Shown here: positions 1 through 64,000 of the stretch, piece after piece
Position numbering within the stretch: position 1 is the first letter of the stretch
Layout of the letters: each line of letters opens with the position of its first letter
Source: Pseudomonadota bacterium
GTDB taxonomy: Bacteria > Pseudomonadota > Gammaproteobacteria > Pseudomonadales > JADFDG01
NCBI GenBank assembly: GCA_049324495.1
Contig: JBMOOP010000128.1
Location: forward strand, 10,797 to 74,796
Length of the DNA: 64,000 nucleotides
Reading direction: 5' to 3'
The notes under the pieces: generated by a model
Databases searched by the model: none
Told to the model about the DNA's origin: nothing
Seen by the model: the letters and a program-made list of their open reading frames with translations, nothing else
Position numbers and translations under genes: made by a program

Positions 1-323
1 GTACATTCGCGCAGGTCGGCGGCGGTCGTGCCGTCGCGTTCGCCGCGCCTGATCCGGCCCTGGGCGATGTAGCCGGTGTCGGCAAGCGCAACGTCGCCGA
101 AATTGGCGAACAGATCCTCAGGCACCGGCGCTGCATCGATCCGTACCGCGTAACGATCACGATGCAGATAGTAGTTGTCGAGGCCGAGATCAACGATGGT
201 TTGGCAGACGGCCTGGCAACCCGGGCAGCATGTCTGCTGTTCTGCGTCACGTACCCGCACCGGCCAGGATTTGCCGGCCGGCAGTTTCTCACCGCAGTGG
301 TAGCAGCCTGATGCCGGTGTCAT
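1..323 (-). CDS. ccoI: Copper-translocating P-type ATPase CcoI/FixI, N-terminal fragment (gene continues left of the window)
   Basis: Not in the ORF track because it runs off the window. My reverse-strand translation from the ATG at 323 reads MTPASGCYHCGEKLPAGKSWPVRVRDAEQQTCCPGCQAVCQTIVDLGLDNYYLHR... This Cys-rich metal-binding N-terminus is typical of CcoI, and the gene lies directly downstream of ccoH as in ccoGHIS operons. Confidence 0.8.
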   Translation of the reverse strand, partial: MTPASGCYHCGEKLPAGKSWPVRVRDAEQQTCCPGCQAVCQTIVDLGLDNYYLHRDRYAVRIDAAPVPEDLFANFGDVALADTGYIAQGRIRRGERDGTTAADLREC

Positions 324-340
324 GGATCAATCCCCATTGA

Positions 341-931
341 TCAACCCACGGGGTGCAAGGGTATCGGCGCGCCCTGGAAAATGATGTCACTCGCGCGCAG
401 GCGCCAACGATTTTTTGCCTCGCTGCCTGCTGCGGTATCAGCCGGCAGCGGCTCGAGCATGAGGTGATGCTTGCCGAGCGGCAATTGCGACAGGGTGCCC
501 GACCAGGAGCTGTCGGTGCGTCGATCGAGCAGTACCGTCATGTCCTGGCTGGCGATGGTGCTGTGCACCAGCGTCAATTGCAGGCGGGCCGGGAGCGACG
601 CTCCGTTGTTGATGCTTACGTGGATGACCAGCGCTGCCGGATCAAGTGTTGCCGCCGCGGAAAGATTCATGGCGCGGGCCAGATGCTCGGCGTCAAGATC
701 CTGATTGATCGCGCGGCCGGCCTTGTACCAGTCATCACGCACCAGATCATCCCTGTTTTCGACCGCAATCCTGACCATTATCAGGCTGGCGACCACGGAA
801 AGCAGCGGCAACCCCACCACCAGCCACATCCACGGATGGCGATACCAGGGCAAGGCGGACAGGTCGCTTTCGGGAAAATCCGGCATGTTTTTTTGCTCAG
901 CGGCTGACCGAAATAAAACGGCTCTCGACAC
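341..931 (-). CDS. ccoH: cbb3 oxidase assembly protein CcoH (FixH family)
   Basis: 196-aa ORF with a GTG at 931; an alternative ATG at 886 gives MPDFPE... It has one N-terminal TM helix (PWMWLVVGLPLLSVVASLIMV) followed by a soluble domain, and it sits between ccoG and ccoI. Confidence 0.75.
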   Translation of the reverse strand: MSRAVLFRSAAEQKNMPDFPESDLSALPWYRHPWMWLVVGLPLLSVVASLIMVRIAVENRDDLVRDDWYKAGRAINQDLDAEHLARAMNLSAAATLDPAALVIHVSINNGASLPARLQLTLVHSTIASQDMTVLLDRRTDSSWSGTLSQLPLGKHHLMLEPLPADTAAGSEAKNRWRLRASDIIFQGAPIPLHPVG

Positions 932-2330
932 GCCTGGTCAGTTGCGGATCGTCTTCGGCGGTGAGCAGGAAATACACATCCACGTTTAGCGGTTTTGTAT
1001 AGAGCGGATCAATGCTCAGACTGACCGGTACGGATTCCTTGCCGGCGGCCGGTAGCGTGACCATGGCGGGGCCGCGATAGCCAATGCCTTCAGGCGCTTC
1101 GATGGCAATCCGGAAGTCATGCCCCTGCTGCGACTTGTTGTAGATTTTCAGCGTGTAGACATTTTCGATCCGTCCATCGGCTGTTTCCTGAAACAGCGCG
1201 TTGCGATCACGGATGACATCGATGGCGATGGGTACGCGCATCAGCAGACCGGTGAGGAAAATAGTTGCCAGCGCACCGAATACAATCCCGTAACCGATGA
1301 GGCGCGGGCGAATGACCTGGGTTGGCGTACCCGTGAGCGCATGTTCGGTGGTGTAGCGGATCAGGCCGCGTGGTTTTTCGATGCTTTCCATGACGTCGTC
1401 ACAGGCGTCGATGCAGGCTGCACAGGCAATGCACTCGTACTGCAGGCCATCGCGAATATCGATGCCGGTAGGGCAGACCTGCACGCACAGGCCACAGTCG
1501 ATGCAATCGCCCAGATTTTTGCGCGCATCCGACGATTCGCGCCGCTTCTGGCCACGCCCGCGCGGTTCGCCACGGCCCGGGTCATAACTGACGACCAGGG
1601 TGTCGTTATCGAACATGACACTCTGGAAGCGGGCATAGGGGCACATGTAAAGACAAACCTGCTCGCGCATCCAGCCGGCATTGGCATAGGTTGCCGTGGT
1701 GAAGAAGAACAACCACCAGATTTCCCATCCGCCAAGGTCGAAGGTAAAGATGCGGGGGATCAGTTCGCGTATCGGCGAAAAATAACCGACGAAGGTTGTC
1801 GCGGTAAGCAGGGCAAGGAAAAGCCAACCGAGATGTTTTGCCGTGCGCCGTAACAGTTTATCGGCACTCATCGGCGCGTTGTCGAGTTTCAGCCGGGCAC
1901 CGCGATCACCCTCGGTCAAGCGCTCGATGCGCACGAAAAACCGGGTCCATACCGTTTGTGGACAGATGTAACCACAAAATACCCGGCCGAGCAGGTTGGT
2001 GAAAAACAACAGCCCGAATGCTGCGATTCCCAACAGCAGCGCCAGGAAGAAAAAATCTTCAGGGAAAAAGGTCATTCCAAAAATATCGAACCGACGGCCG
2101 GGCAGATCGAAGCGTACGAGCGGTTTGTCTTGCCAGTTCAACCATGGTGTGACGAGGTAGACGCCCATGGTCATCAGCACGGTTAAGTCGCGCAGCTTCT
2201 GGAAACGGCCTTCGATCCACTTGGGTTGGATCTTTTCCTGTTTTTTGTAGAAGTTGAACGGCTCAGGACTTTGGTCGCCGTTGCCGCCGTCTCTCGGGGT
2301 GACATCCTTGATCGGAATTTGCTTCGCCAT
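897..2330 (-). CDS. ccoG: cbb3 oxidase accessory protein CcoG (polyferredoxin-like, 4Fe-4S)
   Basis: 477 aa with several TM helices and two ferredoxin Cys clusters (CIDCGLCVQVCPTG and CIACAACIDACD). It follows ccoNOQP. Confidence 0.9.
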   Translation of the reverse strand: MAKQIPIKDVTPRDGGNGDQSPEPFNFYKKQEKIQPKWIEGRFQKLRDLTVLMTMGVYLVTPWLNWQDKPLVRFDLPGRRFDIFGMTFFPEDFFFLALLLGIAAFGLLFFTNLLGRVFCGYICPQTVWTRFFVRIERLTEGDRGARLKLDNAPMSADKLLRRTAKHLGWLFLALLTATTFVGYFSPIRELIPRIFTFDLGGWEIWWLFFFTTATYANAGWMREQVCLYMCPYARFQSVMFDNDTLVVSYDPGRGEPRGRGQKRRESSDARKNLGDCIDCGLCVQVCPTGIDIRDGLQYECIACAACIDACDDVMESIEKPRGLIRYTTEHALTGTPTQVIRPRLIGYGIVFGALATIFLTGLLMRVPIAIDVIRDRNALFQETADGRIENVYTLKIYNKSQQGHDFRIAIEAPEGIGYRGPAMVTLPAAGKESVPVSLSIDPLYTKPLNVDVYFLLTAEDDPQLTRRVESRFISVSR

Positions 2331-2474
2331 GGATCACCTCGCGGAACTGCACTCTGCACTCGGCAAACGGCCCGGGGTGCGCAAGTCACTCCGGGCCGTA
2401 TGGACTCTATTCCGGACAGGCGCGGGGAATGAGCCGCGCGCAGCCGTCAGCCTACGCCATTCTTTGTGCTGCGA

Positions 2475-3377
2475 CTATTTGTTGGCCGTCGACAGCCCGT
2501 ATACGTACGCCGCCAGCACGTGGATTTTCTCGGTTGACAAGCGCCCATGCTGCGCCGGCATCTGGCCATTGCGGCCGTAGTTGATGGTTTCCTTGATGGT
2601 CTCGATGCTGCCGCCGTAGAGCCAGATCCGGTCAGTCAGGTTGGGTGCGCCGAAGGCAAAGTTGCCTTTGGCGTCGGCGCCGTGGCACATCACGCAGGTG
2701 GCCTGGAAGCGGGTTTCCCCTGCGGCGACAAGTTCGGGCTTGTCTGCCCTCAGTTCGGGATGCGACAGGCTGGCAACATAGTGCGCCACTTCGTTCACGC
2801 CTTCGTCGCCGAGTACTGCGCCAAAAGCCGGCATACCTGCCTGACGGCCGTTGGTGATGGTTTCGGTGATCGCCGCCGGATCGCCACCGTACAGCCAGTC
2901 ACTGTCGGTCAGATTCGGGAAGCCACGCGCGCCGTGCGCGCTGGAGCCGTGGCAAACCGCACAGTTGGTCAGAAACAGGCGCTGGCCCAGCGCCCGCGCC
3001 TCGGGATCCTGAGCCAACTGTTCAACCGGCATGGCTGCGTACTGCTTGAAGATCGGCGCAATGCGCTCTTCGGTCTTCGCAACCTCAGCTTCGAACTGAT
3101 TCACTTCCGTCCACTTCAGCACACCGGGCCATTTGCCGTAGCCCGGATACAGCACCAGATAAATCACGGCAAATCCCAAGGTTGCCCAAAACAGCCCGAT
3201 CCACCATGCGGGCATCGGGTTATTGAGCTCCTCAACGCCGTCGAATGCGTGTCCCATGCTTTGGCCACTGGGCGGCTCGCCTGGAATCGGCTTGGCAACC
3301 CACCACAACAGGAAAGCACAACCGCCAAGATTGATGGTGACAATCGCAATAATCCAAAAACTCCAGAAATCGCTCAT
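2475..3377 (-). CDS. ccoP: cbb3-type cytochrome c oxidase subunit III CcoP (dihaem c)
   Basis: I use the internal ATG at 3377 (MSDFWSFWIIA...). The longer ORF to 3473 adds a Pro/Thr-rich extension that overlaps ccoQ. There is an N-terminal TM helix and two CxxCH motifs (CAVCH, CVMCH). Confidence 0.9.
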   Translation of the reverse strand: MSDFWSFWIIAIVTINLGGCAFLLWWVAKPIPGEPPSGQSMGHAFDGVEELNNPMPAWWIGLFWATLGFAVIYLVLYPGYGKWPGVLKWTEVNQFEAEVAKTEERIAPIFKQYAAMPVEQLAQDPEARALGQRLFLTNCAVCHGSSAHGARGFPNLTDSDWLYGGDPAAITETITNGRQAGMPAFGAVLGDEGVNEVAHYVASLSHPELRADKPELVAAGETRFQATCVMCHGADAKGNFAFGAPNLTDRIWLYGGSIETIKETINYGRNGQMPAQHGRLSTEKIHVLAAYVYGLSTANK

Positions 3378-3393
3378 GACAAGCTTTCTCCCC

Positions 3394-3573
3394 TTAATTC
3401 TGTCGACGGGATTCGTCGTTGGTGTCCCGGGCGGCGTCGGTATCGCTGAAAGGCAGTGATGCCGCATCATCATGGGTCTGCTTGTTGCGCGGCAGGTAGA
3501 CCCAGATGCCCAGGGCGATGAACGCCGACATGAAAATCAGCGTGTAGATGCCGTGGATGGTGCCGGTGTCCAT
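3394..3573 (-). CDS. ccoQ: cbb3-type oxidase subunit CcoQ
   Basis: Small single-TM protein (MDTGTIHGIYTLIFMSAFIALGIWVYLPRNK...) between ccoO and ccoP. The ATG at 3573 is preferred over the TTG at 3594. Confidence 0.7.
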   Translation of the reverse strand: MDTGTIHGIYTLIFMSAFIALGIWVYLPRNKQTHDDAASLPFSDTDAARDTNDESRRQN

Positions 3574-3590
3574 GTTGACGAGCCCTGTAA

Positions 3591-4232
3591 TCAATTGGCC
3601 GCTGTAGGTGCTGACGCCGTGGCGCCACGCCCGAGCAAGGTACCCAGTTGTTGCAGGTAGGCGATGACCGCCTCCTGCTCCGTTTTCCCGGCAACTTCAG
3701 CTTTGGCGCCGGTAATGTCTGCGTCCGTGTAGGGAACGCCGACAACGCGCAGGGCCTCCATCTTCCTGCCGGTGATCTCACCGTCGAGCACGTTTGTGGC
3801 CAGCCACGGGAAACCCGGCATATTTGATTCCGGAACAACATCGCGCGGATTGTTCAGGTGGACGCGATGCCAGTCATCCGAGTACTTGCCGCCGACCCGG
3901 GCGATGTCCGGGCCGGTGCGCTTGGAACCCCACAGGAACGGATGGTCGTACACCGATTCGCCGGCCACCGAGTAGTGGCCATAACGCTCAGTCTCCGCCC
4001 GGAACGGTCGGATCATCTGCGAGTGGCAGACGTTGCAGCCTTCGCGTATGTATACGTCGCGGCCTTCCAACTGCAGCGCAGTGAGCGGCTTCAACCCCTC
4101 GATCGGCGTGGTCGTTTCCTTCTGGAACATCAGCGGAACAATTTCGGCAAGCCCGCCGAAACTGCACGCAATCAGCGTCAGCACGATCAGCAGACCCAGG
4201 TTCTTCTCAACGACAGAGTGTTGCTGTGCCAC
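3591..4232 (-). CDS. ccoO: cbb3-type cytochrome c oxidase subunit II CcoO (monohaem c)
   Basis: 213 aa with an N-terminal TM helix, a CNVCH haem-c motif, and the conserved RPF..E..RYGHYS block. Confidence 0.95.
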
Positions 4233-4256
4233 GGTTCAGTACTCCTCTGTGGTTGT

Positions 4257-5690
4257 TCAGGCGTAGCGCGCCTGGGTTGTCGGAGACTTCTCGCCAGCCA
4301 TCTGGATGGTCTTCCAGGTGTTCCATGCCATCAGCAACATGCCGGTGACGTAAACCATGCCGCCGATCATCCGCATGACGTAGTAAGGCCAGTTGGCGCT
4401 CAATGACTCGACAAACGAGTAGGTGAGTGTGCCGTCGGGATTGACCGCACGCCACATCAGGCCCTGCTGGATGCCGGCAACCCACATCGCGGTGATATAG
4501 AGGATGGTGCCGATGGTGGCCAGCCAGAAGTGAGCATTGATCAGCTTGATGCTCCACATTTCCTTCACGCCCAGCGTGCGCGGCAGCACGATATAAAGTG
4601 CGCCGAAGGAAATCATCGCCACCCAGCCCAACGCACCGGAGTGCACATGACCGACAGTCCAGTCGGTGTAGTGTGACAGCGCGTTGACGGTTTTGATGGC
4701 CATCATCGGGCCTTCGAACGTTGACATGCCGTAGAAGGACAGGGCAACGACCATGAAGCGCAGGATGGGGTCGGTGCGCAGCTTATGCCAGGCGCCGGAC
4801 AACGTCATGATGCCGTTGATCATGCCGCCCCAGCTCGGTGCCAGCAGCACCAGCGAGAACGCCATGCCGACACTTTGCGTCCAGTCGGGCAGGGCGGTGT
4901 AGTGCAGGTGGTGGGAGCCGGCCCACATGTAGACGGAAATCAGTGCCCAGAAGTGAACGATGGAAAGCCGGTAGGAGTAAATCGGACGACCCGCCTGAAC
5001 CGGGACGAAGTAATACATCATGCCGAGGAAGCCGGCCGTGAGGAAAAAGCCGACGGCATTGTGACCATACCACCACTGCACCATCGCATCGACCGCGCCG
5101 GCATACACCGAATATGACTTGGTCAGCGTGACCGGGATCACCAGGCTGTTGACGATATGCAGCAGGGCCACGGCAATGATGAATGCGCCGTAGAACCAGT
5201 TTGCTACGTAAATATGCTCGGTCTTGCGCTTGGCGATCGTGGCGAAGAACACAATGGCATAGGAGATCCAGACAACGGCGATCAGCAGGTCGATCGGCCA
5301 CTCAAGTTCTGCGTATTCCTTGGAGCTGGTCATGCCCAGCGGCAGGGTGATGGCAGCGAGGACGATGACCAGTTGCCAGCCCCAGAAGGTAAACGCTGCC
5401 AACCACGGCAAGGCCAGCCGGGTGTGGCCGGTGCGCTGCACAACGTAATAGGACGTGGCAAACAGTGCGCAACCGCCAAAGGCGAAAATGACGGTATTGG
5501 TGTGCAACGGTCGCAGGCGGCCGAAGTGCGTCCAGGGCAGGTCAAAATTGAGGACCGGAAATGCCAGTTCGGCGGCAATCCAGACACCAAGGAGCATGCC
5601 GACGACACCCCAGACGACCGCCATGATGGCGAACCGCCGAACGACGGTGTAGTCGTATTCGGACTCGATAATGGGAACTGCGTGGCTCAT
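4257..5690 (-). CDS. ccoN: cbb3-type cytochrome c oxidase subunit I CcoN
   Basis: 477-aa polytopic membrane protein with haem-copper oxidase His-containing helices (e.g. [32 protein letters not shown]). It is the first gene of the ccoNOQP order. Confidence 0.95.
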
Positions 5691-5909
5691 GAGTATGGAT
5701 TTCCTGCATTACAGGGACGGGAACATCGAAAAGTACGGGAGGCAGGGAAGCCCCCTGCGTTGTCGCGGGCGCAGATGATACGGGCGCCCCCCCCACGGGG
5801 CAACCCTGCCTGGGTCGCGGTCGGGTATTTATCCCGGCGGTTCAAGTCCAGCCTCGGCGGGTCGCACCAGAATCTGTTGCGCAGTCTAAGGCGGATACGT
5901 CAGACGGCA

Positions 5910-5923
5910 TTGATCTGCATCAG
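5910..5923. promoter_or_regulatory. Candidate FNR/Anr box upstream of ccoN
   Basis: TTGAT-CTGC-ATCAG matches TTGAT-N4-ATCAA at 9 of 10 positions. It lies in the fabI-ccoN intergenic region about 225 nt upstream of the ccoN ATG. cbb3 operons are commonly Anr/FNR activated. Confidence 0.35.
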
Positions 5924-5937
5924 TACGGCGCTGCAGA

Positions 5938-6747
5938 TCAGTCGCTCTTGTTGCCCATGATCAGATCGAGATCGCCCATTGCCGTGGTGTTGAAGCCGCA
6001 GTCGACATAGGTGATTTCGCCGGTGATGCCGCTGGCCAGATCCGAGCAAAGGAAAGCAGCGACGTTGCCGACTTCGTCGATCGTCACGTTGCGGCGCAGC
6101 GGTGTACATTTTTCGTTGTAGTCGAGCATCTTGCGAAAATGCTTGATGCCGGACGCAGCGAGCGTGCGGATCGGACCGGCGGAGATGGCATTGACGCGCG
6201 TACCTTCGGGCCCGACGGCGGCAGCCAGGTAACGTACCCCGGCTTCGAGCGAGGCCTTGGCCATGCCCATGACATTGTAGTTCGGTACGGTCTGCAGGGA
6301 GGCATGATAAGTGAGTGTGAGCATGGCACCCTTGCGGCCCTTCATCAGCGGGCCTGCGGCCCTGGCCATCGCCACGAAACTGTAGGCGCTGATATCGTGG
6401 GCGATGCGGAAGCCTTCCCGCGTGGTGACTTCGACGAAATTACCTTCGAGTTGGTCGCCCGGTGCGTAGCCGATGGCATGCACGAAACCATCAAGCCCAT
6501 CCCAGTGGCTGGCCAGGTTGGTGAATACTGCGGCGATTTCCTCGTCCTTTGCCACGTCGCAGGGCAGCACGATGGTCGAGCCGAACTCGGCGGCGAATTC
6601 CTCGACGCGCGACTGGAGCCGGTCGCCCTGATAGGTAAAGGCGAGAATGGCACCTTCACGGTGCATCGCTTTGGCGATGCCGTAGGCGATGGAGCGGTTG
6701 CTGGCGACGCCGGTCACCAGAATTTTTTTACCGGTCAGAAAACCCAT
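5938..6747 (-). CDS. fabI: Enoyl-ACP reductase FabI (NADH)
   Basis: The internal ATG at 6747 gives [33 protein letters not shown]..., a classic FabI N-terminus. The SDR fold carries the Y..M..AK catalytic region ([12 protein letters not shown]). Confidence 0.95.
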
Positions 6748-6877
6748 CGCGCTGCGCTCCTTGAGAAAGTCGTGCTTGAGAAAGTTGTACGCCTTATCGG
6801 GCCGGAGTATAGGCACCCGCTTGCAGGCAGGCGACCTGCCGTTTACCCGGTAATTGTCACGGGCTGTTACGCCGGCG

Positions 6878-8538
<1,661 letters not shown>

Positions 8539-8542
<4 letters not shown>

Positions 8543-9579
8543 CCTGAGTCTCCCGGTTGCTGCCTCGGATCGAAGGCATCGCGTAATGCCTCGCCGACGA
8601 ACACCAGCAGCGTCAACATCAACGACAACACCAGGAAGGCGGAGATGCCGAGCCAGGGTGCCTGCAGGTTGGTTTTCGCCTGCGCGGTGAGTTCACCGAG
8701 CGACGGTGAACCGGGCGGCAGCCCGAAGCCGAGAAAATCGAGCGCCGTCAGCGTGCTGATCGAGCCGGTCAGGATGAAGGGCGCAAAGGTGAAGGTGGAT
8801 ACCATCGCGTTCGGCAGAATGTGCCGCCACATGATGGTTCGATCCGGCACGCCGAGTGCGCGCGCCGCGCGCACGTATTCAAGGTTGCGTCCGCGCAGAA
8901 ACTCCGCACGAACGAGGTCTACCAGTGCGGTCCAGCTGAACAGCAGCATGATGCCGAGCAGCCACCAGAAATTGGGCGCCACGAAACTCGACAGGATGAT
9001 CAGCAGGAACAGCATGGGCAACCCGGACCAGATTTCGAGGATGCGCTGCCCGTAGAGATCGACGCGGCCGCCGTAGTAGCCCTGCAACGCGCCGACTGCA
9101 ACGCCGACGATGCTACTGGCGATGGTCAGGGTGAGGCCGAACAGCACCGAGATGCGAAAACCGTAGATCACCCGCGCCAGCACGTCACGGCCCTGGTCGT
9201 CGGTGCCGAGCAGGTTTTCACGCGTTGGCGGCGAGGGTGCCGGTTCGGTGAGTTGGTAATTGATGGTCTCGTAGGAAAAACGGATCGGCGGCCACAGGAC
9301 CCAGCCATTCGCCGCGATGAGTTGCTGGACATAATCGTCGCGATAGTCTGCGGCGGTCTCGAATTCGCCGCCGAAGACCTTTTCCGGGTAATCGTACAGC
9401 ACAGGAACGTACAGGCTGCCGGCATATGACACCAGCAGCGGCCGGTCGTTGGCGATCAGTTCCGCGAACAGTGACAGGCCAAACAACGCGAGGAAGATCC
9501 ACAGCGACCAGAAGCCCCGGCGATTGGCGCGGAACGTTTGCCAGCGGCGCTGGTTCAGCGGCGACCAGTGGTGGCGCAT
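8539..9579 (-). CDS. yejE: ABC transporter permease (YejE-like)
   Basis: 346-aa polytopic protein of the Opp/Dpp-type permease family. It overlaps yejF by 4 nt. Confidence 0.85.
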
Positions 9580-9580
9580 A

Positions 9581-10687
9581 TCAAAAATTCCGCTGCTCGA
9601 AATCGATGCGCGGGTCGATCAGCATGTAGGTCACATCGCTGACGATCTTCAACACCAGCCCGACCAGCGTGAAGATGTACATCGTGCCGAACATTACCGG
9701 GTAGTCACGGTTCATCACCGACTCGAAGCCGAGCAGGCCGAGGCCGTCGAGCGAGAACACGATCTCGATGAGGAAGGCGCCGGTAAACAGGATGCCGATC
9801 AGTGCCGCCGGAAAGCCCGACACCACGATCAGCATCGCGTTGCGGAACACATGTCCATAGAGGATGCGCCGCTCGGTGAGGCCTTTGGCGCGGGCGGTAA
9901 CCACATATTGCTTGTTGATTTCGTCGAGGAAGGCGTTTTTGGTCAGCAGCGTGAGGGTGGCGAAACTGCCGATGGTCAGTGCGGTAACCGGCAGGGCGAG
10001 GTGCCAGAAATAATCCCCCAGTTGTTGCCAGAACGTCATCTGGTCAAAATCCGGCGAGGTCAATCCGCGCAGCGGAAACCACTGGAAATAATTGCCACCG
10101 GCGAACAGCACGATCAGCAGGATAGCGAACAGGAATGCCGGGATCGCGTAACCGATGACGATGGCGGTGCTGGTCCAGATATCGAAGCGTGAGCCGTGAC
10201 GCACCGCCTTGGCAATACCGAGCGGAATCGAGATGAGGTAAACCAGCAGCGTCGACCACAGGCCCAGCGAGATCGAGACCGGCATTTTCTGGATCACCAG
10301 ATCGGTAACTTTGGCGTCGCGGAAAAAGCTGTCGCCAAAATCGAAATGCGCGTAGTTCACCACCATGGTGACGAAGCGTTCGGATGCGGGTTTGTCGAAG
10401 CCGTACAGCTGCTCAATTTCATTGATCAATTCGGGATCAAGGCCTTGTGCGCCGCGATACGCGCTTTGATTGTTGCTGGACGGTGGCGCCTGTTGGCCGA
10501 TCAACTCGCCGCCACCACTTGCGCCGATCTGTGCCATCACGCCGCCGGTGTCGCGGCCCTTGATCTGGGCAATCATGCGCTCGACCGGGCCGCCTGGGGC
10601 TGCCTGAACGATCAGGAAATTGATCAGCAGGATACCCAGCAGAGTCGGGATGATCAGCAGCAACCGGCGCGCGATGTAAGCAGTCAT
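9581..10687 (-). CDS. yejB: ABC transporter permease (YejB-like)
   Basis: 368 aa with an OppB/DppB-like N-terminus ([36 protein letters not shown]). Confidence 0.85.
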
Positions 10688-10705
10688 GGGTGTGCGGTGG
10701 CCAAC

Positions 10706-12553
10706 TCAGCGGTCCGATTTGCGGCTGCGGCGTGCGTCGAGGGCGGCGGATTTCGCGGCGTCGAACCACCAGTAGTCGGGACTCGGGCCCGAATCGGGGG
10801 AAATCGTCGGCATACCGAAGCGATCCCACCAGGCGACGCGTGCCTTGTTCAGGTGCCAGTGCGGTATGGTGTACCAGCCCCACAGCAGCACCCGGTCCAG
10901 CGCATGTGTGGCGTTCACGAGATCCTCGCGCGAGCGCGCGGTGATGACTTTTTCAATCAGGGCATCGACAACCGGGTCTGCTACGCCAGCGTAGTTGCTG
11001 CTGTCGTTGGTTTTTGCAGCGAGGCTCGACCAGTAGTCGCGCTGCTCGTTGCCAGGCGAATTGGATTGGCCGGCGCGGCCGATGACCATGTCGTAGTCGA
11101 AACTGCGCAGGCGATTTTCGTATTGCTGCGAGTCCGCCAGCAGGCGGATGCGTGCGTCGATGCCAAGACGTTTGAGGTTCTGCGCAAAGGATTGCGTGTG
11201 CGGCAGGAACAGCGGGTTGTCGACCAGAATTTCGAAGCCCATCTGTGTACCGGTTTTCGCGTTCACCCGTTTGCCCTCGCGCACCGGCCAGCCGGCCTCG
11301 GCCAGCAGGCGGGTGGCTTCGCGCAGGTTGTTGCGCGGGTTGCCTTTGCCATCGGTCTTCGGCAACACGAATGCTTTGCTGAATACTTCCGGCGGCAGCG
11401 ATTGCCTGAAGGGTGCCAGCAGTGCGAGTTCGGCACCGGTTGGCAGGCCCGAGGCAGCAAGGTCGGAATTCTCGAAGTAGCTGTCGGTGCGCGTGTAGGC
11501 GCCGTACATCAGGCTCTTGCTGGCCCACTCAAAATCAAAGGCGTAATTCAGCGCCTCGCGAATCTTGCGGTCGCGAAATGGATCGCGGCGGGTGTTGAAA
11601 AAGAACCCCTGCATGCCGGCAGGCATCTTCAGTGCGAATTCATTGCGGCGCAGCAGATGCTGCTGTACGGCCGGCACGTTGTAGGCAGTGGCCCAGTTCT
11701 TGGCTGAACTTTCCACGCGCTGATCGTACTCGCCGGCTTTCAGTGCCTCCAGAGCTACCGTGTCGTCGCGATAGTAGGCATACTCAATCTCGCTGAAGTT
11801 GTAGCGACCACGGTTGAGCGGCAGATCCTTGCCCCAGTAGTCTGCTACGCGTTCATAAACGATGCCGCGACCCTGCCGTACCGATTTCACGCGGTACGGG
11901 CCACTGCCCGGCGGGATGTCGAGGTTGGCGGCGGCGAAGTCGTGCTTTTCCCAGTAATGCTTGGGCAGCACCGGCATCTGGCCGACGATCAGCGCCAGCT
12001 CGCGGTTGTTGCCGTTGGCGAAGGTGAATTTGACGCGGTGCGCGTCCAGCGCTTCAACTTTCTTCACGTCGCGGTAGAAAAACTTCCAGCGCGGCGAGCC
12101 TTTGGTCGTCAATAGCGTGAATGTGTAGACAACATCGTCGGCAGTGACTGCCTTGCCGTCGTGGAAACGCGCTTGCGGGCGCAGGTAGAACGTGATCGAG
12201 GAACGATCCTCGGGCCATTCCATCTTTTCGGCGAGCAGACCATAAACACTGAACGGCTCGTCGAGTGTACCCTCCACCAGCGAATCATAGAGGCTGGTGA
12301 TGCCGGCCGCGGGAACGCCTTTGGAAATCCACGGGTTCAACGAATCAAAGCCACCGGGATTCACGGCGGCGAGGCGAATGCGACCGCCCTTGGGGGCATC
12401 CGGGTTTGCATAGTGCAGATGGGAAAAATTTGCCGGGTACTTCGGCGTGCCATGCATGGCAATGGCGTGGGCGACGTTAACCTTGCTGTCGGCCATCGCG
12501 AAAACGGACATCACGGCAAGTGCAGCGGCGAGGAGCAAGCGGGGCAGCAGCAT
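10706..12553 (-). CDS. yejA: Periplasmic substrate-binding protein, family 5 (YejA-like)
   Basis: The internal ATG at 12553 gives a signal peptide (MLLPRLLLAAALAVMSVFAMA). The roughly 615-aa size fits an SBP family 5 protein, and it is the first gene of the ABC operon. Confidence 0.85.
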   Translation of the reverse strand: MLLPRLLLAAALAVMSVFAMADSKVNVAHAIAMHGTPKYPANFSHLHYANPDAPKGGRIRLAAVNPGGFDSLNPWISKGVPAAGITSLYDSLVEGTLDEPFSVYGLLAEKMEWPEDRSSITFYLRPQARFHDGKAVTADDVVYTFTLLTTKGSPRWKFFYRDVKKVEALDAHRVKFTFANGNNRELALIVGQMPVLPKHYWEKHDFAAANLDIPPGSGPYRVKSVRQGRGIVYERVADYWGKDLPLNRGRYNFSEIEYAYYRDDTVALEALKAGEYDQRVESSAKNWATAYNVPAVQQHLLRRNEFALKMPAGMQGFFFNTRRDPFRDRKIREALNYAFDFEWASKSLMYGAYTRTDSYFENSDLAASGLPTGAELALLAPFRQSLPPEVFSKAFVLPKTDGKGNPRNNLREATRLLAEAGWPVREGKRVNAKTGTQMGFEILVDNPLFLPHTQSFAQNLKRLGIDARIRLLADSQQYENRLRSFDYDMVIGRAGQSNSPGNEQRDYWSSLAAKTNDSSNYAGVADPVVDALIEKVITARSREDLVNATHALDRVLLWGWYTIPHWHLNKARVAWWDRFGMPTISPDSGPSPDYWWFDAAKSAALDARRSRKSDR

Positions 12554-12557
12554 GGCG

Positions 12558-14162
12558 TCAGTCGAGATAAAGCTTGATGTTTTCGCCGGCGCGCAACTGC
12601 CGCGTCGGGCTGAAATCATTCCAGCGTGCGATGTCGTGCACCGATACCTTGAATTTGCGGGCCAGTGCACTGAGCGTCTCGCCAGGTTTTACCTTGTGGG
12701 CGGCGCGCTTCTGGGTGGTGTCGGTAGCGACCTTGCGCGCCGGTGCCTTGCCGTCGCCGCTGTTGATGGCAATACGCTGGCCGACGCGCAGTGGTTTGGT
12801 CATCGACATCCCGTTCCAGCGCGCCAGATCACGTAACCCGACCTTGTACTTGCGGGCGATTTTTGACAGCGTGTCGCCCCGGCGAACGGTGTACTCGACG
12901 CTGCGACTGGCACGCACGCCGCGCGCTTTCGAGCCATTGAGGGCAACGATGCGCGGCTCGTAGGTTGTGTCGTTGGCGGCGAGCATCAGCCTTGGTTGTG
13001 GGATAGACAGCGTTTCACCTGGGCTGACGCGGTTGCCGGCAAGGTTGTTCAGCATGCGGATTGAATCGACCGGAATGTTGTACTGCGTGGCGATCTTCTC
13101 GAGGGTTTCGTCGGCGGCCACTTCGTGTTGTACGGCAAGTACATATTCGGCTGGTGGCGTGCCGGCCAGCACCTCGCGAAAGGCATCGGCGAGTTCAACC
13201 GGTACGACCAGCGTGTGCGAGCCCTGCGGGTCGGTCACCCAGCGATTGTGGGCGGGGTTGTACAGATACAGTTCGGTCAGCGGCATGTCGGCGAGTTCCG
13301 CCGCGCGCGCCAGATCAATCTGGCGACCGACCTTGATCTCGGTGAAGCGTGGTTCATCGGGAACCGGGTTGAGCCGGATGCCGTATTTTTGCGGGTCCTG
13401 GACAATCTGGGCGAGCGCGATCAGTTTGGGTACATAGGCGCTGGTTTCGCGCGGCACTTTCAGAGACCAGTAATCGGTTTTCTTGCCGGCGCGAATATTG
13501 CGGGTGATCGCCCGCGAAACCGTGCCGGCTCCCGCGTTGTAGGAGGCGAGCGCCTTGTAGTAGTCGCCGTCGAAGCGCGCGGCAAGGCGCTCGAGGTAGT
13601 CGAGCGCGGCGCGCGTCGATGCCGGAATGTCGCGGCGGCCGTCATACCACCAGGTTTGTTTCAGGCCGTAGATCTTCCCGGTCGAGGGAATGAACTGCCA
13701 GGGGCCTGCCGCATCGGCCACTGAATAGGCATAAGGATCAAATGCACTTTCGACGATGGGCAGCAGGGCAAGCTCAAGCGGCATGTCGCGCGCTTCTGCT
13801 TCCCCGACAATGAAATACATGTAGCGCGCACCGCGGGCGATGACGCGATCGAGGTATTGCTGGTTGCGGATGTACCAGTTGCGCTCCGCCGCGATGCGTT
13901 CGTTGCTTTGGCTGAGATCGAAACGAAAACCCGCCCGCAGGCGCGCCCACAGGTCGGTGCGCAAACAGCAGGCACCGGGTTCTGCCGGGTCAAGAATTGT
14001 CGGGCGCGAAACGGGGGCTGGTTCGTCAGTGGCATCTTCTGCTTCGGCATCAATAATGCCGGGCTGGCTTTTGACTGCGGCAACATTGGTTTTTGCTGAT
14101 GGATGCGATTGACAGCCGGCAAGCGCAAGTACGCAGGCGAGCAGCAGGAGGCCTGACTGCAT
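12558..14162 (-). CDS. mltD: Membrane-bound lytic murein transglycosylase D (lipoprotein with three C-terminal LysM repeats)
   Basis: Starting at 14162 gives the lipobox MQSGLLLLACVLALAGC. There is an SLT domain (ESAFDPYAYSVADAAGPWQFIPSTG) and three LysM-like repeats (GDTLSKIARKYKV..., GETLSALARKFKV...). Confidence 0.9.
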   Translation of the reverse strand: MQSGLLLLACVLALAGCQSHPSAKTNVAAVKSQPGIIDAEAEDATDEPAPVSRPTILDPAEPGACCLRTDLWARLRAGFRFDLSQSNERIAAERNWYIRNQQYLDRVIARGARYMYFIVGEAEARDMPLELALLPIVESAFDPYAYSVADAAGPWQFIPSTGKIYGLKQTWWYDGRRDIPASTRAALDYLERLAARFDGDYYKALASYNAGAGTVSRAITRNIRAGKKTDYWSLKVPRETSAYVPKLIALAQIVQDPQKYGIRLNPVPDEPRFTEIKVGRQIDLARAAELADMPLTELYLYNPAHNRWVTDPQGSHTLVVPVELADAFREVLAGTPPAEYVLAVQHEVAADETLEKIATQYNIPVDSIRMLNNLAGNRVSPGETLSIPQPRLMLAANDTTYEPRIVALNGSKARGVRASRSVEYTVRRGDTLSKIARKYKVGLRDLARWNGMSMTKPLRVGQRIAINSGDGKAPARKVATDTTQKRAAHKVKPGETLSALARKFKVSVHDIARWNDFSPTRQLRAGENIKLYLD

Positions 14163-14284
14163 GCGACCAGGCTGAAGGCAAGCGCTTTGCGTTATGGCGC
14201 CCTGCCGGGAAAGACTGCGGAAGAGATGCATCAGGGGTCGCGGGGGAATTGTTGTGAACGATCGGGGCATTCTAGAAACCATGG

Positions 14285-15100
14285 TCAATGAAAGCCATCC
14301 TTCCAGCGCCGCAAGGCAGTGAAGATTGCCGTTGCATCCGCCAGCGGTTGCTCCGCATGGCGTTCAGCAGCCGCGATGACCGCCCGGCAGCTGGTGCGCA
14401 GGAAGGGATTGATGCCCAACTCCCGCGCCATGTCGCTCGGTAGCGTCGGCAACCCCGCAGTGCGTCGCTCCCGGGCCCAGGCTGTCACTGCGGCAATGGT
14501 GGGGTTCTCAGGTTCGACCGCAGCGGCAAAGCGAAGGTTGCCGAGCGTGTATTCGTGGGCGCAGCAGACCAGTGTGCTGACAGGCAGCCGGGCAAGACGC
14601 TGCAAAGAGGCATGCATTTCTTCCGGGGAGCCTTCAAACAGCCGGCCGCAGCCGGCGCTGAACAGCGTGTCGCCGCAAAACAGCAGCGGTTGTCGGTCAA
14701 TCTGGCCATGGAAGGCTATGTGTCCGGCGGTGTGTCCGGGCACATCAAAGACATCGAGCGCAATGTCGAGTTCGGGCAATAACACCCGATCACCATCACC
14801 AACCGGATAGTCGATGTGATTGATTGCCTCATGACGCGGACCAAATACCGGTATGCCGGGCGCGCGCAGGGCGACAACTCCGCCGATGTGATCAAGATGA
14901 TGGTGGGTGACCAGAATTGCCCGCAGGGCCACACCCTGTTGCTGCAGCCAGCGGTTGACTGCCGCGGAGTCGCCCGGATCGACGACCAGACACTGGCTGC
15001 CGCTGGCATCGCACAACGCCCAGATATAGTTGTCCGTGAAGGCGGGGATAGCCGCGAGCCGGGGGTGGGACAGCGCGGTGATCGGGGTATCGACGTTCAT
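14285..15100 (-). CDS. gloB: Hydroxyacylglutathione hydrolase (glyoxalase II)
   Basis: Metallo-beta-lactamase motif THHHLDHIGG. The length and its position next to mltD and rnhA are typical of gloB. Confidence 0.9.
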   Translation of the reverse strand: MNVDTPITALSHPRLAAIPAFTDNYIWALCDASGSQCLVVDPGDSAAVNRWLQQQGVALRAILVTHHHLDHIGGVVALRAPGIPVFGPRHEAINHIDYPVGDGDRVLLPELDIALDVFDVPGHTAGHIAFHGQIDRQPLLFCGDTLFSAGCGRLFEGSPEEMHASLQRLARLPVSTLVCCAHEYTLGNLRFAAAVEPENPTIAAVTAWARERRTAGLPTLPSDMARELGINPFLRTSCRAVIAAAERHAEQPLADATAIFTALRRWKDGFH

Positions 15101-15153
15101 GCCGTTTGTTCTGTAGCCTCGTCGGAAGATCATCAGGTGTTCGAGCCTTTGCC

Positions 15154-15942
15154 ATGGAGCTTCCGCGCCTCTTCCAGGATCCGTTTCGCCGTCTGCCGCC
15201 CAACTATCGGGCGCATCTGGGCCAGTGGTTCGACAGCCCGGCGGGCGAGCGCCTGCTGGCCGCGCAGGCGGGCTTGCTCAATCAGGTCACGCCGTGCATT
15301 TTCGGTTATCACGCCATCCAGTTGTGTGCGGTCAAGCCGGTGTCGTTGCTGGTGGAAAGCCGCATTCTGCATCGTGTACTGGTGAGTACCTTCGAGGAAA
15401 CCGCGCCGCCCGTCAATGTGTTGTGCGACCCGAAGGGTCTGCCGTTCGCCAGCGACAGTACCGACCTGCTTATCCTGCATCATGCGCTCGATTTCGAAGA
15501 CGATCCGTACACGGTGTTGCGCGAGGCAGCGCGGGTGGTAATTCCCGGCGGGGCGCTGGTGGTGGTCGGCTTCAATCCCTGGTCACTGTTCGGCTTCCTG
15601 CGCTGGTTTCGTTTTGGCGCACTTGAGGCGCCGTGGTTCGCGCGCTGCATCAGTGCCTATCGCGTCAGCGACTGGTTGCGGCTACTCGACTTTCGCGTCG
15701 ATGGTGTCGAAAGCAGTTACTATCTGCCGCCGCTGCAGGGCGAGCAGGCGGCACATAGGCTGGCGTGGCTCGATTACCTCGGTGCGCGCTGGTGGCCCCG
15801 GATGGGCATGTTTTATGTGTTGGTGGCACGCAAGTCGGTGGCGCCTTTGACGCCCGTGCGGCGCCCCGAGCGCCAGTCACGTTCGGTGTCGGTCGGCGTG
15901 CCGGTCGCCAGCCGCGTGACGCGTCACAATCGCAATGACTGA
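15154..15942 (+). CDS. Class I SAM-dependent methyltransferase (conserved gloB-rnhA neighbour)
   Basis: ATG at 15154 (MELPRLFQDPF...). It has a Methyltransf_11-like core (LLILHHALDFEDDPYTVLREAARVVIPGGALVVVGFNP). It is divergent from gloB and upstream of rnhA. Confidence 0.7.
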   Translation: MELPRLFQDPFRRLPPNYRAHLGQWFDSPAGERLLAAQAGLLNQVTPCIFGYHAIQLCAVKPVSLLVESRILHRVLVSTFEETAPPVNVLCDPKGLPFASDSTDLLILHHALDFEDDPYTVLREAARVVIPGGALVVVGFNPWSLFGFLRWFRFGALEAPWFARCISAYRVSDWLRLLDFRVDGVESSYYLPPLQGEQAAHRLAWLDYLGARWWPRMGMFYVLVARKSVAPLTPVRRPERQSRSVSVGVPVASRVTRHNRND

Positions 15943-15981
15943 GGCGCCATCATCGCTGCTCCCCTTTACATCTTCCAGTGA

Positions 15982-16470
15982 GTGCTCCTGCGCGTGACTG
16001 AGGAAATTGTCGAGCCTTTCACGGTTGAAGTGTTCACCGATGGCGCCTGCCGTGGCAATCCCGGCCCCGGTGGCTGGGGTGCCGTGTTGCGCTGCAGGGG
16101 CCGCGAGAAGCACCTGTGGGGCGGTGCATTACTCACCACCAACAACCGCATGGAACTGCAGGCCGCGATTGCCGCACTGGAATCGCTGACCCGCCCCTGC
16201 ACGGTTGCGCTGACCACCGATTCGGAATACGTGAAGAAAGGCATCACCGAATGGGTGCATGGCTGGAAAAAGCGTGGCTGGAAAACGGCCGACCGCAAGC
16301 CGGTCAAGAATATGGATCTGTGGCAGGCGCTCGATGCGGCCGTCGCGCGCCATCAAGTGAGCTGGCATTGGGTGCGTGGCCATACCGGCCATGTTGAAAA
16401 TGAATTGGCCGATCAGCTTGCCAATCGTGGCGTTGACGAGTTGATTGCGGCTGCTGCGGGTGAAGAGTAA
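15982..16470 (+). CDS. rnhA: Ribonuclease HI
   Basis: [22 protein letters not shown]...TNNRMEL...TDSEYV... covers the RNase H catalytic D-E-D-D blocks. The start is uncertain (GTG at 15982 or GTG at 15994). Confidence 0.95.
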
Positions 16471-16490
16471 GGGAATAGGAGTAAAGCGGG

Positions 16491-17240
16491 ATGCGCCAGG
16501 TTGTACTCGACACCGAAACCACCGGTCTTGAACCGCATCTCGATCATCGCATCATCGAGATCGGCTGCATCGAGATGGTCGATCGGCGGCCTACCGGGCG
16601 AGTCTTTCACCGCTATCTGAATCCGGAGCGGGAGATTGATGCCGGTGCCATCGAAGTGCACGGCATCACCAACGAGTTTCTCGCCGACAAGCCTCGCTTT
16701 GCCGACATCGTCGATGAGCTCATGGATTTTATCCGTGGCGCGCAGCTGATCATCCACAATGCGCCGTTTGATGTTGCCTTCCTGAATGCCGAACTCGCCC
16801 GGCTCGGTGGCCGCAGCCTCATCGCCGATCAGTGCGCAGTGCTTGATACGCTGGCGTTGGCACGTAGTTGTCACCCCGGGCAGCGTAACAGCCTGGATGC
16901 GCTCTGCAAGCGCTACATGGTCGACAACAGCCAGCGGACGCTGCACGGGGCATTGCTTGACGCGGAGATCCTGGCCGACGTTTATCTGGCAATGACCGGC
17001 GGCCAGACGGCGTTGCTGTTGGGCAGCGGTGCGGGGGGTGGACAGGGCGAGGAGGGGGTCCGGGCAGCGTCTGCCATCCGGCGGCTGCCAGCCGGTCGTG
17101 CAGCGTTGTCCGTGGTGTTGGCCTCGAGCGACGAGCTTGAGAGGCATCGGCGGCGTCTGGCAGCGCTCGAGAAGAGCAGCCAAGGGAGTTGCCTCTGGCT
17201 AGGGCAGGAGATTGCGAACAGCGCCTCGAACCCTGGTTGA
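16491..17240 (+). CDS. dnaQ: DNA polymerase III epsilon subunit (3'-5' proofreading exonuclease)
   Basis: MRQVVLDTETTGL is the ExoI motif. The protein also has IIHNAPFDVAFL (ExoII) and HGALLDAEILADVYL (ExoIII). Confidence 0.95.
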   Translation: MRQVVLDTETTGLEPHLDHRIIEIGCIEMVDRRPTGRVFHRYLNPEREIDAGAIEVHGITNEFLADKPRFADIVDELMDFIRGAQLIIHNAPFDVAFLNAELARLGGRSLIADQCAVLDTLALARSCHPGQRNSLDALCKRYMVDNSQRTLHGALLDAEILADVYLAMTGGQTALLLGSGAGGGQGEEGVRAASAIRRLPAGRAALSVVLASSDELERHRRRLAALEKSSQGSCLWLGQEIANSASNPG

Positions 17241-17358
17241 ATATCTTTTATATACAGGATGTTATGGCGTAAAGTTGACCTCTCGTCGCAGCTCGTGCCA
17301 CAGTGCCTTTGCATTCAAAAGCCCCGTTTTCAAATCACAACAAGGACATACCGAGTCC

Positions 17359-19062
17359 ATGGTAGCCATCCAGCGAACGACTTCGCTTAACCTTGTCAAG
17401 GATGAGCTGGATGCCACGCTGAAACAGGCGGAAACCGCTCTGGCGGCATTCGCCATCGCGCCCGGAAGTGCCGTGCGTCTGGACGAGTGTGTCGACTGCT
17501 TTCACCAGGTTTGGGGGGCTCTGCACATTCTTGAGATCGCTGGCGCAACAGATCTCGCCCTTGAGCTTGAGTACGTGGCCAGGCAGATCAAGGAAAGCGG
17601 CGAAGCGGTGCGCGACGGCCAGATCGCGGCGCTTGGCAACGGCATCATGGTGCTCGGCCGCTATCTCGACTATCTCCAGATCACTTCACGCAACCTGCCG
17701 CAATTGTTGGTGCCGGCACTCAATGTTTTGCGCTTGTCGACGGACAGGCAGTCGATACCGGAGAGCACTTTTTTCCGCTGTGACATCAGTGCGAAGCGTC
17801 CCGGTGAGGGTGGCGAGGCGTTGGAAAGTGATGCGGAAATCGGCCGCCTGGTACGTCGCCTGCGGCAGATGTATCAGGTTGGGCTGTTGGGCGTACTTCA
17901 GGGCGATAACGTTGGCACCAGCCTGCGGATGATGGATCGCGCCCTGGAGCGCATAGACAAGATTGGCGGCGGCACGCCCATGGGCCGTCTGTGGTGGGCT
18001 GCGCGCGGCGCGTTGCGTGCGCTTGGCCTACCAAATCTCGAGATTGATCGCAGCCGCAAGATTTATCTTGGCGGCATTGATCGCCAGCTCAAACAATTGG
18101 TCCAGGAGGGTGGCGCGCTGTTGCGCGCGGAGCCGCCGAAAGTATTGTTGCGCGAGAGCGTGTACCTGAGTGCGTTGTTGCCGCGCACCGATTCACTGGG
18201 CGCCAACATCCGCAAGGTATTCCGCGTCAGCGACGACAGCCCAACAGCGAGCCAGCTCGCCGAGGAGCAGGATCTGATGCTAGGTCCCGGCGGTTCGGTG
18301 ATCCGCACGGTTGCCGCACAGGTGCATGCTGATCTGGGTACGGTAAAGGACTTGCTCGATACTGCTGTGCGTGGCGCCGGTGCTGGCAACTATGCGCGTG
18401 TTGCCGAGGAGCTTGCGAAGATCGGCCAGACGTTGGTGATGCTCGGTCTGGTGCGTGACAGCCAGCTTGTCATGAAGCGGATCAACGTGCTGCGCGACTG
18501 GGATGATGGTCGCGTCGTAGATCCGCACAGCGCTGATTTCCAACAACTGATCGACGAGCTGCTCAGCATCGAAAACGACGTTGCCGGGGTCGAGAAACGC
18601 TTCACGATCGGCGAGTCTCCTGTCGCTGATGGTGAAACGCAGGTTCCTTTCTATCAGCTTGACGATGCCAAGCGAGTCGTCATTGCCGAGTGCCGCGCCG
18701 GCATTGCGCTTGCCAAGCGCAGCTTGACCTCCTACATCGAGGCAAATTTCGATCGCATGCACATCAGCAACATCCCCTCGACCCTCAAGGCGGTTGCCGG
18801 CGGCCTGCGTTTTCTCGATCTCGGGCGCGCCGTCGGCGTGCTTGACGCCTGCGTCGCCTACATTGAAGGTCGGCTGTTGAATGTCCACTTGCCGTCGCCG
18901 GGAGCCGGCGACATGGAAACGCTGGCAGACGCGATCACCGGCGTTGATTATTTCATTGAGAGCATGGAAGAACACAAACCAATCGGTGAGGGTGTACTGG
19001 AAGTTGCCGAGAGCAGCATGGAAGAGCTCGGTTGTCCGGTTACGAGGCGCGACACGCGTTGA
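17359..19062 (+). CDS. fimL: FimL-like scaffold protein (homologue of the ChpA N-terminal region)
   Basis: The ATG at 17359 gives MVAIQRTTSLNLVKDELDATLKQAETALAAF..., resembling the L.WVK.E.D.TL.QA..ALE N-terminus of ChpA/FimL. The roughly 567-aa size fits. It sits immediately upstream of nudC, as I recall for P. aeruginosa fimL. Confidence 0.6.
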   Translation: MVAIQRTTSLNLVKDELDATLKQAETALAAFAIAPGSAVRLDECVDCFHQVWGALHILEIAGATDLALELEYVARQIKESGEAVRDGQIAALGNGIMVLGRYLDYLQITSRNLPQLLVPALNVLRLSTDRQSIPESTFFRCDISAKRPGEGGEALESDAEIGRLVRRLRQMYQVGLLGVLQGDNVGTSLRMMDRALERIDKIGGGTPMGRLWWAARGALRALGLPNLEIDRSRKIYLGGIDRQLKQLVQEGGALLRAEPPKVLLRESVYLSALLPRTDSLGANIRKVFRVSDDSPTASQLAEEQDLMLGPGGSVIRTVAAQVHADLGTVKDLLDTAVRGAGAGNYARVAEELAKIGQTLVMLGLVRDSQLVMKRINVLRDWDDGRVVDPHSADFQQLIDELLSIENDVAGVEKRFTIGESPVADGETQVPFYQLDDAKRVVIAECRAGIALAKRSLTSYIEANFDRMHISNIPSTLKAVAGGLRFLDLGRAVGVLDACVAYIEGRLLNVHLPSPGAGDMETLADAITGVDYFIESMEEHKPIGEGVLEVAESSMEELGCPVTRRDTR

Positions 19063-19066
19063 TGGC

Positions 19067-19897
19067 ATGCAAACCGATCAACGGTTCCGGCCCGGTGTCG
19101 TACCGCCTGCCGCACTTTCCGGCGAACACTACTGGATTGCGGTCGATGCCGGCCGGGTGCTGCTGCTTGAAGATGGCAGCCGCCTGCCGTTGCCCGTGTT
19201 GCGCAATTTCGGCTTGACCGGTCTTGATGTCGCGCATCGGCATTACCTTGGTACGTTGGATGATCGCCATGTGTTTGCTGTGGCATTGCGCGAGCCTGGT
19301 GCCGCCCCACCGGGTATGTATTTCGAGGATTTGCGTCGCTTGCTGGTGGCCACAGACCCGGCCCTGTATGGGCTTGCCGCGCGCGCCCGGCAGGTGCTTG
19401 ATTGGGCGAGCGACCATCGTTTTTGCAGTCGCTGCGGCCAACCGGCAACAGCTCATAGCGCCGATCGCGCAATGGTCTGTACCGCCTGTGATTACACACA
19501 GTATCCTCGGATATCGCCTTGCGTGATCGTGCTGGTCACGCGGGGCGATGAGGTCTTGCTCGCGCGTTCAGCGCGCTTTCCGCGCGGCATGTTCAGCACC
19601 TTGGCCGGCTTCATCGAAGCCGGCGAGGATGTCGAGGAAGCGCTGGTGCGGGAAGTGCGTGAGGAGGTGGGCGTCGAGGTGACTGGCCTGCAATATCTGG
19701 GCAGCCAGGCTTGGCCGTTTCCGCACTCGCTGATGCTGGGATTTCATGCTGCCTGGGCTGGCGGTGAAATTGTTGTCGACGGCGAGGAAATTATTGAGGC
19801 ACGGTGGTTTGCGCTCAATGCGTTGCCGGCGATTCCACCGGTAGGGTCTATCGCACGCAGATTGATTGATGGCTACCTGGCCGGCCGCGGGCGCTGA
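19067..19897 (+). CDS. nudC: NAD(+) diphosphatase / NADH pyrophosphatase NudC
   Basis: Zinc ribbon CSRCG...CTAC followed by the Nudix box GFIEAGEDVEEALVREVREEVGV. ATG at 19067. Confidence 0.9.
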   Translation: MQTDQRFRPGVVPPAALSGEHYWIAVDAGRVLLLEDGSRLPLPVLRNFGLTGLDVAHRHYLGTLDDRHVFAVALREPGAAPPGMYFEDLRRLLVATDPALYGLAARARQVLDWASDHRFCSRCGQPATAHSADRAMVCTACDYTQYPRISPCVIVLVTRGDEVLLARSARFPRGMFSTLAGFIEAGEDVEEALVREVREEVGVEVTGLQYLGSQAWPFPHSLMLGFHAAWAGGEIVVDGEEIIEARWFALNALPAIPPVGSIARRLIDGYLAGRGR

Positions 19898-19923
19898 CCG
19901 CAGATGAACAGGGCAAGGAGGGG

Positions 19924-20583
19924 ATGACAATGGGCGTTGAATGGGTTGCGGGTTTATTGGTCGCGCTTGCGGTGATCTGTCTTGGCGGCGCCGCCATCCT
20001 GTTCTTCCGCGCGCGCTGGTTTTTGCAGTGGTTGCGCGGTACGGCTGGTTTCCTGTTGGCCGGCACCTCCTTGTATCTGGTGTTTATTGCCGCCAGTCTG
20101 TTTGGTTATCAGCAGACCAGGAGCGATGCGCCACTGGTGATCGTCAGTTTCGAGAAGACTGCCGAACAGTCTTGGAATGTCACGCTTGCCGAAACCAATG
20201 GCGACCGTCGCGTTTTCAAGTTGCAGGGCGATCTGTGGCAGCTTGATGTGCGCCTGCTTCGTTATAAGGGGCTCGCCGGGGTTTTTGGCACGCCGCCCTC
20301 TTTCCGGCTGGAGCGGTTGTCGGGTCGTTACCTGTCGATCGAGGACGCCGCGACGAAAGAGCACACTGAATTCGACCTGATGCCGAAGCCGTTCCTCGGC
20401 TTTGATATCTGGGAGCGTGCCAAGGCGCACGGGAGCCTGATTGTGACGGCGTCGCGCAGCAATGTGGCGTTTGTGCCGATTGCCGTCGGAGCAATTTATG
20501 AGGTGTGGCTTGGTGAGTCCGGGCTGGCGTTGCGTGCCGCGAACAGCGCAGCTGAAGATGCGTTTAAAAGCGTTGGCGAATAA
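19924..20583 (+). CDS. Hypothetical membrane protein
   Basis: 219 aa with two N-terminal TM helices and then a soluble domain. I recognise no motif. Coding is supported only by length, codon bias and its fit between neighbouring genes. Confidence 0.5.
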   Translation: MTMGVEWVAGLLVALAVICLGGAAILFFRARWFLQWLRGTAGFLLAGTSLYLVFIAASLFGYQQTRSDAPLVIVSFEKTAEQSWNVTLAETNGDRRVFKLQGDLWQLDVRLLRYKGLAGVFGTPPSFRLERLSGRYLSIEDAATKEHTEFDLMPKPFLGFDIWERAKAHGSLIVTASRSNVAFVPIAVGAIYEVWLGESGLALRAANSAAEDAFKSVGE

Positions 20584-20698
20584 ACTTCTTTGGATGAGCT
20601 GCATTCCGGCTGCGTGGCGTTGCAACCGGAATGTGCTGGTGGTCACCCTCTGCTAAGATGGCCGCCCCTGTGTGGCTCTCGTTTTGCTGGAGGTAGTA

Positions 20699-21730
20699 AT
20701 GGAATTCCTGGCCGATTACGGTCTGTTCCTGCTCAAGGCGTCGACCGTCGTCGTCGCCATCCTGTTCGTGTTTGGCGGCCTGGTTTCGCTTGTACAACGC
20801 AACAAGCGTCAGGCTGTGCATGGTGCGATTCAAATCGACAACCTCAGCCATCATTTCGATGACATGGCCCAGAGCATCCGTGAGGAGGTGCTTTCTGATG
20901 CTGTCCTGAAGCGCGAGGAAAAGGCGCGCAAGAAGCGCGAGAAAGTGCTTGAAAAGGAGGCAGAGGAAAATCCGCGCAGGCGGGTGTTCGTACTCGATTT
21001 CGAGGGCGATATCCGCGCTTCTGCCGTTGACGGGTTTCGCCACGAAATCACGGCGGTGCTTGCCGTTGCCAACGCGAAGGACGAGGTGGTGGTGCGTCTG
21101 GACAGCGGTGGTGGTCTGGTCACCAGTTACGGTTTGGCGTCATCCCAGCTTGAGCGTATCCGGCGCGCCGGGGTTCCACTGACCGTTTGCGTCGATGAAA
21201 TCGCCGCCAGTGGCGGTTACATGATGGCCTGCGTCGCCGATCGCATTCTTGCCGCACCGTTTGCGGTGCTCGGCTCGATTGGCGTGGTTGCCCAGATCCC
21301 GAACTTCAATCGGCTGCTACGCAAGCATGAGATCGATATCGAGCTGCATACGGCCGGCGAGTACAAACGCACGCTGACGATATTCGGCGAAAACACCGAC
21401 AAGGCACGCGAGAAGTTTCGTGAAGAACTCGATGACGTACACGCCTTGTTCAAGTCATTCGTGACGCAGTGGCGTCCGCAACTCGACACAGCTGTTGTCG
21501 CCACCGGAGAACACTGGTTTGCTGTGCGAGCGAAGGAGTTGAAACTGGTCGATGAGTTGATGACCAGCGATGAGTATCTGGTGAGTGCTGCGCAAAATGC
21601 CGATGTTTTTCATGTGCATTGGCAGCATCGCAAAACCTTCTCCGAGCGGATGGGTTTTGCCTTTGAGGGCGCAATCGACCGTGTTCTGCTGCGCTGGTGG
21701 GGGCGGCTCACCCGTCGTCAGGCCATCTAA
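20699..21730 (+). CDS. sohB: Protease SohB (peptidase S49 family)
   Basis: The ATG at 20699 is preceded by GGAGGT. There is an N-terminal TM helix (MEFLADYGLFLLKASTVVVAILFVF) and an S49/SppA-like core (VRLDSGGGLVTSYG..., AASGGYMMACVADRILAAPFAVLGSIGV). Confidence 0.85.
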   Translation: MEFLADYGLFLLKASTVVVAILFVFGGLVSLVQRNKRQAVHGAIQIDNLSHHFDDMAQSIREEVLSDAVLKREEKARKKREKVLEKEAEENPRRRVFVLDFEGDIRASAVDGFRHEITAVLAVANAKDEVVVRLDSGGGLVTSYGLASSQLERIRRAGVPLTVCVDEIAASGGYMMACVADRILAAPFAVLGSIGVVAQIPNFNRLLRKHEIDIELHTAGEYKRTLTIFGENTDKAREKFREELDDVHALFKSFVTQWRPQLDTAVVATGEHWFAVRAKELKLVDELMTSDEYLVSAAQNADVFHVHWQHRKTFSERMGFAFEGAIDRVLLRWWGRLTRRQAI

Positions 21731-21741
21731 AATACGAAGGT

Positions 21742-22902
21742 TCAATCCTTGCGTAACCGATCGCTAATGGCGATCGGCGATGGATAGCGGAAGACGACGA
21801 TATACGAGGCTGTCAGCATTGTGGCGATGCTGACAGCCTGGATCAGCAGCGAGGCACGTTCACCAAGCAACCCTGATGCGACAGCAATATAAGCCAGCAA
21901 CAATGAAAATTCGCTGCAGTGCCCAAGACGGAAGCCGATTTCCCAGCCGACCCGCCAGGGTTCGCGCGTGAGGCGCAGCAAAGCCGCAAATATTACCGGC
22001 TTGAGCATCAACATCAGCAGCGTCAACACCAGTGCCGGCAGCCAGATGGCTCCAAGCAGGCCGTGATTGAAGCCGGCACCCACCGAAAAGAAGAACATCA
22101 CCAGAAAAAAATCGCGCAGCGGTTTGAGTTGCTCGGCGATATAAAACGCGATCGGGCTGCTGGCAAGGGCAACCCCGGCGATGAACGCGCCGATTTCCCG
22201 CGATAGATCGAGCAGCTCGGCCAATTCGGCAATGCCCAGGCACCAGCCGATGGCCAACAGAAAAACATATTCCTTGAAGCGATCGAAACGCATCAGCAGC
22301 GATACCAGCAGCCAGCGTACGGTCACGCCGGCCAGTATTGCCAGCGCAGGAAGGGAAATCAGCGTGAGGCCGAGGTGGGAAAGGTTGCGGTCTTCAGGTT
22401 TGCCGGCCAGCAGAACCAGTGCGACGATTGCCAGCACGTCCTGCAGCAGCGTAATGCCGATGAGCAGCTCGCCGGTGTGCTTGTGATGCAGGGCGGTGGT
22501 CGGCAGCAGTTTCAGCGAAATGATCGTCGAGGAAAACATCATGGCTACGCCGATCACGATCGATTCGGTCGAGGTGAATCCGTAGGCGTACCCGATCAGG
22601 GCGCCGGCCAGCGCGAACACTAGGCTGCTGCCGAAGGCGACAAAGGCCATGCGACCGAACAGTCGCATCAGACTCTGTGGCTGCAGATCAAGGCCGAGCA
22701 GGAAGAGCAGGAACACGATGCCGATGCGGGAAATGGTTTCGAGAATCGCGGTATCGCTGACCGCAGAGAACCCATAGGGACCCAGCAGCGCGCCGAGCAG
22801 GATGTAGGCGACGATGATCGGCTGGCGCAACTGCAACGCCAGCGTCGCCAGCAGCGCGGCGCCTGTGAAAATCAGGAAGAAGGAAGACTCGATGCCAGAC
22901 AT
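21742..22902 (-). CDS. Cation:proton antiporter (CPA2/Kef-like membrane domain)
   Basis: 386 aa with roughly 11-12 TM helices and a Na/H-exchanger-like pattern. Confidence 0.8.
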   Translation of the reverse strand: MSGIESSFFLIFTGAALLATLALQLRQPIIVAYILLGALLGPYGFSAVSDTAILETISRIGIVFLLFLLGLDLQPQSLMRLFGRMAFVAFGSSLVFALAGALIGYAYGFTSTESIVIGVAMMFSSTIISLKLLPTTALHHKHTGELLIGITLLQDVLAIVALVLLAGKPEDRNLSHLGLTLISLPALAILAGVTVRWLLVSLLMRFDRFKEYVFLLAIGWCLGIAELAELLDLSREIGAFIAGVALASSPIAFYIAEQLKPLRDFFLVMFFFSVGAGFNHGLLGAIWLPALVLTLLMLMLKPVIFAALLRLTREPWRVGWEIGFRLGHCSEFSLLLAYIAVASGLLGERASLLIQAVSIATMLTASYIVVFRYPSPIAISDRLRKD

Positions 22903-22917
22903 GGCGGAAATTGTACG

Positions 22918-23403
22918 TCAGCTACGACGGTAAAGCGGTCGCGGATCGTAGACGTCGCCCTGGTAGCCGGTGGAGAAGTCATCAAGGCCGATGAGTGTCT
23001 CGACGATTGACGTGCCTTCCTTCACATCGAATGCATTGATGCCACAGCGATACATGCCGTGCACCTGGTCGCGCTTCACGTCGCCGACGGCACGAATCTC
23101 CCCGGCATAGCGGTGCCGCTCGCGTAATTCGCGGGCGTACGACAGGCCGCGGCCATCATGGAACGCCGGGAAATGCACTGCGACCAACGCAATATTTGCC
23201 AGGTGCGGTACCAGGTCGGCGACACCTTCCCCCGGTTCGATGCGCACCCCGATGCGATCGTCGCGCGCGAGCAGTGTTGCTGTATCGGCGAGGAAAGTGG
23301 CGAGCGGTACGACAATATCGGTGCCCACAGGCACCGGCTCGCCCGCGTTCAGGTAGATCCAGTGATCGTCGACCAGTTGCCGGTCACGAATGATCTTTCG
23401 CAT
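22918..23403 (-). CDS. DUF934-family protein associated with sulfite reductase
   Basis: The internal ATG at 23403 gives MRKIIRDRQLVDDHWIYL... (161 aa). The longer ORF to 23670 overlaps cysI out of frame. A small protein directly downstream of cysI is found in many pseudomonads. Confidence 0.65.
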   Translation of the reverse strand: MRKIIRDRQLVDDHWIYLNAGEPVPVGTDIVVPLATFLADTATLLARDDRIGVRIEPGEGVADLVPHLANIALVAVHFPAFHDGRGLSYARELRERHRYAGEIRAVGDVKRDQVHGMYRCGINAFDVKEGTSIVETLIGLDDFSTGYQGDVYDPRPLYRRS

Positions 23404-25048
23404 ACACACGCTCCCGGAACGATTCGATGCCGATGCGGCGGAAAGTTGCGATGAAGCGCTCGTCTTCATCCAGGCGCCGCTCCAGGTAGACGTCGATGAT
23501 CTTTTCGACGACATCAGCCACTTCATGGGCATAAAACGAGGGGCCAAGTACTTCACCGAGCGTGCCATCGTGACCCATGTTGCCACCAACCTGGATCTGG
23601 TAGAACTCTTCGCCTTTCTTGTCGACGCCCAGTACGCCGATGTGGCCGATGTGGTGGTGGCCGCAGGCATTCATGCAGCCGGAGATGTTGAGATCGATGT
23701 CGCCGATCTCATACAGGTAGTCGAGATCGTCGAAGCGACGTTGAATCTGCTCGGCGATCGGGATCGACTTGGCGTTTGCCAGCGAGCAGAAATCGCCGCC
23801 AGGGCAGGCAATGATGTCGGTGAGCTTGCCGATATTCGGGGTGGCAAAACCGAGCGTTTTCAATGCGTCCCACAGCGCCGGCAGGTCGGTGATTTTGACA
23901 TCGGCCAGCACCAGATTCTGGTCATGCGTCGTGCGAATTTCCCCGCCGCTGTAGAGATCGGCGAGATCGGCGATGGCATCGAGCTGTTCGTCGGTTACAT
24001 CCCCCGGCGCGATACCGGTAGCCTTCAGTGACAGCATGACCATCGCGTAACCGGGAACGCGGTGTGCAAACACATTGTTGCGATGCCAGAAGCGGAACGA
24101 CTGATTCTCGGCGATAAGTTTGTCGATAGTGGCGTCCTGCGCCGGCAGCGCTTCATAAGACGGGGCGGTGAAGCACGACGCCAGCCGGGCGATTTCTGTC
24201 GCCGGCACTTGCATCGGACCGTCCTTGATCCACTGCCATTCGTCCTCGACCATCTGCGCGAAGACGTCCGGGCCGAATGCCTTGACGATGATCTTGATGC
24301 GCGCCTTGTACTTGTTGTCGCGGCGGCCATGCTGGTTGTAAACGCGCAGCACCGCTTCGAGATAGGAGAGCAGGTCTGCGCCCGGCAGATCCTGTTTGAT
24401 GATCGTGCCGACCATCGGCGTGCGCCCGAGGCCGCCGCCCACAGCGACGCTGAAATACGTCTCGTCGCCCCTGATGCGATCAAGACGCACGCCAATATCG
24501 TTGAACAGCCAGGCGGAGCGGTCGTGCGCGGTGGCCGTGACCGCAATCTTGAATTTGCGCGGCAGCCAGTTGAACTCCGGATGAAACGTCGCCCATTGAC
24601 GGATCAGTTCGCACCAGGGGCGCGGGTCGGCGACTTCATCGGCAGCAACGCCGGCGAAATGGTCGGTGGTGATGTTGCGGATGCAGTTGCCGCTGGTCTG
24701 GATGGCGTGCATCTCGACTGTTGCCAGTTCGGCGAGAATTTCCGGCACCTCGGCAAGCTCCGGCCAGTTGTACTGGATGTTCTGGCGCGTGCTGACGTGT
24801 GCGTAGCCCTTGTCGTAGGCGCGGGCGATATGCGCGAGTTTGCGCACCTGGCGGCTGCTGAGCATGCCGTAGGGCACGGAAACCCGAAGCATCGGCGCAA
24901 AGCGTTGCACATACAGGCCGTTGCGCAGGCGCAGGTGACGGAATTCGTCGTCACTCAGATCGCCAGCCAGGTAGCGGCGGGTCTGGTCGCGAAACAGGGC
25001 GACGCGCTCGTCGAGCAGACGGTGATCGATGGCCGTATAAACGTACAT
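23384..25048 (-). CDS. cysI: Assimilatory sulfite reductase haemoprotein (nitrite/sulfite reductase family, 4Fe-4S/sirohaem)
   Basis: ATG at 25048 (MYVYTAIDHRLL...). The Cys cluster motifs CPGGDFCSLA and SGCMNACGHHHIGHIGV are present. Confidence 0.88.
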   Translation of the reverse strand: MYVYTAIDHRLLDERVALFRDQTRRYLAGDLSDDEFRHLRLRNGLYVQRFAPMLRVSVPYGMLSSRQVRKLAHIARAYDKGYAHVSTRQNIQYNWPELAEVPEILAELATVEMHAIQTSGNCIRNITTDHFAGVAADEVADPRPWCELIRQWATFHPEFNWLPRKFKIAVTATAHDRSAWLFNDIGVRLDRIRGDETYFSVAVGGGLGRTPMVGTIIKQDLPGADLLSYLEAVLRVYNQHGRRDNKYKARIKIIVKAFGPDVFAQMVEDEWQWIKDGPMQVPATEIARLASCFTAPSYEALPAQDATIDKLIAENQSFRFWHRNNVFAHRVPGYAMVMLSLKATGIAPGDVTDEQLDAIADLADLYSGGEIRTTHDQNLVLADVKITDLPALWDALKTLGFATPNIGKLTDIIACPGGDFCSLANAKSIPIAEQIQRRFDDLDYLYEIGDIDLNISGCMNACGHHHIGHIGVLGVDKKGEEFYQIQVGGNMGHDGTLGEVLGPSFYAHEVADVVEKIIDVYLERRLDEDERFIATFRRIGIESFRERVYAKDHS

Positions 25049-25194
25049 GAGAGTGTCCTGGCAATGCCCGCGCACCGGTGATGCACAGGGCGGCGAGCAT
25101 AGAAGGCTAGCAGGAGTGCCTTATACGTTAAAGCCAGTAATGGCTATAAGGATATGAGGCATTCGCCAATAAGCTTTCTTGATGGGGGCACGGC

Positions 25195-28100
25195 TCAGGC
25201 CGGGTCGTAGCCCAGTACCGGCGACAGCCAGCGCTCGGCCTGCGCGAGTGTCATGCCCTTGCGGGTGGCGTAGTCGATGACCTGGTCGCGGCCAATCTTG
25301 CCGACATTGAAATAACTGCTCAGTGGGTGCGCAAAGTAGAAGCCGCTCACGCTCGACGGCGGCCACATGGCGAAATTTTCGGTGAGCGTGATGTCGGTGG
25401 CTTTTGTCGCATCGAGCAGCTGGAAGAGCGTGCCCTTCTCGGTGTGGTCCGGGCAGGCGGGATAACCCGGTGCCGGGCGGATGCCGGCGTATTGCTCGTC
25501 GATCAGTTGCTGGTTGTCGAGCGATTCATCGGCGGCATATCCCCACAGCTCGCGTCGCACCCGTGCATGCAGATGTTCGGCGAAGGCTTCGGCAAAACGA
25601 TCGGCCAGCGCCTTTACCATGATCGCATTGTAGTCATCGCCTTTCGCTTGGTATTCCTTTGCGATTTCCTCGACGCCAAGGCCGGCAGTGACCGCGAAAG
25701 CCCCGAAGTAATCCGCGACCCCCGTTTCCTGTGGTGCAACGAAATCCGCCAGCGACCGCAGCGGCTTGCCTTCGACGGACACCTGCTGGCGCAGGAAATG
25801 AAAGCGGGTAAGTTCCTGCGTGCGCGAGTCGTCCGTATACAGCGCGACATCGTCAGCAGCGACGCGGTTGGCCGGCCAGAAGCCAAGCACTGCATTGGCC
25901 TGGATGCGCTTGTCTGCCAGCAGTTTCTTCAGCATCGCCTGCGCGTCCGCCCACAGATTGCGCGCTGCCTCACCGACTACCGCATCCTGAAGAATTTTCG
26001 GGTACTTTCCCATCAGATCCCAACTGGCAAAAAATGGCGTCCAGTCGATATAGGGGACAAGTGTATTTATGTCGTAGTTCGTGAAGATGCGCGTGCCGAG
26101 GAATGACGGCTTCTGCGGCGTAAACGCCTGCCAGTCAATCGTCGTACCGCGCGCTGGCGCGTCGGCGTAGGGCACTACCGTACCCTTCGGGGAACGATTC
26201 TTCGCGCGCTCGCGAATTTCAAGGTATTCCTGGTGACGATCCGCGATGAATGTCTCTTTCAGATCGCGCGAAAGTAGCGACGTGGCAACGCCGACTGCGC
26301 GCGATGCATCCGGCACGTACACCGTTACGCCGCGCTTGTAGCCTGGCTCTATTTTGATTGCCGTGTGTGCTTTCGATGTGGTGGCGCCACCGATCAGCAG
26401 CGGGATGTCGAAACCCTCGCGTTCCATTTCGCGCGCTACATGTACCATTTCATCAAGTGATGGCGTAATCAGGCCCGACAGGCCGATGATGTCGACCTTG
26501 TGTTCGCGTGCAGCCGCAAGAATTTTTTCGCAGGAGACCATCACGCCAAGATCGACCACGTCGTAGCCGTTGCAGGCCATCACTACGCCGACGATGTTCT
26601 TACCGATGTCGTGCACGTCGCCTTTTACCGTTGCCATTAACACCTTGCCCTTGCTTTGCGCGCCAGGGCCTTTTTCTGCTTCGATATAGGGAATCAGGTG
26701 GGCAACAGCCTGTTTCATCACGCGGGCAGATTTCACCACCTGCGGCAGAAACATCTTGCCGGCGCTGAACAGGTCGCCGACCACGTTCATGCCGGCCATC
26801 AACGGGCCCTCGATGACCTCGATCGGGCGCTGTACGGTCAGCCGCGCAGCTTCGGTGTCCTCGACGATCCATTGTGCGATGCCTTTCACCAACGCGTGTT
26901 CCAGGCGTTTGCCCACCGGAAGTTCGCGCCAGACGAGGTCTTCCACTTGTTTCTGGCCGGCATCGCCTTTGAACTGTTCGGCGATTTCAAGCAGCCGCTC
27001 AGTGCCGCCGTCCGTGCGGCGATTGAGAATCACATCCTCGATGCAATCACGCAATTCGCGCGGCACTTCCTCGTAGATTTCCAGTTGACCGGCATTGACG
27101 ATGCCCATGGAGAGGCCGGCACGGATGGCGTGGTACAGGAATACGGCATGGATCGCCTCGCGCACGCGGTTGTTGCCGCGGAACGAGAACGACACGTTGG
27201 AAACGCCACCGGAGGTCAGGGCGTGCGGCAGGTTGTCGCGGATCCAGGCGCACGCCTCAATGAAATCCAAACCATAGCGGTTGTGCTCGTCGATGCCGGT
27301 GGCAACGGCAAAAATATTCGGGTCGAAGATGATGTCGGCCGGATTGAAGCCGATGCCGGTCAGCAGATCGTACGAGCGCCTGCAGATCGATGTTTTGCGC
27401 TCGCAGGTATCGGCCTGACCGGTTTCGTCAAACGCCATCACCACCACGGCAGCACCGTAGCGTTGGCACAGTTTGGCCCTGGCCAGGAATTCCGCCTCGC
27501 CTTCCTTCATCGAAATGGAGTTGACGATGCACTTGCCCTGCACGCATTTCAGGCCGGCTTCGATTACTTCCCACTTTGAGGAATCGATCATCACCGGCAC
27601 GCGGGCGATATCCGGCTCGCTCATGCACAGATGCAGAAAGCGCACCATGGCGGCCTGCGAATCGAGCATGCCTTCGTCCATGTTGATGTCGATCACCTGA
27701 GCGCCGCTTTCCACCTGTTGGCGGGCAACGGCGAGGGCTTCGTCGTAGTTTTCCTGCAGAATCAGTTTGGCGAATTTTGCCGAGCCGGTAACGTTGGTGC
27801 GCTCGCCGACGTTCACAAACAGCGATTTGCCGCGCTCGATGACAAAGGGTTCAAGACCGGACAGACGGCAGGCCGGAGCGATCTGCGGAATTTTCCGTGG
27901 TGGATATTTTGCCACCGCTTCGGCAATGGCTCTGATGTGTGCCGGCGTGGTACCGCAGCAACCGCCGACGATATTCAAAAAACCGCGTTCGGCCCATTCG
28001 GCGACAACCGGCGCCATTTCTTCGGCAGCAAGATCGTAGCCACCGAAGGCATTGGGCAGGCCGGCATTCGGGTGCGCCGAAACCAGCGTATCCGCAACGC

Positions 28101-28908
28101 CGGCGAGTTCTGCAACATAGGCGCGCAGCTCCTTCGGGCCCAGCGCGCAGTTGAGACCAATGGACAGCGGTTTTGCATGTGCCAGCGAATACCAGAAAGC
28201 CGTTGCCGTCTGGCCGGAGAGGGTACGGCCGGAGGCATCGGTGATGGTGCCGGAAATCATGATCGGCAACGCCACATCTTCCCGGGAAAAATATTCCTGC
28301 ACCGCAAACACGGCGGCCTTCGCATTCAGCGTGTCGAATACGGTTTCGATCAGAATGATGTCGGCGCCGCCCATCACCAGGCCTGCGGTCGCCTCGATGT
28401 AGTTTTGCACCAATTCATCGAAGGTGACGTTGCGAAAGCCCGGATCATTGACGTTGGGCGACATCGACGCAGTGCGGCTGGTTGGCCCGAGTACACCAGC
28501 CACAAAGCGTGGTTTTCCCGGATTTTTTGCGGTGAATTCGTCAGCCGCTGCGCGCGCCAGCGCGGCCGCCGTCCGGTTCAACTCCGGAACGATGTCTTCG
28601 AGATGGTAATCGGCCTGTGATACCCGCGTTGAATTGAAACTGTTGGTTTCCAGGATGTCGGCGCCGGCTTCCAGATATTGGCGATGAATGTCGGTGATGA
28701 TGTCCGGCCGGGTGAGTACCAGCAGATCGTTGTTGCCCCTGAGATCGTGCGGATGCGCCCTGAAGCGCTCGCCCCGGTAATCCGCTTCCTGCAGGTTGTG
28801 CTGCTGGATCATCGTACCCATGGCGCCATCGAGGATCAAAATGCGGCCCGCGAGGGCGGCGTGCAGGGCGGCGGTACGGGTCTTGATGGATGTGGCGTGG
28901 TTGGTCAT
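25195..28908 (-). CDS. metH: Cobalamin-dependent methionine synthase
   Basis: 1237 aa. Hcy-binding, pterin-binding, B12-binding ([12 protein letters not shown]) and AdoMet-activation modules are all readable. Confidence 0.97.
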
Positions 28909-29029
28909 GGCGGAAAATTTCGCTTTGCCGGGCGGGCGCAGAGGGTGCGCGCGGGGACGCAGAAAGGGCCGGGCAGTCTAACAAACTATGCCGGGGGTGC
29001 TGACACCAGGTCTTGTGGGCAACGCAACA

Positions 29030-29058
29030 TTGATTCCACCCCAGATTATAGCTATAAT
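29030..29058 (+). promoter_or_regulatory. Sigma70-type promoter of the TA operon (TTGATT-N17-TATAAT), with a 14-bp perfect palindrome ATTATAGCTATAAT (29045-29058) overlapping the -10
   Basis: Read directly: TTGATT at 29030-29035 and TATAAT at 29053-29058. The palindrome is its own reverse complement. The antitoxin ATG lies only 6 nt after the -10. Confidence 0.5.
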
Positions 29059-29064
29059 AGCCAG

Positions 29065-29355
29065 ATGAAAAAAGCCTCTATATCGACTACAAAAAACCGG
29101 TTGAGCGCTCTGATTGAACAGGTGCGTCAGGGCGAGACCATCCTCATTACCGATCATGATCGCCCCGTTGCCCGTCTCGTTCCCGTTGCGGCGGAAAGCG
29201 GGCAGCACGGCGCCGATGAGCTGGCACTGCTGGAGCGCAAGGGCATTATCCGGCGGGGTCGCGGCAGAGCGCCCCGTCTGACGCCCCCCCCGGTACCGGC
29301 GCAACGGGCCAGCGCCCTGGCGGCACTGCTGGAAGAGCGCGAGACTGGCCGGTGA
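29065..29355 (+). CDS. Type II antitoxin (Phd/YefM-like, VapB-type partner)
   Basis: 96 aa: MKKASISTTKNRLSALIEQVRQGETILITDHDRPVARLVPV... This is the typical Phd/YefM N-terminal fold signature. Its stop overlaps the toxin GTG (GTGA). Confidence 0.75.
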   Translation: MKKASISTTKNRLSALIEQVRQGETILITDHDRPVARLVPVAAESGQHGADELALLERKGIIRRGRGRAPRLTPPPVPAQRASALAALLEERETGR

Positions 29356-29792
29356 AATTCTGGGACAGTTCCGCGATTCTGCCGCTGCTCGTTGCCGAAA
29401 CATGCAGCCCGGCCGCCATCGCCTGGTATCAAAAAAATCCGGAAGTCGTTGCCTGGTGGGCCACGCCGATCGAGTGCACATCGGCACTGACCAGACTGGA
29501 GCGCGAGGCAAGCCTCGATGCGGCCGGTGTTGCGCTGGCGCTGCGTCAGTTGGCGCTGCTGCAGGCAGCCTGGCATGAGGTACAGCCGCTGGACGTCGTG
29601 CGCCAGGTTGCCCAGCGCCTGCTGCGGCTCCACCCGCTGCGCGCTGCCGACTCACTGCAACTGGCGGCGGCGCTGGTAGCCTGCGAGCACCGGCCGCAAC
29701 ACTGGCAGTTCGTCTGCCTGGATGCCCGCCTGGGTTTGGCGGCAGAACGCGAGGGCTTCAGTGTGCTGCGCCAATTTGCGGAAATGAGATGA
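29352..29792 (+). CDS. vapC: PIN-domain ribonuclease toxin VapC
   Basis: 146 aa starting MKFWDSSAILPLL (first acidic PIN residue), with later D/E positions. It overlaps the antitoxin gene by 4 nt. Confidence 0.8.
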   Translation: MKFWDSSAILPLLVAETCSPAAIAWYQKNPEVVAWWATPIECTSALTRLEREASLDAAGVALALRQLALLQAAWHEVQPLDVVRQVAQRLLRLHPLRAADSLQLAAALVACEHRPQHWQFVCLDARLGLAAEREGFSVLRQFAEMR

Positions 29793-29901
29793 TCCTCCAA
29801 TGGATCCGCACCCGCCCCCTTAGGCTCATCTCAGCATTGGAAAGGACTGCGGGGACGAGCGGCGAGGGCAGGCAGGGCTGAGCGGAAGAACCGAATGGCG
29901 A

Positions 29902-29929
29902 TTGAACGGCAAAAAGGACGGCCTATAAT
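29902..29929 (+). promoter_or_regulatory. Candidate sigma70 promoter of nfuA (TTGAAC-N16-TATAAT)
   Basis: TTGAAC at 29902-29907 and TATAAT at 29924-29929, 44 nt upstream of the nfuA ATG. The -10 sits in the loop of an 8-bp inverted repeat (AAGGACGG/CCGTCCTT, 29914-29940). Confidence 0.45.
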
Positions 29930-29972
29930 GACCCGTCCTTAATCTGAGTAATTTAGTAGGATATTGCCGTTC

Positions 29973-30566
29973 ATGAGCGATCTTCTCGTCGATATCAAGC
30001 CGTCCGCCCAGGAATACCTGCGTGGCCTGCTGGCCAAGCAGGAGCAGCCGGGCATTGCGGTACGGATCTTCGTCGAGCGCCCGGGCACCCCGCACGCCGA
30101 GTGCTGCATGGCCTACTGCCTGCCGGGCGAGGAGGTCGAGGGCGACAAGCGCTTCGAGTACGAGGGCTTTGGCGCCTGGATCGAGGGCAAGAGCGAGCCC
30201 TACCTGGTCGACGCGGTGATCGACTACAAGAAGGACGCGCTCGGCGGCCAGTTGACCTTCCGCGCCCCGCGCTCCAAGGTGCCGGACCTGCACGCCGACG
30301 CCACCCTCGAAGAGAAGATCAACTACTACCTCTATTCCGAGATCAATCCGCAACTCGCCTCGCACAGCGGCAACGTGTCGTTGGTGGAAGTCGATGATGC
30401 CGCTGTTGCCACGCTGGAATTCGGCGGCGGCTGCCAGGGCTGCTCGGCGGTCGATGTCACGCTGAAGAGCGGCGTCGAGAAGACGCTGATGGAGCGTATC
30501 CCGGAACTGAAGGGCGTGCGCGACAAGACGGACCACACGGTGCGGGACAACGCGTATTACAAGTAA
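29973..30566 (+). CDS. nfuA: Fe-S cluster biogenesis protein NfuA
   Basis: MSDLLVDIKPSAQEYLRGLLAKQ... is an A-type-like N-domain. The C-terminal Nfu domain carries CQGC (GGGCQGCSAVDVTLK). Confidence 0.9.
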   Translation: MSDLLVDIKPSAQEYLRGLLAKQEQPGIAVRIFVERPGTPHAECCMAYCLPGEEVEGDKRFEYEGFGAWIEGKSEPYLVDAVIDYKKDALGGQLTFRAPRSKVPDLHADATLEEKINYYLYSEINPQLASHSGNVSLVEVDDAAVATLEFGGGCQGCSAVDVTLKSGVEKTLMERIPELKGVRDKTDHTVRDNAYYK

Positions 30567-30597
30567 CTTCGCCCGGTCATGGCCCGAGAGGTAAATG

Positions 30598-30631
30598 AAA
30601 AGGCCGCGGAGAAATCCGCGGCCTTTTTTTT
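30598..30631. terminator. Bidirectional rho-independent terminator between convergent nfuA and a methyltransferase gene
   Basis: AAAA-GGCCGCGGA-GAAA-TCCGCGGCC-TTTTTTTT: a perfect 9-bp GC stem, a GAAA loop, a T8 tail, and an A-run on the other side. Confidence 0.85.
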
Positions 30632-30711
30632 GCGAGTGGTAGCCGGGCTCACCTTTCCTGGGTGGAGCGCAAGGCCGGGCAGGCCCCCGCTGCCGGTAGT
30701 ACGCTGCGGAA

Positions 30712-31413
30712 TTACTGGCGGGTGATGGCCAGCAGGCTCGACGGCATCAGCATGGCGGTGCAGTGCGTGTCGAGGATGCCCAGGTGTTGCAGGCGCTCGT
30801 CCTGTACTGGCGGCAGCATCAGGTGACCGGGGGTCAGCGGCGCCAGTACCTGCAGGTTCACGACGCCTTTTTCCATGCCCTCGAAATCGTCCAGCAGGAT
30901 CACGGTCTCGCTGTGCATCAGGTCGCGTACCAGCGGCAGGTCTTCAGCCTGCAGCCGGCCATCAAGGGTCAGCAGGTCCGCCTTCACGCCGGCCTGCACG
31001 AGGCGGGAATACATCTGCGTCGATGTCTGCCCGGGATGCGGGTGGATGCGTACCGGGCCGATGGTGGCCGGCAGCGTGCACGGGTTGTCCTTGTCGACGG
31101 TGTACAGGTCCCGTTCCGCGCTGTCGTTCCAGCCGGCGCCGAGCGCCAGCGACGTCGTCGACTTGCCGAGGAAGGTGCCCAGTTCAACGGTGACCTTTGG
31201 CTTGAACGTGTTCGCCACCATGAACAGGAACACGCCGGCGGACAGCGAGATGCTGCCGGTGTTGTAGCCCATGCGGCTGCGGTGCGTTTCGAGTTCGCCG
31301 AATCGTGCGGTCAGTTCCGGTACGATGGTCGGCAGCATGTGGCCGTGCAGATCGATCATCCGTGCCTGCACGGCACGCGACAGGTTGGCGACATTCAGCG
31401 TGAACTTGTTCAT
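30712..31413 (-). CDS. Putative class I SAM-dependent methyltransferase (O-methyltransferase/Methyltransf_24-like)
   Basis: ATG at 31413 (MNKFTLNVANL...). It has a motif I-like VELGTFLGKSTTSLA, then DKD... and LLDDFEG blocks. The assignment is tentative. Confidence 0.55.
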   Translation of the reverse strand: MNKFTLNVANLSRAVQARMIDLHGHMLPTIVPELTARFGELETHRSRMGYNTGSISLSAGVFLFMVANTFKPKVTVELGTFLGKSTTSLALGAGWNDSAERDLYTVDKDNPCTLPATIGPVRIHPHPGQTSTQMYSRLVQAGVKADLLTLDGRLQAEDLPLVRDLMHSETVILLDDFEGMEKGVVNLQVLAPLTPGHLMLPPVQDERLQHLGILDTHCTAMLMPSSLLAITRQ

Positions 31414-31426
31414 GTTTTTCTTTTTT

Positions 31427-32200
31427 TCAGGGTTTCTGGATGACGTAGCACTGCTGGATGCCGAAGCCGCCACCGGAGAACTGGCGCTCGAGTTCGTAGA
31501 AAGCCTTGTTCACCGGGTTCGAATAGCCGGGCCAGTCCGCCGGGTTGGTAACCAGTTCGCGCAAGAAGCGGGAGCCGAGGTAGTAGACCGAGGAGAAATC
31601 GTCGCGGGTAAACTGCAGGCCCTTGCCGGCGAGGAAGGCGTCCATGCGCTCGATCTTGATGTAGCGGTTGAAGTCGTGCTCGACCAGCGATGGCAGCGAC
31701 TTCAGGGTCCGGATGGCATTGAGCAGGACCAGTGGTTCCCAGAATGCTTCGCACAGGATCACCTTGCCGCCCGGCCGGCATACCCGCAGGCATTCATCAA
31801 TGCCCTGTTGCTGCTCGGCCCAGGTCGGGAGATTGATCAGTACGCGGGTGGTGTAGACCACGTCGAAGGCGTTGTCCGGCAACTGGATGCTGCGCACGTC
31901 GCCCACCATCAGGCGCACGTTGCCGGGATTGCCCAGCTCCTTCAGCTTTGCCTGTGCCTGCTCGATCATCGGTGCGCTGAAATCGATGCCGGTAATCGTT
32001 GCTGGCCGGCGCTCCAGGTGATGGAACGTCGAGTAGCCGTTCGCGCAGCCGACGTCAAGGATCGCATCCCCTTCGCGGATATGCTTTCCGACGGACTCGA
32101 TCTCCAGGGCGATGGCGTACTTGTCACCCCAGCTGGCCGAGTGATCGGTCTGGAACTTTCGGGCCTGTGAATTCCAGAAGTCGAGAATGTGGTCTGACAT
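31427..32200 (-). CDS. Class I SAM-dependent methyltransferase
   Basis: ATG at 32200 (MSDHILDFWNSQ...). It has the clear motif I ILDVGCANGYST and post-I/II blocks (GIDFS, FDVVYTTRVL, CRPGGKVIL). Confidence 0.8.
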   Translation of the reverse strand: MSDHILDFWNSQARKFQTDHSASWGDKYAIALEIESVGKHIREGDAILDVGCANGYSTFHHLERRPATITGIDFSAPMIEQAQAKLKELGNPGNVRLMVGDVRSIQLPDNAFDVVYTTRVLINLPTWAEQQQGIDECLRVCRPGGKVILCEAFWEPLVLLNAIRTLKSLPSLVEHDFNRYIKIERMDAFLAGKGLQFTRDDFSSVYYLGSRFLRELVTNPADWPGYSNPVNKAFYELERQFSGGGFGIQQCYVIQKP

Positions 32201-32378
32201 GCGGGTCTCCGTCGATGCGCGAGGGCCGAAAGGTGACGATAAAAGCATGATCGCGCCACTCATGTCACCAGCATCTGCGCCGTGGTACTGTTCATTTCCT
32301 CACGCACTCCAGGGGCTGTGAAGTCGTCGACGACTCGCAAGTCCGGCAGGGGTCGGCCACCCGCAGGGTTGATCGCTC

Positions 32379-33536
32379 ATGGGCCAGAAAGGCAGTCAGG
32401 GTTCCCCCGTTCCGTTCAACCGGGTTCGCCTGACCGGGCGGGAGTTGTCGTATATCGAGCAGCTCATCCGTGGCGGTGGCACGCTGTCCGGTGATGGCCC
32501 CTATACCGCCCGCTGCAGCCGGCTGCTGGAGGCGATGACCACTTCCCCGCGCGCCCTGCTGACCCACTCCTGTACCGCGGCGCTGGAAATGGCGGCCCTC
32601 CTCGCCGAGCTGCAGCCCGGTGACGAGGTCATCATGCCCTCGTATACCTTCGTTTCGACGGCGAATGCTTTCGTGATGCGGGGTGCAGTACCGGTTTTTA
32701 TCGATGTGCGGCCGGACACGTTCAACCTTGACGAATCCTTGATCGAGGCGGCCATCACCCCGAGGACGCGCGCGATCTGTGCCGTGCATTACGCCGGTGT
32801 TGCCTGCGAGATGGACGCCATCATGGCGATCGCGCGGCGTCACGGGTTGCTGGTGATCGAGGATGCCGCGCAGGCGCTGGTCGCGCGTTACCGCGATCGT
32901 CCGCTCGGGTCGATCGGGGACTTCGGTTGCTTCAGTTTCCACGAAACGAAGAACCTGGTGTCGGGCGAGGGTGGGGCGCTGACGATCAATACGCCGGAAT
33001 TCACCGAGCGCGCGGAAATCATCCGCGAAAAGGGTACCAACCGCAGCCGGTTCTTTCGCGGCCAGGTCGACAAGTACACCTGGGTCGATATCGGCTCGTC
33101 CTACCTGCCGTCGGAACTCATTGCCGCATTTCTACTCGCCCAGCTGGAGGACGCATCGGCGCTCACCGCGGCCAGGCTGCAGGTATGGAATGCATGGCAC
33201 GAGGCGCTGGCGCCGCTGGAAGCCGACGGCCTGCTGCGCCGCCCGGTCATTCCGCCGCATTGCACGCACAACGGTCACATTTACTACGCCCTCGCCAGCA
33301 GCCTGGAAGCACGTGGTCAGGTCCTGGAAGCGCTGAAGGCCGGCGGCATTCACGCGGTATTCCACTACGTACCATTGCACTCGGCGCCGGCGGGGATGCG
33401 TTTTGGTCGGGTGCACGGCGACATGACGAATACGCTGGTTGCGGGTGACCGGTTGTTCCGGTTGCCGGTATGGGCCGGCCTCGACGCGGAAGTTGTGGGG
33501 CAGGGCGCCGACATCCTGCGCCGCGCGCTGGCCTGA
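32379..33536 (+). CDS. wecE: dTDP-4-amino-4,6-dideoxy-hexose transaminase (WecE/RffA-like, DegT/DnrJ/EryC1 family)
   Basis: It is collinear with the E. coli WecE sequence as I remember it: LLTHSCTAALEMAALLAELQPGDEVIMPSYTFVSTANAFV, VHYAGVACEMD, FSFHETKN (PLP lysine), EIIREKGTNRSRFFRGQVDKYTWVDIGSSYLPSEL, FHYVPLHSAPAG. Confidence 0.85.
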   Translation: MGQKGSQGSPVPFNRVRLTGRELSYIEQLIRGGGTLSGDGPYTARCSRLLEAMTTSPRALLTHSCTAALEMAALLAELQPGDEVIMPSYTFVSTANAFVMRGAVPVFIDVRPDTFNLDESLIEAAITPRTRAICAVHYAGVACEMDAIMAIARRHGLLVIEDAAQALVARYRDRPLGSIGDFGCFSFHETKNLVSGEGGALTINTPEFTERAEIIREKGTNRSRFFRGQVDKYTWVDIGSSYLPSELIAAFLLAQLEDASALTAARLQVWNAWHEALAPLEADGLLRRPVIPPHCTHNGHIYYALASSLEARGQVLEALKAGGIHAVFHYVPLHSAPAGMRFGRVHGDMTNTLVAGDRLFRLPVWAGLDAEVVGQGADILRRALA

Positions 33537-33552
33537 TTCGCCAGCATTTCCT

Positions 33553-35340
33553 TCAGGGATAACCCTGCGCGCGCCGCTCGGCGATAACGGCCATGAAGTG
33601 ATCGGCAAAATCGCGCGCTGACTGCGATGGATTGCTCATCATCGCTTCCATGAATCGCTGTTCCGCATCGCCGACGGCTTTTGCGTAATCGCTGTCGTGC
33701 AGCAGGCGAGTGGCCCTGGCCACGTAGTCCTCGCTGTCGGTCGCGTGCTGGAACAGGATCGAGCCGTCCTTGTCGGCGAGAATTCCACGTGCCAGCGCGG
33801 TGTCTTCCGCCGTGCCCGTTTTGCCGTCGATCATCGACCAGAGAATGCGGTCGTAGGACGGGTCCTCGGACTGCGGATCGGCGGCCATGAACACCACCGG
33901 CGTGCCGGCCGCCATGGTGTCCAGCACGGTGAAGCCGCAGCCGAACGGGAAGGTGTCGAGGAAGACGTCCAGCACCTGCGCGTAGACCTTGATGTTGACC
34001 CAGCCAAGGAACCGCGTCTGGTCGATGACGCCGGCATCTCGGAAACGGCTGCTGATGTCGGCGGCCTCCTCGCGGCCGGTCCACAGGAATATTGCATCCC
34101 GATTTCGCTGGAGTATGGCGATGACGGCATCGAGGAACCGCGGGCTGCGGATGAGTTCGTGGCGCGCCAGCGTGCCGAGGATCTTCGCCGGCCGGTATTG
34201 CGCGACGATGGCGTCCGCCTCGGGACGCAGCGACGGATCGTAGCGCCCGGCAACCTGCAGCCGGCCGGCACGCCATACCCGGCCCTGCTTGACCTCGGTG
34301 CGTGAAAACGAGCCACTGGTGACATAGCCGTCGATCTCGTCGAAGCCGAGGCCGTGGTACTTCATGGACCACCAGATCTGCACTGGCGCGACGCGCATGG
34401 CGAACGCCAGCGGCATCATGATGGCCAGGCTGACCCAGACGAGACAGTTCACGCCATCGGTATGCAGCCGTTCGCGGAGGCGGGTCAGGCGCGTATAAAA
34501 ACTGTCCTTCGTTTCCGGGTACTCCTTGTCGAGGAGGATCACCGGGACGCCGATCTGCCGGAAGCGCTGCTGCATCGCGGCATCTTCGCCGCCGAAGCAG
34601 TAGATGACCGGGTCGAATGGCTTGTCGGCAAGTTGCTGGTAGCCGTCGAGCACATTGATGAGTGCCTCGATGTGCGCGAGCGTGCTGGCGTTGTGAATGA
34701 AGAACCCGATGCGCTGGCGTCCGCCCTCGACGGGTGCCGGCAGCGGTGGCAGACGGATGCGCAGGCGGCGCCCGGCGGCCAGCATGTCCGGGACCCACTC
34801 GTTGAGCTTGTCGCGGAAATGATCTTCCGTTTCGCGCTGTTTCACGAAGTGCTCGTAGCACTGCACTTCCAGTGCCAGCGCGTGGTCGAAGGCCCCTTGG
34901 GCGAGCGACCAGCGCAGCATGGGCAGCGCGCAGCCATAATGGATGCGCTCGAGCGTCTCGTAATCGTTGCTCTTGTGGAATCCCAGCGCATTGAGCAGCG
35001 GGAATATCAGGGAAAGCGTGTCCCGCACGGAGCGTCGGTCCACCAGTTTCTGCTGCAGGAGACTGATCAGCCCGGCATCAATCCTTCCGCAGACCCGTGC
35101 TGCCGTCGCGATGTTGGTCAGCAGGCTCGGCGACATGTCGCCGCGTTCCAGTGCGGCGAGCAACAACGGCAGGCCTGCAGCGGCGTTGCCGAGTTGCGTG
35201 TTGGCAACGCCAAGCAGGTGCAGTGCCTGCGGGTATACCGGGCTGGCCGGGGAAATCTCCCGGGCGATCGCGATGCCATCCGCGTTGCGCCCGGACTGGA
35301 TGGCGTGCATGGCCTGCTGGATGCGCGCGGCGTCGTCCAT
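33553..35340 (-). CDS. TPR-repeat protein with a C-terminal GT41 (O-GlcNAc transferase/SPINDLY-like) glycosyltransferase domain
   Basis: ATG at 35340 (MDDAARIQQAMHAIQSGR...). N-terminal TPR-like helices are followed by blocks matching the GT41 pattern: RIGFFIHNAS..., APVQIWWSMKYHGLG..DGYV, RSPRFLDAVIAILQRNRDAIFLWTG, RFLGWV....Y..VLDVFLDTFPFGCGFTVLDTMAAGTPVV. The Arg-rich extension of the ORF up to 35661 was rejected. Confidence 0.75.
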   Translation of the reverse strand: MDDAARIQQAMHAIQSGRNADGIAIAREISPASPVYPQALHLLGVANTQLGNAAAGLPLLLAALERGDMSPSLLTNIATAARVCGRIDAGLISLLQQKLVDRRSVRDTLSLIFPLLNALGFHKSNDYETLERIHYGCALPMLRWSLAQGAFDHALALEVQCYEHFVKQRETEDHFRDKLNEWVPDMLAAGRRLRIRLPPLPAPVEGGRQRIGFFIHNASTLAHIEALINVLDGYQQLADKPFDPVIYCFGGEDAAMQQRFRQIGVPVILLDKEYPETKDSFYTRLTRLRERLHTDGVNCLVWVSLAIMMPLAFAMRVAPVQIWWSMKYHGLGFDEIDGYVTSGSFSRTEVKQGRVWRAGRLQVAGRYDPSLRPEADAIVAQYRPAKILGTLARHELIRSPRFLDAVIAILQRNRDAIFLWTGREEAADISSRFRDAGVIDQTRFLGWVNIKVYAQVLDVFLDTFPFGCGFTVLDTMAAGTPVVFMAADPQSEDPSYDRILWSMIDGKTGTAEDTALARGILADKDGSILFQHATDSEDYVARATRLLHDSDYAKAVGDAEQRFMEAMMSNPSQSARDFADHFMAVIAERRAQGYP

Positions 35341-35381
35341 CGGGCTGGATTCCGTGACTGCGTTCGAACGAGGGTGCGGGT

Positions 35382-36074
35382 TCAGGACTGGAGCTTTCGC
35401 TCTTCCATGAACAGCAGGTGGTCGCGCTCGTCGGTCCAGACCTTCGCGTAGCCGCAATCCTGGTACGCGCTGTAGTACGGGCCGCCAAGCGTGTAGTGCA
35501 GGTTGGAAACCTGGTCGAGCGGGATTTCCGGGTCGTAGTCGACGAGGTGGTTCCAGCGGTGCGGGATCTCGCCGATCTCGTGGTCGCCGGCCAGCCACTT
35601 GAACTGGTGCAGTTCGAGGCCGCTGGCCTTGCTGACGTATTCCGGGGTGAGCGCGGTGCACTTCGCGCAGTTGAACAGCATCGCGCTCGACCAGTTTTTC
35701 TTTTCGTATTTTGTCTGCACTTCGCCCAGAAACTTGGTGCCTTCTTTTGGCTGATGCTGATGCTTGACAACCTGCACTGCATAGCGGTCATCACGCAGTG
35801 CCCAGAGTTTGGCGATGTCGTCGAGCATGACCATGTCGTTGTCGAAGAACAGCGCCCAGCCTTCGAAGTTGCACAGGAAGGGTGTCAGAAATCTTGAAAA
35901 CGAAAATTCGGTGGATTGCAGCGGGTTGATTTCTCGCCGCAAAAACTGTGACACGTACTCAATGTACAGTGGCGTGAAGGCAACCGGCTGCGAACTGCGG
36001 CGCATGATGCTGTGGGCGAACACGTCGTAGATCATGCCGGCGCGGCGGTCGTAGCCTATAAATACGCGGATCAT
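35382..36074 (-). CDS. Small GT-A fold glycosyltransferase (GT8-like, DxD motif)
   Basis: ATG at 36074 (MIRVFIGYDRR...), an ATGA overlap with the upstream gene. 230 aa with FDNDMVM (DxD) after a beta-strand-rich N-terminus, resembling small nucleotide-sugar transferases. Confidence 0.6.
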   Translation of the reverse strand: MIRVFIGYDRRAGMIYDVFAHSIMRRSSQPVAFTPLYIEYVSQFLRREINPLQSTEFSFSRFLTPFLCNFEGWALFFDNDMVMLDDIAKLWALRDDRYAVQVVKHQHQPKEGTKFLGEVQTKYEKKNWSSAMLFNCAKCTALTPEYVSKASGLELHQFKWLAGDHEIGEIPHRWNHLVDYDPEIPLDQVSNLHYTLGGPYYSAYQDCGYAKVWTDERDHLLFMEERKLQS

Positions 36075-37633
36075 GGGAATTTCCGTTGTTCTTGTTGTTC
36101 GTGGAACCTGCGATCGAACATCGAGAATACCCGAGGCTGCGGGTCCTTGGGCAGCCGTGCGGCGGCCTCGGCAATGACGGGCTCCCATTCGCCGCGCTGC
36201 CGGCAGCGCAGCAGGCGTGTACCCGGGTACCAGGGCACGGTTGCGCCCTCGTAACCCCAATACCAGGGCAGGCCCTTGTCGCGGTGCAGCAGCACCCAGA
36301 CCGGCCCGCCCAGGGCGCCGGCGAGATGCACGGTGCTGTTGCTGGTCGAGATCACCAGATCCAGCGCAGCGATTTGCGCAGCGAGCCCCTCGAGATCCCG
36401 GGTGGGATCAATGCCCGGGTCGCGGTAGATATCGATGCCGCTGCGTGCGCTGAAGGCATCGATCTCGGCGGCAGTGTCCCCGTACTGCAAGCTGAAAAAC
36501 TGCACGCCGGGCACCGATAACAGCGGCAGCAACCGATCCAGGGCCAGTGATTTGGCTTCACCGGTGGACGGATTGGCGCTGCGCCAGGAGATGCCAACCC
36601 GCAGCTTTCGGCCGAAGCGTTGCGCGTAATCCTGCGCCAGCGCCTCGCACCGTGCCGGATCGGGACGCAACCAGCCGGCCCGGATCGGGAAATCGCCGAT
36701 GCTGCGGCGGAACAGCCTTGGCAGATCGCCCATCAGGCACTGGCGCGCATAGCCGGCGCGGCGCGGGTCGTCTTCCGGGGTATCGCGCGGCACGAAGGCC
36801 AGCCCGGGCAGCGAGCGGGAAAACAGCGGCAGCAAACGCGCATCGCAATCGATCACGCTGTCGGCATGGCGCTGCTGCAGGTCGGCCAGCAAGCTGGAGT
36901 AAAGGAGTTCGTCGCCGATGCCCTGTTCTGCACGCACCAGCAGCTTGCCTTCGAACGGCTGGCCATCCCATAACCGGTCTTTCGGCAGGATCACCGGGCC
37001 GGGCACGAAGCGGGTGTTCCAGCGCGCACCGAAGCTGTCGAAGCCGGCAGCGAAATCGCCCGACTTCAGCCGGTGTTCCATCTGCATGTAACGCAACTCG
37101 GCATTGTCGGGAAATGCCGTGAGAGCCCTGGCGAGCGCAGCATCCGCACCTTCCCGATCGCCGCCATTGATCAGTAACGTAATCAACGATTCCCAGCTCT
37201 TGGGCAAATCGGGCCGGATCCGGATTGCCTTGCGCAGTGTGCGGATCGCGTCCTCGTCCTGCCCGAGCTGCGTGTGACAATACGCGAGATTGATCATGCT
37301 GAGCACATCGTTCGGCGCCCGCAGTTGATAGTGCTCCAGAATCGGCAGCGCGTCGGTGTAACGTGCCTGTTGCAGCAGGGCAAGCCCGATGTGATCGCCG
37401 AACAGTCGCTCAGGTGCGGCCTGCGCGGCGGCACGCCAGATATTTTCAGCGGCGCGCCAGTCACCCAGTTCCTCGGCGAGGCGCGCGTAGTCGATAAGCA
37501 ATTCAGGGGATGTCGCCAGCACCCGCAGTGCTTTGCGGTACAGCGGCTCGGCATCGCGCAGCATGCCCGCCTGGTGCAGTGATTTCGCGCGCTGCCACGC
37601 AGCGAGTGCAGCCTGCAGTGCGATCGGATTCAT
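36071..37633 (-). CDS. TPR + GT9-like (heptosyltransferase-fold) glycosyltransferase, paralogue A
   Basis: ATG at 37633 (MNPIALQAALAAWQRAK...), 520 aa. Shared blocks: WDGQPFEGKLLVRAEQGIGDE, VGISWRS, LQYGD, DLEGLAAQIAALDLVISTSNSTVHLAGALGGPVWVLL, WYWGYEGATVPWYPG. Confidence 0.7.
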   Translation of the reverse strand: MNPIALQAALAAWQRAKSLHQAGMLRDAEPLYRKALRVLATSPELLIDYARLAEELGDWRAAENIWRAAAQAAPERLFGDHIGLALLQQARYTDALPILEHYQLRAPNDVLSMINLAYCHTQLGQDEDAIRTLRKAIRIRPDLPKSWESLITLLINGGDREGADAALARALTAFPDNAELRYMQMEHRLKSGDFAAGFDSFGARWNTRFVPGPVILPKDRLWDGQPFEGKLLVRAEQGIGDELLYSSLLADLQQRHADSVIDCDARLLPLFSRSLPGLAFVPRDTPEDDPRRAGYARQCLMGDLPRLFRRSIGDFPIRAGWLRPDPARCEALAQDYAQRFGRKLRVGISWRSANPSTGEAKSLALDRLLPLLSVPGVQFFSLQYGDTAAEIDAFSARSGIDIYRDPGIDPTRDLEGLAAQIAALDLVISTSNSTVHLAGALGGPVWVLLHRDKGLPWYWGYEGATVPWYPGTRLLRCRQRGEWEPVIAEAAARLPKDPQPRVFSMFDRRFHEQQEQRKFP

Positions 37634-39147
37634 GGCCTGATCGCGAGTGTACGGGTGAGATCTGCGGCAACGTCGCCGGCCAATGCCCGCCAGTCGCGGC
37701 GCGGCGGCCCGCGAAACAGTCGCAGCGAACGGTACCAGGGCGCGCGCTCGCCGTCGTGGCCCCAGTACCAGAGCACGTAACGGCTGCCCGGGATCATCAC
37801 CCGGGTGGGACTGCCGAGGCCTCCAGCAAGATGCGCGGTGGTATTGCTGCAGGTGACAACGGCGTCGAGCGCGGCGATCAGCGCGCACAGGCCGTCGATA
37901 TCCTCGGTGCAGTCGAGGCCGGGTGCCACCTGCAGCACGAGGCCGGCGGCACCCAGTTGCGAGAGATCCGGCGCGATGTCGCCGTATTGCAGCGACACGC
38001 AGACGAAATCGTCATGCGAGAGCAGTGGCGCCAGGTCGGTCACCGGGATGCTCTTGCTGTCGCCGAGCAATGCACGGGCGCTGCGCCAGGACACCCCGAT
38101 CGCGCGGCGGCCGGGGAAATTCGTCGCCAGCCAGTCGCGCCAGTGCGCCACTTGCTGCGGGTCGGCGACCAGCCAGCTGATGCGCTCCGGCATGCGATCG
38201 ATGTCGCGGCGGAAATAGCGGCCGAGTTCCAGCCCGTCGATCTTGCGCGCGGCGGGATCGCGCGCGGCCCGCTCCAGCGCATCGGACTTGCGATCGGCAA
38301 ACTGCAGTGACGGGAACGAGCGACGATACAGCGGCAACAGTCGCGCATCGCAGTCGATCAGCGCGGGCTGGCCGATGCGCACCAGTTCCTCGTAAACGGA
38401 GGAGGCGAGCACCTGGTCGCCGAGGCCCTGCTCGGCGGTGACCAGCAGCGTGCCGTCGAAGCGCCGGCCATCCCAGGCCGGGCAGGGAAGCTGGGCGCCC
38501 TTGGGTTTTTCCAGCGACAGCGCCCAGCGGTGATGCATGTACTCGAAGCCGGTGGCGTAGTCGCCGGAGAGAAAACCGTGCTCGGAGCGGCCGGCGAGCA
38601 GCTGCGCATTCTGCGGCCAGTCGGCAAGCAGTTTCGGCATCCATTCGTCCAGTTCCCGGCGGCGACCGAGCCGCAGCAGTACCGACATCAGCAGCACGGC
38701 ATTCCGTTCAGATTTCGTGCCCTGGTAGATCTGGGTCATCAGGCGGACGGAACGGTCCTGCTGGCCGCACTTTTCCAGGCACCTCGACCAGGCCAGTGCG
38801 CAGTTCTCGTCGATATTGCCATCGGCACCGATCTGTTCGAGCAGCGGCAGTGCGTCGGCGTAGCGTTGCTGATTGAAGATGGCGAGTGCGAGCCGGGCAC
38901 GATGCCGGCCTGCATAAAGGGTGTCCGCGCGCCGCAGGATGCGCTCGGCGGCTACCCAATCGGCTGCTTCCATGGCCAGTTGCCCAAGCGCAGCCAAAAC
39001 CGGTTCGCTGTCGGGCGCAAGCGCGGCGGCCTGCTGGAATGCTTCCAGTGCGGTGACGAGATTGTGTGCGGCCAGTGCGGCCTGTCCCTGTGCCAGATGT
39101 TGTTGCGCGGCGGGAGACAGCGTTGTATTGGCGTTTTTTTCGCTCAC
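37630..39147 (-). CDS. TPR + GT9-like glycosyltransferase, paralogue B
   Basis: 505 aa. Shared blocks: WDGRRFDGTLLVTAEQGLGDQ, IGVSWRS, LQYGD, DIDGLCALIAALDAVVTCSNTTAHLAGGLGSP, WYWGHDGERAPWYRS. ATGA overlaps at both ends. Confidence 0.7.
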   Translation of the reverse strand: MSEKNANTTLSPAAQQHLAQGQAALAAHNLVTALEAFQQAAALAPDSEPVLAALGQLAMEAADWVAAERILRRADTLYAGRHRARLALAIFNQQRYADALPLLEQIGADGNIDENCALAWSRCLEKCGQQDRSVRLMTQIYQGTKSERNAVLLMSVLLRLGRRRELDEWMPKLLADWPQNAQLLAGRSEHGFLSGDYATGFEYMHHRWALSLEKPKGAQLPCPAWDGRRFDGTLLVTAEQGLGDQVLASSVYEELVRIGQPALIDCDARLLPLYRRSFPSLQFADRKSDALERAARDPAARKIDGLELGRYFRRDIDRMPERISWLVADPQQVAHWRDWLATNFPGRRAIGVSWRSARALLGDSKSIPVTDLAPLLSHDDFVCVSLQYGDIAPDLSQLGAAGLVLQVAPGLDCTEDIDGLCALIAALDAVVTCSNTTAHLAGGLGSPTRVMIPGSRYVLWYWGHDGERAPWYRSLRLFRGPPRRDWRALAGDVAADLTRTLAIRP

Positions 39148-40652
39148 GGCAGAAAAACTCCCGATGCATCACGGAGGCGTATTGCCAACGCCGTCCAGTC
39201 ATTGTCCGGCCCGTTGCGCCACAGGCGCAATGAGGGATACCAAGGCGTGCGCTCCACGTCATAACCCCAATACCAAAATATCGGCCGTGCATGTGGTAAC
39301 AGAACCTGGCAGGGCACTCCGCTCGCACCCGCGAGATGAACGGTGCTGTTGCTCACCGATACCAGGCCGTCGAGCGCACCCAGTTGCGCGAGTAAACCAT
39401 CGAGATCCTGGTACGCGTCGATGCTGTCATCGGTGACGGGTATCGGCAGGCCGGCACGGGCGAGCTCTGTGAGGTCATCGGACCTTTCACCATACTGCAC
39501 GTTGATGAATACCGTATTTTGTCGTGCCAGCAGTGGTGCCAGCGCGAGGACAGGGATCGATTTGCCTGGCCCATCGCTGAAGACCCGGTTACTGTGCCAG
39601 CTCAGGCCGACGATCTGGCGGCCGGGCCAGCGCAACCGGTAATCCTGGCGTATGCGGGCGACGCGTTCGGCGTCCGGTAACAACCAGGGTGCTTGAGGCG
39701 GCATGCGATCCTGGCACCGCAGGAAGCAGGCCAGATCCAACGACTTGATCCGCCGGAAGACAATGCCGCTGGCTGCGATACGGTCAAAATGGCCTTCCCA
39801 GCGCGGCAGAAAATCAATCTCTGGAAATGAGCGGCGAAACGCCGGAATCAGGCGCGGTTCGCATTCGACCAGGGTGCGCTGGCCCATGACGATGAGATCG
39901 CGGAACATGCACGAAGCGAGAATTTCTTCGCCGAGTCCCTGCTCCCCGGCGACCAGTAATGTGCCATCGAATTGCTTGCCGTCCCAATGGTGCGCTGGCA
40001 GTTTGCGGAAATCGGGGTGGTCATGGTCGTACCGGTGGCGTATCGCACGTTGAAAAGCGAAACCGCGTCCGAATGCGCCGCGTTTCAACAGATGTACGCC
40101 ACACAGCGACAACACGTCGGGGTTGTCGCTGTGGCGGACAATGGCGCTCTCGACGAGGGTATCGAGCTCTTCGCCGCGGCCGAGATTGAACAGGCTGTTG
40201 AGAACGATCTCCATGGACTTCGCATCCGGTGCGACTGACTCGAGACGGCGGCCGCAGGCCAGGGCGTCCTGCCAGTTTTTCAAGGCGCACGACACCAGAC
40301 CGAGAGCGAGAAGCACACCGCTATCGTCCGGTTGCCGCCTGAGATGGGCGTGAAAAAAAGGAACCGCTTCTGCGAAGCGCGCCTGCTTGAACAGTGCATA
40401 ACCCAGCCGCGCCTCGACGCCTGCGTCGGGACGCAACCCTATGATTTGGCGATAGAGCTTCTCGGTGGCCTGCCAATCATGCACCTGCTCGGCAAGGCGT
40501 GCGTATTCGGCAAGGATGGCGACATGATCCGGCAGCAATAAAAGTGCCTGCCGGTAGGATTCCGCTGCCAGTGCCAGTTCACCGCGTTCGTGCTGTTGCT
40601 GCGCTTGTTGGAAACGCCGCAATCCCCTCGCCACGCTCTGGGGGTTATTCAT
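39144..40652 (-). CDS. TPR + GT9-like glycosyltransferase, paralogue C
   Basis: 502 aa. Shared blocks: WDGKQFDGTLLVAGEQGLGEE, VGLSWHS, VQYGE, DLDGLLAQLGALDGLVSVSNSTVHLAGASGVP, WYWGYDVERTPWYPS. Confidence 0.7.
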   Translation of the reverse strand: MNNPQSVARGLRRFQQAQQQHERGELALAAESYRQALLLLPDHVAILAEYARLAEQVHDWQATEKLYRQIIGLRPDAGVEARLGYALFKQARFAEAVPFFHAHLRRQPDDSGVLLALGLVSCALKNWQDALACGRRLESVAPDAKSMEIVLNSLFNLGRGEELDTLVESAIVRHSDNPDVLSLCGVHLLKRGAFGRGFAFQRAIRHRYDHDHPDFRKLPAHHWDGKQFDGTLLVAGEQGLGEEILASCMFRDLIVMGQRTLVECEPRLIPAFRRSFPEIDFLPRWEGHFDRIAASGIVFRRIKSLDLACFLRCQDRMPPQAPWLLPDAERVARIRQDYRLRWPGRQIVGLSWHSNRVFSDGPGKSIPVLALAPLLARQNTVFINVQYGERSDDLTELARAGLPIPVTDDSIDAYQDLDGLLAQLGALDGLVSVSNSTVHLAGASGVPCQVLLPHARPIFWYWGYDVERTPWYPSLRLWRNGPDNDWTALAIRLRDASGVFLP

Positions 40653-42178
40653 GGGCGCAGGGTGACGAAATCGGCAAGGCGCGCGGCAGCGGTGTTCATC
40701 AGGACGCGCCAGTCGTCGTCGCAGGTGTTGCGCAGCAATTCCAGCGACGGATACCAGGGCGTACTGGTTCCCTGGTATCCCCAGTACCAGAGCACGGGCC
40801 GTATTTTTGGCAGTAGCACCAAACAGGTTATGCCCAGTGCGCCAGCGATATGAACCGTCGTGTTGCTGGTAGAAACGATGAGATCGAGCGCTGCAATCTG
40901 GGCGAACAGGCCATCGAGATCGTTGGTGGCATCGATCCGCGCATCGACGAAGATATCGCCCATGCCTGCCGCCCGTAGGCGGTTGATATCGTCTGCCACA
41001 TCGCCATACTGCACGTTGATGAACGCGGTGTTTGCAGTGCCCAGCAGAGGTTCGAAATTCTCAAGCCGGACATTTTTCATCGCGCCGCCTTCCATCACGC
41101 GCGTACTTTTCCAGCTCAGACCGATCAGCCGTCTGCCTGGCCAGCATTGCCGGTAATCGGCCCGTAGCGTGGCCGTGCGTTCGGCATCCGGCAGCAGCCA
41201 GGCGTGCCGATCCGGAAATTTTTCTTTGCCGTTGCGAAAAAAACCGACGAGATCGAGGCCGTTGATCCTGCGAAAGGAGCCGCCCTGGTTGAATGCCTCG
41301 ACCAGCTTCTTTTGGTGGCGTGGCACAAAGCGCAGACTCGGGAATGAGCGTGCGTAAACCGGAATCAGCCGCGTGTCGCATTCGACGATCGCAGCCTGAC
41401 CGAGGGCAACGAGGTCGGCAAATACCGACGAGACCATGATCTCGTCACCGAGCCCCTGCTCGGCGGTAACCAGCAGCGTACCGTCGAACGGTTTGCCATT
41501 CCATGGCTCACCGGGTGTGCCGGCATCCGGCGGTGTTTTGAGATTATGGCGCCAACGAAAATCGGCAAAATATGCAAAACCGTTTTCATAGTCGCCGGCT
41601 TTGAGCTTGTGCAGCGCATACATGGAACGAATTTCCGGACTTTCGGGGAAACGCCGCAGCGCATCGTTGATCAGCGCCTCAAGTTCGTCGGCGCGCGCCA
41701 GGTGAAAAAGCGCATTCAATACGGCATCGAGTACTTTTGCTTCGGGCTTTAATGCGTAGGCACGCCGGGCACAGGCGAGGCCGTCCTCCCAGCGTCCGCT
41801 GGCGCAATAACAGTTGCCGAGCGCATGGATGACATCGGCATCGGCAGGATTGCGCGCGATGTGTTTTTCCAGCCAGTCAATCGCTTCGCTGAAACGTTCC
41901 AGCCGAAACAGTGCGTGGCCGACATGGCCCTCGAAATTGGAATTCGGGCGCAGCGCGCCGATCCTGCGGAAAATTTTTTCCGCAGCCTGCCAGTCGGCAA
42001 CGTCTTCCGCAAGCCTGCCGTACTCGGCGAGCACGGCAGGATGATCCGGCATCAGCCCAAGAGCCTGCTGGTAGAGCGCCGCTGCTTTCGCGTGACTGCT
42101 GGCAGCGTGCTGTTGCCGGGCAGCTTCGAAAAGTTGCAGGCCTTTTATGATTGCCTGCGAATTATTGTTGTTCTGCAT
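40649..42178 (-). CDS. TPR + GT9-like glycosyltransferase, paralogue D
   Basis: 509 aa. Shared blocks: WNGKPFDGTLLVTAEQGLGDE, IGLSWKS, VQYGD, DLDGLFAQIAALDLIVSTSNTTVHIAGALGIT, WYWGYQGTSTPWYPS. It starts 27 nt after the aroG stop. Confidence 0.7.
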   Translation of the reverse strand: MQNNNNSQAIIKGLQLFEAARQQHAASSHAKAAALYQQALGLMPDHPAVLAEYGRLAEDVADWQAAEKIFRRIGALRPNSNFEGHVGHALFRLERFSEAIDWLEKHIARNPADADVIHALGNCYCASGRWEDGLACARRAYALKPEAKVLDAVLNALFHLARADELEALINDALRRFPESPEIRSMYALHKLKAGDYENGFAYFADFRWRHNLKTPPDAGTPGEPWNGKPFDGTLLVTAEQGLGDEIMVSSVFADLVALGQAAIVECDTRLIPVYARSFPSLRFVPRHQKKLVEAFNQGGSFRRINGLDLVGFFRNGKEKFPDRHAWLLPDAERTATLRADYRQCWPGRRLIGLSWKSTRVMEGGAMKNVRLENFEPLLGTANTAFINVQYGDVADDINRLRAAGMGDIFVDARIDATNDLDGLFAQIAALDLIVSTSNTTVHIAGALGITCLVLLPKIRPVLWYWGYQGTSTPWYPSLELLRNTCDDDWRVLMNTAAARLADFVTLRP

Positions 42179-42205
42179 TGTTCCGCGCTATTAAACGCGT
42201 CGTGT

Positions 42206-43285
42206 TCAGGCGGGTTTTCCACGACGAGGCAACACGCTGCGCAGCTTGGTCGCCATGCTGCGTACCGCATCTTCCGTCATCGCCCAATCGATACAGCCGT
42301 CGGTGACGCTCTTGCCGTACTCAAGTTGAGTGAGATCTTTCGGAATTTTCTGGCTGCCGAATTGAAGGTGGCTCTCAACCATCATGCCGATGATCGAGCG
42401 GTTGCCTTCGACGATCTGGTTCGCGACGTTATCCATAACCAAGGGTTGCAGCGCCGGATCCTTGTTGGAGTTGGCATGGCTGGCATCGACCATGATGTTA
42501 CCGCTGACTTTCGCTTTTGCCAGCGCCTGTTCGGCGAGCGCGACACTCACCGAATCGTAGTTCGGCTTGCCGTTGCCGCCGCGCAGCACGACGTGCGCGT
42601 ACTTGTTGCCGGTCGTATGCACGATGCTCACCTGACCGTCACCGTTGATGCCGAGAAAGCTGTGCGGATGCGCCACGGACTGTAGGGCATTGGTGGCAAC
42701 CTCGAGGCCGCCGTCGGTGCCGTTCTTGAAACCGACCGGCGTCGACAGGCCCGAACTCATCTCGCGGTGGGTCTGCGATTCGGTGGTGCGCGCACCGATC
42801 GCGCTCCAGCTGATCAGATCCTGCAAGTACTGCGGGCTGATCGGATCGAGTGCCTCCGTGGCGGCGGGCAGGCCGAGCTCGGCGATGTCCAGCAGCAGGC
42901 GGCGGGAAATGTGCAGGCCGTCCTGGATGCGGAACGTGTCGTTCATGTACGGGTCGTTGATCAGCCCCTTCCAGCCGACCGTGGTGCGCGGCTTCTCGAA
43001 ATAAACACGCAGCACCAGATACAGCGTGTCCTGCACTTCTGCGGCCAGCGTCTTGAGCTTGCCGGCATATTCGAGCGCGGCTTTGGTATCGTGAATCGAG
43101 CAGGGGCCGATGACGATGAACAGACGCGGGTCACGACGATCGAGGATTGCCTTGATGGTTTCGCGACCGTTGTCGACGGTCTCGCGGGCTGGCGCCGAGA
43201 GTGGCAGCTCGTTGTGCAGTTGGCGCGGTGTGACCAGGGGTTCGATGGCGCGAACGTTGGCATTTTCGATCGGCTGCGTGGACAT
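42206..43285 (-). CDS. aroG: 3-deoxy-7-phosphoheptulonate (DAHP) synthase, class I
   Basis: 359 aa with conserved class I blocks (IVIGPCSIHD, RVYFEKPRTTVGWKGLINDP, GARTTESQ.HRE, KNGTDG, VMVESH). The isozyme (G/F/H) cannot be told from sequence alone. Confidence 0.92.
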   Translation of the reverse strand: MSTQPIENANVRAIEPLVTPRQLHNELPLSAPARETVDNGRETIKAILDRRDPRLFIVIGPCSIHDTKAALEYAGKLKTLAAEVQDTLYLVLRVYFEKPRTTVGWKGLINDPYMNDTFRIQDGLHISRRLLLDIAELGLPAATEALDPISPQYLQDLISWSAIGARTTESQTHREMSSGLSTPVGFKNGTDGGLEVATNALQSVAHPHSFLGINGDGQVSIVHTTGNKYAHVVLRGGNGKPNYDSVSVALAEQALAKAKVSGNIMVDASHANSNKDPALQPLVMDNVANQIVEGNRSIIGMMVESHLQFGSQKIPKDLTQLEYGKSVTDGCIDWAMTEDAVRSMATKLRSVLPRRGKPA

Positions 43286-43415
43286 CGTAATTCAGGCTTT
43301 TGGCGGCAGGGAGGGGTCTGAGAGTGTACCGCATGGTCCTGCGCACCGAACAGCGACATCACTGGCCGAATGGTATCGGTCGCAGCGTGCATTCCTGGCG
43401 TGCCTTGCGGCGGAA

Positions 43416-44147
43416 TCACGGCTCATCTCGCTTTGCCGCCGGCGCCATCCGCTGTCCATCGATGCTGATGTCGGTCAGCAGCAGGCTGCCGCGTGCTGCC
43501 GGATTTTCCACATGCTCGAAACGCACCATGAACCAGTCCAGGGCCGGCGCCACCCAAACCCGGGTGCGCTTGAAGCGCTGTGGATAGCGCCGCTCGATGA
43601 CCCAGGTATCGAAGGTGCCGAGCGGGGTTTCGATTGTTTCCTGGCCTGTGACTGTGAAGTGCAGATTTTTGCGTTCGCCGCGATACAGGATGGGAAAGTC
43701 GAGGCTGCGGGCACCGTCGCGCAACCGGCAGCGTGCCAGCATCGCCATATTGAGGCCATCGAAAATTTCGCCGTCCAGCCTGATCTCGCGCTTCTGGTTG
43801 CCACGTGCCTCAATTGCCACGTGCCGCTGCCAGTCGAAAGTGATCGCGCTTTGCCGGTCGATGCCGAGACCGTGGAACTCATGCTGGTACTCATGCGCGA
43901 CGACCTTACAGTTCCGCCAGTCGAACCGCGATATTTCGCGATTTTTCAGAAATCGATTTTCAACCTGAAAATCGATTTCATGCTGCTCGCTACCGAGCGA
44001 ACGGATATTGACAGTGGCAGCCGTACCGGCCGGAATTCCGTTGACGACAATACGGTAACGCGCGTTCAGAGGCGAGAGTTCGGGCAGCGCGGCTCCTGCC
44101 GGTGCTGCCAGGAGCAGTATCAGCAGCAGGATGCAGCATGGCTTCAC
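43416..44147 (-). CDS. DUF3108-like secreted protein
   Basis: GTG start at 44147 (GTGA overlap with the upstream gene). It has a signal peptide (MKPCCILLLILLLAAPAGA). The beta-rich 243-aa protein resembles the DUF3108 family as I recall it. Confidence 0.55.
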   Translation of the reverse strand: MKPCCILLLILLLAAPAGAALPELSPLNARYRIVVNGIPAGTAATVNIRSLGSEQHEIDFQVENRFLKNREISRFDWRNCKVVAHEYQHEFHGLGIDRQSAITFDWQRHVAIEARGNQKREIRLDGEIFDGLNMAMLARCRLRDGARSLDFPILYRGERKNLHFTVTGQETIETPLGTFDTWVIERRYPQRFKRTRVWVAPALDWFMVRFEHVENPAARGSLLLTDISIDGQRMAPAAKRDEP

Positions 44148-45160
44148 ATATGCTCCTTGCGCTCACGGTAGTACGTGAACATTTCCTCAAGGCTGTAACG
44201 TGGTACGAAACCAAATGTTTTCCGGAACAGCGAACCGTCAATGACAACCGGAAATTTGAAGTAGTTTACCAGATACAGCGGGAACGATTTCCAGCCAAGC
44301 AGGCGGCTGATGGTTTTCGGGACATCGGTCGGGATCGAAGGAATCGGTATTTTGCGACAACCGCAGCGCGTCAGTGCCTGGCCGTAGGCTACCCAGTCGT
44401 CCGGAGAAACGTTGTAGATGCCAGGGCGATTCTTGCGGAATGCCACATCGACTGCGTCAGCCATGTCCTCCACATGCATGAACTGCATGATCGGCGAAAA
44501 TCCGATCAACCACGGCGCGTAATGGTTGCCGAGGATGCGACTCATCGTATTGTTGATGCCAGGGCCGATCACGTTGCACGGGCGCAAAATCGTCAAGTGC
44601 AGTTCGGGATGTTTCCACAGGAAAATGGTGGCGAGGTTTTCGAGTTCGACGGAATCGACAAGATCGCTGGCAATTTCTGTGGCCTTGAGCGGCGCGTTTT
44701 CTTCGATCAGCGCGGGGTTATAAGGGTGTGCGCCGTAAACATGATAGGTCGACATCACGATTACCTGGCCGACTCCGTATTTTACGCTCAGATCGAGCAG
44801 CTTCTGCGTACCGAGCACGTTTGCCGCATAGCGGCTGGCGCGATTGGCCTGCGAAGTGAGGATGCGGCCAAGATGGATCACGCCCATGGGACGATGGCGG
44901 CGGAATATATCTTCGAACTCGCGCCTGTTGAAATCGACCTTGTAGCCATGAACATCGCCACCGAGTTCCGGTTTGTGCCGAAAATCAACCGCGATCACCG
45001 TGTGGTCGCGGCGCAAACGGCGCACCACATGCTGGCCGAGCGCACCACCGGCACCGGTCACCATGACAGTCGGCCGCACTGTTTGATGCACGGCGGCGGG
45101 CGCAGTGCGGCGTGCCGACATGCTTTTCGGTGATTTCTCTCTGGATTTTTTGCTGTTCAT
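44144..45160 (-). CDS. NAD-dependent epimerase/dehydratase family protein (extended SDR)
   Basis: Rossmann motif VTGAGGALGQHVV after a basic N-terminal extension, plus a YGAHP/Y...K-like region. Confidence 0.8.
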   Translation of the reverse strand: MNSKKSREKSPKSMSARRTAPAAVHQTVRPTVMVTGAGGALGQHVVRRLRRDHTVIAVDFRHKPELGGDVHGYKVDFNRREFEDIFRRHRPMGVIHLGRILTSQANRASRYAANVLGTQKLLDLSVKYGVGQVIVMSTYHVYGAHPYNPALIEENAPLKATEIASDLVDSVELENLATIFLWKHPELHLTILRPCNVIGPGINNTMSRILGNHYAPWLIGFSPIMQFMHVEDMADAVDVAFRKNRPGIYNVSPDDWVAYGQALTRCGCRKIPIPSIPTDVPKTISRLLGWKSFPLYLVNYFKFPVVIDGSLFRKTFGFVPRYSLEEMFTYYRERKEHM

Positions 45161-45972
45161 CAGAAAATCGATTTCCGTTCGTCAAGTCCCTTGGTAATGA
45201 GTTCTTCGAGTGCTCTTTTCACTGCATCGACATTGGCGGTAATTTCTGCCTCGGAATTGGCATGGCCAAAATGCATGGGTGCGCCGAAATTCAGGATGAC
45301 CCGCGCCGGTAGCGGGAAGGGAAAGGCAATCGGGAGATAGGGCAGGCCAAGCATGCGTGCCAGCGGCGTGATGCTGCCCAGTGCCGGAATGGTTTCCTCA
45401 CAGCCGACGATGCCCACCGGGATGATCGGTGTGCGGTGGTCGATCGCCAGATGCATGAAGCCGTTGCCGAAGCGTTGCAACTGATAGCGTTTGCGATACG
45501 GTTTACCGGAACCGCGCACGCCTTCGGGAAACACGATGATGGCTTCGTCGCTTTCCAGCATCTTGCGGCAGTTGGCCGGCTCGCCGACCACGGCGCCAAC
45601 CTGGTTAAGTGCGTTGCCCAGAAAAGGTACGGACGGGAAAAAGCGCTCGATCATGGTGCGGGGAATGCGCGGCCCGAACGGATTGGTGGCCAGGGCATAA
45701 CCGACCAGGATGCCGTCGATGGGGAGTTGCCCGCTGTGGTTGCCAATGATCAGGCAGCGTCCCGATGCAGGCACATGCTCAAGCCCATGCGCCTTAACCC
45801 GGAAATATTTTTCGTAGATCAGCCGGAAGGCGCCAAATGCTGTTTTCGTCGCCTCGTAATTGAACCCCCAGGGGTCGTAATCGAGCGTTCCGGATGGCTT
45901 GGGCGCCGCATCAATGAGTTCCCCAAACTCCCGGCTGACGAACAGCTTGCTCCAGAGTCCGCGTTTGGCCAT
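45160..45972 (-). CDS. Lysophospholipid/1-acyl-glycerol-3-phosphate acyltransferase family protein
   Basis: The NHSGQLPID (HX4D-type) and VFPEGVRG blocks are characteristic of PlsC-family acyltransferases. Confidence 0.8.
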   Translation of the reverse strand: MAKRGLWSKLFVSREFGELIDAAPKPSGTLDYDPWGFNYEATKTAFGAFRLIYEKYFRVKAHGLEHVPASGRCLIIGNHSGQLPIDGILVGYALATNPFGPRIPRTMIERFFPSVPFLGNALNQVGAVVGEPANCRKMLESDEAIIVFPEGVRGSGKPYRKRYQLQRFGNGFMHLAIDHRTPIIPVGIVGCEETIPALGSITPLARMLGLPYLPIAFPFPLPARVILNFGAPMHFGHANSEAEITANVDAVKRALEELITKGLDERKSIF

Positions 45973-46106
45973 GAGTTTCCGTTGCCTTCCTTAGTTGTCA
46001 ACCGATCTGGCGCATGATAGCCGAGGCGTCCCTGATATGCGCTTGGCACGCACAAACGAAACGGCCCGCGTGCAGCGGGCCGTTCGATGGAAGATTGGGA
46101 GACGCC

Positions 46107-46667
46107 TCAGGTTGTCTTGCGGCGGGCGGTCGTCTTGGCCTGGGCTTTTGGCTTGGCAGCGGCTTTCGCGACCGGCTTGGCTTTGCGCGGCGCGGCTTTT
46201 TTCACGGTCTTGCGGGCGTTGCGCACGGCGGCTTTGCCGAGGCTGCGTTCAACCTGCGTCAGTTGCTTCTGAACCTGCTTTTCGTAGGTGGAAAGCACGC
46301 GGGCAACTTCCTGGGCCTGTTTGGTGGCGAATTGCAGGGCATTCAGTTCGGCCTTCAGCAGCGCGTGCGCGGCACGCGAATCGCGAAGCTGGTCGCCGGC
46401 ATCGACAACCGCCTTTTTAACGGTATCGGCGCCGCTGCGCAGGGCGTCCTCGGCTTTTTCTCGGTAGGTTTCCTGCAGATCCTTCAGCTTATCGACGTTA
46501 AGATTATCGAGGCGTGTACCCAGCATCTTGCGGGCTTTGTCGAGCTGCTCTTCCAGGCGGCCCAGTTGTTTCGCGCGTTCCTGACGTACACGGTCAGTGA
46601 GTTGCTCAACACGCTCGATGAGCTCGTTGAACGGGCTTTTGACTTTTGCAACTTTGGTGGTGGCCAT
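46107..46667 (-). CDS. Coiled-coil protein with a Lys/Ala/Pro-rich histone H1-like C-terminal tail (phasin/AlgP-like)
   Basis: ATG at 46667 (MATTKVAKVKSPFNELIERVEQL...). Heptad-like charged helices are followed by KKAAPRKAKPVAKAAAKPKAQAKTTARRKTT. Confidence 0.6.
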   Translation of the reverse strand: MATTKVAKVKSPFNELIERVEQLTDRVRQERAKQLGRLEEQLDKARKMLGTRLDNLNVDKLKDLQETYREKAEDALRSGADTVKKAVVDAGDQLRDSRAAHALLKAELNALQFATKQAQEVARVLSTYEKQVQKQLTQVERSLGKAAVRNARKTVKKAAPRKAKPVAKAAAKPKAQAKTTARRKTT

Positions 46668-46856
46668 GTCATCTTCCATAAAGGATGGGCTTGGCGCCTG
46701 ACTGTCGGACAGTCCTCGGCAGGAGGAGCGCATTTTCTGCGACGTCAGCATCAAGCGGGATCTGGGTTGTCCGACAATTTGTGCTTGCAGGAATTAATCG
46801 GATGAAAGGCAGGCATTGCCAGGAACGAACGAGCGGACAAAAAATATTCCTGCTAG

Positions 46857-47888
<1,032 letters not shown>

Positions 47889-47918
47889 ATTGTCGGGAGC
47901 AACCGCAACCAGCGGTTT

Positions 47919-48650
47919 TTACGACTCGATATTGGTGATGTGCAGCCCGCACTCTTTCTTTGTGGCTTCCTCCCACCACCAGCGGCCTTCGCGCTCGTGT
48001 TGGCCGGGCAACACGGGGCGGGTGCACGGGTCGCAGCCGATGCTGGTGAAACCGCGTTCATGCAGCGCGTTGTACGGCACGCTGTGCTCGCGGATGTAAC
48101 GCCACACCTGCGCGCCGGACCAGTTTGCCAGCGGGTTGAATTTCGTCAGGCGGTTGGTCGGCGTCGAGAAGCCGCCATCATGCTGGACCACCGGAATGAT
48201 GGCGCGCGTGCCGGGGCTCTGATCCTTGCGCTGACCGGTGACCCAGGCGTCAAGACCCGATAGTTTGCGGCGCAGCGGCCCGACTTTGCGGATCTGGCAG
48301 CATTCCTTGTGGTCGTCCTGATAGAAACTGAACAGCCCTTTTTCGCGCACCAGCGCCTCCACCTGCGCAGCCTCCGGGTACATTGCCTCAATCGCAATGC
48401 CGTAATGGGTGCGGATCTTCTCCAGGTATTCGTATGTTTCGCGGTGCAGGCGACCGGTATCCAGCGTGAAGACTTTTATGTCCTTGCGGATTTTTACCGC
48501 CATGTCGACCAGCACCACGTCTTCGGCGCCGCTGAACGAAATGGCAAGGTTGTCGAAGTGGGCGAGGGCGTGTGTGAGGATTTCCTGGGGGCTCCGCAGA
48601 TCCAGCTCGAGTGCCCAGGTCTTGATCTGGTCTTCGGTGTAGGTGGCCAT
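47919..48650 (-). CDS. cysH: Assimilatory APS/PAPS reductase (Fe-S type CysH)
   Basis: ATG at 48650 ([10 protein letters not shown]...). It has a PP-loop-like [10 protein letters not shown], Cys pairs (ECCQIRK and GCDPCT), and the C-terminal ECGLH motif. Confidence 0.9.
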
Positions 48651-48815
48651 GTGCGTTGCTCCGGGGGGCGGAAAGTGCGGCAGTGTAGCGGCTCGACTTT
48701 TTACTACCAAGAATATGTCGTTTTATTTTTATGCCCAAAAGGGAGGGGTTGGCGTCAGCCGGCCAACTTCCGCTAGAGTGCGCGGCCTGCCCCAGCCCCC
48801 AACTCCAGGTGCCCC

Positions 48816-49433
48816 GTGGAAATTCTTGCCCTTGACCTCGAAGGTGTTCTCGTCCCCGAGATATGGATCAATTTCGCGGAGCTGACGGGTATCCCCGAGC
48901 TGCGGGCCACCACCCGGGATATCCCCGACTACGACGTGCTGATGAAGCAGCGCCTGCGCATCCTTGCCGAGAAGAAGCTGGGCCTGCCGGATATCCAACA
49001 GGTCATCGACCGCATGGGGCCGCTGCCCGGCGCAGTCGAGTTCATGGATTGGGCACGGGATAACTTTCAGGTGGTCATCCTCTCGGACACCTTTTATGAA
49101 TTTGCCAAGCCGCTGATGCGCCAGCTCGGCCAGCCGACTCTGCTGTGCCACAGGCTGATCGTGGACGATCAGGGTTTCATCACCGATTACACCCTGCGCC
49201 AGAAGGATCCCAAGCGGCACTCGGTGAAGGCGTTCAAGTCGCTCAATTACCGCGTTATTGCCGCCGGCGACTCCTACAACGACACCACCATGCTCGCCGA
49301 AGCCGATACCGGCATCCTGTTTCATGCGCCAGAGAATGTGATTCGTGAGTTTCCGCAGTTTCCAGCTGTGCATACGTACGATGCGTTACGTACGATCATT
49401 GCCGCGTCAAGCAATCGTAATATATCCATTTAA
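48816..49433 (+). CDS. thrH: Phosphoserine phosphatase / homoserine phosphotransferase ThrH
   Basis: GTG start. (M)EILALDLEGVLVPEIWI...TTRDIPDYDVLMKQRLRIL...VVILSDTFYEF..PLMRQLG.PTLLCH...AAGDSYNDTTML...FHAPENVIREFPQFPAVHTY is near-collinear with P. aeruginosa ThrH as I recall it. Confidence 0.9.
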   Translation: MEILALDLEGVLVPEIWINFAELTGIPELRATTRDIPDYDVLMKQRLRILAEKKLGLPDIQQVIDRMGPLPGAVEFMDWARDNFQVVILSDTFYEFAKPLMRQLGQPTLLCHRLIVDDQGFITDYTLRQKDPKRHSVKAFKSLNYRVIAAGDSYNDTTMLAEADTGILFHAPENVIREFPQFPAVHTYDALRTIIAASSNRNISI

Positions 49434-49527
49434 AATAATGAGTTAGTGCAAAAATCCAATGTGAATCAGCATCTTGTTTTAAGGTTTTGATCATCTGAAT
49501 AAATAACCTTTCAACCTAAAACACATA

Positions 49528-50802
49528 TCATTCAAGGAAGTGGTCTTCAATTGCGTGCATAAGGGGAGCCAGTTTATCGAGGCATTCCTGATATTCGGTC
49601 GCCGGATCGGAGTCTGCAACGATGCCGGCGCCGGCCCAGCCGTGCAGCACGCCGTTGCAGGTAACGAAGGTTCGGATGGCAATGTTGGAGCCGAACTGGC
49701 CATCGGCAGTAGCCCAGAAAATCGTCCCGCAGTAGATCGCGCGCGGGTGTGGCTCCAGTTCGTTGATGATTTCCATGGCGCGACGCTTCGGTGCGCCGGT
49801 GATCGAGCCACCGGGGAAGCAGGCTGCCAGTAGCTGCTGCATACCAACACCGGCCGGCAGGGTGCCGGTAACGGTGCTGACCAGATGGTGAACATTGTGG
49901 AATGATTCAACCTGAAAGAGCTCCGGCGTGCGGATAGAACCCGGCGCACAGACTTTGCCAAGGTCATTGCGCAGCAGGTCGACAATCATCAGGTTTTCGG
50001 CGCGATCTTTCGGGTGTGTTACCAAATCGGCCGCCAGTGCCGCGTCCGCGGCGGGGTCGGCCCCTCGCGCGCGCGTCCCCTTGATCGGGCGGGTGGTGAC
50101 GCACCTGCCATCGACTTCCAGGAACGACTCCGGCGACAGGCACAGTACCTGCCAGTCGCCGAAATCCAGCCATGCCGCGTAGGGCGGCGTAAACCGTGCC
50201 CGCAGGAGATCGAACGCCACACGCGGATCGCCTTCATAGCCGGCAGTGAAACGCTGGGCGAGGTTGACCTGATAGGCGTCGCCCGCAACGAGGTAATCCT
50301 GCACTCGCCGAACGGCCGCCATGTAACCGTCGCGCGTCCAGTCGGGTATGAAACGCCTGGTCAGACGAAACGGATCCGAGTGCCCGGCGATGTTGGCCTC
50401 GTCGTCGGTCGGGCTGCCCGGCACGCTGCGGCGGAAATGATCGAAAAACGCCATCCTGGCCGGAAGCCTGACCTGCATCGCCCCCCCGTCGTCCGGATAG
50501 GGCAGCAGCCCCACCAGCAACCCGGCCGACCCGGACGCCACCAGTTCATCCACGGCGCCTGCCAACTGTCCGATCAGGCCGTCGGCGTTCCGGGCCTGCC
50601 ATTGCCGGGCCGGGCCCGAGGCGATCAGGGACATCGCCTGCCCGCTGCCGGGCAGGCGCGTGTCGATCCGGCAGCGGGGGTGGCGATCTGGCGGGGCGGG
50701 CGGTTGGTGCATGGGCTGACCGTTGGGCGGCCCGACGGGTGAAGGACCCCGGGGTTTCGTGAGGTGCTGTCGAGCCGTTATAGTATCAGGGCTTGTGGCC
50801 AT
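49528..50802 (-). CDS. pabB: Aminodeoxychorismate synthase component I (chorismate-binding enzyme)
   Basis: C-terminal chorismate-binding blocks (FPGGSITGAPKRRAMEIINELE, RAIYCGTI, NIAIRT, GAGIVADSDP). The start is uncertain: ATG at 50802, 50712 or 50634. Confidence 0.85.
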   Translation of the reverse strand: MATSPDTITARQHLTKPRGPSPVGPPNGQPMHQPPAPPDRHPRCRIDTRLPGSGQAMSLIASGPARQWQARNADGLIGQLAGAVDELVASGSAGLLVGLLPYPDDGGAMQVRLPARMAFFDHFRRSVPGSPTDDEANIAGHSDPFRLTRRFIPDWTRDGYMAAVRRVQDYLVAGDAYQVNLAQRFTAGYEGDPRVAFDLLRARFTPPYAAWLDFGDWQVLCLSPESFLEVDGRCVTTRPIKGTRARGADPAADAALAADLVTHPKDRAENLMIVDLLRNDLGKVCAPGSIRTPELFQVESFHNVHHLVSTVTGTLPAGVGMQQLLAACFPGGSITGAPKRRAMEIINELEPHPRAIYCGTIFWATADGQFGSNIAIRTFVTCNGVLHGWAGAGIVADSDPATEYQECLDKLAPLMHAIEDHFLE

Positions 50803-50890
50803 GGGTTTCGGGTGGGTGCGGTGTTTTCCGCCTCCCCGCAGGGACGCATCCGGGTTTCCGCCGGGAGCCTATAACGAGAACAACAATCGG

Positions 50891-53614
50891 ATGCACATGC
50901 TTACCGGACGTTTCCGTATTCATCGCTTGCTCCCTCTGCTCGGGGTCCCGGTGCTGTTTGCGCTTGCCTGTACCGAACTGCGTGCAGCAACGATTTTCGT
51001 GACCTCTGCCACCGACAGCTTTTCCACTGCGGATGGTTGCAGCATTCGCGAAGCCCTGATCAACGCCAATACCGACAGCAAATCCGGCTCGGTCGAATGC
51101 GCACGCGGCTCCGGCGCCGACCTTATTGTATTGCCGCCGCAAACCATCAACATGCAGGGGTCGGCCGCTGAAGAAGACGATCCGCGGGTGGGCGACCTGG
51201 ATGTCACCAGCGACATCACGTTTATCGGCGGTGGTGCGCAGTTCAGCCTGCTCGAAGCAGATTACGGTGGCCGTATTTTCGACGTCCAGGCCGGCGGCAC
51301 ATTGACGGTGCGCGGTCTGACGCTGCAACGCGGTATGGCTGCGCAGGAAGGCGGCGCGATCCGCGCCAACCTCGGCTCTACGCTCAACATCAACGACGTT
51401 GTGATTGGATCGGCGATCGTCTCTGCCAGTGCCGTTGGCGGCAGGGGCGGCGCGATCTACATCGGCCCTGGCGTTGCCGCCAACCTGTCGCGCATGCAGA
51501 TTGCCTACAACACCGCGCTGGGTTTGAACGGCGAGGGTGGTGGCATCTACTGTGACGGTTGCCAACTCGCGGTTACTGCCACGACATTCAACGACAACGA
51601 GGCCAGCGCGAGTGGCGGGGCGCTCTATGCGGCACCGGGAAGTTCCGTCGCGCTCTCGTTTGTCACCTTCGGCTACAACGGCGCGGCGGTGGGTGCGGGC
51701 ATGCATCTGCTGGGCGATGCAACACTCAGAGGCGTGCTGGCTGCCGACAACGGCAGCGGCCTGAGCGGTGACGACCTGCTCTGCACCGAGGGTACATTCT
51801 CGGCGACCTATTCGTTCGTTGAGTTTCCCGGCGCCGACTGCGTGCTCGGCACGTCCAATAAAACGCGCAGTGATGTCGCACCTGCGGTTGAGCCGGCCCT
51901 TCTTCAGGAAGCGCTCCTCCAGCGCTTCGACGGCCAGCCAAGCGGCGTGCTGCAGTGGCGTTATGGCGGTTTCTTTGCCGTGCCGGCAGCCCAATGTGCC
52001 GGGTATTCCGACCAGCATGGCCGCCGCGGCGCCGACATCGACGACTGCGACATCGGCGCCTTTTCGCGCCCCGTGCTTGGCGTCAATCCGATGGTCTCGC
52101 AGTCGAGCACCAACGGTGATCCCAGCCTCTTTGGTTTCGGACTGTTCCGCGTGCCGACGGTCGACACCCTCGTGCACCTGAACCCGATCGGCGGTATTGC
52201 CGAGCCTTGCAACGTATCGGTGCCGGACATCAGCATCCCGGCCAACTCCGTCAGCGCCCAGTTGCTGATCGATCCCGATACCCTGTTCAGTGCACCGGCA
52301 ATCGGGCGGCCGTTTCGCGTTTGCGAGTTCGAGCTGGTGGTGACCAGCGGCCCCTCGACGCTCGTGGGCGCACGCAGCGGTGTCCTGCGCATCAAACTGA
52401 ACGACACCTCGCTCGCCGCCGCCGCAGGCGTGTCCTCACCGCCGCCGGGCACTTACCTTGAATTTGGCAGCGTCCCGGTCGGCAGCGGCGGTACCGCCAA
52501 CCTCGTGTTTTTGCCTGCGGTTGCCGGCTGGGACATCACCGGCATCAGTTTCGGGGGTGCCGATCCGTCACGCTTCTCCTCGCCGGCGGCCGGCTTTCCG
52601 ATTCCGGTCCGAACCCGCGATGAGGGCGGCACCAGCCTACCCTTCCAGTGTGCAGGCGGCGTCCTGGGTGCCTACGATGCCTTGATTCAGGTGAACACCA
52701 ATAACCCGACGTTCCCGGTACTCGTCTACGCTGTTCGGTGTCGCGTGGTCCACCTGCTGTCATTGATTGCCAGTGGCAATCTCGTGTCGGAAGCGGGCGG
52801 TGGCGGCAGCGTCGAGTTCACCGTTGCCCTCGATTCGGCGAGCGTCCTGCCGGGCCCTCTCAGCGTCGATCTTGCCGAAGTGGCAGGCAGCGCCACGTCG
52901 CTCAGCGGCGATTACTCCGCTTTTGGCCAAACGATCACCTTCAACCCCGGCGAGCAGCAGCACAGCGTCAGTGTCAGCATCTTCGACGACACCCTGATCG
53001 AGGATACCGAGACATTCGGCGCGCGCCTGGTGCTTGCCCCGCAGGACGACGTTCAGCTTGTCGGTGCATCCGAAGCCACCGTCGTCATCGCCAACGATGA
53101 TTATCCGGTGCAGGCCATGACGCTGGCACTCGATGGCATTCCCGAGCGCACGGCAGCCGGTGTGCGCATCGCGGCGACTGCGGTTGTGACCAACACCGGT
53201 ACGGACCCCCTTCACGACCTGGGCGTCACCATCACGGTCGATGCGCCGGTACGGATCGTCAGTTTTGCCATTGCCTCTGCCGCCTGCGGCCTGAGCGGGA
53301 ATCAGCGTTCCGCCCAGTGCACCCTCGATGGCGATGTGCCGTCGGGCGAGTCCCGGACCTTTGCGGGAACGATTGAAATGGCTGAGATGAAAGACGCGCC
53401 CATGCTGGATCTGGACGGCGTCGTCGCGGTATCGGCCACCGCCACTGCGGCGACGATCCCGCTTGCCGTGACCGACGAAGCGAGCTACACGATCATTGGC
53501 CAGGGCATCAACCTCGGTTCTGTGACCAGCTTCTCATTACTGCCTTTGCTGCTCCTGGGGCTGCGGGGAATCGGGCGTTCCGCTGGTCGGATGACCCGTC
53601 GAATCGGTTGCTAG
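50891..53614 (+). CDS. Large secreted beta-helix surface protein: CSLREA motif N-terminus, Pmp-type GGA[IL]/FxxN repeats, Calx-beta domain, C-terminal hydrophobic-basic anchor-like tail
   Basis: ATG at 50891 gives the signal peptide MHMLTGRFRIHRLLPLLGVPVLFALACTELRAA. Other features are DGCSIREALINAN (CSLREA-type motif), GGAIRAN/GGAIYIG/GGGIYCD/GGALYAA with FNDN/FGYN, a Calx-beta-like GDYSAFGQTITFNPGEQQHSVSVSIFDDTLIEDTETF...VVIANDD, and the C-terminus GSVTSFSLLPLLLLGLRGIGRSAGRMTRRIGC. Confidence 0.75.
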   Translation: MHMLTGRFRIHRLLPLLGVPVLFALACTELRAATIFVTSATDSFSTADGCSIREALINANTDSKSGSVECARGSGADLIVLPPQTINMQGSAAEEDDPRVGDLDVTSDITFIGGGAQFSLLEADYGGRIFDVQAGGTLTVRGLTLQRGMAAQEGGAIRANLGSTLNINDVVIGSAIVSASAVGGRGGAIYIGPGVAANLSRMQIAYNTALGLNGEGGGIYCDGCQLAVTATTFNDNEASASGGALYAAPGSSVALSFVTFGYNGAAVGAGMHLLGDATLRGVLAADNGSGLSGDDLLCTEGTFSATYSFVEFPGADCVLGTSNKTRSDVAPAVEPALLQEALLQRFDGQPSGVLQWRYGGFFAVPAAQCAGYSDQHGRRGADIDDCDIGAFSRPVLGVNPMVSQSSTNGDPSLFGFGLFRVPTVDTLVHLNPIGGIAEPCNVSVPDISIPANSVSAQLLIDPDTLFSAPAIGRPFRVCEFELVVTSGPSTLVGARSGVLRIKLNDTSLAAAAGVSSPPPGTYLEFGSVPVGSGGTANLVFLPAVAGWDITGISFGGADPSRFSSPAAGFPIPVRTRDEGGTSLPFQCAGGVLGAYDALIQVNTNNPTFPVLVYAVRCRVVHLLSLIASGNLVSEAGGGGSVEFTVALDSASVLPGPLSVDLAEVAGSATSLSGDYSAFGQTITFNPGEQQHSVSVSIFDDTLIEDTETFGARLVLAPQDDVQLVGASEATVVIANDDYPVQAMTLALDGIPERTAAGVRIAATAVVTNTGTDPLHDLGVTITVDAPVRIVSFAIASAACGLSGNQRSAQCTLDGDVPSGESRTFAGTIEMAEMKDAPMLDLDGVVAVSATATAATIPLAVTDEASYTIIGQGINLGSVTSFSLLPLLLLGLRGIGRSAGRMTRRIGC

Positions 53615-53724
53615 TGTGCTTTTCACGGGAGTACCGTTAGCCGGGCTTTATCTCAGGATTTGGCCGTTTCCGACCTAAACCTCAAAAAACAACAGCTGCA
53701 GAAGAAAGAAATCGGAGAAAGACA

Positions 53725-54579
53725 ATGACCTTCAAAAAACTTACCCTAGTCACCGCGATCGCGGCGGCACCCTTCACGGCGTTCAGTGCCTTTGCGGCCG
53801 AGTCGCTCGATGACGCCGTGCTGAGTGGCGTTACCGGCCAGGATGGTATCGCCATCAACCTCGGTCTCAACGTCACCACCAACGCGATCGTTCACGACAC
53901 CGACGGTATCGACAATGTCTCGACGACGTACTCGTTCGACGGCGCGATCATCGTCACGGGCCTCAACATCAACACCCAGGGTAACGATATCCGGGTCGAG
54001 GTTGACGCCGGTGACAGCAGCACCGCTGCGGGCACGGCGCCGGTTCTGAACATCAATGTCGCTATCCCGACCGGCACCACGATCCAGACCGGCACGCTGC
54101 GGGTGGGTAACTCCAACCGTGACGATGCCAGCGGCTGGGGCTATGAGGCCGGCACCGTGTCGGGTGTGATCATGTCCAACGCCACGATCACTCTCGGCGC
54201 GACAACCGCCAACATCCAGTTGGGCAACGAAGCCCAGGGGAACATGATCCAGATCGATACCGTCATCACCGGCGGCGTCTCGATTGCGAACAGCACCCTG
54301 AACGACGCAGGCGGTGCGCTGACCGGCGGCACCATCGGTTCGTCCAACCTCCAGATACTCGACAACGGCGGTACGGACCTGACCGTGGATGTCGGCGTGG
54401 ACGTGACCGCAACCGACGGCTTGCTGATCACCCTGAATCAGGTGGGCGCTGCGGCCACGGGCTTTGACATGCGTATCGAGCGTCAGTACCTGGGCACCAC
54501 GACCCTGGGCTACATCGGGGATGTCGAGCTGACGGGCGTCAACCTGAACGGTTCGACGATCGGTATTTCGGGTAAATAA
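53725..54579 (+). CDS. filA: Putative fibre/pilus major subunit, FilA-like (DUF6160-type), paralogue 1
   Basis: Strong SD (GGAGAAAG). The Sec signal MTFKKLTLVTAIAAAPFTAFSAFA is followed by the conserved ESLDDAVLSGVTGQDGI motif. The mature part is Gly/Thr/Asn/Ile/Val-rich with alternating hydrophobic residues and no Cys, ending in ...GSTIGISGK. The symbol is given by analogy to the Acinetobacter fil locus from memory. Confidence 0.6.
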   Translation: MTFKKLTLVTAIAAAPFTAFSAFAAESLDDAVLSGVTGQDGIAINLGLNVTTNAIVHDTDGIDNVSTTYSFDGAIIVTGLNINTQGNDIRVEVDAGDSSTAAGTAPVLNINVAIPTGTTIQTGTLRVGNSNRDDASGWGYEAGTVSGVIMSNATITLGATTANIQLGNEAQGNMIQIDTVITGGVSIANSTLNDAGGALTGGTIGSSNLQILDNGGTDLTVDVGVDVTATDGLLITLNQVGAAATGFDMRIERQYLGTTTLGYIGDVELTGVNLNGSTIGISGK

Positions 54580-54586
54580 GGGCCCT

Positions 54587-54623
54587 GGGGGGCGGCGGGC
54601 GGGTCCTTCCGTCCGCCGCCCCT
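54587..54623 (+). terminator. GC-rich hairpin after filA paralogue 1 (attenuator or terminator)
   Basis: GGGGGGCGGCGGGCGGG-TCCTT-CCGTCCGCCGCCCC: a roughly 14-bp stem with one mismatch, starting 8 nt after the stop. There is no clear T-tract. Confidence 0.5.
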
Positions 54624-54782
54624 GTCATTCGTCGGCGGTTTGTCATTGTTCTGTACGTGAGTTAGGGGTTTCGTGTTAACTTCTGGTCGGGCAATGTCCT
54701 CGGGGCAGGGCCTCAATGAACAAAGAATGTGCATTTCAAAACAAAAAACGACAAGACCCCGCAAGGGGATAAGGAGAAGAAT

Positions 54783-55622
54783 ATGACCTTCAAGAAACTT
54801 GCGCTCGCCTCAGCCATCGCCCTGGTTCCGGTTTCCGGCTTCTCGCTGGAAGCGCTCGACGATTCCAGCCTCGGTGACGTCACCGGCCAGGACGGTATCG
54901 AGATCGACATCTCCACCGCGTCGCCGATTACGGCGGATTTCTATATTCACGACACAACCGGCTTGGGCAGCACGGCCGCCCCGACGGGCACCCATACCTT
55001 CGACGGCGCCATCGTCATCGATAACTTCTCGTTCAACGGCACGGTCAATATCGACATCGATGCTGGCGACAATGCCAACGCAGCACCATCGGCTCCGGTG
55101 TTGCAGATCAATGTCAGCGTCCCGACAGCGACGATCATCACCGGCGACCTCAGGGTGGCCAACTCGCAGCGTGACGACGCAACGTCTAACTGGGGCGTCA
55201 ACACCATCTCTGGTGTGCTGCTGAACACCATGACCATCGCCATGTCCGGCCTGACGCTCAACATACAACTCGGCAACGAGCCGCAGGGCAACATGATCCT
55301 GGTGAACTCGACGATCACCGGCGGCCTCTCGATCAACAGCTTTGCCCTCAACGACGCAAACTCAGGCGGTGCCGCAATCGGCGCGTCCAACATCTTGGTT
55401 CGGGATACGGCTGGCGGTGCCGACCTGAGTCTCAACGTCGGCGTGGATGCCAGCACGGCCGGGCTTGTCATTGACGTGAACAACATCGGTACGTTGGCGG
55501 GTGGTATGGATCTCCGCATTACCGATCTGTACCTTGGCACCACGGGTGCGGGCATAGTCGGCGATGTGACCGTCGTCGGCCTCAACCTTGCCGGTTCCAC
55601 GGTCACCATCTCCGGCAAATAA
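54783..55622 (+). CDS. filA: Putative fibre/pilus subunit, FilA-like (DUF6160-type), paralogue 2
   Basis: The ATG at 54783 follows AAGGAGA. MTFKKLALASAIALVPVSGFS is followed by LEALDDSSLGDVTGQDGI. It is collinear with paralogue 1 (roughly half of positions identical by eye) and has the same C-terminus ...GSTVTISGK. Confidence 0.6.
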   Translation: MTFKKLALASAIALVPVSGFSLEALDDSSLGDVTGQDGIEIDISTASPITADFYIHDTTGLGSTAAPTGTHTFDGAIVIDNFSFNGTVNIDIDAGDNANAAPSAPVLQINVSVPTATIITGDLRVANSQRDDATSNWGVNTISGVLLNTMTIAMSGLTLNIQLGNEPQGNMILVNSTITGGLSINSFALNDANSGGAAIGASNILVRDTAGGADLSLNVGVDASTAGLVIDVNNIGTLAGGMDLRITDLYLGTTGAGIVGDVTVVGLNLAGSTVTISGK

Positions 55623-55640
55623 TCCAACGCTTCACCGCTC

Positions 55641-55691
55641 CGCAGGAAGCCCGGCTCCGGCCGGGCTTCCTCGTTCCTGCGGGATATTTTT
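55641..55691 (+). terminator. Hairpin/likely terminator after filA paralogue 2
   Basis: A perfect 11-bp stem GGAAGCCCGGC-TCCG-GCCGGGCTTCC (55645-55670) is flanked by CGCAG/CTGCG and followed by a T-rich stretch (GATATTTTTCTCT). Confidence 0.6.
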
Positions 55692-55822
55692 CTCTGCATT
55701 ACAAAAGTCTACACGGGCCGGCTTGCGGCGCCGGGCACCGCATCGCTAACCTAGCGCCTCATAACAAGAATTCGGCTGTTTTGCCCGCCCGGGCAGACAG
55801 CCCCCAGGCTCTGGGGTAGTCG

Positions 55823-56632
55823 ATGTTGGCCGTTCTGGCAGGCGCCATTCTGATGCTCGTCGCTTTGAATAATGTCGCGGTGGTCGAAGACCAACCGGCG
55901 GGTATTGTTCAATACGAGCATCCGCAGCGCTTCGGCGCGATACGGGAGCGCGGGGTCACAGTCAAGCCGGACAGTGTCGTGAAATATCACGGTATCGTTC
56001 GTCAGGCCTATGACTACAGCTGCGGTTCTGCGGCGCTCACTACCTTGCTCAACGGCTACCTCGGCCGCCAGTTTCACGAACGACAGATCATGGAAGGCCT
56101 GCTGCGTTTCGGCGAAACGGACAAAATTGTCGAGCGGCGCGGCTTTTCGTTGCTCGACATGAAACGCCTGGTCACCGCGCTGGGCCATCCCAGCGGCGGT
56201 TTTCGCGCCACAACCCAAGACCTGGTCGTGCTCGACCACCCGGCAATCGCGCCGATCGGTTACGCTGGCTTCAAGCATTTTGTCGTGATCAAGGGCTTTC
56301 GCGACGGCCGCGTGTTCGTGGCCGATCCGGCACTGGGCAACATTTCGTTCTCGATCACCCGTTTCGAGGAAGTGTGGCTCGACAATGTGTTGTTCATCGT
56401 GTTCCCGAACGGCTTTGAACCGCAGAAGACGCTCGATATTGCGGACACCGATTTGCGCTATATCGATGAACAAACGATTCGGCGTCTGTCGTTCGCCCAG
56501 CCGGAAGTGTTCCTGCCGGCTCGCGAGATCGAGGCGGATCGCGCTGCTTCGCTCGTTCCGGTGTACATCGAGAATTCGAAAGGGAAACTTGAAATCATCA
56601 ACGTGCCGCTGCGGACGTATTTCGCGCGCTGA
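55823..56632 (+). CDS. filB: Stand-alone membrane-anchored C39-family cysteine peptidase (FilB-like)
   Basis: N-terminal TM/signal anchor MLAVLAGAILMLVALNNV. The C39 catalytic Cys context is QAYDYSCGSAALTTLLN. The His/Asp region is GFKHFVVIKGFRDGRVFVADPALG. No ABC transporter domain is fused. Confidence 0.7.
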   Translation: MLAVLAGAILMLVALNNVAVVEDQPAGIVQYEHPQRFGAIRERGVTVKPDSVVKYHGIVRQAYDYSCGSAALTTLLNGYLGRQFHERQIMEGLLRFGETDKIVERRGFSLLDMKRLVTALGHPSGGFRATTQDLVVLDHPAIAPIGYAGFKHFVVIKGFRDGRVFVADPALGNISFSITRFEEVWLDNVLFIVFPNGFEPQKTLDIADTDLRYIDEQTIRRLSFAQPEVFLPAREIEADRAASLVPVYIENSKGKLEIINVPLRTYFAR

Positions 56633-56654
56633 ACAACAAGAAGGACGAGTAGCG

Positions 56655-57782
56655 ATGCTGACATTTGCCCGTACCTCCTGGATTGCCGCTTTGGTGCTGC
56701 TCGCCATGGCGCCTCTCACTCATGCCGAGGATGTACCGGTATCGCCTGAGCCTGCCACTTCTGCACCCGAAGCCACTGCCGCTCCGGCAACGGCCGAACC
56801 TGCAGCGCCTGTGGCGACGGCTGCGCCGGCCGCTACGCCGCCGCCGGCCGATGCCGACAAAGCCCGTGAAGCCTTGACGGCAAAAGAGGGGGATGTCACC
56901 GCAGAGAAAAACCTGGAGGAAGTTTTCCAGGCGGCAGAGAAGCAGTACTCCTTGCTCAAGTCGGGCCAGATGGATATAGGGTATTCGTTCAATTACGGTT
57001 ATTTCCGCAACGATCGCATCGATATTGCCTTCAACGACGGCGGCAGCATCAGCCGGTTCCTGATCGAGCAGGACGCCCAGCATTCCTTTTCCAACTCTTT
57101 TTCGTTCGATTACGGCGTCTGGAACAACCTGACGATCAACGCGCAGTTGCCACTGCTTTTCAAGTATGACTCGGCCAAGGATATTTCCGGTGCAGCGTTG
57201 GGCGATGTGTCCTTGGGCCTGCGCTGGCAACCGTTCGCACTCAAGCGTGGCGCGCCGGTCAGCACCCTGTTTGCCACCTTCTCGACGGCCACCGGCGACA
57301 GCCCCTACAAGATCAATCCGAACACGGATCTGTCGTCCGGCAAGGGCTACTACGCCACGTCGTTCGGTGCCTCGGCCAGTAAGGTCATCGATCCGGCGGT
57401 CGTCTTCGGCAGCCTGAGTTACACCATGGGTTTCGATGCGACCGATCTGGATCAGGCACGCGGTGAGCGTATTCTGACCGAGTTTCACCCGGGTGATTCG
57501 GTCAGCTTCTCGATGGGCCTGGCCTACTCGCTGTCCTACGATTTATCGATCAGTGTGTCCTATCAGCAGAGCTATGCGTTCCAGAGCGAATACCTGTTCA
57601 GCAACGGCGATTTCGTCGGTTCCGAGGATTCCACCTCGGCTTCGCTCAGTTCGTCGGTGGGCGTGCGCATGTCGCCGAAGCGGATCGTCAATATAGGGCT
57701 TGGTTTTGGCCTGACCGAGGAAGCATCCGATGTCACGATCGGCATTTCCCTGCCGATCGATATCGCTGGCCTCAAGAAGTGA
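56655..57782 (+). CDS. filC: Outer-membrane beta-barrel 'transporter' (MetA-pathway/phenol-degradation-like family; FilC-like) with a Pro/Ala-rich N-terminal spacer
   Basis: The ATG at 56655 follows AAGGACGAG. It has the signal peptide MLTFARTSWIAALVLLAMAPLTHA, then a spacer of about 50 aa (PEPATSAPEATAAPATAEPAAPVATAAPAATPPPA), then alternating-pattern beta strands (GYSFNYGYF..., SFSFDYGVW..., LSISVSYQQSYAF). The family call is from memory of similar loci. Confidence 0.55.
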   Translation: MLTFARTSWIAALVLLAMAPLTHAEDVPVSPEPATSAPEATAAPATAEPAAPVATAAPAATPPPADADKAREALTAKEGDVTAEKNLEEVFQAAEKQYSLLKSGQMDIGYSFNYGYFRNDRIDIAFNDGGSISRFLIEQDAQHSFSNSFSFDYGVWNNLTINAQLPLLFKYDSAKDISGAALGDVSLGLRWQPFALKRGAPVSTLFATFSTATGDSPYKINPNTDLSSGKGYYATSFGASASKVIDPAVVFGSLSYTMGFDATDLDQARGERILTEFHPGDSVSFSMGLAYSLSYDLSISVSYQQSYAFQSEYLFSNGDFVGSEDSTSASLSSSVGVRMSPKRIVNIGLGFGLTEEASDVTIGISLPIDIAGLKK

Positions 57783-57827
57783 TCGTGCGTGCACGAATCA
57801 GCGGGGATGCATAGGACAGGGCCAAGC

Positions 57828-59489
57828 ATGACCAAGCTGCACGTGTTTTTCCGGTGGGCTACAGTGCTGGCGCTGTTTGCGTCACAGGCAGCTCCCGCCC
57901 AGGTGGCGACCAACATCGCGGTCGACGTTCGCGCGATGGCGCTGGGCAACGCAGTAACTGCCGATCCGCCGGGAATCAGTGCCATCCATTTCAATCCCGC
58001 CGGCCTTGCCAAGCTGGAAGGTCGGCGTATCGATCTGCAGTTCATTGCGGCTGATTTTGCACTCAATTCGAAATTCACCGCACCGCCGGGCTACGAGGTG
58101 TTTGGTTTTTCGGACGATCCGGTCGTCTGCGCCGATCCGGCCAACGACGGTGCCGATCAATGCCGCGAGTTCAAAACCGGTAACAGCAGTGTCGCCGGCG
58201 TTTCACTTTATCTGCCGGTGATCGATCAGGTCGTGGACTTGCCGCCGGGGCCCATCATGTTCGGTCCCCTGCCGGCCTTTTCCATCAGGCCGGCGGGTTC
58301 GAAAGTCACCTTTGCCAATGGTATCTATGCACCGCTGGTTGCCGGTTTTCACCGCAACGAAGACGATCCGGGCAACTTTCTGGGTAAACGCGTGGCGCTC
58401 GAACGCATCACTTATTTGTCACCGTCGTTGGGTTGGCAGGTCAATGATCATTGGGCCGTCGGTATGTCGGTCGGGCTCTCCTACCAGGCGGTTTCCTTGG
58501 AAACCGATTTCCGCTCGCCGAACGAACTGCTTGGTTTTGCGCGGGTGCTCGACGAAGATATTTGTGCGCCGTTTCGCGGTGAGTCGAACGTCGTGCTCGA
58601 CATTTTTCTGTTCGGTGCCTGTGGAGCGGAGGAGGGCCTCGATCCGTTTGAAAGCCTCGCCACCATGGACCTCAGCCTGGAGCAGCGCATGTCGCCGAGC
58701 TACAACCTCGGCGTGCTGTGGGAACCGAACGAAAAATTCTCCTGGGGCCTGGTCTGGCAATCCGAGGCCAACATGGACCTCAAGGGCAAGTACAAAATCA
58801 CCTACGAAAAACCGACACGCGACGTGTTGAATTCGGTCGGCAGTTCGCCAACCGGCGCCATTGCGCTCGCCGTGCTTGGCTTGCCCAGTTATGTCCCCCA
58901 GGAGGAAACGGGCCTGCTGTCCATGGGGCTCATCTATCCTGCGCACCTGCAAACCGGCATCAAATACGGTTTCCTGCCGCGCTGGCGGCTGAATATGGAT
59001 GTTGGTTGGGCGGATTACGGCAAGTGGGCGGCTTTCAACGTCAAATTTGACCGCAATATTGCTGCGCTGAGCCTGGCCCGGCTGCTCGCGCCCGGTGTCA
59101 CCCAGAGTTCGTTGTCGTTACCGCTGGGTTTTCAGAGCACATGGAGTATGGGGATAGGTGTCGAGTGGGATTTCACCGATCGCCTCACGTTGCGGATGGG
59201 TTATGAACCGCGTTCTTCCGCGATCCCGGAAAATAAGCGCAGCCCGCTCGTGCCAATCAACAAGGCGGTGCTGTACGGTTTGGGGCTGGGTTATAAATGG
59301 GACAAGGATTCGCAGGTAGACATTACCTTCGCCTACATGCACAGCAAGGACAGCATACCGGCGGACTCCAGTTGCGCAGCAAACTGCACGGGCCTGGACA
59401 ACATCATCTATAACCCGTACGCGGGCCTGGATATTCAGACGTCGGCCGAGATTCTTTATTTTGGCTTTGCCTATCGCACCACTTGGTAA
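57828..59489 (+). CDS. filD: Outer-membrane protein of the OmpP1/FadL/TodX family (FilD-like)
   Basis: ATG at 57828. It has the signal peptide MTKLHVFFRWATVLALFASQAAPAQ and a FadL-like N-terminal hatch (RAMALGNAVTADPPGISAIHFNPAGLA). The C-terminal beta-signal ...ILYFGFAYRTTW ends in an aromatic residue. Confidence 0.7.
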   Translation: MTKLHVFFRWATVLALFASQAAPAQVATNIAVDVRAMALGNAVTADPPGISAIHFNPAGLAKLEGRRIDLQFIAADFALNSKFTAPPGYEVFGFSDDPVVCADPANDGADQCREFKTGNSSVAGVSLYLPVIDQVVDLPPGPIMFGPLPAFSIRPAGSKVTFANGIYAPLVAGFHRNEDDPGNFLGKRVALERITYLSPSLGWQVNDHWAVGMSVGLSYQAVSLETDFRSPNELLGFARVLDEDICAPFRGESNVVLDIFLFGACGAEEGLDPFESLATMDLSLEQRMSPSYNLGVLWEPNEKFSWGLVWQSEANMDLKGKYKITYEKPTRDVLNSVGSSPTGAIALAVLGLPSYVPQEETGLLSMGLIYPAHLQTGIKYGFLPRWRLNMDVGWADYGKWAAFNVKFDRNIAALSLARLLAPGVTQSSLSLPLGFQSTWSMGIGVEWDFTDRLTLRMGYEPRSSAIPENKRSPLVPINKAVLYGLGLGYKWDKDSQVDITFAYMHSKDSIPADSSCAANCTGLDNIIYNPYAGLDIQTSAEILYFGFAYRTTW

Positions 59490-59490
59490 C

Positions 59491-60318
59491 GTGATTCTGC
59501 GTACGCTCCTCATTGGTTTGCTCGCTGCGCTGGCTGCCTGTCAGGGCGCTGCTCCCCGCAGCACAGCCGGCCAGCCGGGCGAAGTTGTGTTCGTGGACGC
59601 CGTCGGCAATCGCATGCATGTTGATGTCGCACATGAACCTGCCAGATCGCCGTCTGCCAGCGAATTCGGCGGCGAGCAATTCGTTGATGTCGATACCCTC
59701 GATCAGCAGGCAGATCAGCGCAGTCGCGATCGTTTCTACCCGATTCCGCAGCCCGGTGGCGAGCCCGGCATTGTCAGCGCCCGCGCCCTTGGCGTCGAGC
59801 CTGCCGGCAGCGCGATGCAGGCAGAACCTGCAAAGCAGATACCTGCCGAACTCAGGACCTGTTCGCAGGGGCCGGTCATCGAACACCTCCTGGTGCGCGA
59901 AACCCCGGCGCTGCATGTGGATCTGGTGTTCCCGGTCTATGGCGACTCGCTGGCGCCGTTACGACGTTATGCCGGCCATGCATTGCCGCTACCGGCTGGT
60001 GCTGTGGCAGTACGGTTGTGGGTAATCGTGCAGGGCACAACGGCGCCGGATCTGGTCGCGCTGCTTGTCGATCGCGATGGTCGCGTCACTTCGATCGTTA
60101 ACAACATTGCGACTGAATCGATACCGGAAAATCTGTTCCGCTACGGTAGAGTCGGCAGTGTGATTCCGTTACCGCGAGAGGCCGCCTCCGGGGAGCGTCT
60201 GGTGGTTATGGAGGGGCATTGGGCCCGCAAGATACTGCCGGTTGAGTGCCAGCCAGCCACATCGCTCGGCGCTGCAGTGGCTGGCCGCACCACACTTGAA
60301 TTTCTGATGGGCGAATGA
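59491..60318 (+). CDS. filE: Lipoprotein of unknown function (FilE-like by position)
   Basis: The GTG at 59491 gives (V)ILRTLLIGLLAALAAC (lipobox LAAC). I recognise no other motif. The start is uncertain (the ORF opens at 59461, overlapping filD). Confidence 0.5.
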   Translation: MILRTLLIGLLAALAACQGAAPRSTAGQPGEVVFVDAVGNRMHVDVAHEPARSPSASEFGGEQFVDVDTLDQQADQRSRDRFYPIPQPGGEPGIVSARALGVEPAGSAMQAEPAKQIPAELRTCSQGPVIEHLLVRETPALHVDLVFPVYGDSLAPLRRYAGHALPLPAGAVAVRLWVIVQGTTAPDLVALLVDRDGRVTSIVNNIATESIPENLFRYGRVGSVIPLPREAASGERLVVMEGHWARKILPVECQPATSLGAAVAGRTTLEFLMGE

Positions 60319-60326
60319 GGCAAGCG

Positions 60327-62138
60327 ATGAAGTTTCGCGCAGGGTGCAGGGTGCTCATGAGCGCCCTGTTGCTTGGTCTGGCCGGTTGCGACATTGCCCC
60401 TGATGCCAGACTGGGCGATCCGATCAACAGCGGTGCTGGTGGCGCTGATGGCAGTCAGCTTGATCCGAATGCAGACGGAAACATCGCCGTTTTTTTCTAT
60501 CTCGATCGGCCTGTGGTCGGCTTGCGTTTCAGTTGCACCAGTTCGGGAGCCCTGCCAATTATTACCGGGCAGACCGACGGTAACGGGCGTCTTGTTTGCC
60601 CGCGCAGGGCCAGACTCGCTTTTTTCATCGGCGATCCCGCTGAATTGAAACTGGGTGAGGTCGATCTCGGGATATTCGGCCGTGAAGGTGAGGCCGACGC
60701 GCGCAACTACGTCACGGTTACGCCGGCCACGCTCGCCGGAACCCTGGCTGACTCGAACAACGCTGTCGTGACCAATACCTTCAATCTGTTGACGACGCTC
60801 GATGCCGGAACAGGGGGTGGTCGGCAGGCCGTTATCCACATCACCGATGCCGTGCATACCGCCTTTTCGCCCCACGCAAACAGCCTTGCGCTCGATGCCC
60901 CGGTAATTGGTTTTGACTCCGCACTTGAGACAATCGCGCTCGCGATTCATGCAGAAACAGCCAATTCCCTGCGCAACGGCGGTCTTGCTCTGACCGATGT
61001 CCAGGCGCGGGTTCTGGCGGATACGTCCATTCTGCGTGCGCGCTCGGGTATGTACCGTTCGCTGGGCGGCATGAGTGACACCAATGATTTCATCACCAGC
61101 CTTGGTTTCAGCGGCAAGGTGATTTTCTCGGTTGCGCGCAGCGGACGAGTGGCGGGCATTGCCCAGTTCACGCGAATCGACAATGGCGTACAGCCGCCGG
61201 GGTTCGCGCTTGAGATAGGTCCACTGGTCGATGACTCGCGGCTGCTGCCGGACGGACGCCTGGTGCACGGTACCGCCGCAGCTGCAGGCTTGCGCTGGCT
61301 TTCGGCGGCAAACGACGATCTGCTGCTCACCGGCCGCCTGGTGAATGACTGGCTGTTTGGCAATATCGAGAATCTCGATCCGGAACAGAATCACCGCGTG
61401 CCGTCAAATTATGTGTTTTCGTCAACCGATCTGGGCTATTTCCGGGTGAACGGTAATCAGTTTGAAGGCGAGACGTCGGTCTACGCGAGTGCGCTCAACA
61501 CCCCCGGCATCGAGCTCGATGAGTTGCCGGCCGAATTTCTGCCGCGAACCATTGGCCTGAAGTACAGGGGCTATCCGGATGGCGAGAAGGTGACGGATGC
61601 ACAACGGGCCAGCTCCACTTATCTGAACGCTGAAACCGAGCACGAGTTATTTTTCCGTATCCTTGCCGACGGTGACATCGTCAGCGATGTCGACCGCGAC
61701 TGCGAAGACATCTCCCTGGTTGGCAATCAATTGCGGGATGCAAGTAGCACGCAGGAGTTTTACGTGGGCCACGTCGGCGCCATTTTCAAAGACGACGAGG
61801 GGAACCCGTACATCACGATGATCCTGGCGATCTATGAACCGGGTCATCCGCAATACGGGTTCACGCTGGGTGCCCCGGCTTTGGGTCGCAGCACCCTCGA
61901 TTCGGTGGTGTACGACGTAAATCGCGGGGAATTGCGCAGCAAGAACTGCGATCCGAAAGATGATCCCTGCACCGAGCCGGTCGAGTGGTTCGATGACGTT
62001 TTTTACATCAGGGAAGTGCTCAAACCGATCCTCGCACAGGGCATTACGGACGTGGAGGATGCCGATCTGTACTTCCGTGATCCGGGCTATTACGGCCAGA
62101 TCACGCTCAATGCCGACATCTGTACGGTCCCACCCTGA
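60327..62138 (+). CDS. filF: Large lipoprotein of unknown function (FilF-like by position)
   Basis: The ATG at 60327 follows GAGG (MKFRAGCRVLMSALLLGLAGC, lipobox LAGC). An alternative ATG at 60315 forms an ATGA overlap with filE. About 600 aa, with no recognisable enzymatic motif. Confidence 0.5.
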   Translation: MKFRAGCRVLMSALLLGLAGCDIAPDARLGDPINSGAGGADGSQLDPNADGNIAVFFYLDRPVVGLRFSCTSSGALPIITGQTDGNGRLVCPRRARLAFFIGDPAELKLGEVDLGIFGREGEADARNYVTVTPATLAGTLADSNNAVVTNTFNLLTTLDAGTGGGRQAVIHITDAVHTAFSPHANSLALDAPVIGFDSALETIALAIHAETANSLRNGGLALTDVQARVLADTSILRARSGMYRSLGGMSDTNDFITSLGFSGKVIFSVARSGRVAGIAQFTRIDNGVQPPGFALEIGPLVDDSRLLPDGRLVHGTAAAAGLRWLSAANDDLLLTGRLVNDWLFGNIENLDPEQNHRVPSNYVFSSTDLGYFRVNGNQFEGETSVYASALNTPGIELDELPAEFLPRTIGLKYRGYPDGEKVTDAQRASSTYLNAETEHELFFRILADGDIVSDVDRDCEDISLVGNQLRDASSTQEFYVGHVGAIFKDDEGNPYITMILAIYEPGHPQYGFTLGAPALGRSTLDSVVYDVNRGELRSKNCDPKDDPCTEPVEWFDDVFYIREVLKPILAQGITDVEDADLYFRDPGYYGQITLNADICTVPP

Positions 62139-62160
62139 GAGGGGAATTTTCCAAGGCTCG

Positions 62161-62172
62161 ATTGTCGACAAT
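62161..62172. promoter_or_regulatory. Perfect 12-bp palindrome ATTGTCGACAAT, candidate GntR-family operator 1
   Basis: Read directly. It contains the GT-N-AC core typical of GntR/FadR-type operators. An identical copy lies 63 bp downstream. Confidence 0.5.
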
Positions 62173-62223
62173 CAGGCTTGACCGCTTCCGTTCAGGCCAC
62201 TATGGTTAGGCCTCTTCGTTTCA

Positions 62224-62235
62224 ATTGTCGACAAT
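62224..62235. promoter_or_regulatory. Perfect 12-bp palindrome ATTGTCGACAAT, candidate GntR-family operator 2
   Basis: Identical to the 62161-62172 site. It ends 6 nt before the GTG start of the GntR gene. Confidence 0.5.
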
Positions 62236-62241
62236 CTGACC

Positions 62242-62925
62242 GTGTTTCCCCACCCAGATACAGACGAGAGCACCGCGCGCACCGCTGCTGACCGGGTCTT
62301 TGAAGCCCTGCAGGCAGCGATCATCCGTGGCGATATCCCGCCGGGCGCCCGGATCGGCGAGACCGAACTCGCAGAGCGTTTCGGTACCAGTCGCGGCCCG
62401 CTGCGCGAGGCACTGCGGCGGCTCGAATCGCGCCGGCTGGTCGAGCGCACCCCTCATGTCGGCATCCGCATTGCCTCACTTACCCACGGGGCCTTGATCG
62501 AGATTTATTACGTTCGTGAGGCCCTTGAGGGCATGGCCGCACGGCTGGCCGCCATGCACATGACGGCGGGTGAAGTTGTCGGGTTGCACCAGTTATTGGC
62601 TGAGCACCAGCGTGACGAGGCGCTGCAAGCCGACACCGCTTATTTCCAGCAGGAAGGCGACCTCGATTTCCACTATCGCATCATCAATGGCTCGCATAAT
62701 CGCGCGCTGACCGAACTGTTGATCGGCGAGCTGTACCATCGGGTGCGCATGTATCGCCAGCAGTTCAGTGCCTACGCCAATCGGCCGCAGAAGGCTTTCA
62801 GCGAACATCTGCGCATCGTCGAAGCAATCGAAGCCCGTGACGGGGATCTCGCCGAAATGCTGATGCGCCGTCACATCAGTGCTGCCCGCCAGAATATCGA
62901 ACGCCACTTAAAGGAGAGCGCATGA
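62242..62925 (+). CDS. GntR-family (FadR/FCD subfamily) transcriptional regulator of the methylcitrate (prp) operon
   Basis: Winged-helix block [36 protein letters not shown] followed by an FCD-like helical domain. There is an ATGA overlap with prpB. Confidence 0.85.
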
Positions 62926-63806
62926 CCAGAAAACTCACTGCCGGCGGCCATTTTCGCCTCGCCTTGCGCGAGGAAAAACCGCTGCAGGTAATCGGCACCG
63001 TCAATGCCTACGCGGCGATGATGGCCAAACGCACCGGCTACCGCGCCATTTATCTTTCCGGTGCCGGTGTTGCCAACTATTCTTACGGCCTGCCGGATCT
63101 TGGCATTACCTCGCTTGAGGATGTGTTGATCGACGTGCGCCGCATAACCGGCATGGTAGATACGCCGCTGCTGGTGGATATCGATACCGGTTGGGGCGGG
63201 GCGTTCAACATCGCCCGTACTGTCAGGCAGATGATTGCCGCCGGTGCTGCCGGCGCGCACATTGAGGATCAGGTTGCACAGAAGCGCTGTGGCCATCGTC
63301 CGGGCAAAGAAGTGGTCTCGCAGGAAGAGATGGTCGACCGCGTCAAGGCCGCCGTTGATGCCAAGACCGATCCTGATTTCGTGCTGATGGCACGTACCGA
63401 CGCGCTGCAGAGCGAAGGCCTGCAGGGCGTGATTGATCGTGCCTGTGCGTTTGTTGAGGCCGGTGCCGACGCCATTTTCGCTGAAGCGATGACCGACATC
63501 ACCATGTACAAAAAAGTGTGTGATGCCGTGAAGGTACCGGTGCTCGCCAATATCACTGAATTTGGCGCCACGCCGTACTACACGCGCGAGGAACTGGGAG
63601 CGCAGGGCATTGCCATGGTGCTTTATCCATTGTCCCCGACCCGGGCGATGCAGCGCGCTGCGCTGGCAGTGATGCAGGCCATCCGTGATGAAGGCACGCA
63701 GAAAAATGTGCTGGAGTTGATGCAGACGCGTGCCGAACTCTACGATTTTCTCGGCTATCACGCCTACGAAGACAAACTCGATCAGTTGTTCAGGAAGGGG
63801 AAGTGA
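62922..63806 (+). CDS. prpB: 2-methylisocitrate lyase
   Basis: 294 aa in the PEP mutase/isocitrate lyase family. Readable blocks are [48 protein letters not shown] and ARTDA. Confidence 0.93.
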
Positions 63807-63830
63807 AATGCCGGCCTCTTTTTCCGCAAT

Positions 63831-64000
63831 CGCGCTCCCTCTCCCCTGTGGAGTGAGGGGGGTGAGCGCAGGTAAAGCCCCTCTCCCCTGTGGAGTGAGG
63901 GGGGGTGAGCGCAGGTAAAGCCCCTCTCCCCTGTGGAGTGAGGGGGGGTGAGCGCAGGTAAAGCCCCTCTCCCCTGGCGGGAGAGGGGTTGGGGAGAGGG
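63831..64000. repeat. Tandem 42-43 bp repeat (at least 3.5 copies, continues past the window end) built from a CCCCTCTCCCC / GGGGAGAGGG-type REP-like palindromic element
   Basis: CTCCCCTG recurs at 63841, 63883, 63926 and 63969. The unit is about GCGCAGGTAAAGCCCCTCTCCCCTGTGGAGTGAGGGGGGTGA. The last copy changes into CCCCTCTCCCCTGGCGGGAGAGGGGTTGGGGAGAGGG. Confidence 0.85.

What the first reader, a model, noticed from the sequence alone, without database searches (positions are those of the whole stretch)
30712..36074. Sugar-modification module with a TPR-GT41 (OGT/SPINDLY-like) enzyme, a GT8-like enzyme, a WecE transaminase and two methyltransferases, but no polymerase or exporter
Next to the four-gene array lie a small DxD (FDNDMVM) GT-A enzyme and a 595-aa TPR + GT41-like protein. 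The GT41 blocks RIGFF..., APVQIWW..Y.G, FLW.G and DVFLDTFPFGCGFTVLDTMAAGTPVV follow the OGT/SPY C-terminal pattern. There is also a convergent WecE-type dTDP-4-keto-6-deoxyhexose 4-aminotransferase, which is very close to E. coli WecE by eye. Two SAM methyltransferases are divergent from it. The whole 11.5 kb contains no Wzx/Wzy/Wzz, ABC/Wzm-Wzt, initiating phosphoglycosyl transferase, acetyltransferase or RmlABCD genes. GT41 enzymes characterised so far act on proteins (eukaryotic OGT; HMW1C-type adhesin N-glycosyltransferases; FlmG-type flagellin glycosyltransferases have a similar TPR+GT layout). Six glycosyltransferases, five of them carrying TPR modules, plus a 4-amino-6-deoxyhexose (Fuc4N/viosamine-type, possibly methylated) pathway fragment, fits a dedicated cytoplasmic protein-glycosylation system better than a polysaccharide locus. 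No flagellin or pilin gene is adjacent, so the substrate is unknown.
Basis: partly seen in the sequence, partly recalled or inferred. Interest (0 to 1): 0.72.

Follow-up and report, generated by a model that had tools for sequence, protein, structure and literature searches.

The report
Probable flagellin glycosylation island, accessory cassette
This stretch encodes five sugar-handling enzymes that sit next to four tandem repeat-domain glycosyltransferases; relatives of these genes lie beside flagellin genes in other bacteria, so it most likely decorates the flagellar filament protein with a methylated amino-sugar rather than building a polysaccharide.

Summary
Window 30712-36074 encodes two SAM methyltransferases, a WecE orthologue (58% identical to E. 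coli RffA), a 595-aa protein with an OGT/SPY (GT41) fold and a 230-aa GT8-fold enzyme. It abuts four translationally coupled TPR + GT9-like paralogues at 36071-42178. No polymerase, flippase, exporter, initiating transferase, rmlAB or flagellin gene was found among the long ORFs scanned across the 64 kb.

New findings:
- **Variable cassette.** GT41-like + WecE + the two methyltransferases are absent from two related metagenome-assembled genomes (MAGs) that keep the GT8-like gene and the four-gene array in the same aroF-nfuA slot.
- **Recurring gene set.** It recurs across Proteobacteria, usually with dTDP-4-amino-sugar tailoring genes.
- **Flagellar linkage.** Homologues of the TPR-GT9, GT8-like and GT41-like genes lie directly beside flagellin or flgE/K/L genes in several metagenome loci and on flagellar plasmids of Roseomonas, Pseudoroseomonas and Rhodovastum, and in Azospirillum.
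- **Lost lysine.** The window's GT41-like protein has Leu where its family and OGT have the essential phosphate-binding Lys (hOGT K842).

Best reading: a flagellin glycosylation island unlinked to flagellar genes, like the P. syringae viosamine island. No biochemistry supports this yet. It is a new variant of a known kind.

The parts
30712..31413 (-). MT-A: 233-aa class I methyltransferase of the Methyltransf_24 (TylF-like) type. Probably methylates the sugar.
   Evidence: PF13578 is sub-threshold here (E 9e-5). The L033 homologue passes the cut-off. Homologues lie next to GT41-like genes in L008 (71% identity), L029, L033, L034 and L041. The 233-aa length matches L048 and L051.
31427..32200 (-). 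MT-B: 257-aa class I SAM methyltransferase. The ORF extends to 32263, but homologues start at the internal Met.
   Evidence: Methyltransf_25 E 1.4e-21 and Methyltransf_11 E 1.9e-20. Orthologues of 257-258 aa occupy the same position in L048 and L051.
32379..33536 (+). WecE/RffA-type dTDP-4-keto-6-deoxy-D-glucose 4-aminotransferase. PLP lysine K191 is at 32949-32951. It is convergent with the GT41-like gene, with a 16-nt gap.
   Evidence: NF008687 scores 564 bits against a cut-off of 375. PDB 4PIW matches at E 1.7e-134, and the next family reaches only 3e-50. It is 58% identical to E. coli RffA.
33553..35340 (-). GT41-like glycosyltransferase, 595 aa: helical TPR-like N-domain (about residues 1-200) plus an OGT-type GT-B catalytic domain.
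   Evidence: AlphaFold model pLDDT 95.3. The top 50 Foldseek hits are all GT41. hhalign against PF13844-positive proteins gives 99.7% probability. TtOGT 5DJS matches at E 2.7e-6. The family has 749 50%-identity clusters at E <= 1e-30.
34153..34155 (-). Codon for Leu396, at the position of the family's near-invariant Lys. That Lys corresponds to TtOGT K341 and, by my own recall of the human motif NQLYKIDP, to hOGT K842. The local motif is ARHELIRS, against AR[TE]EK[ML]xD in the family.
   Evidence: HMMER alignment to the 5DJS K341M mutant, family alignment, hhalign K-to-K match and codon check. P0001 (92% identical) and P0002 (60% identical) share the same substitution.
35382..36074 (-). GT8-like GT-A (retaining-type) glycosyltransferase, 230 aa. 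The DxD residues are D78 and D80 (35835-35843). Its start codon overlaps the T1 stop codon (ATGA).
   Evidence: Foldseek matches LARGE1, WbbM, LgtC and GlyE at E 1e-8 to 7e-8. It is 87-89% identical in L005 and L007. At least 8000 clusters are related, with invariant motifs. Junction checked.
36071..37633 (-). T1: TPR + GT9-like glycosyltransferase, first gene of the array next to the cassette.
   Evidence: TPR Pfam hits. GT9-like C-terminal domain. 68-70% identical to its positional orthologues in L005 and L007.
37630..39147 (-). T2: TPR + GT9-like paralogue. GTG start, 4-nt overlaps with the neighbouring genes on both sides.
   Evidence: 36-39% identical to the other paralogues.
39144..40652 (-). 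T3: TPR + GT9-like paralogue.
   Evidence: 35.5% identical to the Roseomonas marmotae TPR protein that lies directly upstream of flagellin.
40649..42178 (-). T4: TPR + GT9-like paralogue. Its ATG lies 27 nt after the aroF stop codon, on the same strand.

Best explanation
**What it is.** Window 30712-36074 is the strain-variable sugar-supply and capping cassette of a cytoplasmic protein O-glycosylation island. The conserved core of that island is the GT8-like enzyme plus the four TPR-GT9-like enzymes at 35382-42178. The most likely acceptor is flagellin, encoded elsewhere in the genome.

**Proposed mechanism (inferred, not shown).**
1. The TPR domains of T1-T4 bind unfolded or chaperone-free flagellin before export, and their GT-B domains attach sugars to Ser/Thr. 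The four old paralogues (36-48% identical to each other) each handle a different site or step.
2. The GT8-like retaining GT-A enzyme extends the glycan.
3. WecE converts dTDP-4-keto-6-deoxyglucose, made by unlinked RmlAB, into dTDP-4-amino-4,6-dideoxygalactose (Fuc4N type).
4. MT-A and MT-B methylate the sugar.
5. The GT41-like protein transfers the modified amino-sugar to the protein or to its glycan.

**The lost lysine.** In this clade the phosphate-binding Lys is replaced by Leu, with an Arg gained two residues later. The GT41-like protein is therefore either rewired for a dTDP donor or has become a non-catalytic binding subunit.

**What is shown.** Folds, family assignments, gene order, translational coupling, co-occurrence across genomes, and flagellar linkage of homologues.
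For: **Family assignments.**

**Operon structure.** T4, T3, T2, T1 and GT8 are joined by ATGA or GTGA overlaps. The GT41-like gene starts 41 nt downstream on the same strand.

**Modularity.**
- L005 and L007 keep one-to-one orthologues of T1-T4 (55-70% identical) and the GT8-like gene (87-89%) between aroF and nfuA, but lack GT41/WecE/MT-A/MT-B.
- L048 and L051 keep the whole cassette in the same order.

**Cassette co-occurrence.**
- WecE orthologues (50-60% identical) lie within 10 kb of the GT41-like gene in 11 of the 34 GTDB-genome loci (12 counting L001), together with RmlB-like, ATP-grasp, WbqC, hexapeptide acyltransferase and TylF-type methyltransferase genes.
- The same cassette, with an annotated rffA, is present in Pseudoroseomonas cervicalis.

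**Flagellar linkage.**
- L087: flgK-flgL-...-GT8-TPRGT-TPRGT-...-fliC-fliD-fliS.
- L095: fliC-GT8-MT-TPRGT.
- L023: TPRGT-GT8-TPRGT-MT-flagellin-flagellin, with a GT41-like gene divergent from it.
- L034 and L033: a GT41-like gene plus an MT-A homologue (plus RmlB-like and WecE in L034), divergent from flgE-flgK-flgL.
- Roseomonas marmotae and P. cervicalis flagellar plasmids: TPR-GT directly upstream of flagellin-flaF-flbT. A GT41-like gene is on the same plasmid.
- Rhodovastum atsumiense and Azospirillum ramasamyi: TPR-GT beside flagellin or flgE-flgK.

**Precedents.**
- FlmG, a TPR + GT-B enzyme, binds flagellin through its TPR domain (PMC7591256).
- The P. syringae viosamine island has vioA, vioM and vioT and is unlinked to the flagellar cluster (PMC3927599).
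Against: - There is no flagellar gene in the 64-kb window, and I could not check whether this uncultured lineage has flagella.
- Most homologous loci show no flagellar gene within 10 kb: about 31 of 34 GT41-like loci and 78 of 80 GT8-like loci. Many of these contigs are short, and my flagellar probes are not very sensitive.
- Two of six annotated TPR-GT contexts are not flagellar: A. thermophilum (polysaccharide glycosyltransferases) and Thalassospira (T6SS/autotransporter).
- A GT8-like homologue in S. meliloti pSymB lies in a Kdo/polysaccharide region.
- The window's GT41-like protein lacks the lysine that is essential in OGT.
- The order of enzymatic steps, the donor sugars of T1-T4 and GT8, and the methylation positions are guesses.
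Confidence: 0.55

Rival explanations
1. It is a cytoplasmic protein-glycosylation system, but the target is not flagellin. The TPR domains would recognise an adhesin, an autotransporter or another secreted or abundant protein, as in HMW1C/NGT or the TibC/Aah heptosyltransferases.
For: - Characterised GT41 enzymes act on many kinds of protein (my own knowledge of the family).
- GT9-like protein heptosyltransferases for autotransporters exist (cited in PMC7591256).
- The Thalassospira TPR-GT homologue lies beside an autotransporter and a T6SS cluster.
- The Azospirillum GT8-like locus L044 is near a 5152-aa adhesin-like gene.
- The window carries a 963-aa Calx-beta protein and two DUF6160 proteins 8-12 kb away.
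- Most loci lack flagellar neighbours.
Against: - No candidate acceptor gene recurs next to these genes across loci.
- Flagellar genes are the only structural protein genes found repeatedly and immediately adjacent.
Confidence: 0.2
2. The enzymes build a lipid-linked or lipid A-core-type glycan, or another glycoconjugate, at the cytoplasmic face. It is exported by unlinked general machinery such as MsbA. On this reading the GT9 x4 + GT8 combination mimics a waa core-oligosaccharide cluster, and WecE supplies Fuc4N as it does for ECA.
For: - GT9 and GT8 are the classic LPS-core families. The C-terminal domain's best PDB hit is WaaF, and the GT8-like model matches LgtC and WbbM.
- WecE is the ECA enzyme.
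- The S. meliloti GT8-like homologue sits among KpsF, KdsB and other polysaccharide genes.
- The A. thermophilum TPR-GT sits among polysaccharide glycosyltransferases.
Against: [quoted passage not shown]
- There is no Kdo transferase, core kinase, initiating phosphoglycosyl transferase, flippase, polymerase or ligase anywhere in the window.
- Homologues sit inside flagellar loci.
Confidence: 0.12
3. The window's GT41-like protein is catalytically inactive. It would be a pseudo-glycosyltransferase kept as a substrate-binding or scaffolding subunit, comparable in role to GlfM for Maf-2. Another enzyme would then transfer the WecE product. This is compatible with the main explanation.
For: - Leu396 replaces the near-invariant Lys, which aligns with TtOGT K341 (the K341M mutant in 5DJS).
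- The substitution is shared by relatives 92% and 60% identical, so it is a stable clade trait.
- An adaptor protein for a flagellin glycosyltransferase has a precedent (bioRxiv 10.1101/2023.12.03.569772).
Against: - All seven invariant family residues and the DVFLDTFPFGCGFT donor-site block are retained.
- Arg398 is gained two residues after the lost Lys and could take over phosphate binding (inference).
- The protein stays tightly linked to WecE and the two methyltransferases, as catalytic family members are.
Confidence: 0.3

Closest known systems
FlmG-class flagellin glycosyltransferases (Caulobacter crescentus, Brevundimonas; PMC7591256, bioRxiv 10.1101/2022.03.25.485807)
   Same: - Soluble, cytoplasmic, two-domain layout: N-terminal TPR domain plus C-terminal GT-B domain, about 500-600 aa.
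- In FlmG the TPR domain binds flagellin and the GT-B domain selects the donor.
- T1-T4 and the GT41-like protein share this layout, and their homologues sit next to flagellin-flaF-flbT in Acetobacteraceae.
   Different: - FlmG transfers pseudaminic or legionaminic acid. No nonulosonic-acid pathway is present here; a dTDP-4-amino-6-deoxyhexose pathway fragment is.
- Here there are five TPR-type glycosyltransferases plus a GT-A enzyme, not one enzyme.
- Sequence homology to FlmG could not be tested, because no FlmG sequence was available.
- FlmG is reported to be confined to Caulobacterales.
Pseudomonas syringae viosamine island and fgt1/fgt2 (and P. aeruginosa PAK orfA-orfN) (PMC3927599)
   Same: - A strain-variable island unlinked to the flagellar cluster.
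- It contains a dTDP-4-keto-6-deoxyglucose 4-aminotransferase (vioA), a methyltransferase (vioM) and a dedicated transferase (vioT) that caps the flagellin glycan with a methylated, N-acylated 4-amino-4,6-dideoxyhexose.
- The window's gene neighbourhood is Pseudomonas-like.
   Different: - The aminotransferase here belongs to the WecE (galacto, Fuc4N) group rather than being a named VioA.
- There are no vioB/vioS/vioR/acp acylation genes.
- The transferase is a 595-aa GT41-fold protein, not the 1173-aa VioT.
- There are two methyltransferases.
- Homology to VioT, Fgt1 and Fgt2 was not tested.
GT41: OGT, SPINDLY, Xanthomonas XCC0866, Thermobaculum TtOGT
   Same: - The same overall fold, TPR superhelix plus GT-B (Foldseek E down to 7e-19).
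- Shared motifs: APVQ..W, the xFN/ARxxK loop and DxxLDTxP...T...G.P.
   Different: - No PF13844 hit was obtained.
- Identity is only 12-18%.
- The N-terminal helical domain is short and barely recognisable as TPR.
- The His-Thr-Thr donor motif of OGT is Gly-Phe-Thr here.
- The catalytic Lys is Leu in the window protein.
- The likely donor is a dTDP-sugar rather than UDP-GlcNAc or GDP-fucose (inferred from gene linkage).
HMW1C/NGT cytoplasmic N-glycosyltransferase with its partner glycosyltransferase (A. pleuropneumoniae ngt-agt operon; PMC5303269)
   Same: A GT41-type cytoplasmic protein glycosyltransferase is encoded next to a second glycosyltransferase that extends the glycan. The substrate is encoded elsewhere.
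   Different: - NGT has no TPR domain.
- It N-glycosylates adhesins with hexose from UDP-sugars.
- That locus has no amino-sugar or methylation genes and no array of paralogues.
LPS core (waa) clusters and ECA (wec/rff) cluster
   Same: - The GT9 + GT8 enzyme families are present.
- A WecE orthologue is present.
   Different: - TPR fusions are present on every GT9-like protein.
- WaaA, core kinases, WecA, WzxE, WzyE and WecD/RffC are all absent.
- E. coli wecE sits between rffC and wzxE; here it sits between a GT41-like gene and two methyltransferases.

Membership tests
GT41 (OGT/SPY; Pfam PF13844) | OGT-type GT-B catalytic fold preceded by a TPR superhelix | tested here: met
   AlphaFold model pLDDT 95.3. 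The top 50 Foldseek PDB hits are all GT41, E about 1e-15 to 7e-19, aligned over 590-820 columns.
GT41 (OGT/SPY; Pfam PF13844) | Match to the Pfam Glyco_transf_41 profile at the curated threshold | tested here: not met
   No PF13844 hit at E <= 0.01; only PF13692 at E 3e-8. None of the 59 close family clusters carries a precomputed PF13844 hit.
GT41 (OGT/SPY; Pfam PF13844) | Detectable homology to bona fide PF13844 proteins | tested here: met
   hhalign of A1 against A5 gives 99.7% probability, E 5.7e-26, over 509 columns. phmmer against TtOGT 5DJS gives E 2.7e-6.
GT41 (OGT/SPY; Pfam PF13844) | Catalytic, phosphate-binding lysine (hOGT K842 / TtOGT K341) | tested here: not met
   The window protein has Leu396. 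More than 90% of the family has Lys at that column.
GT41 (OGT/SPY; Pfam PF13844) | Protein acceptor | not testable with these tools
   Only genomic context is available (flagellar linkage of homologues).
GT8 | GT-A fold of the GT8 type with a DxD motif | tested here: met
   Foldseek matches LARGE1, WbbM, LgtC, GlyE and XXYLT1. D78 and D80 are invariant.
GT8 | Pfam PF01501 at the gathering threshold | tested here: not met
   19.4 bits against a cut-off of 24.3, E 8.5e-4. Some family members carry a precomputed PF01501 hit.
WecE/RffA dTDP-4-amino-4,6-dideoxygalactose transaminase | Equivalog-level profile match, plus the PLP lysine | tested here: met
   NF008687 scores 564 bits against 375, and TIGR02379 551 against 435. 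58% identical to E. coli RffA, with FHETK191N conserved. The stereochemistry of the product was not tested.
Flagellin glycosylation island | Location within or beside flagellar genes in the same genome | tested here: not met
   No flagellar gene was found in the 64-kb window. The P. syringae viosamine island shows this is not obligatory (PMC3927599).
Flagellin glycosylation island | Orthologous or homologous genes embedded in flagellar loci of other genomes | tested here: met
   L087, L095, L023, L033, L034. R. marmotae, P. cervicalis, R. atsumiense, A. ramasamyi.
Flagellin glycosylation island | Glycan on flagellin that depends on these genes | not testable with these tools
   Needs mass spectrometry and genetics.
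FlmG class | N-terminal TPR plus C-terminal GT-B in one soluble protein | tested here: met
   T1-T4 have TPR Pfam hits plus a GT9-like domain. The GT41-like protein has this layout by structure.
FlmG class | Sequence homology to FlmG, and a linked Pse/Leg pathway | not tested
   No FlmG sequence was available. No NeuB/PseI-type gene was found in the window.
O-antigen / capsule / ECA polysaccharide locus | Initiating phosphoglycosyl transferase, flippase or ABC exporter, polymerase and chain-length regulator | tested here: not met
   None was found among the long ORFs scanned across the window.

The most novel reading that the evidence does not exclude
The TPR-GT9-like family (expanded to 4-7 tandem copies here and up to 11 matching places per Azospirillum chromid) and the GT41-like family are two uncharacterised, widespread classes of flagellin or other protein O-glycosyltransferases, distinct from Maf and FlmG. 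The GT41-like class would be the first OGT-fold enzymes to use dTDP-4-amino-4,6-dideoxyhexose donors. The window's clade would have rebuilt the phosphate-binding site (Lys to Leu, with a new Arg two residues downstream). The tandem paralogues would form an assembly line in which each enzyme reads a different site or a different flagellin.
Probability: 0.3. Interest if true: 0.75.

Novelty: new variant of a known kind. Interest (0 to 1): 0.55.

Why it matters
Flagellin glycosylation shapes motility, phage attack and immune recognition, yet only a few transferase classes (Maf, FlmG, Fgt/VioT, GmaR-type) have been studied.

If this reading is right, three uncharacterised families are part of that repertoire across alpha-, beta- and gammaproteobacteria:
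- TPR-GT9-like proteins;
- a very conserved 230-aa GT8-like enzyme with at least 8000 database clusters;
- a GT41-fold enzyme family with about 750 50%-identity clusters.

It would also extend the OGT fold to dTDP-sugar donors. Soluble, TPR-guided glycosyltransferases with swappable donor cassettes are useful parts for cytoplasmic glycoengineering.

The lysine-less GT41 clade is a natural experiment on what the OGT active site can tolerate.

Tried and rejected
1. **Pfam and NCBIfam naming.** Neither library could name the GT41-like, the GT8-like or the array's C-terminal domain. Structure prediction and profile methods were needed.
2. **PDB sequence search for the GT8-like protein.** It gave only a spurious ferritin hit.
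3. **Whole-length profile of the array against the PDB.** It was swamped by TPR matches. A profile of the C-terminal domain alone was required.
4. **Salmonella FliC N-terminus as a tblastn probe.** A small HMM built from the hits found two more in L023. Sensitivity is still limited, so 'no flagellar gene nearby' for other loci is weak evidence.
5. **Search for a recurrent non-enzymatic neighbour (candidate acceptor).** Clustering ORFs across about 50 loci turned up only more methyltransferases, glycosyltransferases and sugar-nucleotide enzymes.
6. **LPS-core reading.** I considered it because of the GT9 + GT8 combination. I ranked it low because of the TPR fusions, the missing core genes and the flagellar contexts.
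7. **Cytoplasmic methylated polysaccharide (mycobacterial MGLP/MMP type).** I considered this and found nothing to support it.
8. **Promoter and terminator scan of 30400-43500.** It gave no more sites than shuffled sequence.
9. **Ralstonia megaplasmid context.** The record carries no annotation, so it could not be read.

Full report
**1. What is in the sequence**

The window is about 60% G+C, so long spurious ORFs are common. Third-position G+C, homologue lengths and domain searches give this gene map.

| Gene | Coordinates (strand) | Size |
|---|---|---|
| MT-A | 30712-31413 (-) | 233 aa |
| MT-B | 31427-32200 (-) | 257 aa |
| WecE | 32379-33536 (+) | 385 aa |
| GT41-like | 33553-35340 (-) | 595 aa |
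| GT8-like | 35382-36074 (-) | 230 aa |
| T1 | 36071-37633 (-) | 520 aa |
| T2 | 37630-39147 (-) | 505 aa |
| T3 | 39144-40652 (-) | 502 aa |
| T4 | 40649-42178 (-) | 509 aa |
| aroF | 42206-43285 (-) | 359 aa |

T4/T3, T3/T2, T2/T1 and T1/GT8 overlap by four bases (ATGA or GTGA). The GT41-like gene starts 41 nt after the GT8 stop codon. T4 starts 27 nt after the aroF stop codon. So T4 through GT8 are translationally coupled, and the GT41-like gene probably belongs to the same transcript. WecE converges on the GT41-like gene with a 16-nt gap. The two methyltransferases diverge from WecE.

**2. Checking each assignment**

- **WecE.** It is an equivalog-level match: NF008687 scores 564 bits against a cut-off of 375. 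E. coli WecE structure 4PIW matches at E 1.7e-134, and the next family reaches only 3e-50. It is 58% identical to E. coli RffA, with the PLP lysine conserved.
- **MT-B.** It is a clear class I SAM methyltransferase.
- **MT-A.** It is only a sub-threshold Methyltransf_24 match here, but a homologue passes the cut-off.
- **GT41-like protein.** Pfam's GT41 model does not recognise it. Its best PDB sequence hit is the Thermobaculum OGT homologue 5DJS, E 2.7e-6. With a 58-sequence alignment AlphaFold gives pLDDT 95.3, and all 50 best Foldseek hits are GT41 enzymes: SPINDLY, Xanthomonas OGT, TtOGT and human OGT. A profile-profile comparison with PF13844-positive proteins gives 99.7% probability over 509 columns, including the N-terminal helical repeats.
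- **GT8-like protein.** It models at pLDDT 86. Its best matches are GT8 structures: LARGE1, WbbM, LgtC, GlyE. Its DxD residues are invariant.
- **Array proteins T1-T4.** They combine Pfam-positive TPRs with a C-terminal domain that is GT9-like. PF01075 hits 20 of 46 relatives, and the domain profile hits WaaF at E 5e-4.
- **The rest of the window.** The long ORFs scanned are housekeeping genes in a Pseudomonas-like order: cbb3 oxidase, fabI, mltD-gloB-rnhA-dnaQ, cysI, metH, nfuA, aroF, cysH, pabB. There is no polysaccharide assembly or export gene, no rmlAB and no flagellar gene.

**3.

The GT41-like family has a near-invariant lysine in the loop ILGTLAR-x-E-K-M-x-DP. In the HMMER alignment it falls on residue 341 of the TtOGT K341M mutant, and in the hhalign alignment on the lysine of FGCLNNFxKV. 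By my own recall of the human motif NQLYKIDP, this is hOGT K842, the essential phosphate-binding residue.

The window protein reads ARHELIRS, with Leu396 at that position. Relatives 92% and 60% identical share this motif. All other invariant residues are kept, and an Arg appears two residues downstream. So this is a stable clade trait, not decay. It means either a rewired active site or a non-catalytic role.

**4. Comparative genomics: core and cassette**

Two related MAGs (L005, L007) hold one-to-one orthologues of T4, T3, T2 and T1 (55-70% identical) and of the GT8-like gene (87-89%, as conserved as aroF and nfuA). These lie in the same aroF-nfuA-metH slot. In place of GT41/WecE/MT-A/MT-B they carry other small methyltransferases, and they have extra T paralogues.

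A third MAG (L048, GT41-like 92% identical) and a metagenome contig (L051, 60% identical) keep the cassette in exactly the window's order.

Within the window the T paralogues are only 36-48% identical to each other. The duplications are therefore old, and each copy has been retained. The finding's coordinates thus cover a variable cassette plus the last gene of a conserved core.

**5. The cassette recurs elsewhere**

A scan of one genome per GTDB species found 34 loci with a GT41-like gene. They come from alpha-, beta- and gammaproteobacteria, a Paludibacter and a Poribacteria MAG. None is more than 44% identical to the window protein.

- Including L001 from an earlier look-up, at least 12 loci have a WecE orthologue (50-60% identical) within 10 kb.
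- Five have an MT-A homologue.
- Four have GT8-like plus TPR-GT genes.
- Other recurrent neighbours are an RmlB-like dehydratase, ATP-grasp ligase, WbqC-like protein, hexapeptide acyltransferase, TylF-type methyltransferase, HMGL-like enzyme and amidohydrolase.

This is the toolkit for making an N-acylated or methylated dTDP-4-amino-4,6-dideoxyhexose. It suggests such a sugar is the family's donor.

An exhaustive HMMER search gives 749 50%-identity clusters at E <= 1e-30. The GT8-like family is far larger (at least 8000 clusters) and unusually conserved, at about 65% identity between alpha- and gammaproteobacteria. It has a TPR-GT neighbour in 28 of 49 metagenome loci of at least 6 kb.

**6. 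The acceptor**

No non-enzymatic gene recurs beside these genes. Flagellar genes do.

*Metagenome and MAG loci*
- **L087:** flgK, flgL, two GSCFA/methyltransferase genes, GT8-like, two TPR-GT genes, an unknown gene, flagellin, fliD, fliS, all on one strand. This is the slot used by the Pseudomonas glycosylation islands.
- **L095:** flagellin, then GT8-like 74 bp downstream, then a methyltransferase 60% identical to the one after the GT8-like gene in L005, then a TPR-GT.
- **L023 (Thiobacillaceae MAG):** TPR-GT, GT8-like, TPR-GT, methyltransferase and two flagellins on one strand, with a GT41-like gene divergent from them.
- **L034 (Dongiaceae) and L033 (Rhodospirillaceae):** a GT41-like gene and an MT-A homologue (plus RmlB-like and WecE in L034), divergent from flgE-flgK-flgL(-fliK).

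*Cultured, annotated strains*
- **Roseomonas marmotae p1318-2 and Pseudoroseomonas cervicalis pL11-D:** on these flagellar plasmids a T-family protein (33-36% identical to T1-T4) lies directly upstream of flagellin-flaF-flbT, and a GT41-like gene is on the same plasmid. In P. cervicalis that gene comes with a methyltransferase, annotated rffA (52% identical to the window's WecE), an amidohydrolase and an ATP-grasp enzyme.
- **Rhodovastum atsumiense and Azospirillum ramasamyi:** a T-family gene lies beside flagellin or flgE-flgK.

*Counter-examples*
- A. thermophilum: polysaccharide glycosyltransferases.
- Thalassospira: T6SS/autotransporter region.
- S. meliloti pSymB GT8-like homologue: Kdo/polysaccharide region.
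- Most short metagenome loci show nothing flagellar.

Flagellin genes are a fraction of a percent of a genome. I judge immediate, co-directional adjacency in at least five independent lineages to be well beyond chance, though I did not compute a formal statistic.

**7. Mechanism proposed**

*Shown:* families, folds, coupling, modularity, co-occurrence and flagellar linkage of homologues.

*Inferred:*
1. T1-T4 use their TPRs to bind flagellin in the cytoplasm and O-glycosylate it, as shown for FlmG (PMC7591256).
2. The GT8-like enzyme extends the glycan.
3. WecE aminates dTDP-4-keto-6-deoxyglucose made by unlinked RmlAB.
4. MT-A and MT-B methylate the sugar.
5. The GT41-like protein adds this sugar as a strain-specific cap, or binds the substrate for another enzyme if Leu396 makes it inactive.

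The P. syringae viosamine island is a close functional precedent. It has vioA, vioM and vioT, varies between strains, is unlinked to the flagellar cluster, and caps a rhamnose chain with methylated, acylated viosamine (PMC3927599).

**8. Comparison with known systems, and verdict**

This works like a flagellin glycosylation island of the FlmG or Fgt/Vio kind. Its enzymes, however, belong to families with no characterised member that I could find:
- a GT41-fold family below the Pfam threshold;
- TPR-GT9 fusions;
- a compact GT8-like enzyme.

Membership in GT41 is supported by fold and profile homology, but fails on the curated profile and on the catalytic lysine. It is not a polysaccharide locus by any defining gene.

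I rate it a new variant of a known kind. My confidence is 0.55 that the target is flagellin and roughly 0.75 that the target is a protein. Interest is moderate (0.55): the families and the lysine-less OGT fold are worth bench work, but nothing here overturns current understanding.

Noticed in passing
window 29065-29792 (+): A small two-gene pair lies between metH and nfuA. The first is a Phd/YefM-type antitoxin (96 aa, PF02604 E 7e-11). A 146-aa ORF overlaps it by 4 nt and has only a faint PIN match (E 0.19). This is probably a type II toxin-antitoxin module inserted next to the glycosylation island.
   Followed up: partly
window 50723-59489 (+): A cluster of possible secreted or surface proteins: a 963-aa Calx-beta protein, two DUF6160 proteins (53725-54579 and 54729-55622), a C39 peptidase (55823-56632), an unknown 465-aa ORF and a FadL-type outer-membrane channel. 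I did not examine it further. It could hold an alternative glycosylation target.
   Followed up: no
window 42179-42208: The aroF (DAHP synthase) stop codon lies only 27 nt upstream of the T4 start codon, on the same strand. The same aroF-array adjacency is kept in L005, L007 and L053. The glycosyltransferase array may be co-transcribed with an aromatic amino-acid biosynthesis gene.
   Followed up: partly
L005 1468-5983 and L007 76-5909: In the related MAGs, extra TPR-GT9 paralogues are interleaved with methionine-salvage genes (IF-2B/MtnA-like, Aldolase_II, ARD, HAD). The main array lies near metH. The locus is rich in methyltransferases, so the proximity to methionine/SAM recycling genes may not be accidental.
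   Followed up: no
Azospirillum chromids, e.g. NZ_CP007794.1 and NZ_CP059450.1: The TPR-GT9-like family gives up to 8-11 matching places per replicon in Azospirillum. It also occurs in non-flagellar contexts and in a cyanobacterium (Pseudanabaena, 24% identity). The superfamily is therefore probably broader than flagellin modification.
   Followed up: partly
L087 5958-9954 and L044 16297-17190: GSCFA-family proteins (PF08885) accompany the GT8-like gene in a flagellar island and on an Azospirillum plasmid. In L087 one of them is fused to the methyltransferase that follows the GT8-like gene in other loci. Their role is unknown.
   Followed up: no
window 33527-33545 (+): A GC-rich hairpin (GCTGGCCTGATTCGCCAGC) spans the WecE stop codon in the 16-nt convergent gap with the GT41-like gene. 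It could be a shared terminator. Across the region, though, terminator-like sites are no more frequent than in shuffled sequence.
   Followed up: partly
L003/L009 (Candidatus Albibeggiatoa) 11977-18013 and L044 10848-13904: Some GT41-like and GT8-like loci carry a GT61 enzyme, split TPP-dependent (E1/transketolase-like) enzymes, a GHMP kinase and B12-binding radical SAM enzymes. This suggests quite different, elaborate sugar modifications attached to the same transferase families.
   Followed up: no

Follow-up and report, generated by a model that had tools for sequence, protein, structure and literature searches.

Four consecutive genes of a gammaproteobacterium encode related proteins in which TPR repeats precede a putative glycosyltransferase domain, raising the question of which kind of enzyme they are and whether they act on proteins or on lipid-linked, LPS, or polysaccharide acceptors.

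Organization of the array

The four open reading frames occupy positions 36071-42178 of the minus strand of the 64,000-nt stretch of DNA that was analyzed (the window), as read from the open reading frame listing and the translations. We labeled them A to D in operon order, A being the first (Table 1). The array of four related proteins is real, and a chance origin of such a row is impossible. Each protein has about 215 aa of TPR repeats followed by a C-terminal domain of about 290 aa; Pfam TPR families scored above the gathering threshold at residues ~10-205 in all four. In the MAFFT alignment, where B to D are 38-49% identical to A, more than 90 columns are invariant, mostly in the C-terminal half, and the invariant blocks include W.G..F.G.LLV..EQG.G, G.SW.S, QYG, D..GL.A..ALD....SN.T.H.AG..G, and WYWG....PWY. 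An earlier note on this DNA had described four minus-strand TPR paralogs with a shared domain, which is what we find, and the blocks it quoted do recur in all four copies; those it assigned to a "copy D" are in fact from the 509-aa gene that opens the operon (40649-42178). No hydrophobic stretch resembling a signal peptide was seen at the four N termini, as read directly from the translations.

Table 1. Positions of the array and of its neighbors in the window
Feature	Coordinates	Strand	Description
DAHP synthase (AroF/G/H type)	42206..43285	-	Upstream boundary of the array; synteny kept in L001-L006
Paralog A	40649..42178	-	509 aa, ATG start; TPR ~1-215, putative GT9-like GT-B domain ~222-509
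Paralog B	39144..40652	-	502 aa, ATG start; architecture as A
Paralog C	37630..39147	-	505 aa from GTG 39147; architecture as A
Paralog D	36071..37633	-	520 aa from ATG 37633; architecture as A
GT8-like GT-A glycosyltransferase	35382..36074	-	230 aa, FFDNDM motif; Pfam Glyco_transf_8 E = 4.7e-4, below gathering score
GT4-type protein	33553..35340	-	595 aa, C-terminal Glyco_trans_1_4; ATG 35340 likely start
WecE-type dTDP-4-amino-4,6-dideoxyhexose transaminase	32379..33536	+	Convergent with the operon; Pfam DegT 8.9e-84
Two SAM-methyltransferase-like genes	30712..32263 (31427-32263, 30712-31473)	-	Variable part of the island

The array begins 27 nt after the stop codon of the DAHP synthase gene. 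Stop and start codons overlap by 4 nt at every junction, including that between D and the GT8-like gene, which agrees with the tight coupling proposed earlier. The overlap reads ATGA at A/B (40649-40652), C/D (37630-37633), and D/GT8-like (36071-36074), but GTGA at B/C (39144-39147), so that the ATGA claimed for all junctions holds for three of the four. The open frame of D reaches an upstream GTG at 37888; we took the 520-aa ATG form because orthologs align from residue 1 of that form. The start of C is uncertain, since the first ~30-45 residues are not conserved among its orthologs; a GGGAG lies ~10 nt upstream of its GTG. The copies share just 60-74% DNA identity, in blocks 1505-1517 nt apart, so that recent amplification or gene conversion has not taken place.

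The residues that are invariant or nearly so across 70 diverse family members, among them the C-terminal nucleotide-sugar-binding block, are all kept in the four copies. The EQGLGDE motif, which aligns with the catalytic GD of GT9, carries E in place of D in paralog B (EQGLG(D/E)E); this conservative change is also present in other family members.

Fold of the C-terminal domain

The C-terminal domains of A to D match no Pfam or NCBIfam model, and PF01075 (Glyco_transf_9) does not match them even at E < 10; of the Pfam matches that the earlier note had anticipated, the TPR families were obtained and Glyco_transf_9 was not. Nor did any GT41 Pfam model match the window proteins. When the profile of the family domain was compared with PDB sequences, WaaF was the sole match (E = 0.0012); both motifs, GD on the N-terminal and NDSG.MH.AAAL on the C-terminal side, aligned in the correct order. 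The SN(S/T)T.H.AG..G block falls on NDSGLMHVAAAL of WaaF, the correspondence with the heptosyltransferase DSG block that had been suggested, and a strong family member (P0256) matches PF01075 with 75 bits. The AlphaFold model of the C-terminal domain of A (pLDDT 90.9) had GT9 structures as its best Foldseek matches (WaaF 1PSW, E = 4.8e-8; GT9 3TOV; WaaC), together with TibC. These comparisons and models support the assignment, already made in the earlier note, of a GT9-like domain with a GT-B fold.

The closest structures, WaaC and WaaF (PDB 2H1H and 1PSW; E = 4.8e-8 to 1e-4, TM ~0.55-0.59), differ from the window proteins in that DSG.MH is replaced by SN(T/S)T.H, TPR repeats are fused at the N terminus, and an LPS-core gene context is absent; moreover, the closest characterized relative of the window proteins has a protein acceptor. 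TibC/Aah (BAHT, PDB 4RAP; E ~1e-3, TM ~0.5) are GT-B enzymes of GT9-like type; their acceptor is a protein, which they glycosylate in the cytoplasm before it is exported. However, they are without TPR repeats, form iron-containing dodecamers, and are encoded beside their autotransporter substrate, none of which was seen in the window system. The full-length model of A (pLDDT 95.4) best matched SPINDLY and OGT (E ~5e-11), TPR plus GT-B protein glycosyltransferases of GT41 whose TPR superhelix similarly presents protein substrates to the catalytic domain. Their catalytic domain belongs to another GT-B family, whereas the isolated window domain matches GT9 and not GT41; the resemblance is one of architecture, driven partly by the TPR repeats.

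Relationship to FlmG and other flagellin glycosyltransferases

The earlier note knew of no characterized member of this fusion family, a claim contradicted by Caulobacter FlmG, a TPR plus GT-B flagellin O-glycosyltransferase (PMC7591256). [quoted passage not shown] One family member, L068, is a 599-aa protein that starts with MSRKKALESSA and contains FHIPGARWSGQDLRG; translation of the flmG primers published for C. crescentus gave MSRKSALESSA and FQIPGVRWSGQDLRG. Its gene adjoins three flagellin genes, FlaF, and FlbT, and by sequence L068 is a flagellin-locus FlmG ortholog. The homology of the window proteins to it is near full length, covering TPR and GT regions both in D (BLASTP E = 1e-58, 30% identity over 532 columns) and in A (E = 3e-50).

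The window proteins share with FlmG (Caulobacter crescentus CCNA_01524; Brevundimonas subvibrioides Bresu_2406), which is cytoplasmic, the order of TPR and ~290-aa GT-B domains and the motifs W.G..L.G, AEQG.GDE, RL.P.F.RSFP, G..W.S, LQYGD, D...A..AA.DL.I..SN.T..LAGA.G.P, and PWYP. They are nevertheless not FlmG orthologs, forming a separate clade in a neighbor-joining tree. Their TPR region is shorter (~215 versus ~310 aa), the family-invariant His of their subfamily (H443) is N in the FlmG ortholog, and WYWG is absent from the latter; because of these differences at His and WYWG, FlmG is no guide to the donor chemistry. FlmG is a single gene described as confined to Caulobacterales, whereas the gammaproteobacterial host carries four coupled paralogs with a GT-A partner, and FlaF/FlbT, flagellin, and Pse/Leg genes are missing from the window. 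A flagellin-binding TPR fused to a glycosyltransferase domain also occurs in Maf-1 of Shewanella oneidensis, and a single genome can carry several Maf paralogs that differ in the sites they prefer; Maf, however, has a GT-A catalytic domain (MAF_flag10) and a C-terminal TPR, and is unrelated in sequence.

Conservation of the array and distribution of the family

In related gammaproteobacterial MAGs, A to D form four conserved ortholog groups, and the array is always flanked by the DAHP synthase gene and the conserved small GT8-like gene. Orthologs of A in L001-L006 are 56-88% identical, and those of B were found in L001, L002, and L006, the last having B fused in frame to C. From one genome to another, cognate TPR domains share 51-95% identity, versus 24-44% between paralogs, whose C-terminal domains are 39-52% identical. 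By these sequence comparisons the duplication is old and maintained, as the earlier note had held.

The domain profile retrieved ~43,000 representative proteins, the highest-scoring matches being fused (TPR-GT)n polyproteins of 2-6 units. In Ferrovibrio a flagellin gene is flanked by 3+1 copies, Azospirillum has 3-unit and 2-unit ORFs with adjacent flagellin genes, and Allorhizobium has a 3-unit fusion and one single copy beside a T1SS/RTX operon. Two family members adjoin flagellin genes in a SAR116 MAG, as do two in a Gemmatimonadaceae MAG. Six solitary members that we looked up lie in unrelated housekeeping contexts, and one family member is named "PilF/ADP-heptose:LPS heptosyltransferase" by JGI. 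The enzyme type is already known (FlmG), its family is very large and often multicopy, and such arrays are not unique to the window, contrary to the earlier statement that no four-gene array was known. The L006 fusion and the polyproteins suggest that the units work together.

Neighboring genes

Five related MAG loci continue beyond D, and in every one of them D is followed by the GT8-like gene, whose product is 79-89% identical across L001-L006. This protein has 75% identity to the product of a gene that, in a Moraxellaceae MAG, overlaps a family member, and 44% identity to a neighbor in L077. Its homologs form more than 8000 clusters, and one lies on S. meliloti pSymB in a polysaccharide cluster, together with KpsF, CMP-Kdo synthetase, and further GT genes. 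The first ~390 aa of the GT4-type protein match no family, and tblastn gave no true match to it in L001-L006. The transaminase exceeds the NCBIfam cutoff (NF008687, 564 bits, cutoff 375; TIGR02379, 551 bits) and may supply an amino-dideoxy sugar donor; the methyltransferase-like genes probably encode tailoring enzymes; L006 has different methyltransferase-like ORFs at that position. The earlier note saw no LPS-core, O-antigen, or capsule genes adjacent; for sugar genes in general such a statement is only partly true, since those just described follow the array. A scan of 21.7-53.6 kb and of further ORFs did not reveal genes for Wzx/Wzy/Wzz, an ABC exporter, an initiating transferase, or LPS-core functions. 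Flagellin, flagellar, T1SS, and nonulosonic-acid genes were not found in the 64-kb window or in five syntenic MAG loci.

Proposed function

We propose, with a probability of about 0.6, that A to D are cytoplasmic glycosyltransferases of the FlmG superfamily that work jointly on a single protein acceptor or a few before export, the protein acceptor of the earlier note being plausible. Counted against this proposal were the position of the window proteins outside the FlmG orthologs, with their differences at His and WYWG, the lack of flagellin, flagellar, T1SS, and nonulosonic-acid genes nearby, the action of the nearest structural relatives on LPS, the housekeeping contexts of the solitary members, and the pSymB homolog of the GT8-like partner. 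Several of these points would fit a surface-glycan island in which the four proteins, like canonical GT9 heptosyltransferases, modify a lipid-linked or LPS/polysaccharide acceptor and the TPRs only scaffold a multienzyme complex, as would WaaF and WaaC being the best sequence and structure matches of the catalytic domain, the sugar-pathway neighbors (GT8-like, GT4-like, transaminase, and methyltransferases), and the JGI label. We consider this rather unlikely, given the near-full-length homology to the FlmG ortholog, the recurrence of the family beside flagellin genes and a T1SS substrate operon, the lack of polysaccharide-export, initiating, and LPS-core genes in the scanned region, and the strong conservation of each TPR domain among orthologs, which fits recognition of a specific partner.

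It is much less probable still that only one or two copies are enzymes, the rest being catalytically silent adaptors that recruit different acceptors or control the active one, much as GlfM does for Maf-2 in an adaptor-dependent flagellin glycosyltransferase system (bioRxiv 2023.12.03.569772). That precedent, the E for D of paralog B, and a hetero-oligomer, which translational coupling and the fused versions would fit, speak for adaptors; the retention of every (near-)invariant residue in all copies, the conservative nature of the D-to-E change and its presence elsewhere in the family, and C-terminal domains more conserved than the TPRs, unexpected for decaying pseudoenzymes, speak against them.

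In the proposed set of protein glycosyltransferases, and by analogy with FlmG, the TPR solenoid of each copy would be the counterpart of the region that binds the protein acceptor, and the GT-B domain that of the region that selects the activated sugar. The four proteins and the small GT-A enzyme would be translated from one mRNA through the 4-nt overlaps; the genome adds the GT4-like enzyme and, farther along and on other transcripts, the transaminase and the two methyltransferases. We infer a protein acceptor, flagellin encoded elsewhere being the likeliest and another secreted protein the alternative, and what we say of the donor and of physical cooperation between the copies is of the same conditional kind. 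The paralogs would act together on one or a few such acceptors before export, each having an individual specificity for acceptor or site that stems from the TPR, one for the donor that stems from the GT domain, or both, and the GT-A and GT4 enzymes may afterwards extend the glycan.

A coupled array of four TPR-glycosyltransferase genes

The ORF listing of the window showed four consecutive minus-strand ORFs at 36071-42178, called A to D in operon order (see table). Their translations can be aligned end to end, with 38-49% identity to A and more than 90 invariant columns, mainly in the C-terminal half. Several Pfam TPR families matched each of the four proteins above the gathering score at residues ~10-205, to which NCBIfam added only weak TPR-type matches. 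These results confirm the four-gene TPR and glycosyltransferase array described in an earlier note, except that the sequence blocks quoted there for copy D actually belong to the 509-aa first gene, A. All the junctions are 4-nt stop/start overlaps. The claim that every one of them is ATGA holds for A/B, C/D, and D with the next gene, but is wrong for B/C, which reads GTGA and has GGGAG ~10 nt upstream. The identity between copies at the DNA level is only 60-74%, in blocks about 1.5 kb apart. A scan for promoters and terminators gave nothing above shuffled controls.

Coordinates of the array, its neighbors, and related loci (aa, amino acids)
Sequence	Positions	Strand	Feature	Remarks
Window	32379-33536	+	WecE-type transaminase	
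Window	33553-35661		GT4-type protein, longest ORF	702 aa, GTG start; overlaps the GT8-like gene by 280 nt
Window	35382-36074		GT8-like GT-A gene	230 aa; overlaps D; weak Pfam match (E=4.7e-4)
Window	36071-37633	-	D	520 aa
Window	37630-39147	-	C	505 aa
Window	39144-40652	-	B	502 aa
Window	40649-42178	-	A	509 aa; first gene in operon
Window	44147-45160		Generic epimerase	
Window	48816-49430		ThrH	
Window	50723-55622		Calx-beta-domain protein, then two paralogous DUF6160 proteins	963 aa; 284 and 297 aa
L001	5983-9965		Extra paralogues	
L002	2695-9935		Extra paralogues	
L005	3984-6736		Extra paralogues	
L006	11527-14415		B and C orthologues fused in one frame	
L007	8336-11500		Extra paralogues	
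L008	3658-13351		Four-copy set with flagellin, FlbT, and FlaF	Ferrovibrio xuzhouensis KCTC 42182
L010	879-17819		Fused and single units with type I secretion genes	Allorhizobium taibaishanense
L068	9347-11146		FlmG-like ORF	599 aa
L075	11515-12228		GT8-like gene overlapping a family member	Moraxellaceae MAG
L077	9294-9992		Further GT8-like neighbor	
L085	10195-21213		Flagellin match and fused units	Azospirillum brasilense MTCC4038 plasmid p1

The C-terminal domain is GT9-like

The C-terminal domain matched no Pfam or NCBIfam model. The earlier note had proposed Glyco_transf_9 (PF01075), which was matched neither by the full A-D proteins (E<=0.1) nor by the four isolated C-terminal domains (E<=10), and no other model was found for the isolated domains even at E<10. 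PDB sequence searches with the full proteins or a full-length profile were swamped by TPR proteins, and an alignment restricted to the C-terminal domain was used instead. The resulting profile, built from 24 sequences, gave a single meaningful match, the Escherichia coli heptosyltransferase II WaaF (1PSW, E=0.0012). In this alignment, the N-terminal LLV..EQGLGDE block pairs with ILVIGPSWVGDMM, and the D.DGLAAQ.AALD.VVS.SNTTVHLAGALG block pairs with LDQAVILIAACKAIVTNDSGLMHVAAAL, in agreement with the proposed correspondence of the SN(S/T)T.H block to that of the heptosyltransferases. Comparison with the GT9 signature motifs, i.e., the N-terminal GD and the C-terminal DSG.MH.AAAL nucleotide-sugar block, showed that the acidic residue, which is D245 in A, and the His are retained and that SNT stands in place of DSG. 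In WaaC, the aspartate of the GD motif, D13, is the catalytic base.

AlphaFold models were confident (pLDDT of 95.4 for full-length A and 90.9 for the C-terminal domain) and showed about 12 TPR-type helices ahead of two Rossmann-like halves. The best structural matches of the full-length model were SPINDLY and OGT, both protein glycosyltransferases with TPR and GT-B domains. Since this search was partly driven by the TPR, the C-terminal domain was modeled separately, and Foldseek then retrieved WaaF (1PSW, E=4.8e-8), a Veillonella GT9 protein (3TOV, E=6e-7), WaaC (2H1H, E=1.2e-4), and TibC (4RAP, E=1.1e-3), with GT9 structures and TibC outranking most other GT-B families. A catalytic domain of the GT41 (OGT/SPINDLY) type was discarded, as there was no GT41 Pfam match and the isolated domain matches GT9 structures instead; the full-length likeness of A to OGT and SPINDLY reflects shared architecture. 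The type of the autotransporter heptosyltransferases (BAHT; TibC/Aah) was also rejected, given the TPR of A-D and the lack of an autotransporter gene in the annotated neighborhood.

One of the top-scoring members found in the family-wide search, P0256, matches PF01075 at 75 bits (gathering score, 22), and another member carries the JGI label "PilF/ADP-heptose:LPS heptosyltransferase." As P0256 reaches PF01075 and A-D do not, the link of the latter to this Pfam family is transitive only. Together with the WaaF profile match and the GT9 matches in Foldseek, these data indicate that the C-terminal domain of A-D is a divergent GT9-like GT-B glycosyltransferase domain that fails the formal PF01075 test. 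The structural reading of the earlier note, TPR plus GT9-like GT-B, was therefore good, with profile, models, and Foldseek in agreement.

A-D are relatives of the flagellin glycosyltransferase FlmG

The Caulobacter crescentus flagellin O-glycosyltransferase FlmG (596 aa) has an N-terminal TPR domain (1-313) that binds flagellins and a C-terminal GT-B domain (309-596), and it is necessary and sufficient for flagellin O-glycosylation with pseudaminic acid (PMC7591256). The choice between pseudaminic and legionaminic acid is set by its C-terminal domain (bioRxiv 2022.03.25.485807). Its discoverers, whose description is the only published one, called the class narrow and confined to Caulobacterales.

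Translation of the published flmG primers provided two FlmG peptides, MSRKSALESSA at the N-terminus and FQIPGVRWSGQDLRG at the domain boundary, the latter fitting the family motif W.G..(F/L).G. None of the 133 proteins checked with these peptides was FlmG itself. A degenerate WSGQDLRG scan of metagenome contigs led to locus L068, where a 599-aa ORF starts with MSRKKALESSA and contains FHIPGARWSGQDLRG, identical to the primer peptides at 10/11 and 13/15 positions. This ORF adjoins three flagellin genes, FlaF, and FlbT, as in the Caulobacter-type flagellin locus. Its primer-derived peptides and its neighbors identify the predicted protein as an FlmG orthologue. BLASTP aligned it with D (E=1e-58, 30% identity over 532 columns) and with A (E=3e-50) across the TPR and GT domains and all signature blocks, which places A-D, as judged from their sequences, in the FlmG superfamily, through the L068 orthologue rather than the C. 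crescentus sequence. The view of A-D as an uncharacterized fusion family can thus no longer be held, because FlmG is characterized and the L068 protein is homologous to D and A.

We rejected A-D as orthologues of FlmG, because a neighbor-joining tree of the catalytic domains puts them, with their MAG orthologues, in a clade of their own, and the L068 protein and that of a further locus, L049, branch far outside it. The FlmG orthologue also differs from the window subfamily in having Asn instead of the invariant His (H443 in A) and in lacking WYWG, which may correspond to a different donor class. H443 is invariant in 70 members of the window subfamily and is also present in the GT9 motif MH.AAAL.

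Each paralogue is maintained with its own TPR domain

We compared the window genes by tblastn with contigs from MAGs of uncultured Gammaproteobacteria/Pseudomonadales. Three loci (L001, L002, and L006) have the layout of the window, i.e., DAHP synthase, A, B, C, D, and the GT8-like gene, with nfuA and metH further on, while tblastn did not recover B in L005 or B and C in L003. One to three further paralogues surround the DAHP synthase gene in L001, L002, L003, and L005, and two more copies, as a two-unit fused ORF, lie ~40 kb away from L001 on the same contig (L007). This lineage therefore has between 3 and about 8 copies. In the closest relative (L006, uncultured bacterium s13_120, 88% identity), the fused B and C orthologues lack the first ~45 residues of C, at the same junction that is the only GTGA overlap of the window array.

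The phylogeny of GT domains suggested in the earlier note resolved four orthologue groups. Between genomes, cognate TPR domains share 51-95% identity, far more than the paralogous ones within the window (24-44%; paralogous catalytic domains, 39-52%), and A of the window and of L006 share 95% identity in the TPR and 83% in the catalytic domain. This pattern of sequence conservation points to purifying selection on each paralogue's own TPR.

Gene neighborhood

The GT8-like protein that follows D is 79-89% identical in the MAG loci. It is also 75% identical to a protein whose gene overlaps a family member in a Moraxellaceae MAG (L075), despite the TPR-GT proteins of the latter being only ~30% identical to those of the window. 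A further neighbor of this type was seen in L077. More than 8000 clusters, most of them with a hypothetical annotation, make up the GT8-like family, whose conservation is unusually high, at ~65% identity among Azospirillum, Rhodospirillaceae, and Magnetovibrio. Its members also occur alone or in a polysaccharide cluster on Sinorhizobium meliloti pSymB. Given this size and these contexts, an obligate partnership was rejected; the GT8-like gene is therefore a frequent, nonobligate partner of TPR-GT genes.

Further downstream, the GT4-like gene likely starts at the ATG at 35340 (595 aa). Its protein carries a C-terminal GT4-type domain, preceded by ~390 aa without any family match, and the related MAG loci do not have the gene. 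The convergent transaminase is of the WecE type (dTDP-4-amino-4,6-dideoxyhexose transaminase, 564 bits). Two methyltransferase-like genes follow further downstream of the array, and relatives have other methyltransferase-like ORFs in this part. Beyond this island, the ORFs scanned were housekeeping or uncharacterized (metH, nfuA, aroG-type, cbb3 oxidase, and others).

The window ORFs scanned contained no flagellar, export, heptose, or nonulosonate genes, nor were heptose-pathway genes found nearby. In line with this, Pfam scans of the longer window ORFs revealed no flagellar families, and tblastn with E. coli FliC and an alphaproteobacterial flagellin retrieved no flagellin in the window or in L001-L007. 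The scanned ORFs included no gene of the PseI/LegI/NeuB type, and the sole aminotransferase was the WecE-type one, whose PseC score (198 bits) is below the cutoff (423.5). The DUF6160 proteins have 19-20% Ser+Thr and signal-peptide-like N-termini. The Calx-beta protein is kept in L006, and no link between this group of genes and the A-D array was found. Beside the extra paralogues in L007, no homologues were found for the uncharacterized proteins encoded at 46-62 kb of the window.

A large family, often arrayed or fused

Searches with the catalytic-domain profile, to which true WaaF-type enzymes score too weakly to enter the count, retrieved 43,075 representatives of clusters at 50% identity with E<=1e-3, of which 24,569 had E<=1e-30. 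The 150 best scorers (P0254-P0403) all have 2-6 catalytic units in 734-3140 aa, and the four sequences P0254, P0256, P0260, and P0301 consist of concatenated (TPR-GT)n units. In F. xuzhouensis (L008), three copies are followed by flagellin (277 aa), FlbT, FlaF, and a fourth copy. With four copies at a flagellin locus, this cultured bacterium would be a possible model for experiments.

The Azospirillum and Ralstonia plasmid records are unannotated and were analyzed by ORF and HMM. On A. brasilense plasmid p1 (L085), a match to the flagellin C-terminus lies directly upstream of a ~2036-aa, three-unit frame, and a convergent 1237-aa frame carries two more catalytic units; tblastn gives 12 matching places for the family on this replicon. 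A SAR116 MAG and a Gemmatimonadaceae MAG have two copies each beside flagellin genes. A different context was found in A. taibaishanense (NZ_MKIN01000022.1; L010), where a 1685-aa ORF that fuses three TPR-GT units, and a single fourth one, are flanked by a 1544-aa RTX-type protein (Peptidase_M10_C) and by a T1SS ABC transporter (C39 domain) with HlyD, which points to a type I secretion substrate as a possible acceptor of the family. Six solitary members had unrelated gene contexts.

Arrays thus recur across the family, and the multicopy sets of Ferrovibrio, Azospirillum, and Allorhizobium, with the polyproteins of 2-6 units, leave no room for the idea that a four-gene array is unique to the window. 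Flagellin is one acceptor context of the family, but probably not the only one. A search of the literature found no relevant work on TPR and GT9 proteins tied to type I secretion or to flagellin of Azospirillum.

Possible acceptors and donors

We consider it about 60% probable that A-D are co-translated protein glycosyltransferases of the FlmG superfamily which, with the accessory glycosyltransferases, act on protein acceptors. The set would modify one or a few such acceptors in the cytoplasm, before export, and the TPR and GT domains proper to each paralogue would share out the specificity. Among single candidates, a flagellin encoded elsewhere ranks first as acceptor, at odds somewhat short of even, and the main alternative is a different exported protein, e.g., a T1SS substrate. 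That the GT9-type His is kept and that a WecE-type gene lies nearby suggests that the donor need not be a nonulosonic acid. The main rival to protein acceptors is that A-D, like canonical GT9 enzymes, transfer to a lipid or polysaccharide, which we regard as unlikely. That some of the four are noncatalytic adaptors is highly improbable, since the residues invariant across 70 diverse homologues are kept in all of A-D.

A bolder version of the protein-glycosylation reading, tentative and rather unlikely, is that the window subfamily is not a flagellin system but one face of a widespread, unrecognized cytoplasmic protein-glycosylation machinery. TPR-GT9-like units, coupled here and fused in sets of 2-6 elsewhere, would form a hetero-oligomeric line that, with the conserved small GT-A partner, would decorate exported proteins other than flagellin, e.g., T1SS/RTX-type adhesins, from donors other than nonulosonic acids, such as heptose or 4-amino-4,6-dideoxyhexoses.

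The window array is a divergent gammaproteobacterial four-paralogue form of the FlmG-type TPR and GT-B design, with no flagellin link. It reveals no new mechanism itself, and it extends this design and points to an under-annotated family of which FlmG is the only studied member. In contrast to the narrow published view, the TPR and GT9-like design is very common (~43,000 representatives at 50% identity) and spans many phyla, with members sometimes next to flagellin, once in a type I secretion operon, and often near nothing obvious. This family-level picture is the more interesting by-product: a very large group, often multiplied into arrays or fused polyproteins, whose catalytic domain lacks a model in Pfam and NCBIfam. 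In the window itself, four paralogues have long been maintained, are co-translated, and each have a conserved TPR of their own, a clean natural case that is useful for asking how acceptor and donor specificity splits among paralogous protein glycosyltransferases.

Follow-up and report, generated by a model that had tools for sequence, protein, structure and literature searches.

The Fil system of Acinetobacter, also called the 'type III' pilus, is encoded by filABCDEF (NCBIfam NF050077-NF050081). Levels of the FilC and FilF proteins are higher in A. baumannii biofilms and pellicles. In Acinetobacter sp. Tol 5, FilA was identified in preparations of cell-surface proteins and runs as a monomer on SDS-PAGE, and the curved fibres seen by TEM, which cover triacylglycerol-grown cells and are sparse on other substrates, were taken to be Fil fimbriae by deduction, not by immunolabelling (PMC3498257). 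Our literature search found no paper on Fil assembly, in agreement with the first-pass annotation of the locus studied here, which had described the mechanism as not established. The other relevant system is the functional-amyloid system of Pseudomonas (Fap), in which FapD and FapF are an experimentally characterised export pair. Fap secretion requires periplasmic FapD and its catalytic Cys, the suggested FapD substrates being FapE or FapF and not the major subunit, while FapF is a plug-gated outer-membrane translocon whose N-terminal coiled-coil domain matters for FapC secretion (PMC5557850).

The window analysed here is a 64,000-nucleotide stretch of DNA from an uncultured marine gammaproteobacterium near the Alcanivoracaceae (~60% GC). 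As first described, positions 53725-62138 carry seven co-directional plus-strand ORFs, all of them present and intact. The fil-type composition and order proposed for them was borne out, since the DUF6160, Peptidase_C39, Toluene_X/FadL and NCBI FilA, FilB, FilC, FilD and FilF models matched; the best NCBIfam matches along the gene order are FilA, FilA, FilB, FilC, FilD, none and FilF (the last weak), and the family E-values lie well outside what chance would give. Every cluster protein shows a signal peptide or a lipobox in its sequence, and the flanking genes are housekeeping genes (pabB, prpB, PAPS reductase). The synteny of the cluster is kept in 27 genomes and its order also on 80 metagenome contigs. 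FilB, FilC, FilD and FilE form a colinear module in 64 of the 80 metagenome loci, with median gaps of 4-38 nt; one real exception was found, and in most of the 16 remaining loci the flanking sequence is too short to judge colinearity. Some of these modules lack a subunit gene beside them. Alcanivorax and Alloalcanivorax species are named hosts, as is one Pseudomonas, where the module sits downstream of two MalT/LuxR-type regulators; Acinetobacter joins them by the names of the NCBIfam models. By family assignment and gene order, the cluster is a genuine seven-gene homologue of the Acinetobacter Fil surface-fibre locus.

The first-pass annotation had concluded that the locus lacks all known pilus assembly machinery. 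None of the seven genes has a Pfam or NCBIfam family match to a chaperone, usher, prepilin peptidase, secretin, ATPase, sortase or CsgG/E/F, as had been stated, but the broader claim fails because FilB matches FapD and FilC matches FapF. The filB gene (55823-56632, plus strand) encodes a stand-alone C39 cysteine peptidase of 269 aa with an N-terminal hydrophobic export segment (NCBIfam FilB, E 4e-87; Pfam Peptidase_C39, E 6e-16), as predicted. After its own Fil model, its best NCBIfam match is FapD (E 6.6e-30, 104 bits), the next family reaching 37 bits. Residues C67, H152 and D168 align with the catalytic triad of the PCAT1 C39 domain, and C67 is the only Cys of the protein.

FilC (375 aa; 56655-57782, plus strand) is a FapF-like outer-membrane barrel (NCBIfam FilC, E 8e-116). 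FapF is again the best match after its own model (E 6.4e-18, 65 bits; next family, 19 bits), and residues 183-367 match the sequences of the FapF crystal structures 5o65, 5o67 and 5o68 (E 1.3e-10), the 'PTG' region of FapF aligning with an invariant TGDSPY in FilC. The protein consists of a signal peptide (1-24), a Pro/Ala-rich spacer (25-66), a conserved helix (67-105) that is a plug candidate, and the barrel (~106-375); comparison of the N-terminal region across 28 orthologues indicated that the spacer is clade-specific. The barrel and the spacer of the earlier description stand, whereas its assignment to the MetA-pathway type was not reproduced, no Pfam Phenol_MetA_deg match appearing even at E <= 10. 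In placing both barrels in uptake families, that description had overlooked FilC as a FapF relative. The profile matches clearly identify FilB and FilC as homologues of the Pseudomonas functional-amyloid protease and translocon, FapD and FapF; a known fibre-secretion device would therefore be present in the cluster.

The two genes upstream encode the putative subunits. FilA-1 (284 aa; 53725-54579, plus strand) matches NCBIfam pilus_FilA (E 1.6e-62; 211.5 bits against a cut-off of 220) and Pfam DUF6160; its 206 homologues are all DUF6160 proteins, and NCBI already calls the Alcanivorax protein 'putative pilus system protein FilA'. FilA-2 (54783-55622, plus strand; 223.4 bits, above the cut-off) has 279 aa counted from its ATG, the mechanical ORF beginning at GTG 54729; related genomes carry one to three copies of its type. 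The two proteins are 49% identical (E 2e-77), Cys-free and rich in T, G, A, I, L, V, N and D, and both end in G.NL.GST..ISGK, which confirms the paralogous secreted pair and the shared terminus noted at first pass. A GC-rich hairpin 3' of filA-1 (54580-54642, plus strand; dG -41.5 kcal/mol, z -3.1), as stable as none of 200 shuffles, is a likely attenuator or terminator, and a terminator-like hairpin with a U-run follows filA-2 (55640-55698, plus strand; dG -37 kcal/mol, z -4.8; partial terminator-scan match). FilA-1 comprises a signal peptide (1-24), a conserved leader (A25-Q39), an all-beta core from D40/G41 and the C-terminal end GSTIGISGK; in its AF2 model (pLDDT 82), residues 1-39 are disordered or helical and the fold begins at residue 41. 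The beta-solenoid-like fold suggested earlier is not supported: repeat analysis detected no internal repeats, and a search of the PDB, where beta-helix structures are numerous, gave no structural match to the model.

The leader of FilA-1, AESLDDAVLSGVTGQ (53797-53841, plus strand), follows the signal-peptidase site and precedes the folded core, and its counterpart in FilA-2 is L22-Q36. FilA proteins fall into two size classes, of ~145 and ~280 aa, whose sole common parts are the conserved C-terminal end and the invariant leader motif L-D-D-x-x-L-x-x-V-T-G-Q-D-G. This motif occurs only in FilA-like ORFs, every time directly after the signal-peptidase site, and across 45 homologues D30, G38, Q39, D40 and G41 do not vary. 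By inspection, L(-12), L(-7), V(-4) and G(-2) would be placed as in double-glycine leaders, and the FilA leader is a candidate recognition and cleavage signal for FilB. Canonical C39 peptidases cut after G-G, G-A or G-S; the G-Q at the end of the leader counts against its cleavage by such an enzyme.

We consider it somewhat better than an even bet that the cluster is a Fil-type surface-fibre system with an outer-membrane export step of the Fap (FapD/FapF) kind. Our model suggests that all products would reach the periplasm via Sec, as their signal peptides and lipoboxes indicate, and that FilA, after removal of the signal peptide, would keep a 15-residue acidic amphipathic extension (x-E-x-L-D-D-x-x-L-S-x-V-T-G-Q) ahead of its folded core. 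Periplasmic FilB, with its intact Cys-His-Asp triad, would recognise this leader and most likely cut at or near Q39/D40. Unfolded FilA would then pass through the FilC barrel, with the conserved N-terminal helix as the plug, because FilC is homologous to FapF, where this has been shown. No ATP would be needed, as export would be driven by FilA folding and polymerising once outside the cell, and its conserved N- and C-terminal ends would presumably form the joints between subunits. FilA-1 would be the major subunit and FilA-2 a minor or nucleating one. In the least certain step, FilD and the MalM-like and FilF-like lipoproteins would form an outer-membrane accessory complex serving as anchor or nucleator of the fibre, or linking it to hydrophobic-substrate uptake. 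Against the model, FilC has no counterpart of the separate coiled-coil domain of FapF, and FilA has no amyloid-type repeats and no similarity to FapB, FapC or FapE; as cargo it is therefore of another kind, which might not cross the membrane in an unfolded state. The model also leaves it unexplained that a FadL-family barrel is the most conserved gene and that some FilBCDE modules lack an adjacent subunit gene.

For the gene in the filE position (59491-60318, plus strand), the GTG at 59491, one base past the filD stop, is the most likely start codon and gives the expected 275-aa lipoprotein (lipobox LAAC). Its profile kinship marks it as a divergent MalM-like protein, by a transitive link through the Alcanivorax clade: the window clade matches the Alcanivorax clade (hhalign 99.1%, E 4e-19), which matches a Pseudomonas protein (96.8%, E 2.5e-10) carrying Pfam MalM (E 6e-26). 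The last gene (60327-62138, plus strand) encodes, from its ATG, 603 aa, in line with the roughly 600 annotated, with a lipobox LAGC, Asp at +2 and six further invariant Cys. All 14 members of its family match NCBIfam pilus_FilF (best E 4e-8), and an exhaustive profile search gave 98 representatives, the intermediates among them matching FilF along its full length (E 3e-60 to 3e-19), which identifies it as a distant FilF. Its AF2 model (pLDDT 68.6) gave no significant structural match; lipid-binding folds appear only as insignificant echoes for the FilA and FilF models.

FilD (553 aa; 57828-59489, plus strand) is the FadL/TodX-type barrel that had been annotated, with a full-length Toluene_X match (E 3.9e-63, positions 8-420 of 421) and an NCBIfam FilD match at E 2.9e-240. 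It carries an NPAGL hatch motif at residue 56 and a C-terminal YRTTW, its nearest solved sequences are 3dwo, FadL, TodX and TbuX, and in the 27-genome comparison no other gene of the cluster is conserved as well. These features are what one would expect if the locus served to capture and take up hydrophobic substrates, with FilD as a lateral-diffusion importer of alkanes, fatty acids or lipids, FilA and FilF binding or presenting substrate on the surface, and FilB and FilC just delivering them. For a secreted protein, mature FilA has an unusually high hydrophobicity (GRAVY +0.16 and +0.31), Alcanivorax and Tol 5 use hydrocarbons or lipids, the putative Fil fibres of Tol 5 cover cells when these grow on triacylglycerol (PMC3498257), and the paired regulators upstream of the Pseudomonas module and the lipid-binding echoes point the same way. 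However, every structural hint is under significance, the cluster holds no catabolic genes and its flanks are housekeeping, and FadL-fold barrels also serve protein secretion. We judge this reading of the whole locus unlikely; capture is possible for the FilD part, is compatible with a fibre and does not exclude it, and no result here favours capture over fibre.

PorV of type IX secretion is a FadL-fold barrel used in protein secretion, and FilD residues 29-66 match PorV/PorQ weakly (NCBIfam, E 4.8e-10). FilD could thus carry or anchor the subunits in place of FilC, as a PorV-like shuttle or platform binding the C-terminal end of FilA, with FilC exporting, for example, only a minor or initiator protein. 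Long and short subunits share an invariant C-terminal end that could be a recognition tag like the type IX C-terminal domain, and FilD, FilE and FilF are translationally coupled. Yet the match spans only ~40 residues, FilD as a whole scores as FadL/TodX, FapF homologues are demonstrated protein translocons, and we know of no FadL-family protein that translocates proteins alone, so we hold this arrangement to be quite improbable. We give an equally low probability to FilA being a matrix or surface-layer protein that is secreted, or an amyloid-like aggregate, with export in a Fap-like way, in which case the name 'pilus' would be a historical misnomer: the export pair is the one known from an amyloid system, FilA is acidic (pI 4.05), Cys-free and Thr-, Asn- and Gly-rich, and the Tol 5 fibres are tied to it by deduction, but it has no imperfect repeats of the CsgA or FapC type, AF2 predicts a confident globular all-beta monomer, and Tol 5 FilA enters SDS-PAGE as a monomer, unlike SDS-insoluble amyloid (PMC3498257).

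Fil is a named system without an explained mechanism, and the preferred reading, a fibre with Fap-kind export, offers through the kinship of FilB and FilC a testable idea of how the fibre is built. Compared with double-glycine leaders of bacteriocin ABC exporters such as PCAT1, the FilA leader is, by inspection, likewise short, acidic and amphipathic, hydrophobic at -12, -7 and -4 with Gly at -2, and FilB has the C39 fold and catalytic triad. In contrast, the FilA leader sits behind a Sec signal peptide and would act in the periplasm, it has an invariant Gln at position -1 and not Gly, Ala or Ser, Fil has no ABC transporter, and cleavage of the leader is a candidate event only. FilD resembles FadL/TodX channels end to end, including the NPAG hatch motif, and PorV weakly at its N-terminus, but it exceeds the solved FadL, TodX and TbuX chains (419-451 residues) by ~110-130 residues and is embedded in the FilB-C-D-E module, with the one metagenome exception.

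With Fap (fapABCDEF), the locus shares a stand-alone C39 peptidase of the periplasm that has the catalytic Cys and His, an outer-membrane barrel that is homologous and follows a helix (FapF, PDB 5o65), upstream subunit genes and the absence of an ATPase. It differs in its unrelated cargo, in having no FapA or FapE genes, in a FilC without the separate N-terminal coiled-coil domain of FapF, and in the additional FadL-family barrel and MalM-like and FilF lipoproteins. The closest likeness is to Acinetobacter fil, in gene content and order: DUF6160 subunit(s), a C39 peptidase, a FapF-like barrel, a FadL-family barrel, a small (lipo)protein and a lipoprotein of ~600-640 aa. Relative to it, FilB, FilC, FilD and FilF of the window, and marginally FilA-1, score under the NCBI curated cut-offs, the kinship of FilF is distant, FilC carries the Pro/Ala spacer, the host is of a different lineage, and the subunit gene is doubled, relatives having one to four copies.

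The region at 53725-62138 comprises seven intact, co-directional ORFs, and an ORF survey found no further genes inside the cluster. The first two, filA-1 (53725-54579, plus strand, 284 aa) and filA-2 (54783-55622, plus strand, 279 aa), are paralogues (49% identity, E 2e-77) whose Cys-free products are rich in T, G, A, I, L, V, N and D and have the C-terminal end G.NL.GST..ISGK in common, while the sixth gene encodes a 275-aa lipoprotein. In these respects, the first-pass annotation had described the sequence correctly. It had also likened the cluster to the Acinetobacter filABCDEF surface-fibre locus, and profile searches bear this out. Both subunits match Pfam DUF6160 and, over their full length, NCBIfam pilus_FilA (NF050077; 211.5 and 223.4 bits, with a cut-off of 220); homologues in Alcanivorax carry the NCBI name "putative pilus system protein FilA". 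The third product matches Pfam Peptidase_C39 and NCBIfam FilB (E 4e-87), the fourth NCBIfam FilC (E 8e-116), and the fifth both Toluene_X/FadL from end to end (PF03349, E 3.9e-63, positions 8-420 of 421) and NCBIfam FilD (E 2.9e-240). The FilB, FilC and FilD matches are full length, yet they lie under the NCBIfam curated cut-offs, which are tuned to Acinetobacter; the three genes stand immediately downstream of the subunit genes, in Fil order. The proposal that the fourth product is of the MetA-pathway type had to be dropped, as Pfam Phenol_MetA_deg was not matched even at E <= 10.

The last two genes are more divergent. The sixth (plus strand, most likely GTG start at 59491, lipobox LAAC) has no direct family match in Pfam or NCBIfam, and NCBIfam gave no FilE match for it. 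With hhalign, its product links to the Alcanivorax proteins of the fifth position (99.1%, E 4e-19), and those link to a Pseudomonas protein (96.8%, E 2.5e-10) that has an unambiguous Pfam MalM domain (E 6e-26). Through this transitive homology, we assign it as a divergent MalM-like lipoprotein and, by position, a putative FilE counterpart. The seventh gene (plus strand, ATG start at 60327, 603 aa, lipobox LAGC) gives a weak direct match to NCBIfam FilF, in its N-terminal part only (E 1.8e-4). All 14 of 14 members of its family match the FilF model, and an exhaustive profile search recovered 98 relatives among 1.84 billion representatives, nearly all of 580-700 aa, with intermediates that match FilF at full length (E 3e-60 to 3e-19). 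Searching again for homologues with the FilF alignment gave just the 15 proteins already known. Because the family members all hit FilF and the intermediates match it at full length, the seventh product is best classed, on profile evidence, as a distant FilF.

Judged by its gene products and their order, then, the locus is of the Fil type with a duplicated subunit gene. It joins an already-named, mechanistically unexplained system rather than representing a new kind of system. Fil is termed a "putative type III pilus" in the literature; A. baumannii has higher levels of FilC and FilF in biofilm and pellicle, and FilF is a vaccine antigen chosen in silico, without known function or structural template. 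In Acinetobacter sp. Tol 5, Edman degradation identified FilA and TEM led to the deduction of the fibres (PMC3498257); LC-MS also detected FilA in the cells. Fil proteins figure in the literature we found as A. baumannii vaccine candidates and biofilm/pellicle markers, with the manufacture of the fibre undescribed: we found no study of the Fil assembly mechanism, and none linking Fil to Fap, the functional-amyloid system of Pseudomonas.

GC content is even across the cluster (~0.59-0.61). The genes from filB to the filF-like gene are tightly packed, with gaps of 22, 45, 1 and 8 nt after start refinement, and each subunit gene is followed by a hairpin, 3' of filA-1 with a dG of -41.5 kcal/mol (z -3.1) and 3' of filA-2 with a dG of -37 kcal/mol (z -4.8) and a U-run after it. 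Both were assessed by folding and not by the terminator scan, in which the terminator count of the region was not above that of shuffles. A hairpin after each subunit gene fits high subunit expression with read-through into the machinery genes. A sigma-70 scan upstream of filA-1 found no promoter. Beyond the cluster, the intergenic region between filF and gntR holds two exact copies of the 12-bp palindrome ATTGTCGACAAT (62161-62172 and 62224-62235), 63 bp apart, with 0.21 expected by chance; they probably act as operators for the GntR-family prp regulator encoded downstream, and not as part of the fil cluster.

We then asked how widely this arrangement recurs. The closest locus belongs to an uncultured bacterium, with 74-99% amino-acid identity per gene (lowest for filA-2, highest for gntR), followed by loci from gammaproteobacterial MAGs, Alcanivorax/Alloalcanivorax species and one Pseudomonas. 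Across 27 genomes, the cluster is flanked by pabB and gntR-prpB and keeps its gene order, with one to four filA copies. A metagenome scan with the FilC alignment added 80 loci, and in 64 of these FilB-FilC-FilD-FilE are colinear (median gaps 38, 18 and 4 nt). One other locus has space for a fifth gene, with none detectable, and the remaining non-colinear loci are too short in their flanks to judge. Because FilF of the type seen in the window occurs in only 3 of the 80 metagenome loci, the reproducible core is the subunit plus FilBCDE. Three FilB-C-D-E modules (L071, L094, which follows a ppiD-like gene, and L101) have no upstream subunit gene of at least 100 aa, and their cargo must be encoded elsewhere or be very different.

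Several neighbouring genes deserve mention. Directly upstream of filA-1 lies a gene for a large secreted protein (50723-53614, plus strand, start probably near 50891) with a Calx-beta domain, GGA[IL]-type POMP-like repeats and weak CSLREA_Nterm and rhombotarget A matches; its hydrophobic-plus-basic C-terminal tail (..SLLPLLLLGLRGIGRSAGR..) looks like a sorting signal. The gene is syntenic with the fil cluster in no clade but that of the window, and Alcanivorax proper lacks it. There, a TPR plus sulfotransferase protein of 624-635 aa is encoded between filA and filB (L009 7034-8908; L028 11193-13100), with subunit or glycan modification as a possibility. The window has no orthologue of it, only generic TPR similarity, and the four tandem TPR-repeat ORFs of ~500-600 aa at 36071-42178 (minus strand; PrsT-like matches), which adjoin a glycosyltransferase-like gene (33553-35661), are not orthologous to it.

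FilD is the best-conserved protein of the cluster. It carries an NPAGL hatch motif at residue 56, its PDB relatives are 3dwo, FadL, TodX and TbuX, and a weak NCBIfam match to PorV/PorQ was also seen. These profiles mark it as a bona fide FadL/TodX relative. One possibility is that FilD is a true channel for hydrophobic substrates whose function is coupled to that of the fibre; another, by analogy with PorV in type IX secretion, is that a protein of the FadL fold has been co-opted for protein secretion. A rival explanation is that the whole locus would be a substrate capture and uptake system. The evidence for it is circumstantial: hydrocarbon and lipid users are among the named hosts, FilA is hydrophobic (mature FilA-1, of ~26 kDa and pI 4.05, has a positive GRAVY), and Acinetobacter sp. 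Tol 5 grown on triacylglycerol displays prominent fibres that were deduced to be Fil fimbriae (PMC3498257). Against it, the genes flanking the cluster in the window are unrelated housekeeping genes, with no alkane or lipid catabolic genes. The strict association with a FadL barrel in hydrocarbon- and lipid-degrading bacteria hints at a link between surface fibres and hydrophobic-substrate handling.

What kind of protein is FilA? The AF2 model of FilA-1 is confident (pLDDT 82, pTM 0.75) and all-beta; two of its 17 strands span 18-23 residues, and residues 1-39 are disordered except for a short helix at 30-36. The beta-solenoid-like character initially read into the subunits did not survive: segment-versus-segment alignment found neither beta-solenoid nor amyloid repeats (z <= 1.7), and Foldseek gave no significant structural neighbour, with best E-values of 0.22 (FilA against PDB), 0.23 (FilA against BFVD) and 1.2e-3 (the FilF-like protein against PDB) and TM-scores <= 0.24. 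PDB profile searches with FilA and FilF also found no sequence relative. Similarity of FilA to Fap subunits was likewise rejected, there being no NCBIfam match besides FilA even at E <= 10. That FilA might be a secreted matrix or amyloid component is weakened by this lack of repeats and by the monomeric FilA seen on SDS-PAGE (PMC3498257).

The metagenome subunits fall into two sizes, ~271-302 aa and ~144-154 aa, which share the N-terminal leader, i.e. the stretch between the signal-peptidase site and the folded core, and the C-terminal end (..IGSLAVNDMNMAGTTVKVWGH versus ..IGDVELTGVNLNGSTIGISGK), whereas the middle differs. Since only the two termini are conserved between the size classes, this pattern points to a role for them in recognition by the machinery, in subunit-subunit joints, or in both. 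Nearly every family member ends in G-K or G-H, and the C-terminal residue (last codons 54577-54579 and 55620-55622) is the only lysine in each mature FilA of the window. The short DUF6160 class of 144-154 aa, with leader and C-terminal end as in FilA, occurs at L027 (8383-9027), L063-L080, L096, L098 and L104. At L027, a Pseudomonas locus, the short subunit comes after two MalT/LuxR-type regulators and ahead of FilB, FilC, FilD and a MalM-domain protein; FilF is absent.

FilA is most strongly conserved directly after the signal-peptidase site, where it reads x-E-x-L-D-D-x-x-L-S-x-V-T-G-Q-D-G, with D30, G38, Q39, D40 and G41 invariant among 45 homologues. When all ORFs of at least 120 aa in the window and the first 27 loci were searched, the motif was confined to FilA-like proteins (32 ORFs), and every motif-bearing ORF of the 80 metagenome loci was again FilA-like. 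Residues L28, L33, V36 and G38 of FilA-1, conserved in the 45 homologues, reproduce the spacing of double-glycine leaders, which have hydrophobic residues at -12, -7 and -4 and Gly at -2, a match made by inspection and without a statistical model. Double-glycine leaders are the classic substrates of C39 peptidases; they carry Gly, Ala or Ser at -1, whereas the FilA leader has an invariant Gln.

The C39 peptidase next to the subunits is FilB. It aligns to the C39 domain of PCAT1, with C67, its sole cysteine, H152 and D168 as the catalytic triad, and it has an N-terminal hydrophobic export segment. Next to its own Fil model, the family that it matches best is FapD (NF058616; E 6.6e-30, 104 bits, the next family reaching 37 bits). 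Likewise, the best family of FilC after its own is FapF (NF058560; E 6.4e-18, 65 bits, model positions 215-417 of 420, the next at 19 bits), and over residues 183-367 FilC can be aligned with the crystal sequences 5o65, 5o67 and 5o68 of FapF (E 1.3e-10). Amyloid subunits of Pseudomonas pass unfolded through FapF, a trimeric, plug-gated, 12-stranded translocon, and their secretion requires periplasmic FapD and its catalytic Cys (PMC5557850). The first-pass annotation had held that the cluster lacks all known assembly machinery. This stands for the classical pilus and curli parts, as none of the seven cluster products has a Pfam or NCBIfam match to a chaperone, usher, prepilin peptidase, secretin, ATPase, sortase or CsgG/E/F. 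As a claim that no known fibre-assembly device is present it is wrong, because FilB and FilC are homologous to FapD and FapF.

The sequence itself shows Sec export of every component, a periplasmic C39 peptidase whose catalytic residues are intact, a barrel homologous to FapF with a helix in front of it, a barrel of the FadL family, a pair of lipoproteins and a conserved cargo leader. In our model, FilB would read the leader of FilA and probably cleave it off; D40 is the predicted new N-terminus. FilA would cross FilC unfolded, and export would be driven by folding and polymerisation outside the cell. FilA-1 may serve as the main subunit, with FilA-2 in a minor or nucleating role, and FilD, FilE and FilF could form an accessory outer-membrane complex for anchoring or nucleation. 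More broadly, and as a tentative proposal that we regard as rather doubtful in its entirety, FilB-C-D-E might be a distinct, widespread outer-membrane route of fibre assembly, evolutionarily tied to Fap: Sec-exported subunits of two sizes with a double-glycine-like leader ending in T-G-Q would lose it to a dedicated periplasmic C39 peptidase, pass a FapF-like barrel and polymerise via their termini on a FadL-fold/lipoprotein platform, which may couple fibre display to hydrophobic-substrate uptake in oil- and lipid-degrading bacteria. If true, this would be a new class of Gram-negative pilus biogenesis and the first defined substrate signal for periplasmic C39 peptidases. The advance is threefold, namely an export pair of the Fap type, the pairing of leader and C39 peptidase, and a FilBCDE module whose cargo falls into two classes; in combination, they open the route of assembly to testing. 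The kinship with FapD and FapF and the invariant leader beside a dedicated C39 peptidase give the hitherto vague "putative pilus" a concrete mechanism, one accessible to mutational tests.

Finally, the comparison with Fap shows both differences and likenesses. The repeat subunits FapB and FapC, as well as FapA and FapE, are not represented in the fil cluster. FapF has an N-terminal trimeric coiled-coil domain and a disordered linker, whereas FilC has no separate coiled coil. In Alcanivorax and Pseudomonas FilC, the signal peptide is followed immediately by a conserved ~40-residue helix (..AREAL..E.DVT.EKNLEEVFQAAEKQYSLL..) that abuts the barrel and is a natural plug candidate. In FilC of the window, the signal peptide is directly followed by the Pro/Ala-rich spacer already noted at first pass (residues 25-66), a feature of the window's clade only, where its length and sequence vary. 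The helix-barrel junction (56952-56969, FilC residues 100-105, ..LLKSGQ) resembles the L-S-x-V-T-G-Q end of the FilA leader; Pseudomonas-type FilC does not conserve this motif, and the resemblance may be coincidence. For the Fap system, cleavage of FapF by FapD at the corresponding junction has been suggested (PMC5557850). What the two systems have in common is the export pair, a FapF-type outer-membrane barrel (FilC) and a periplasmic C39 peptidase with catalytic Cys and His (FilB), which would extend the reach of Fap-type translocons beyond amyloids.
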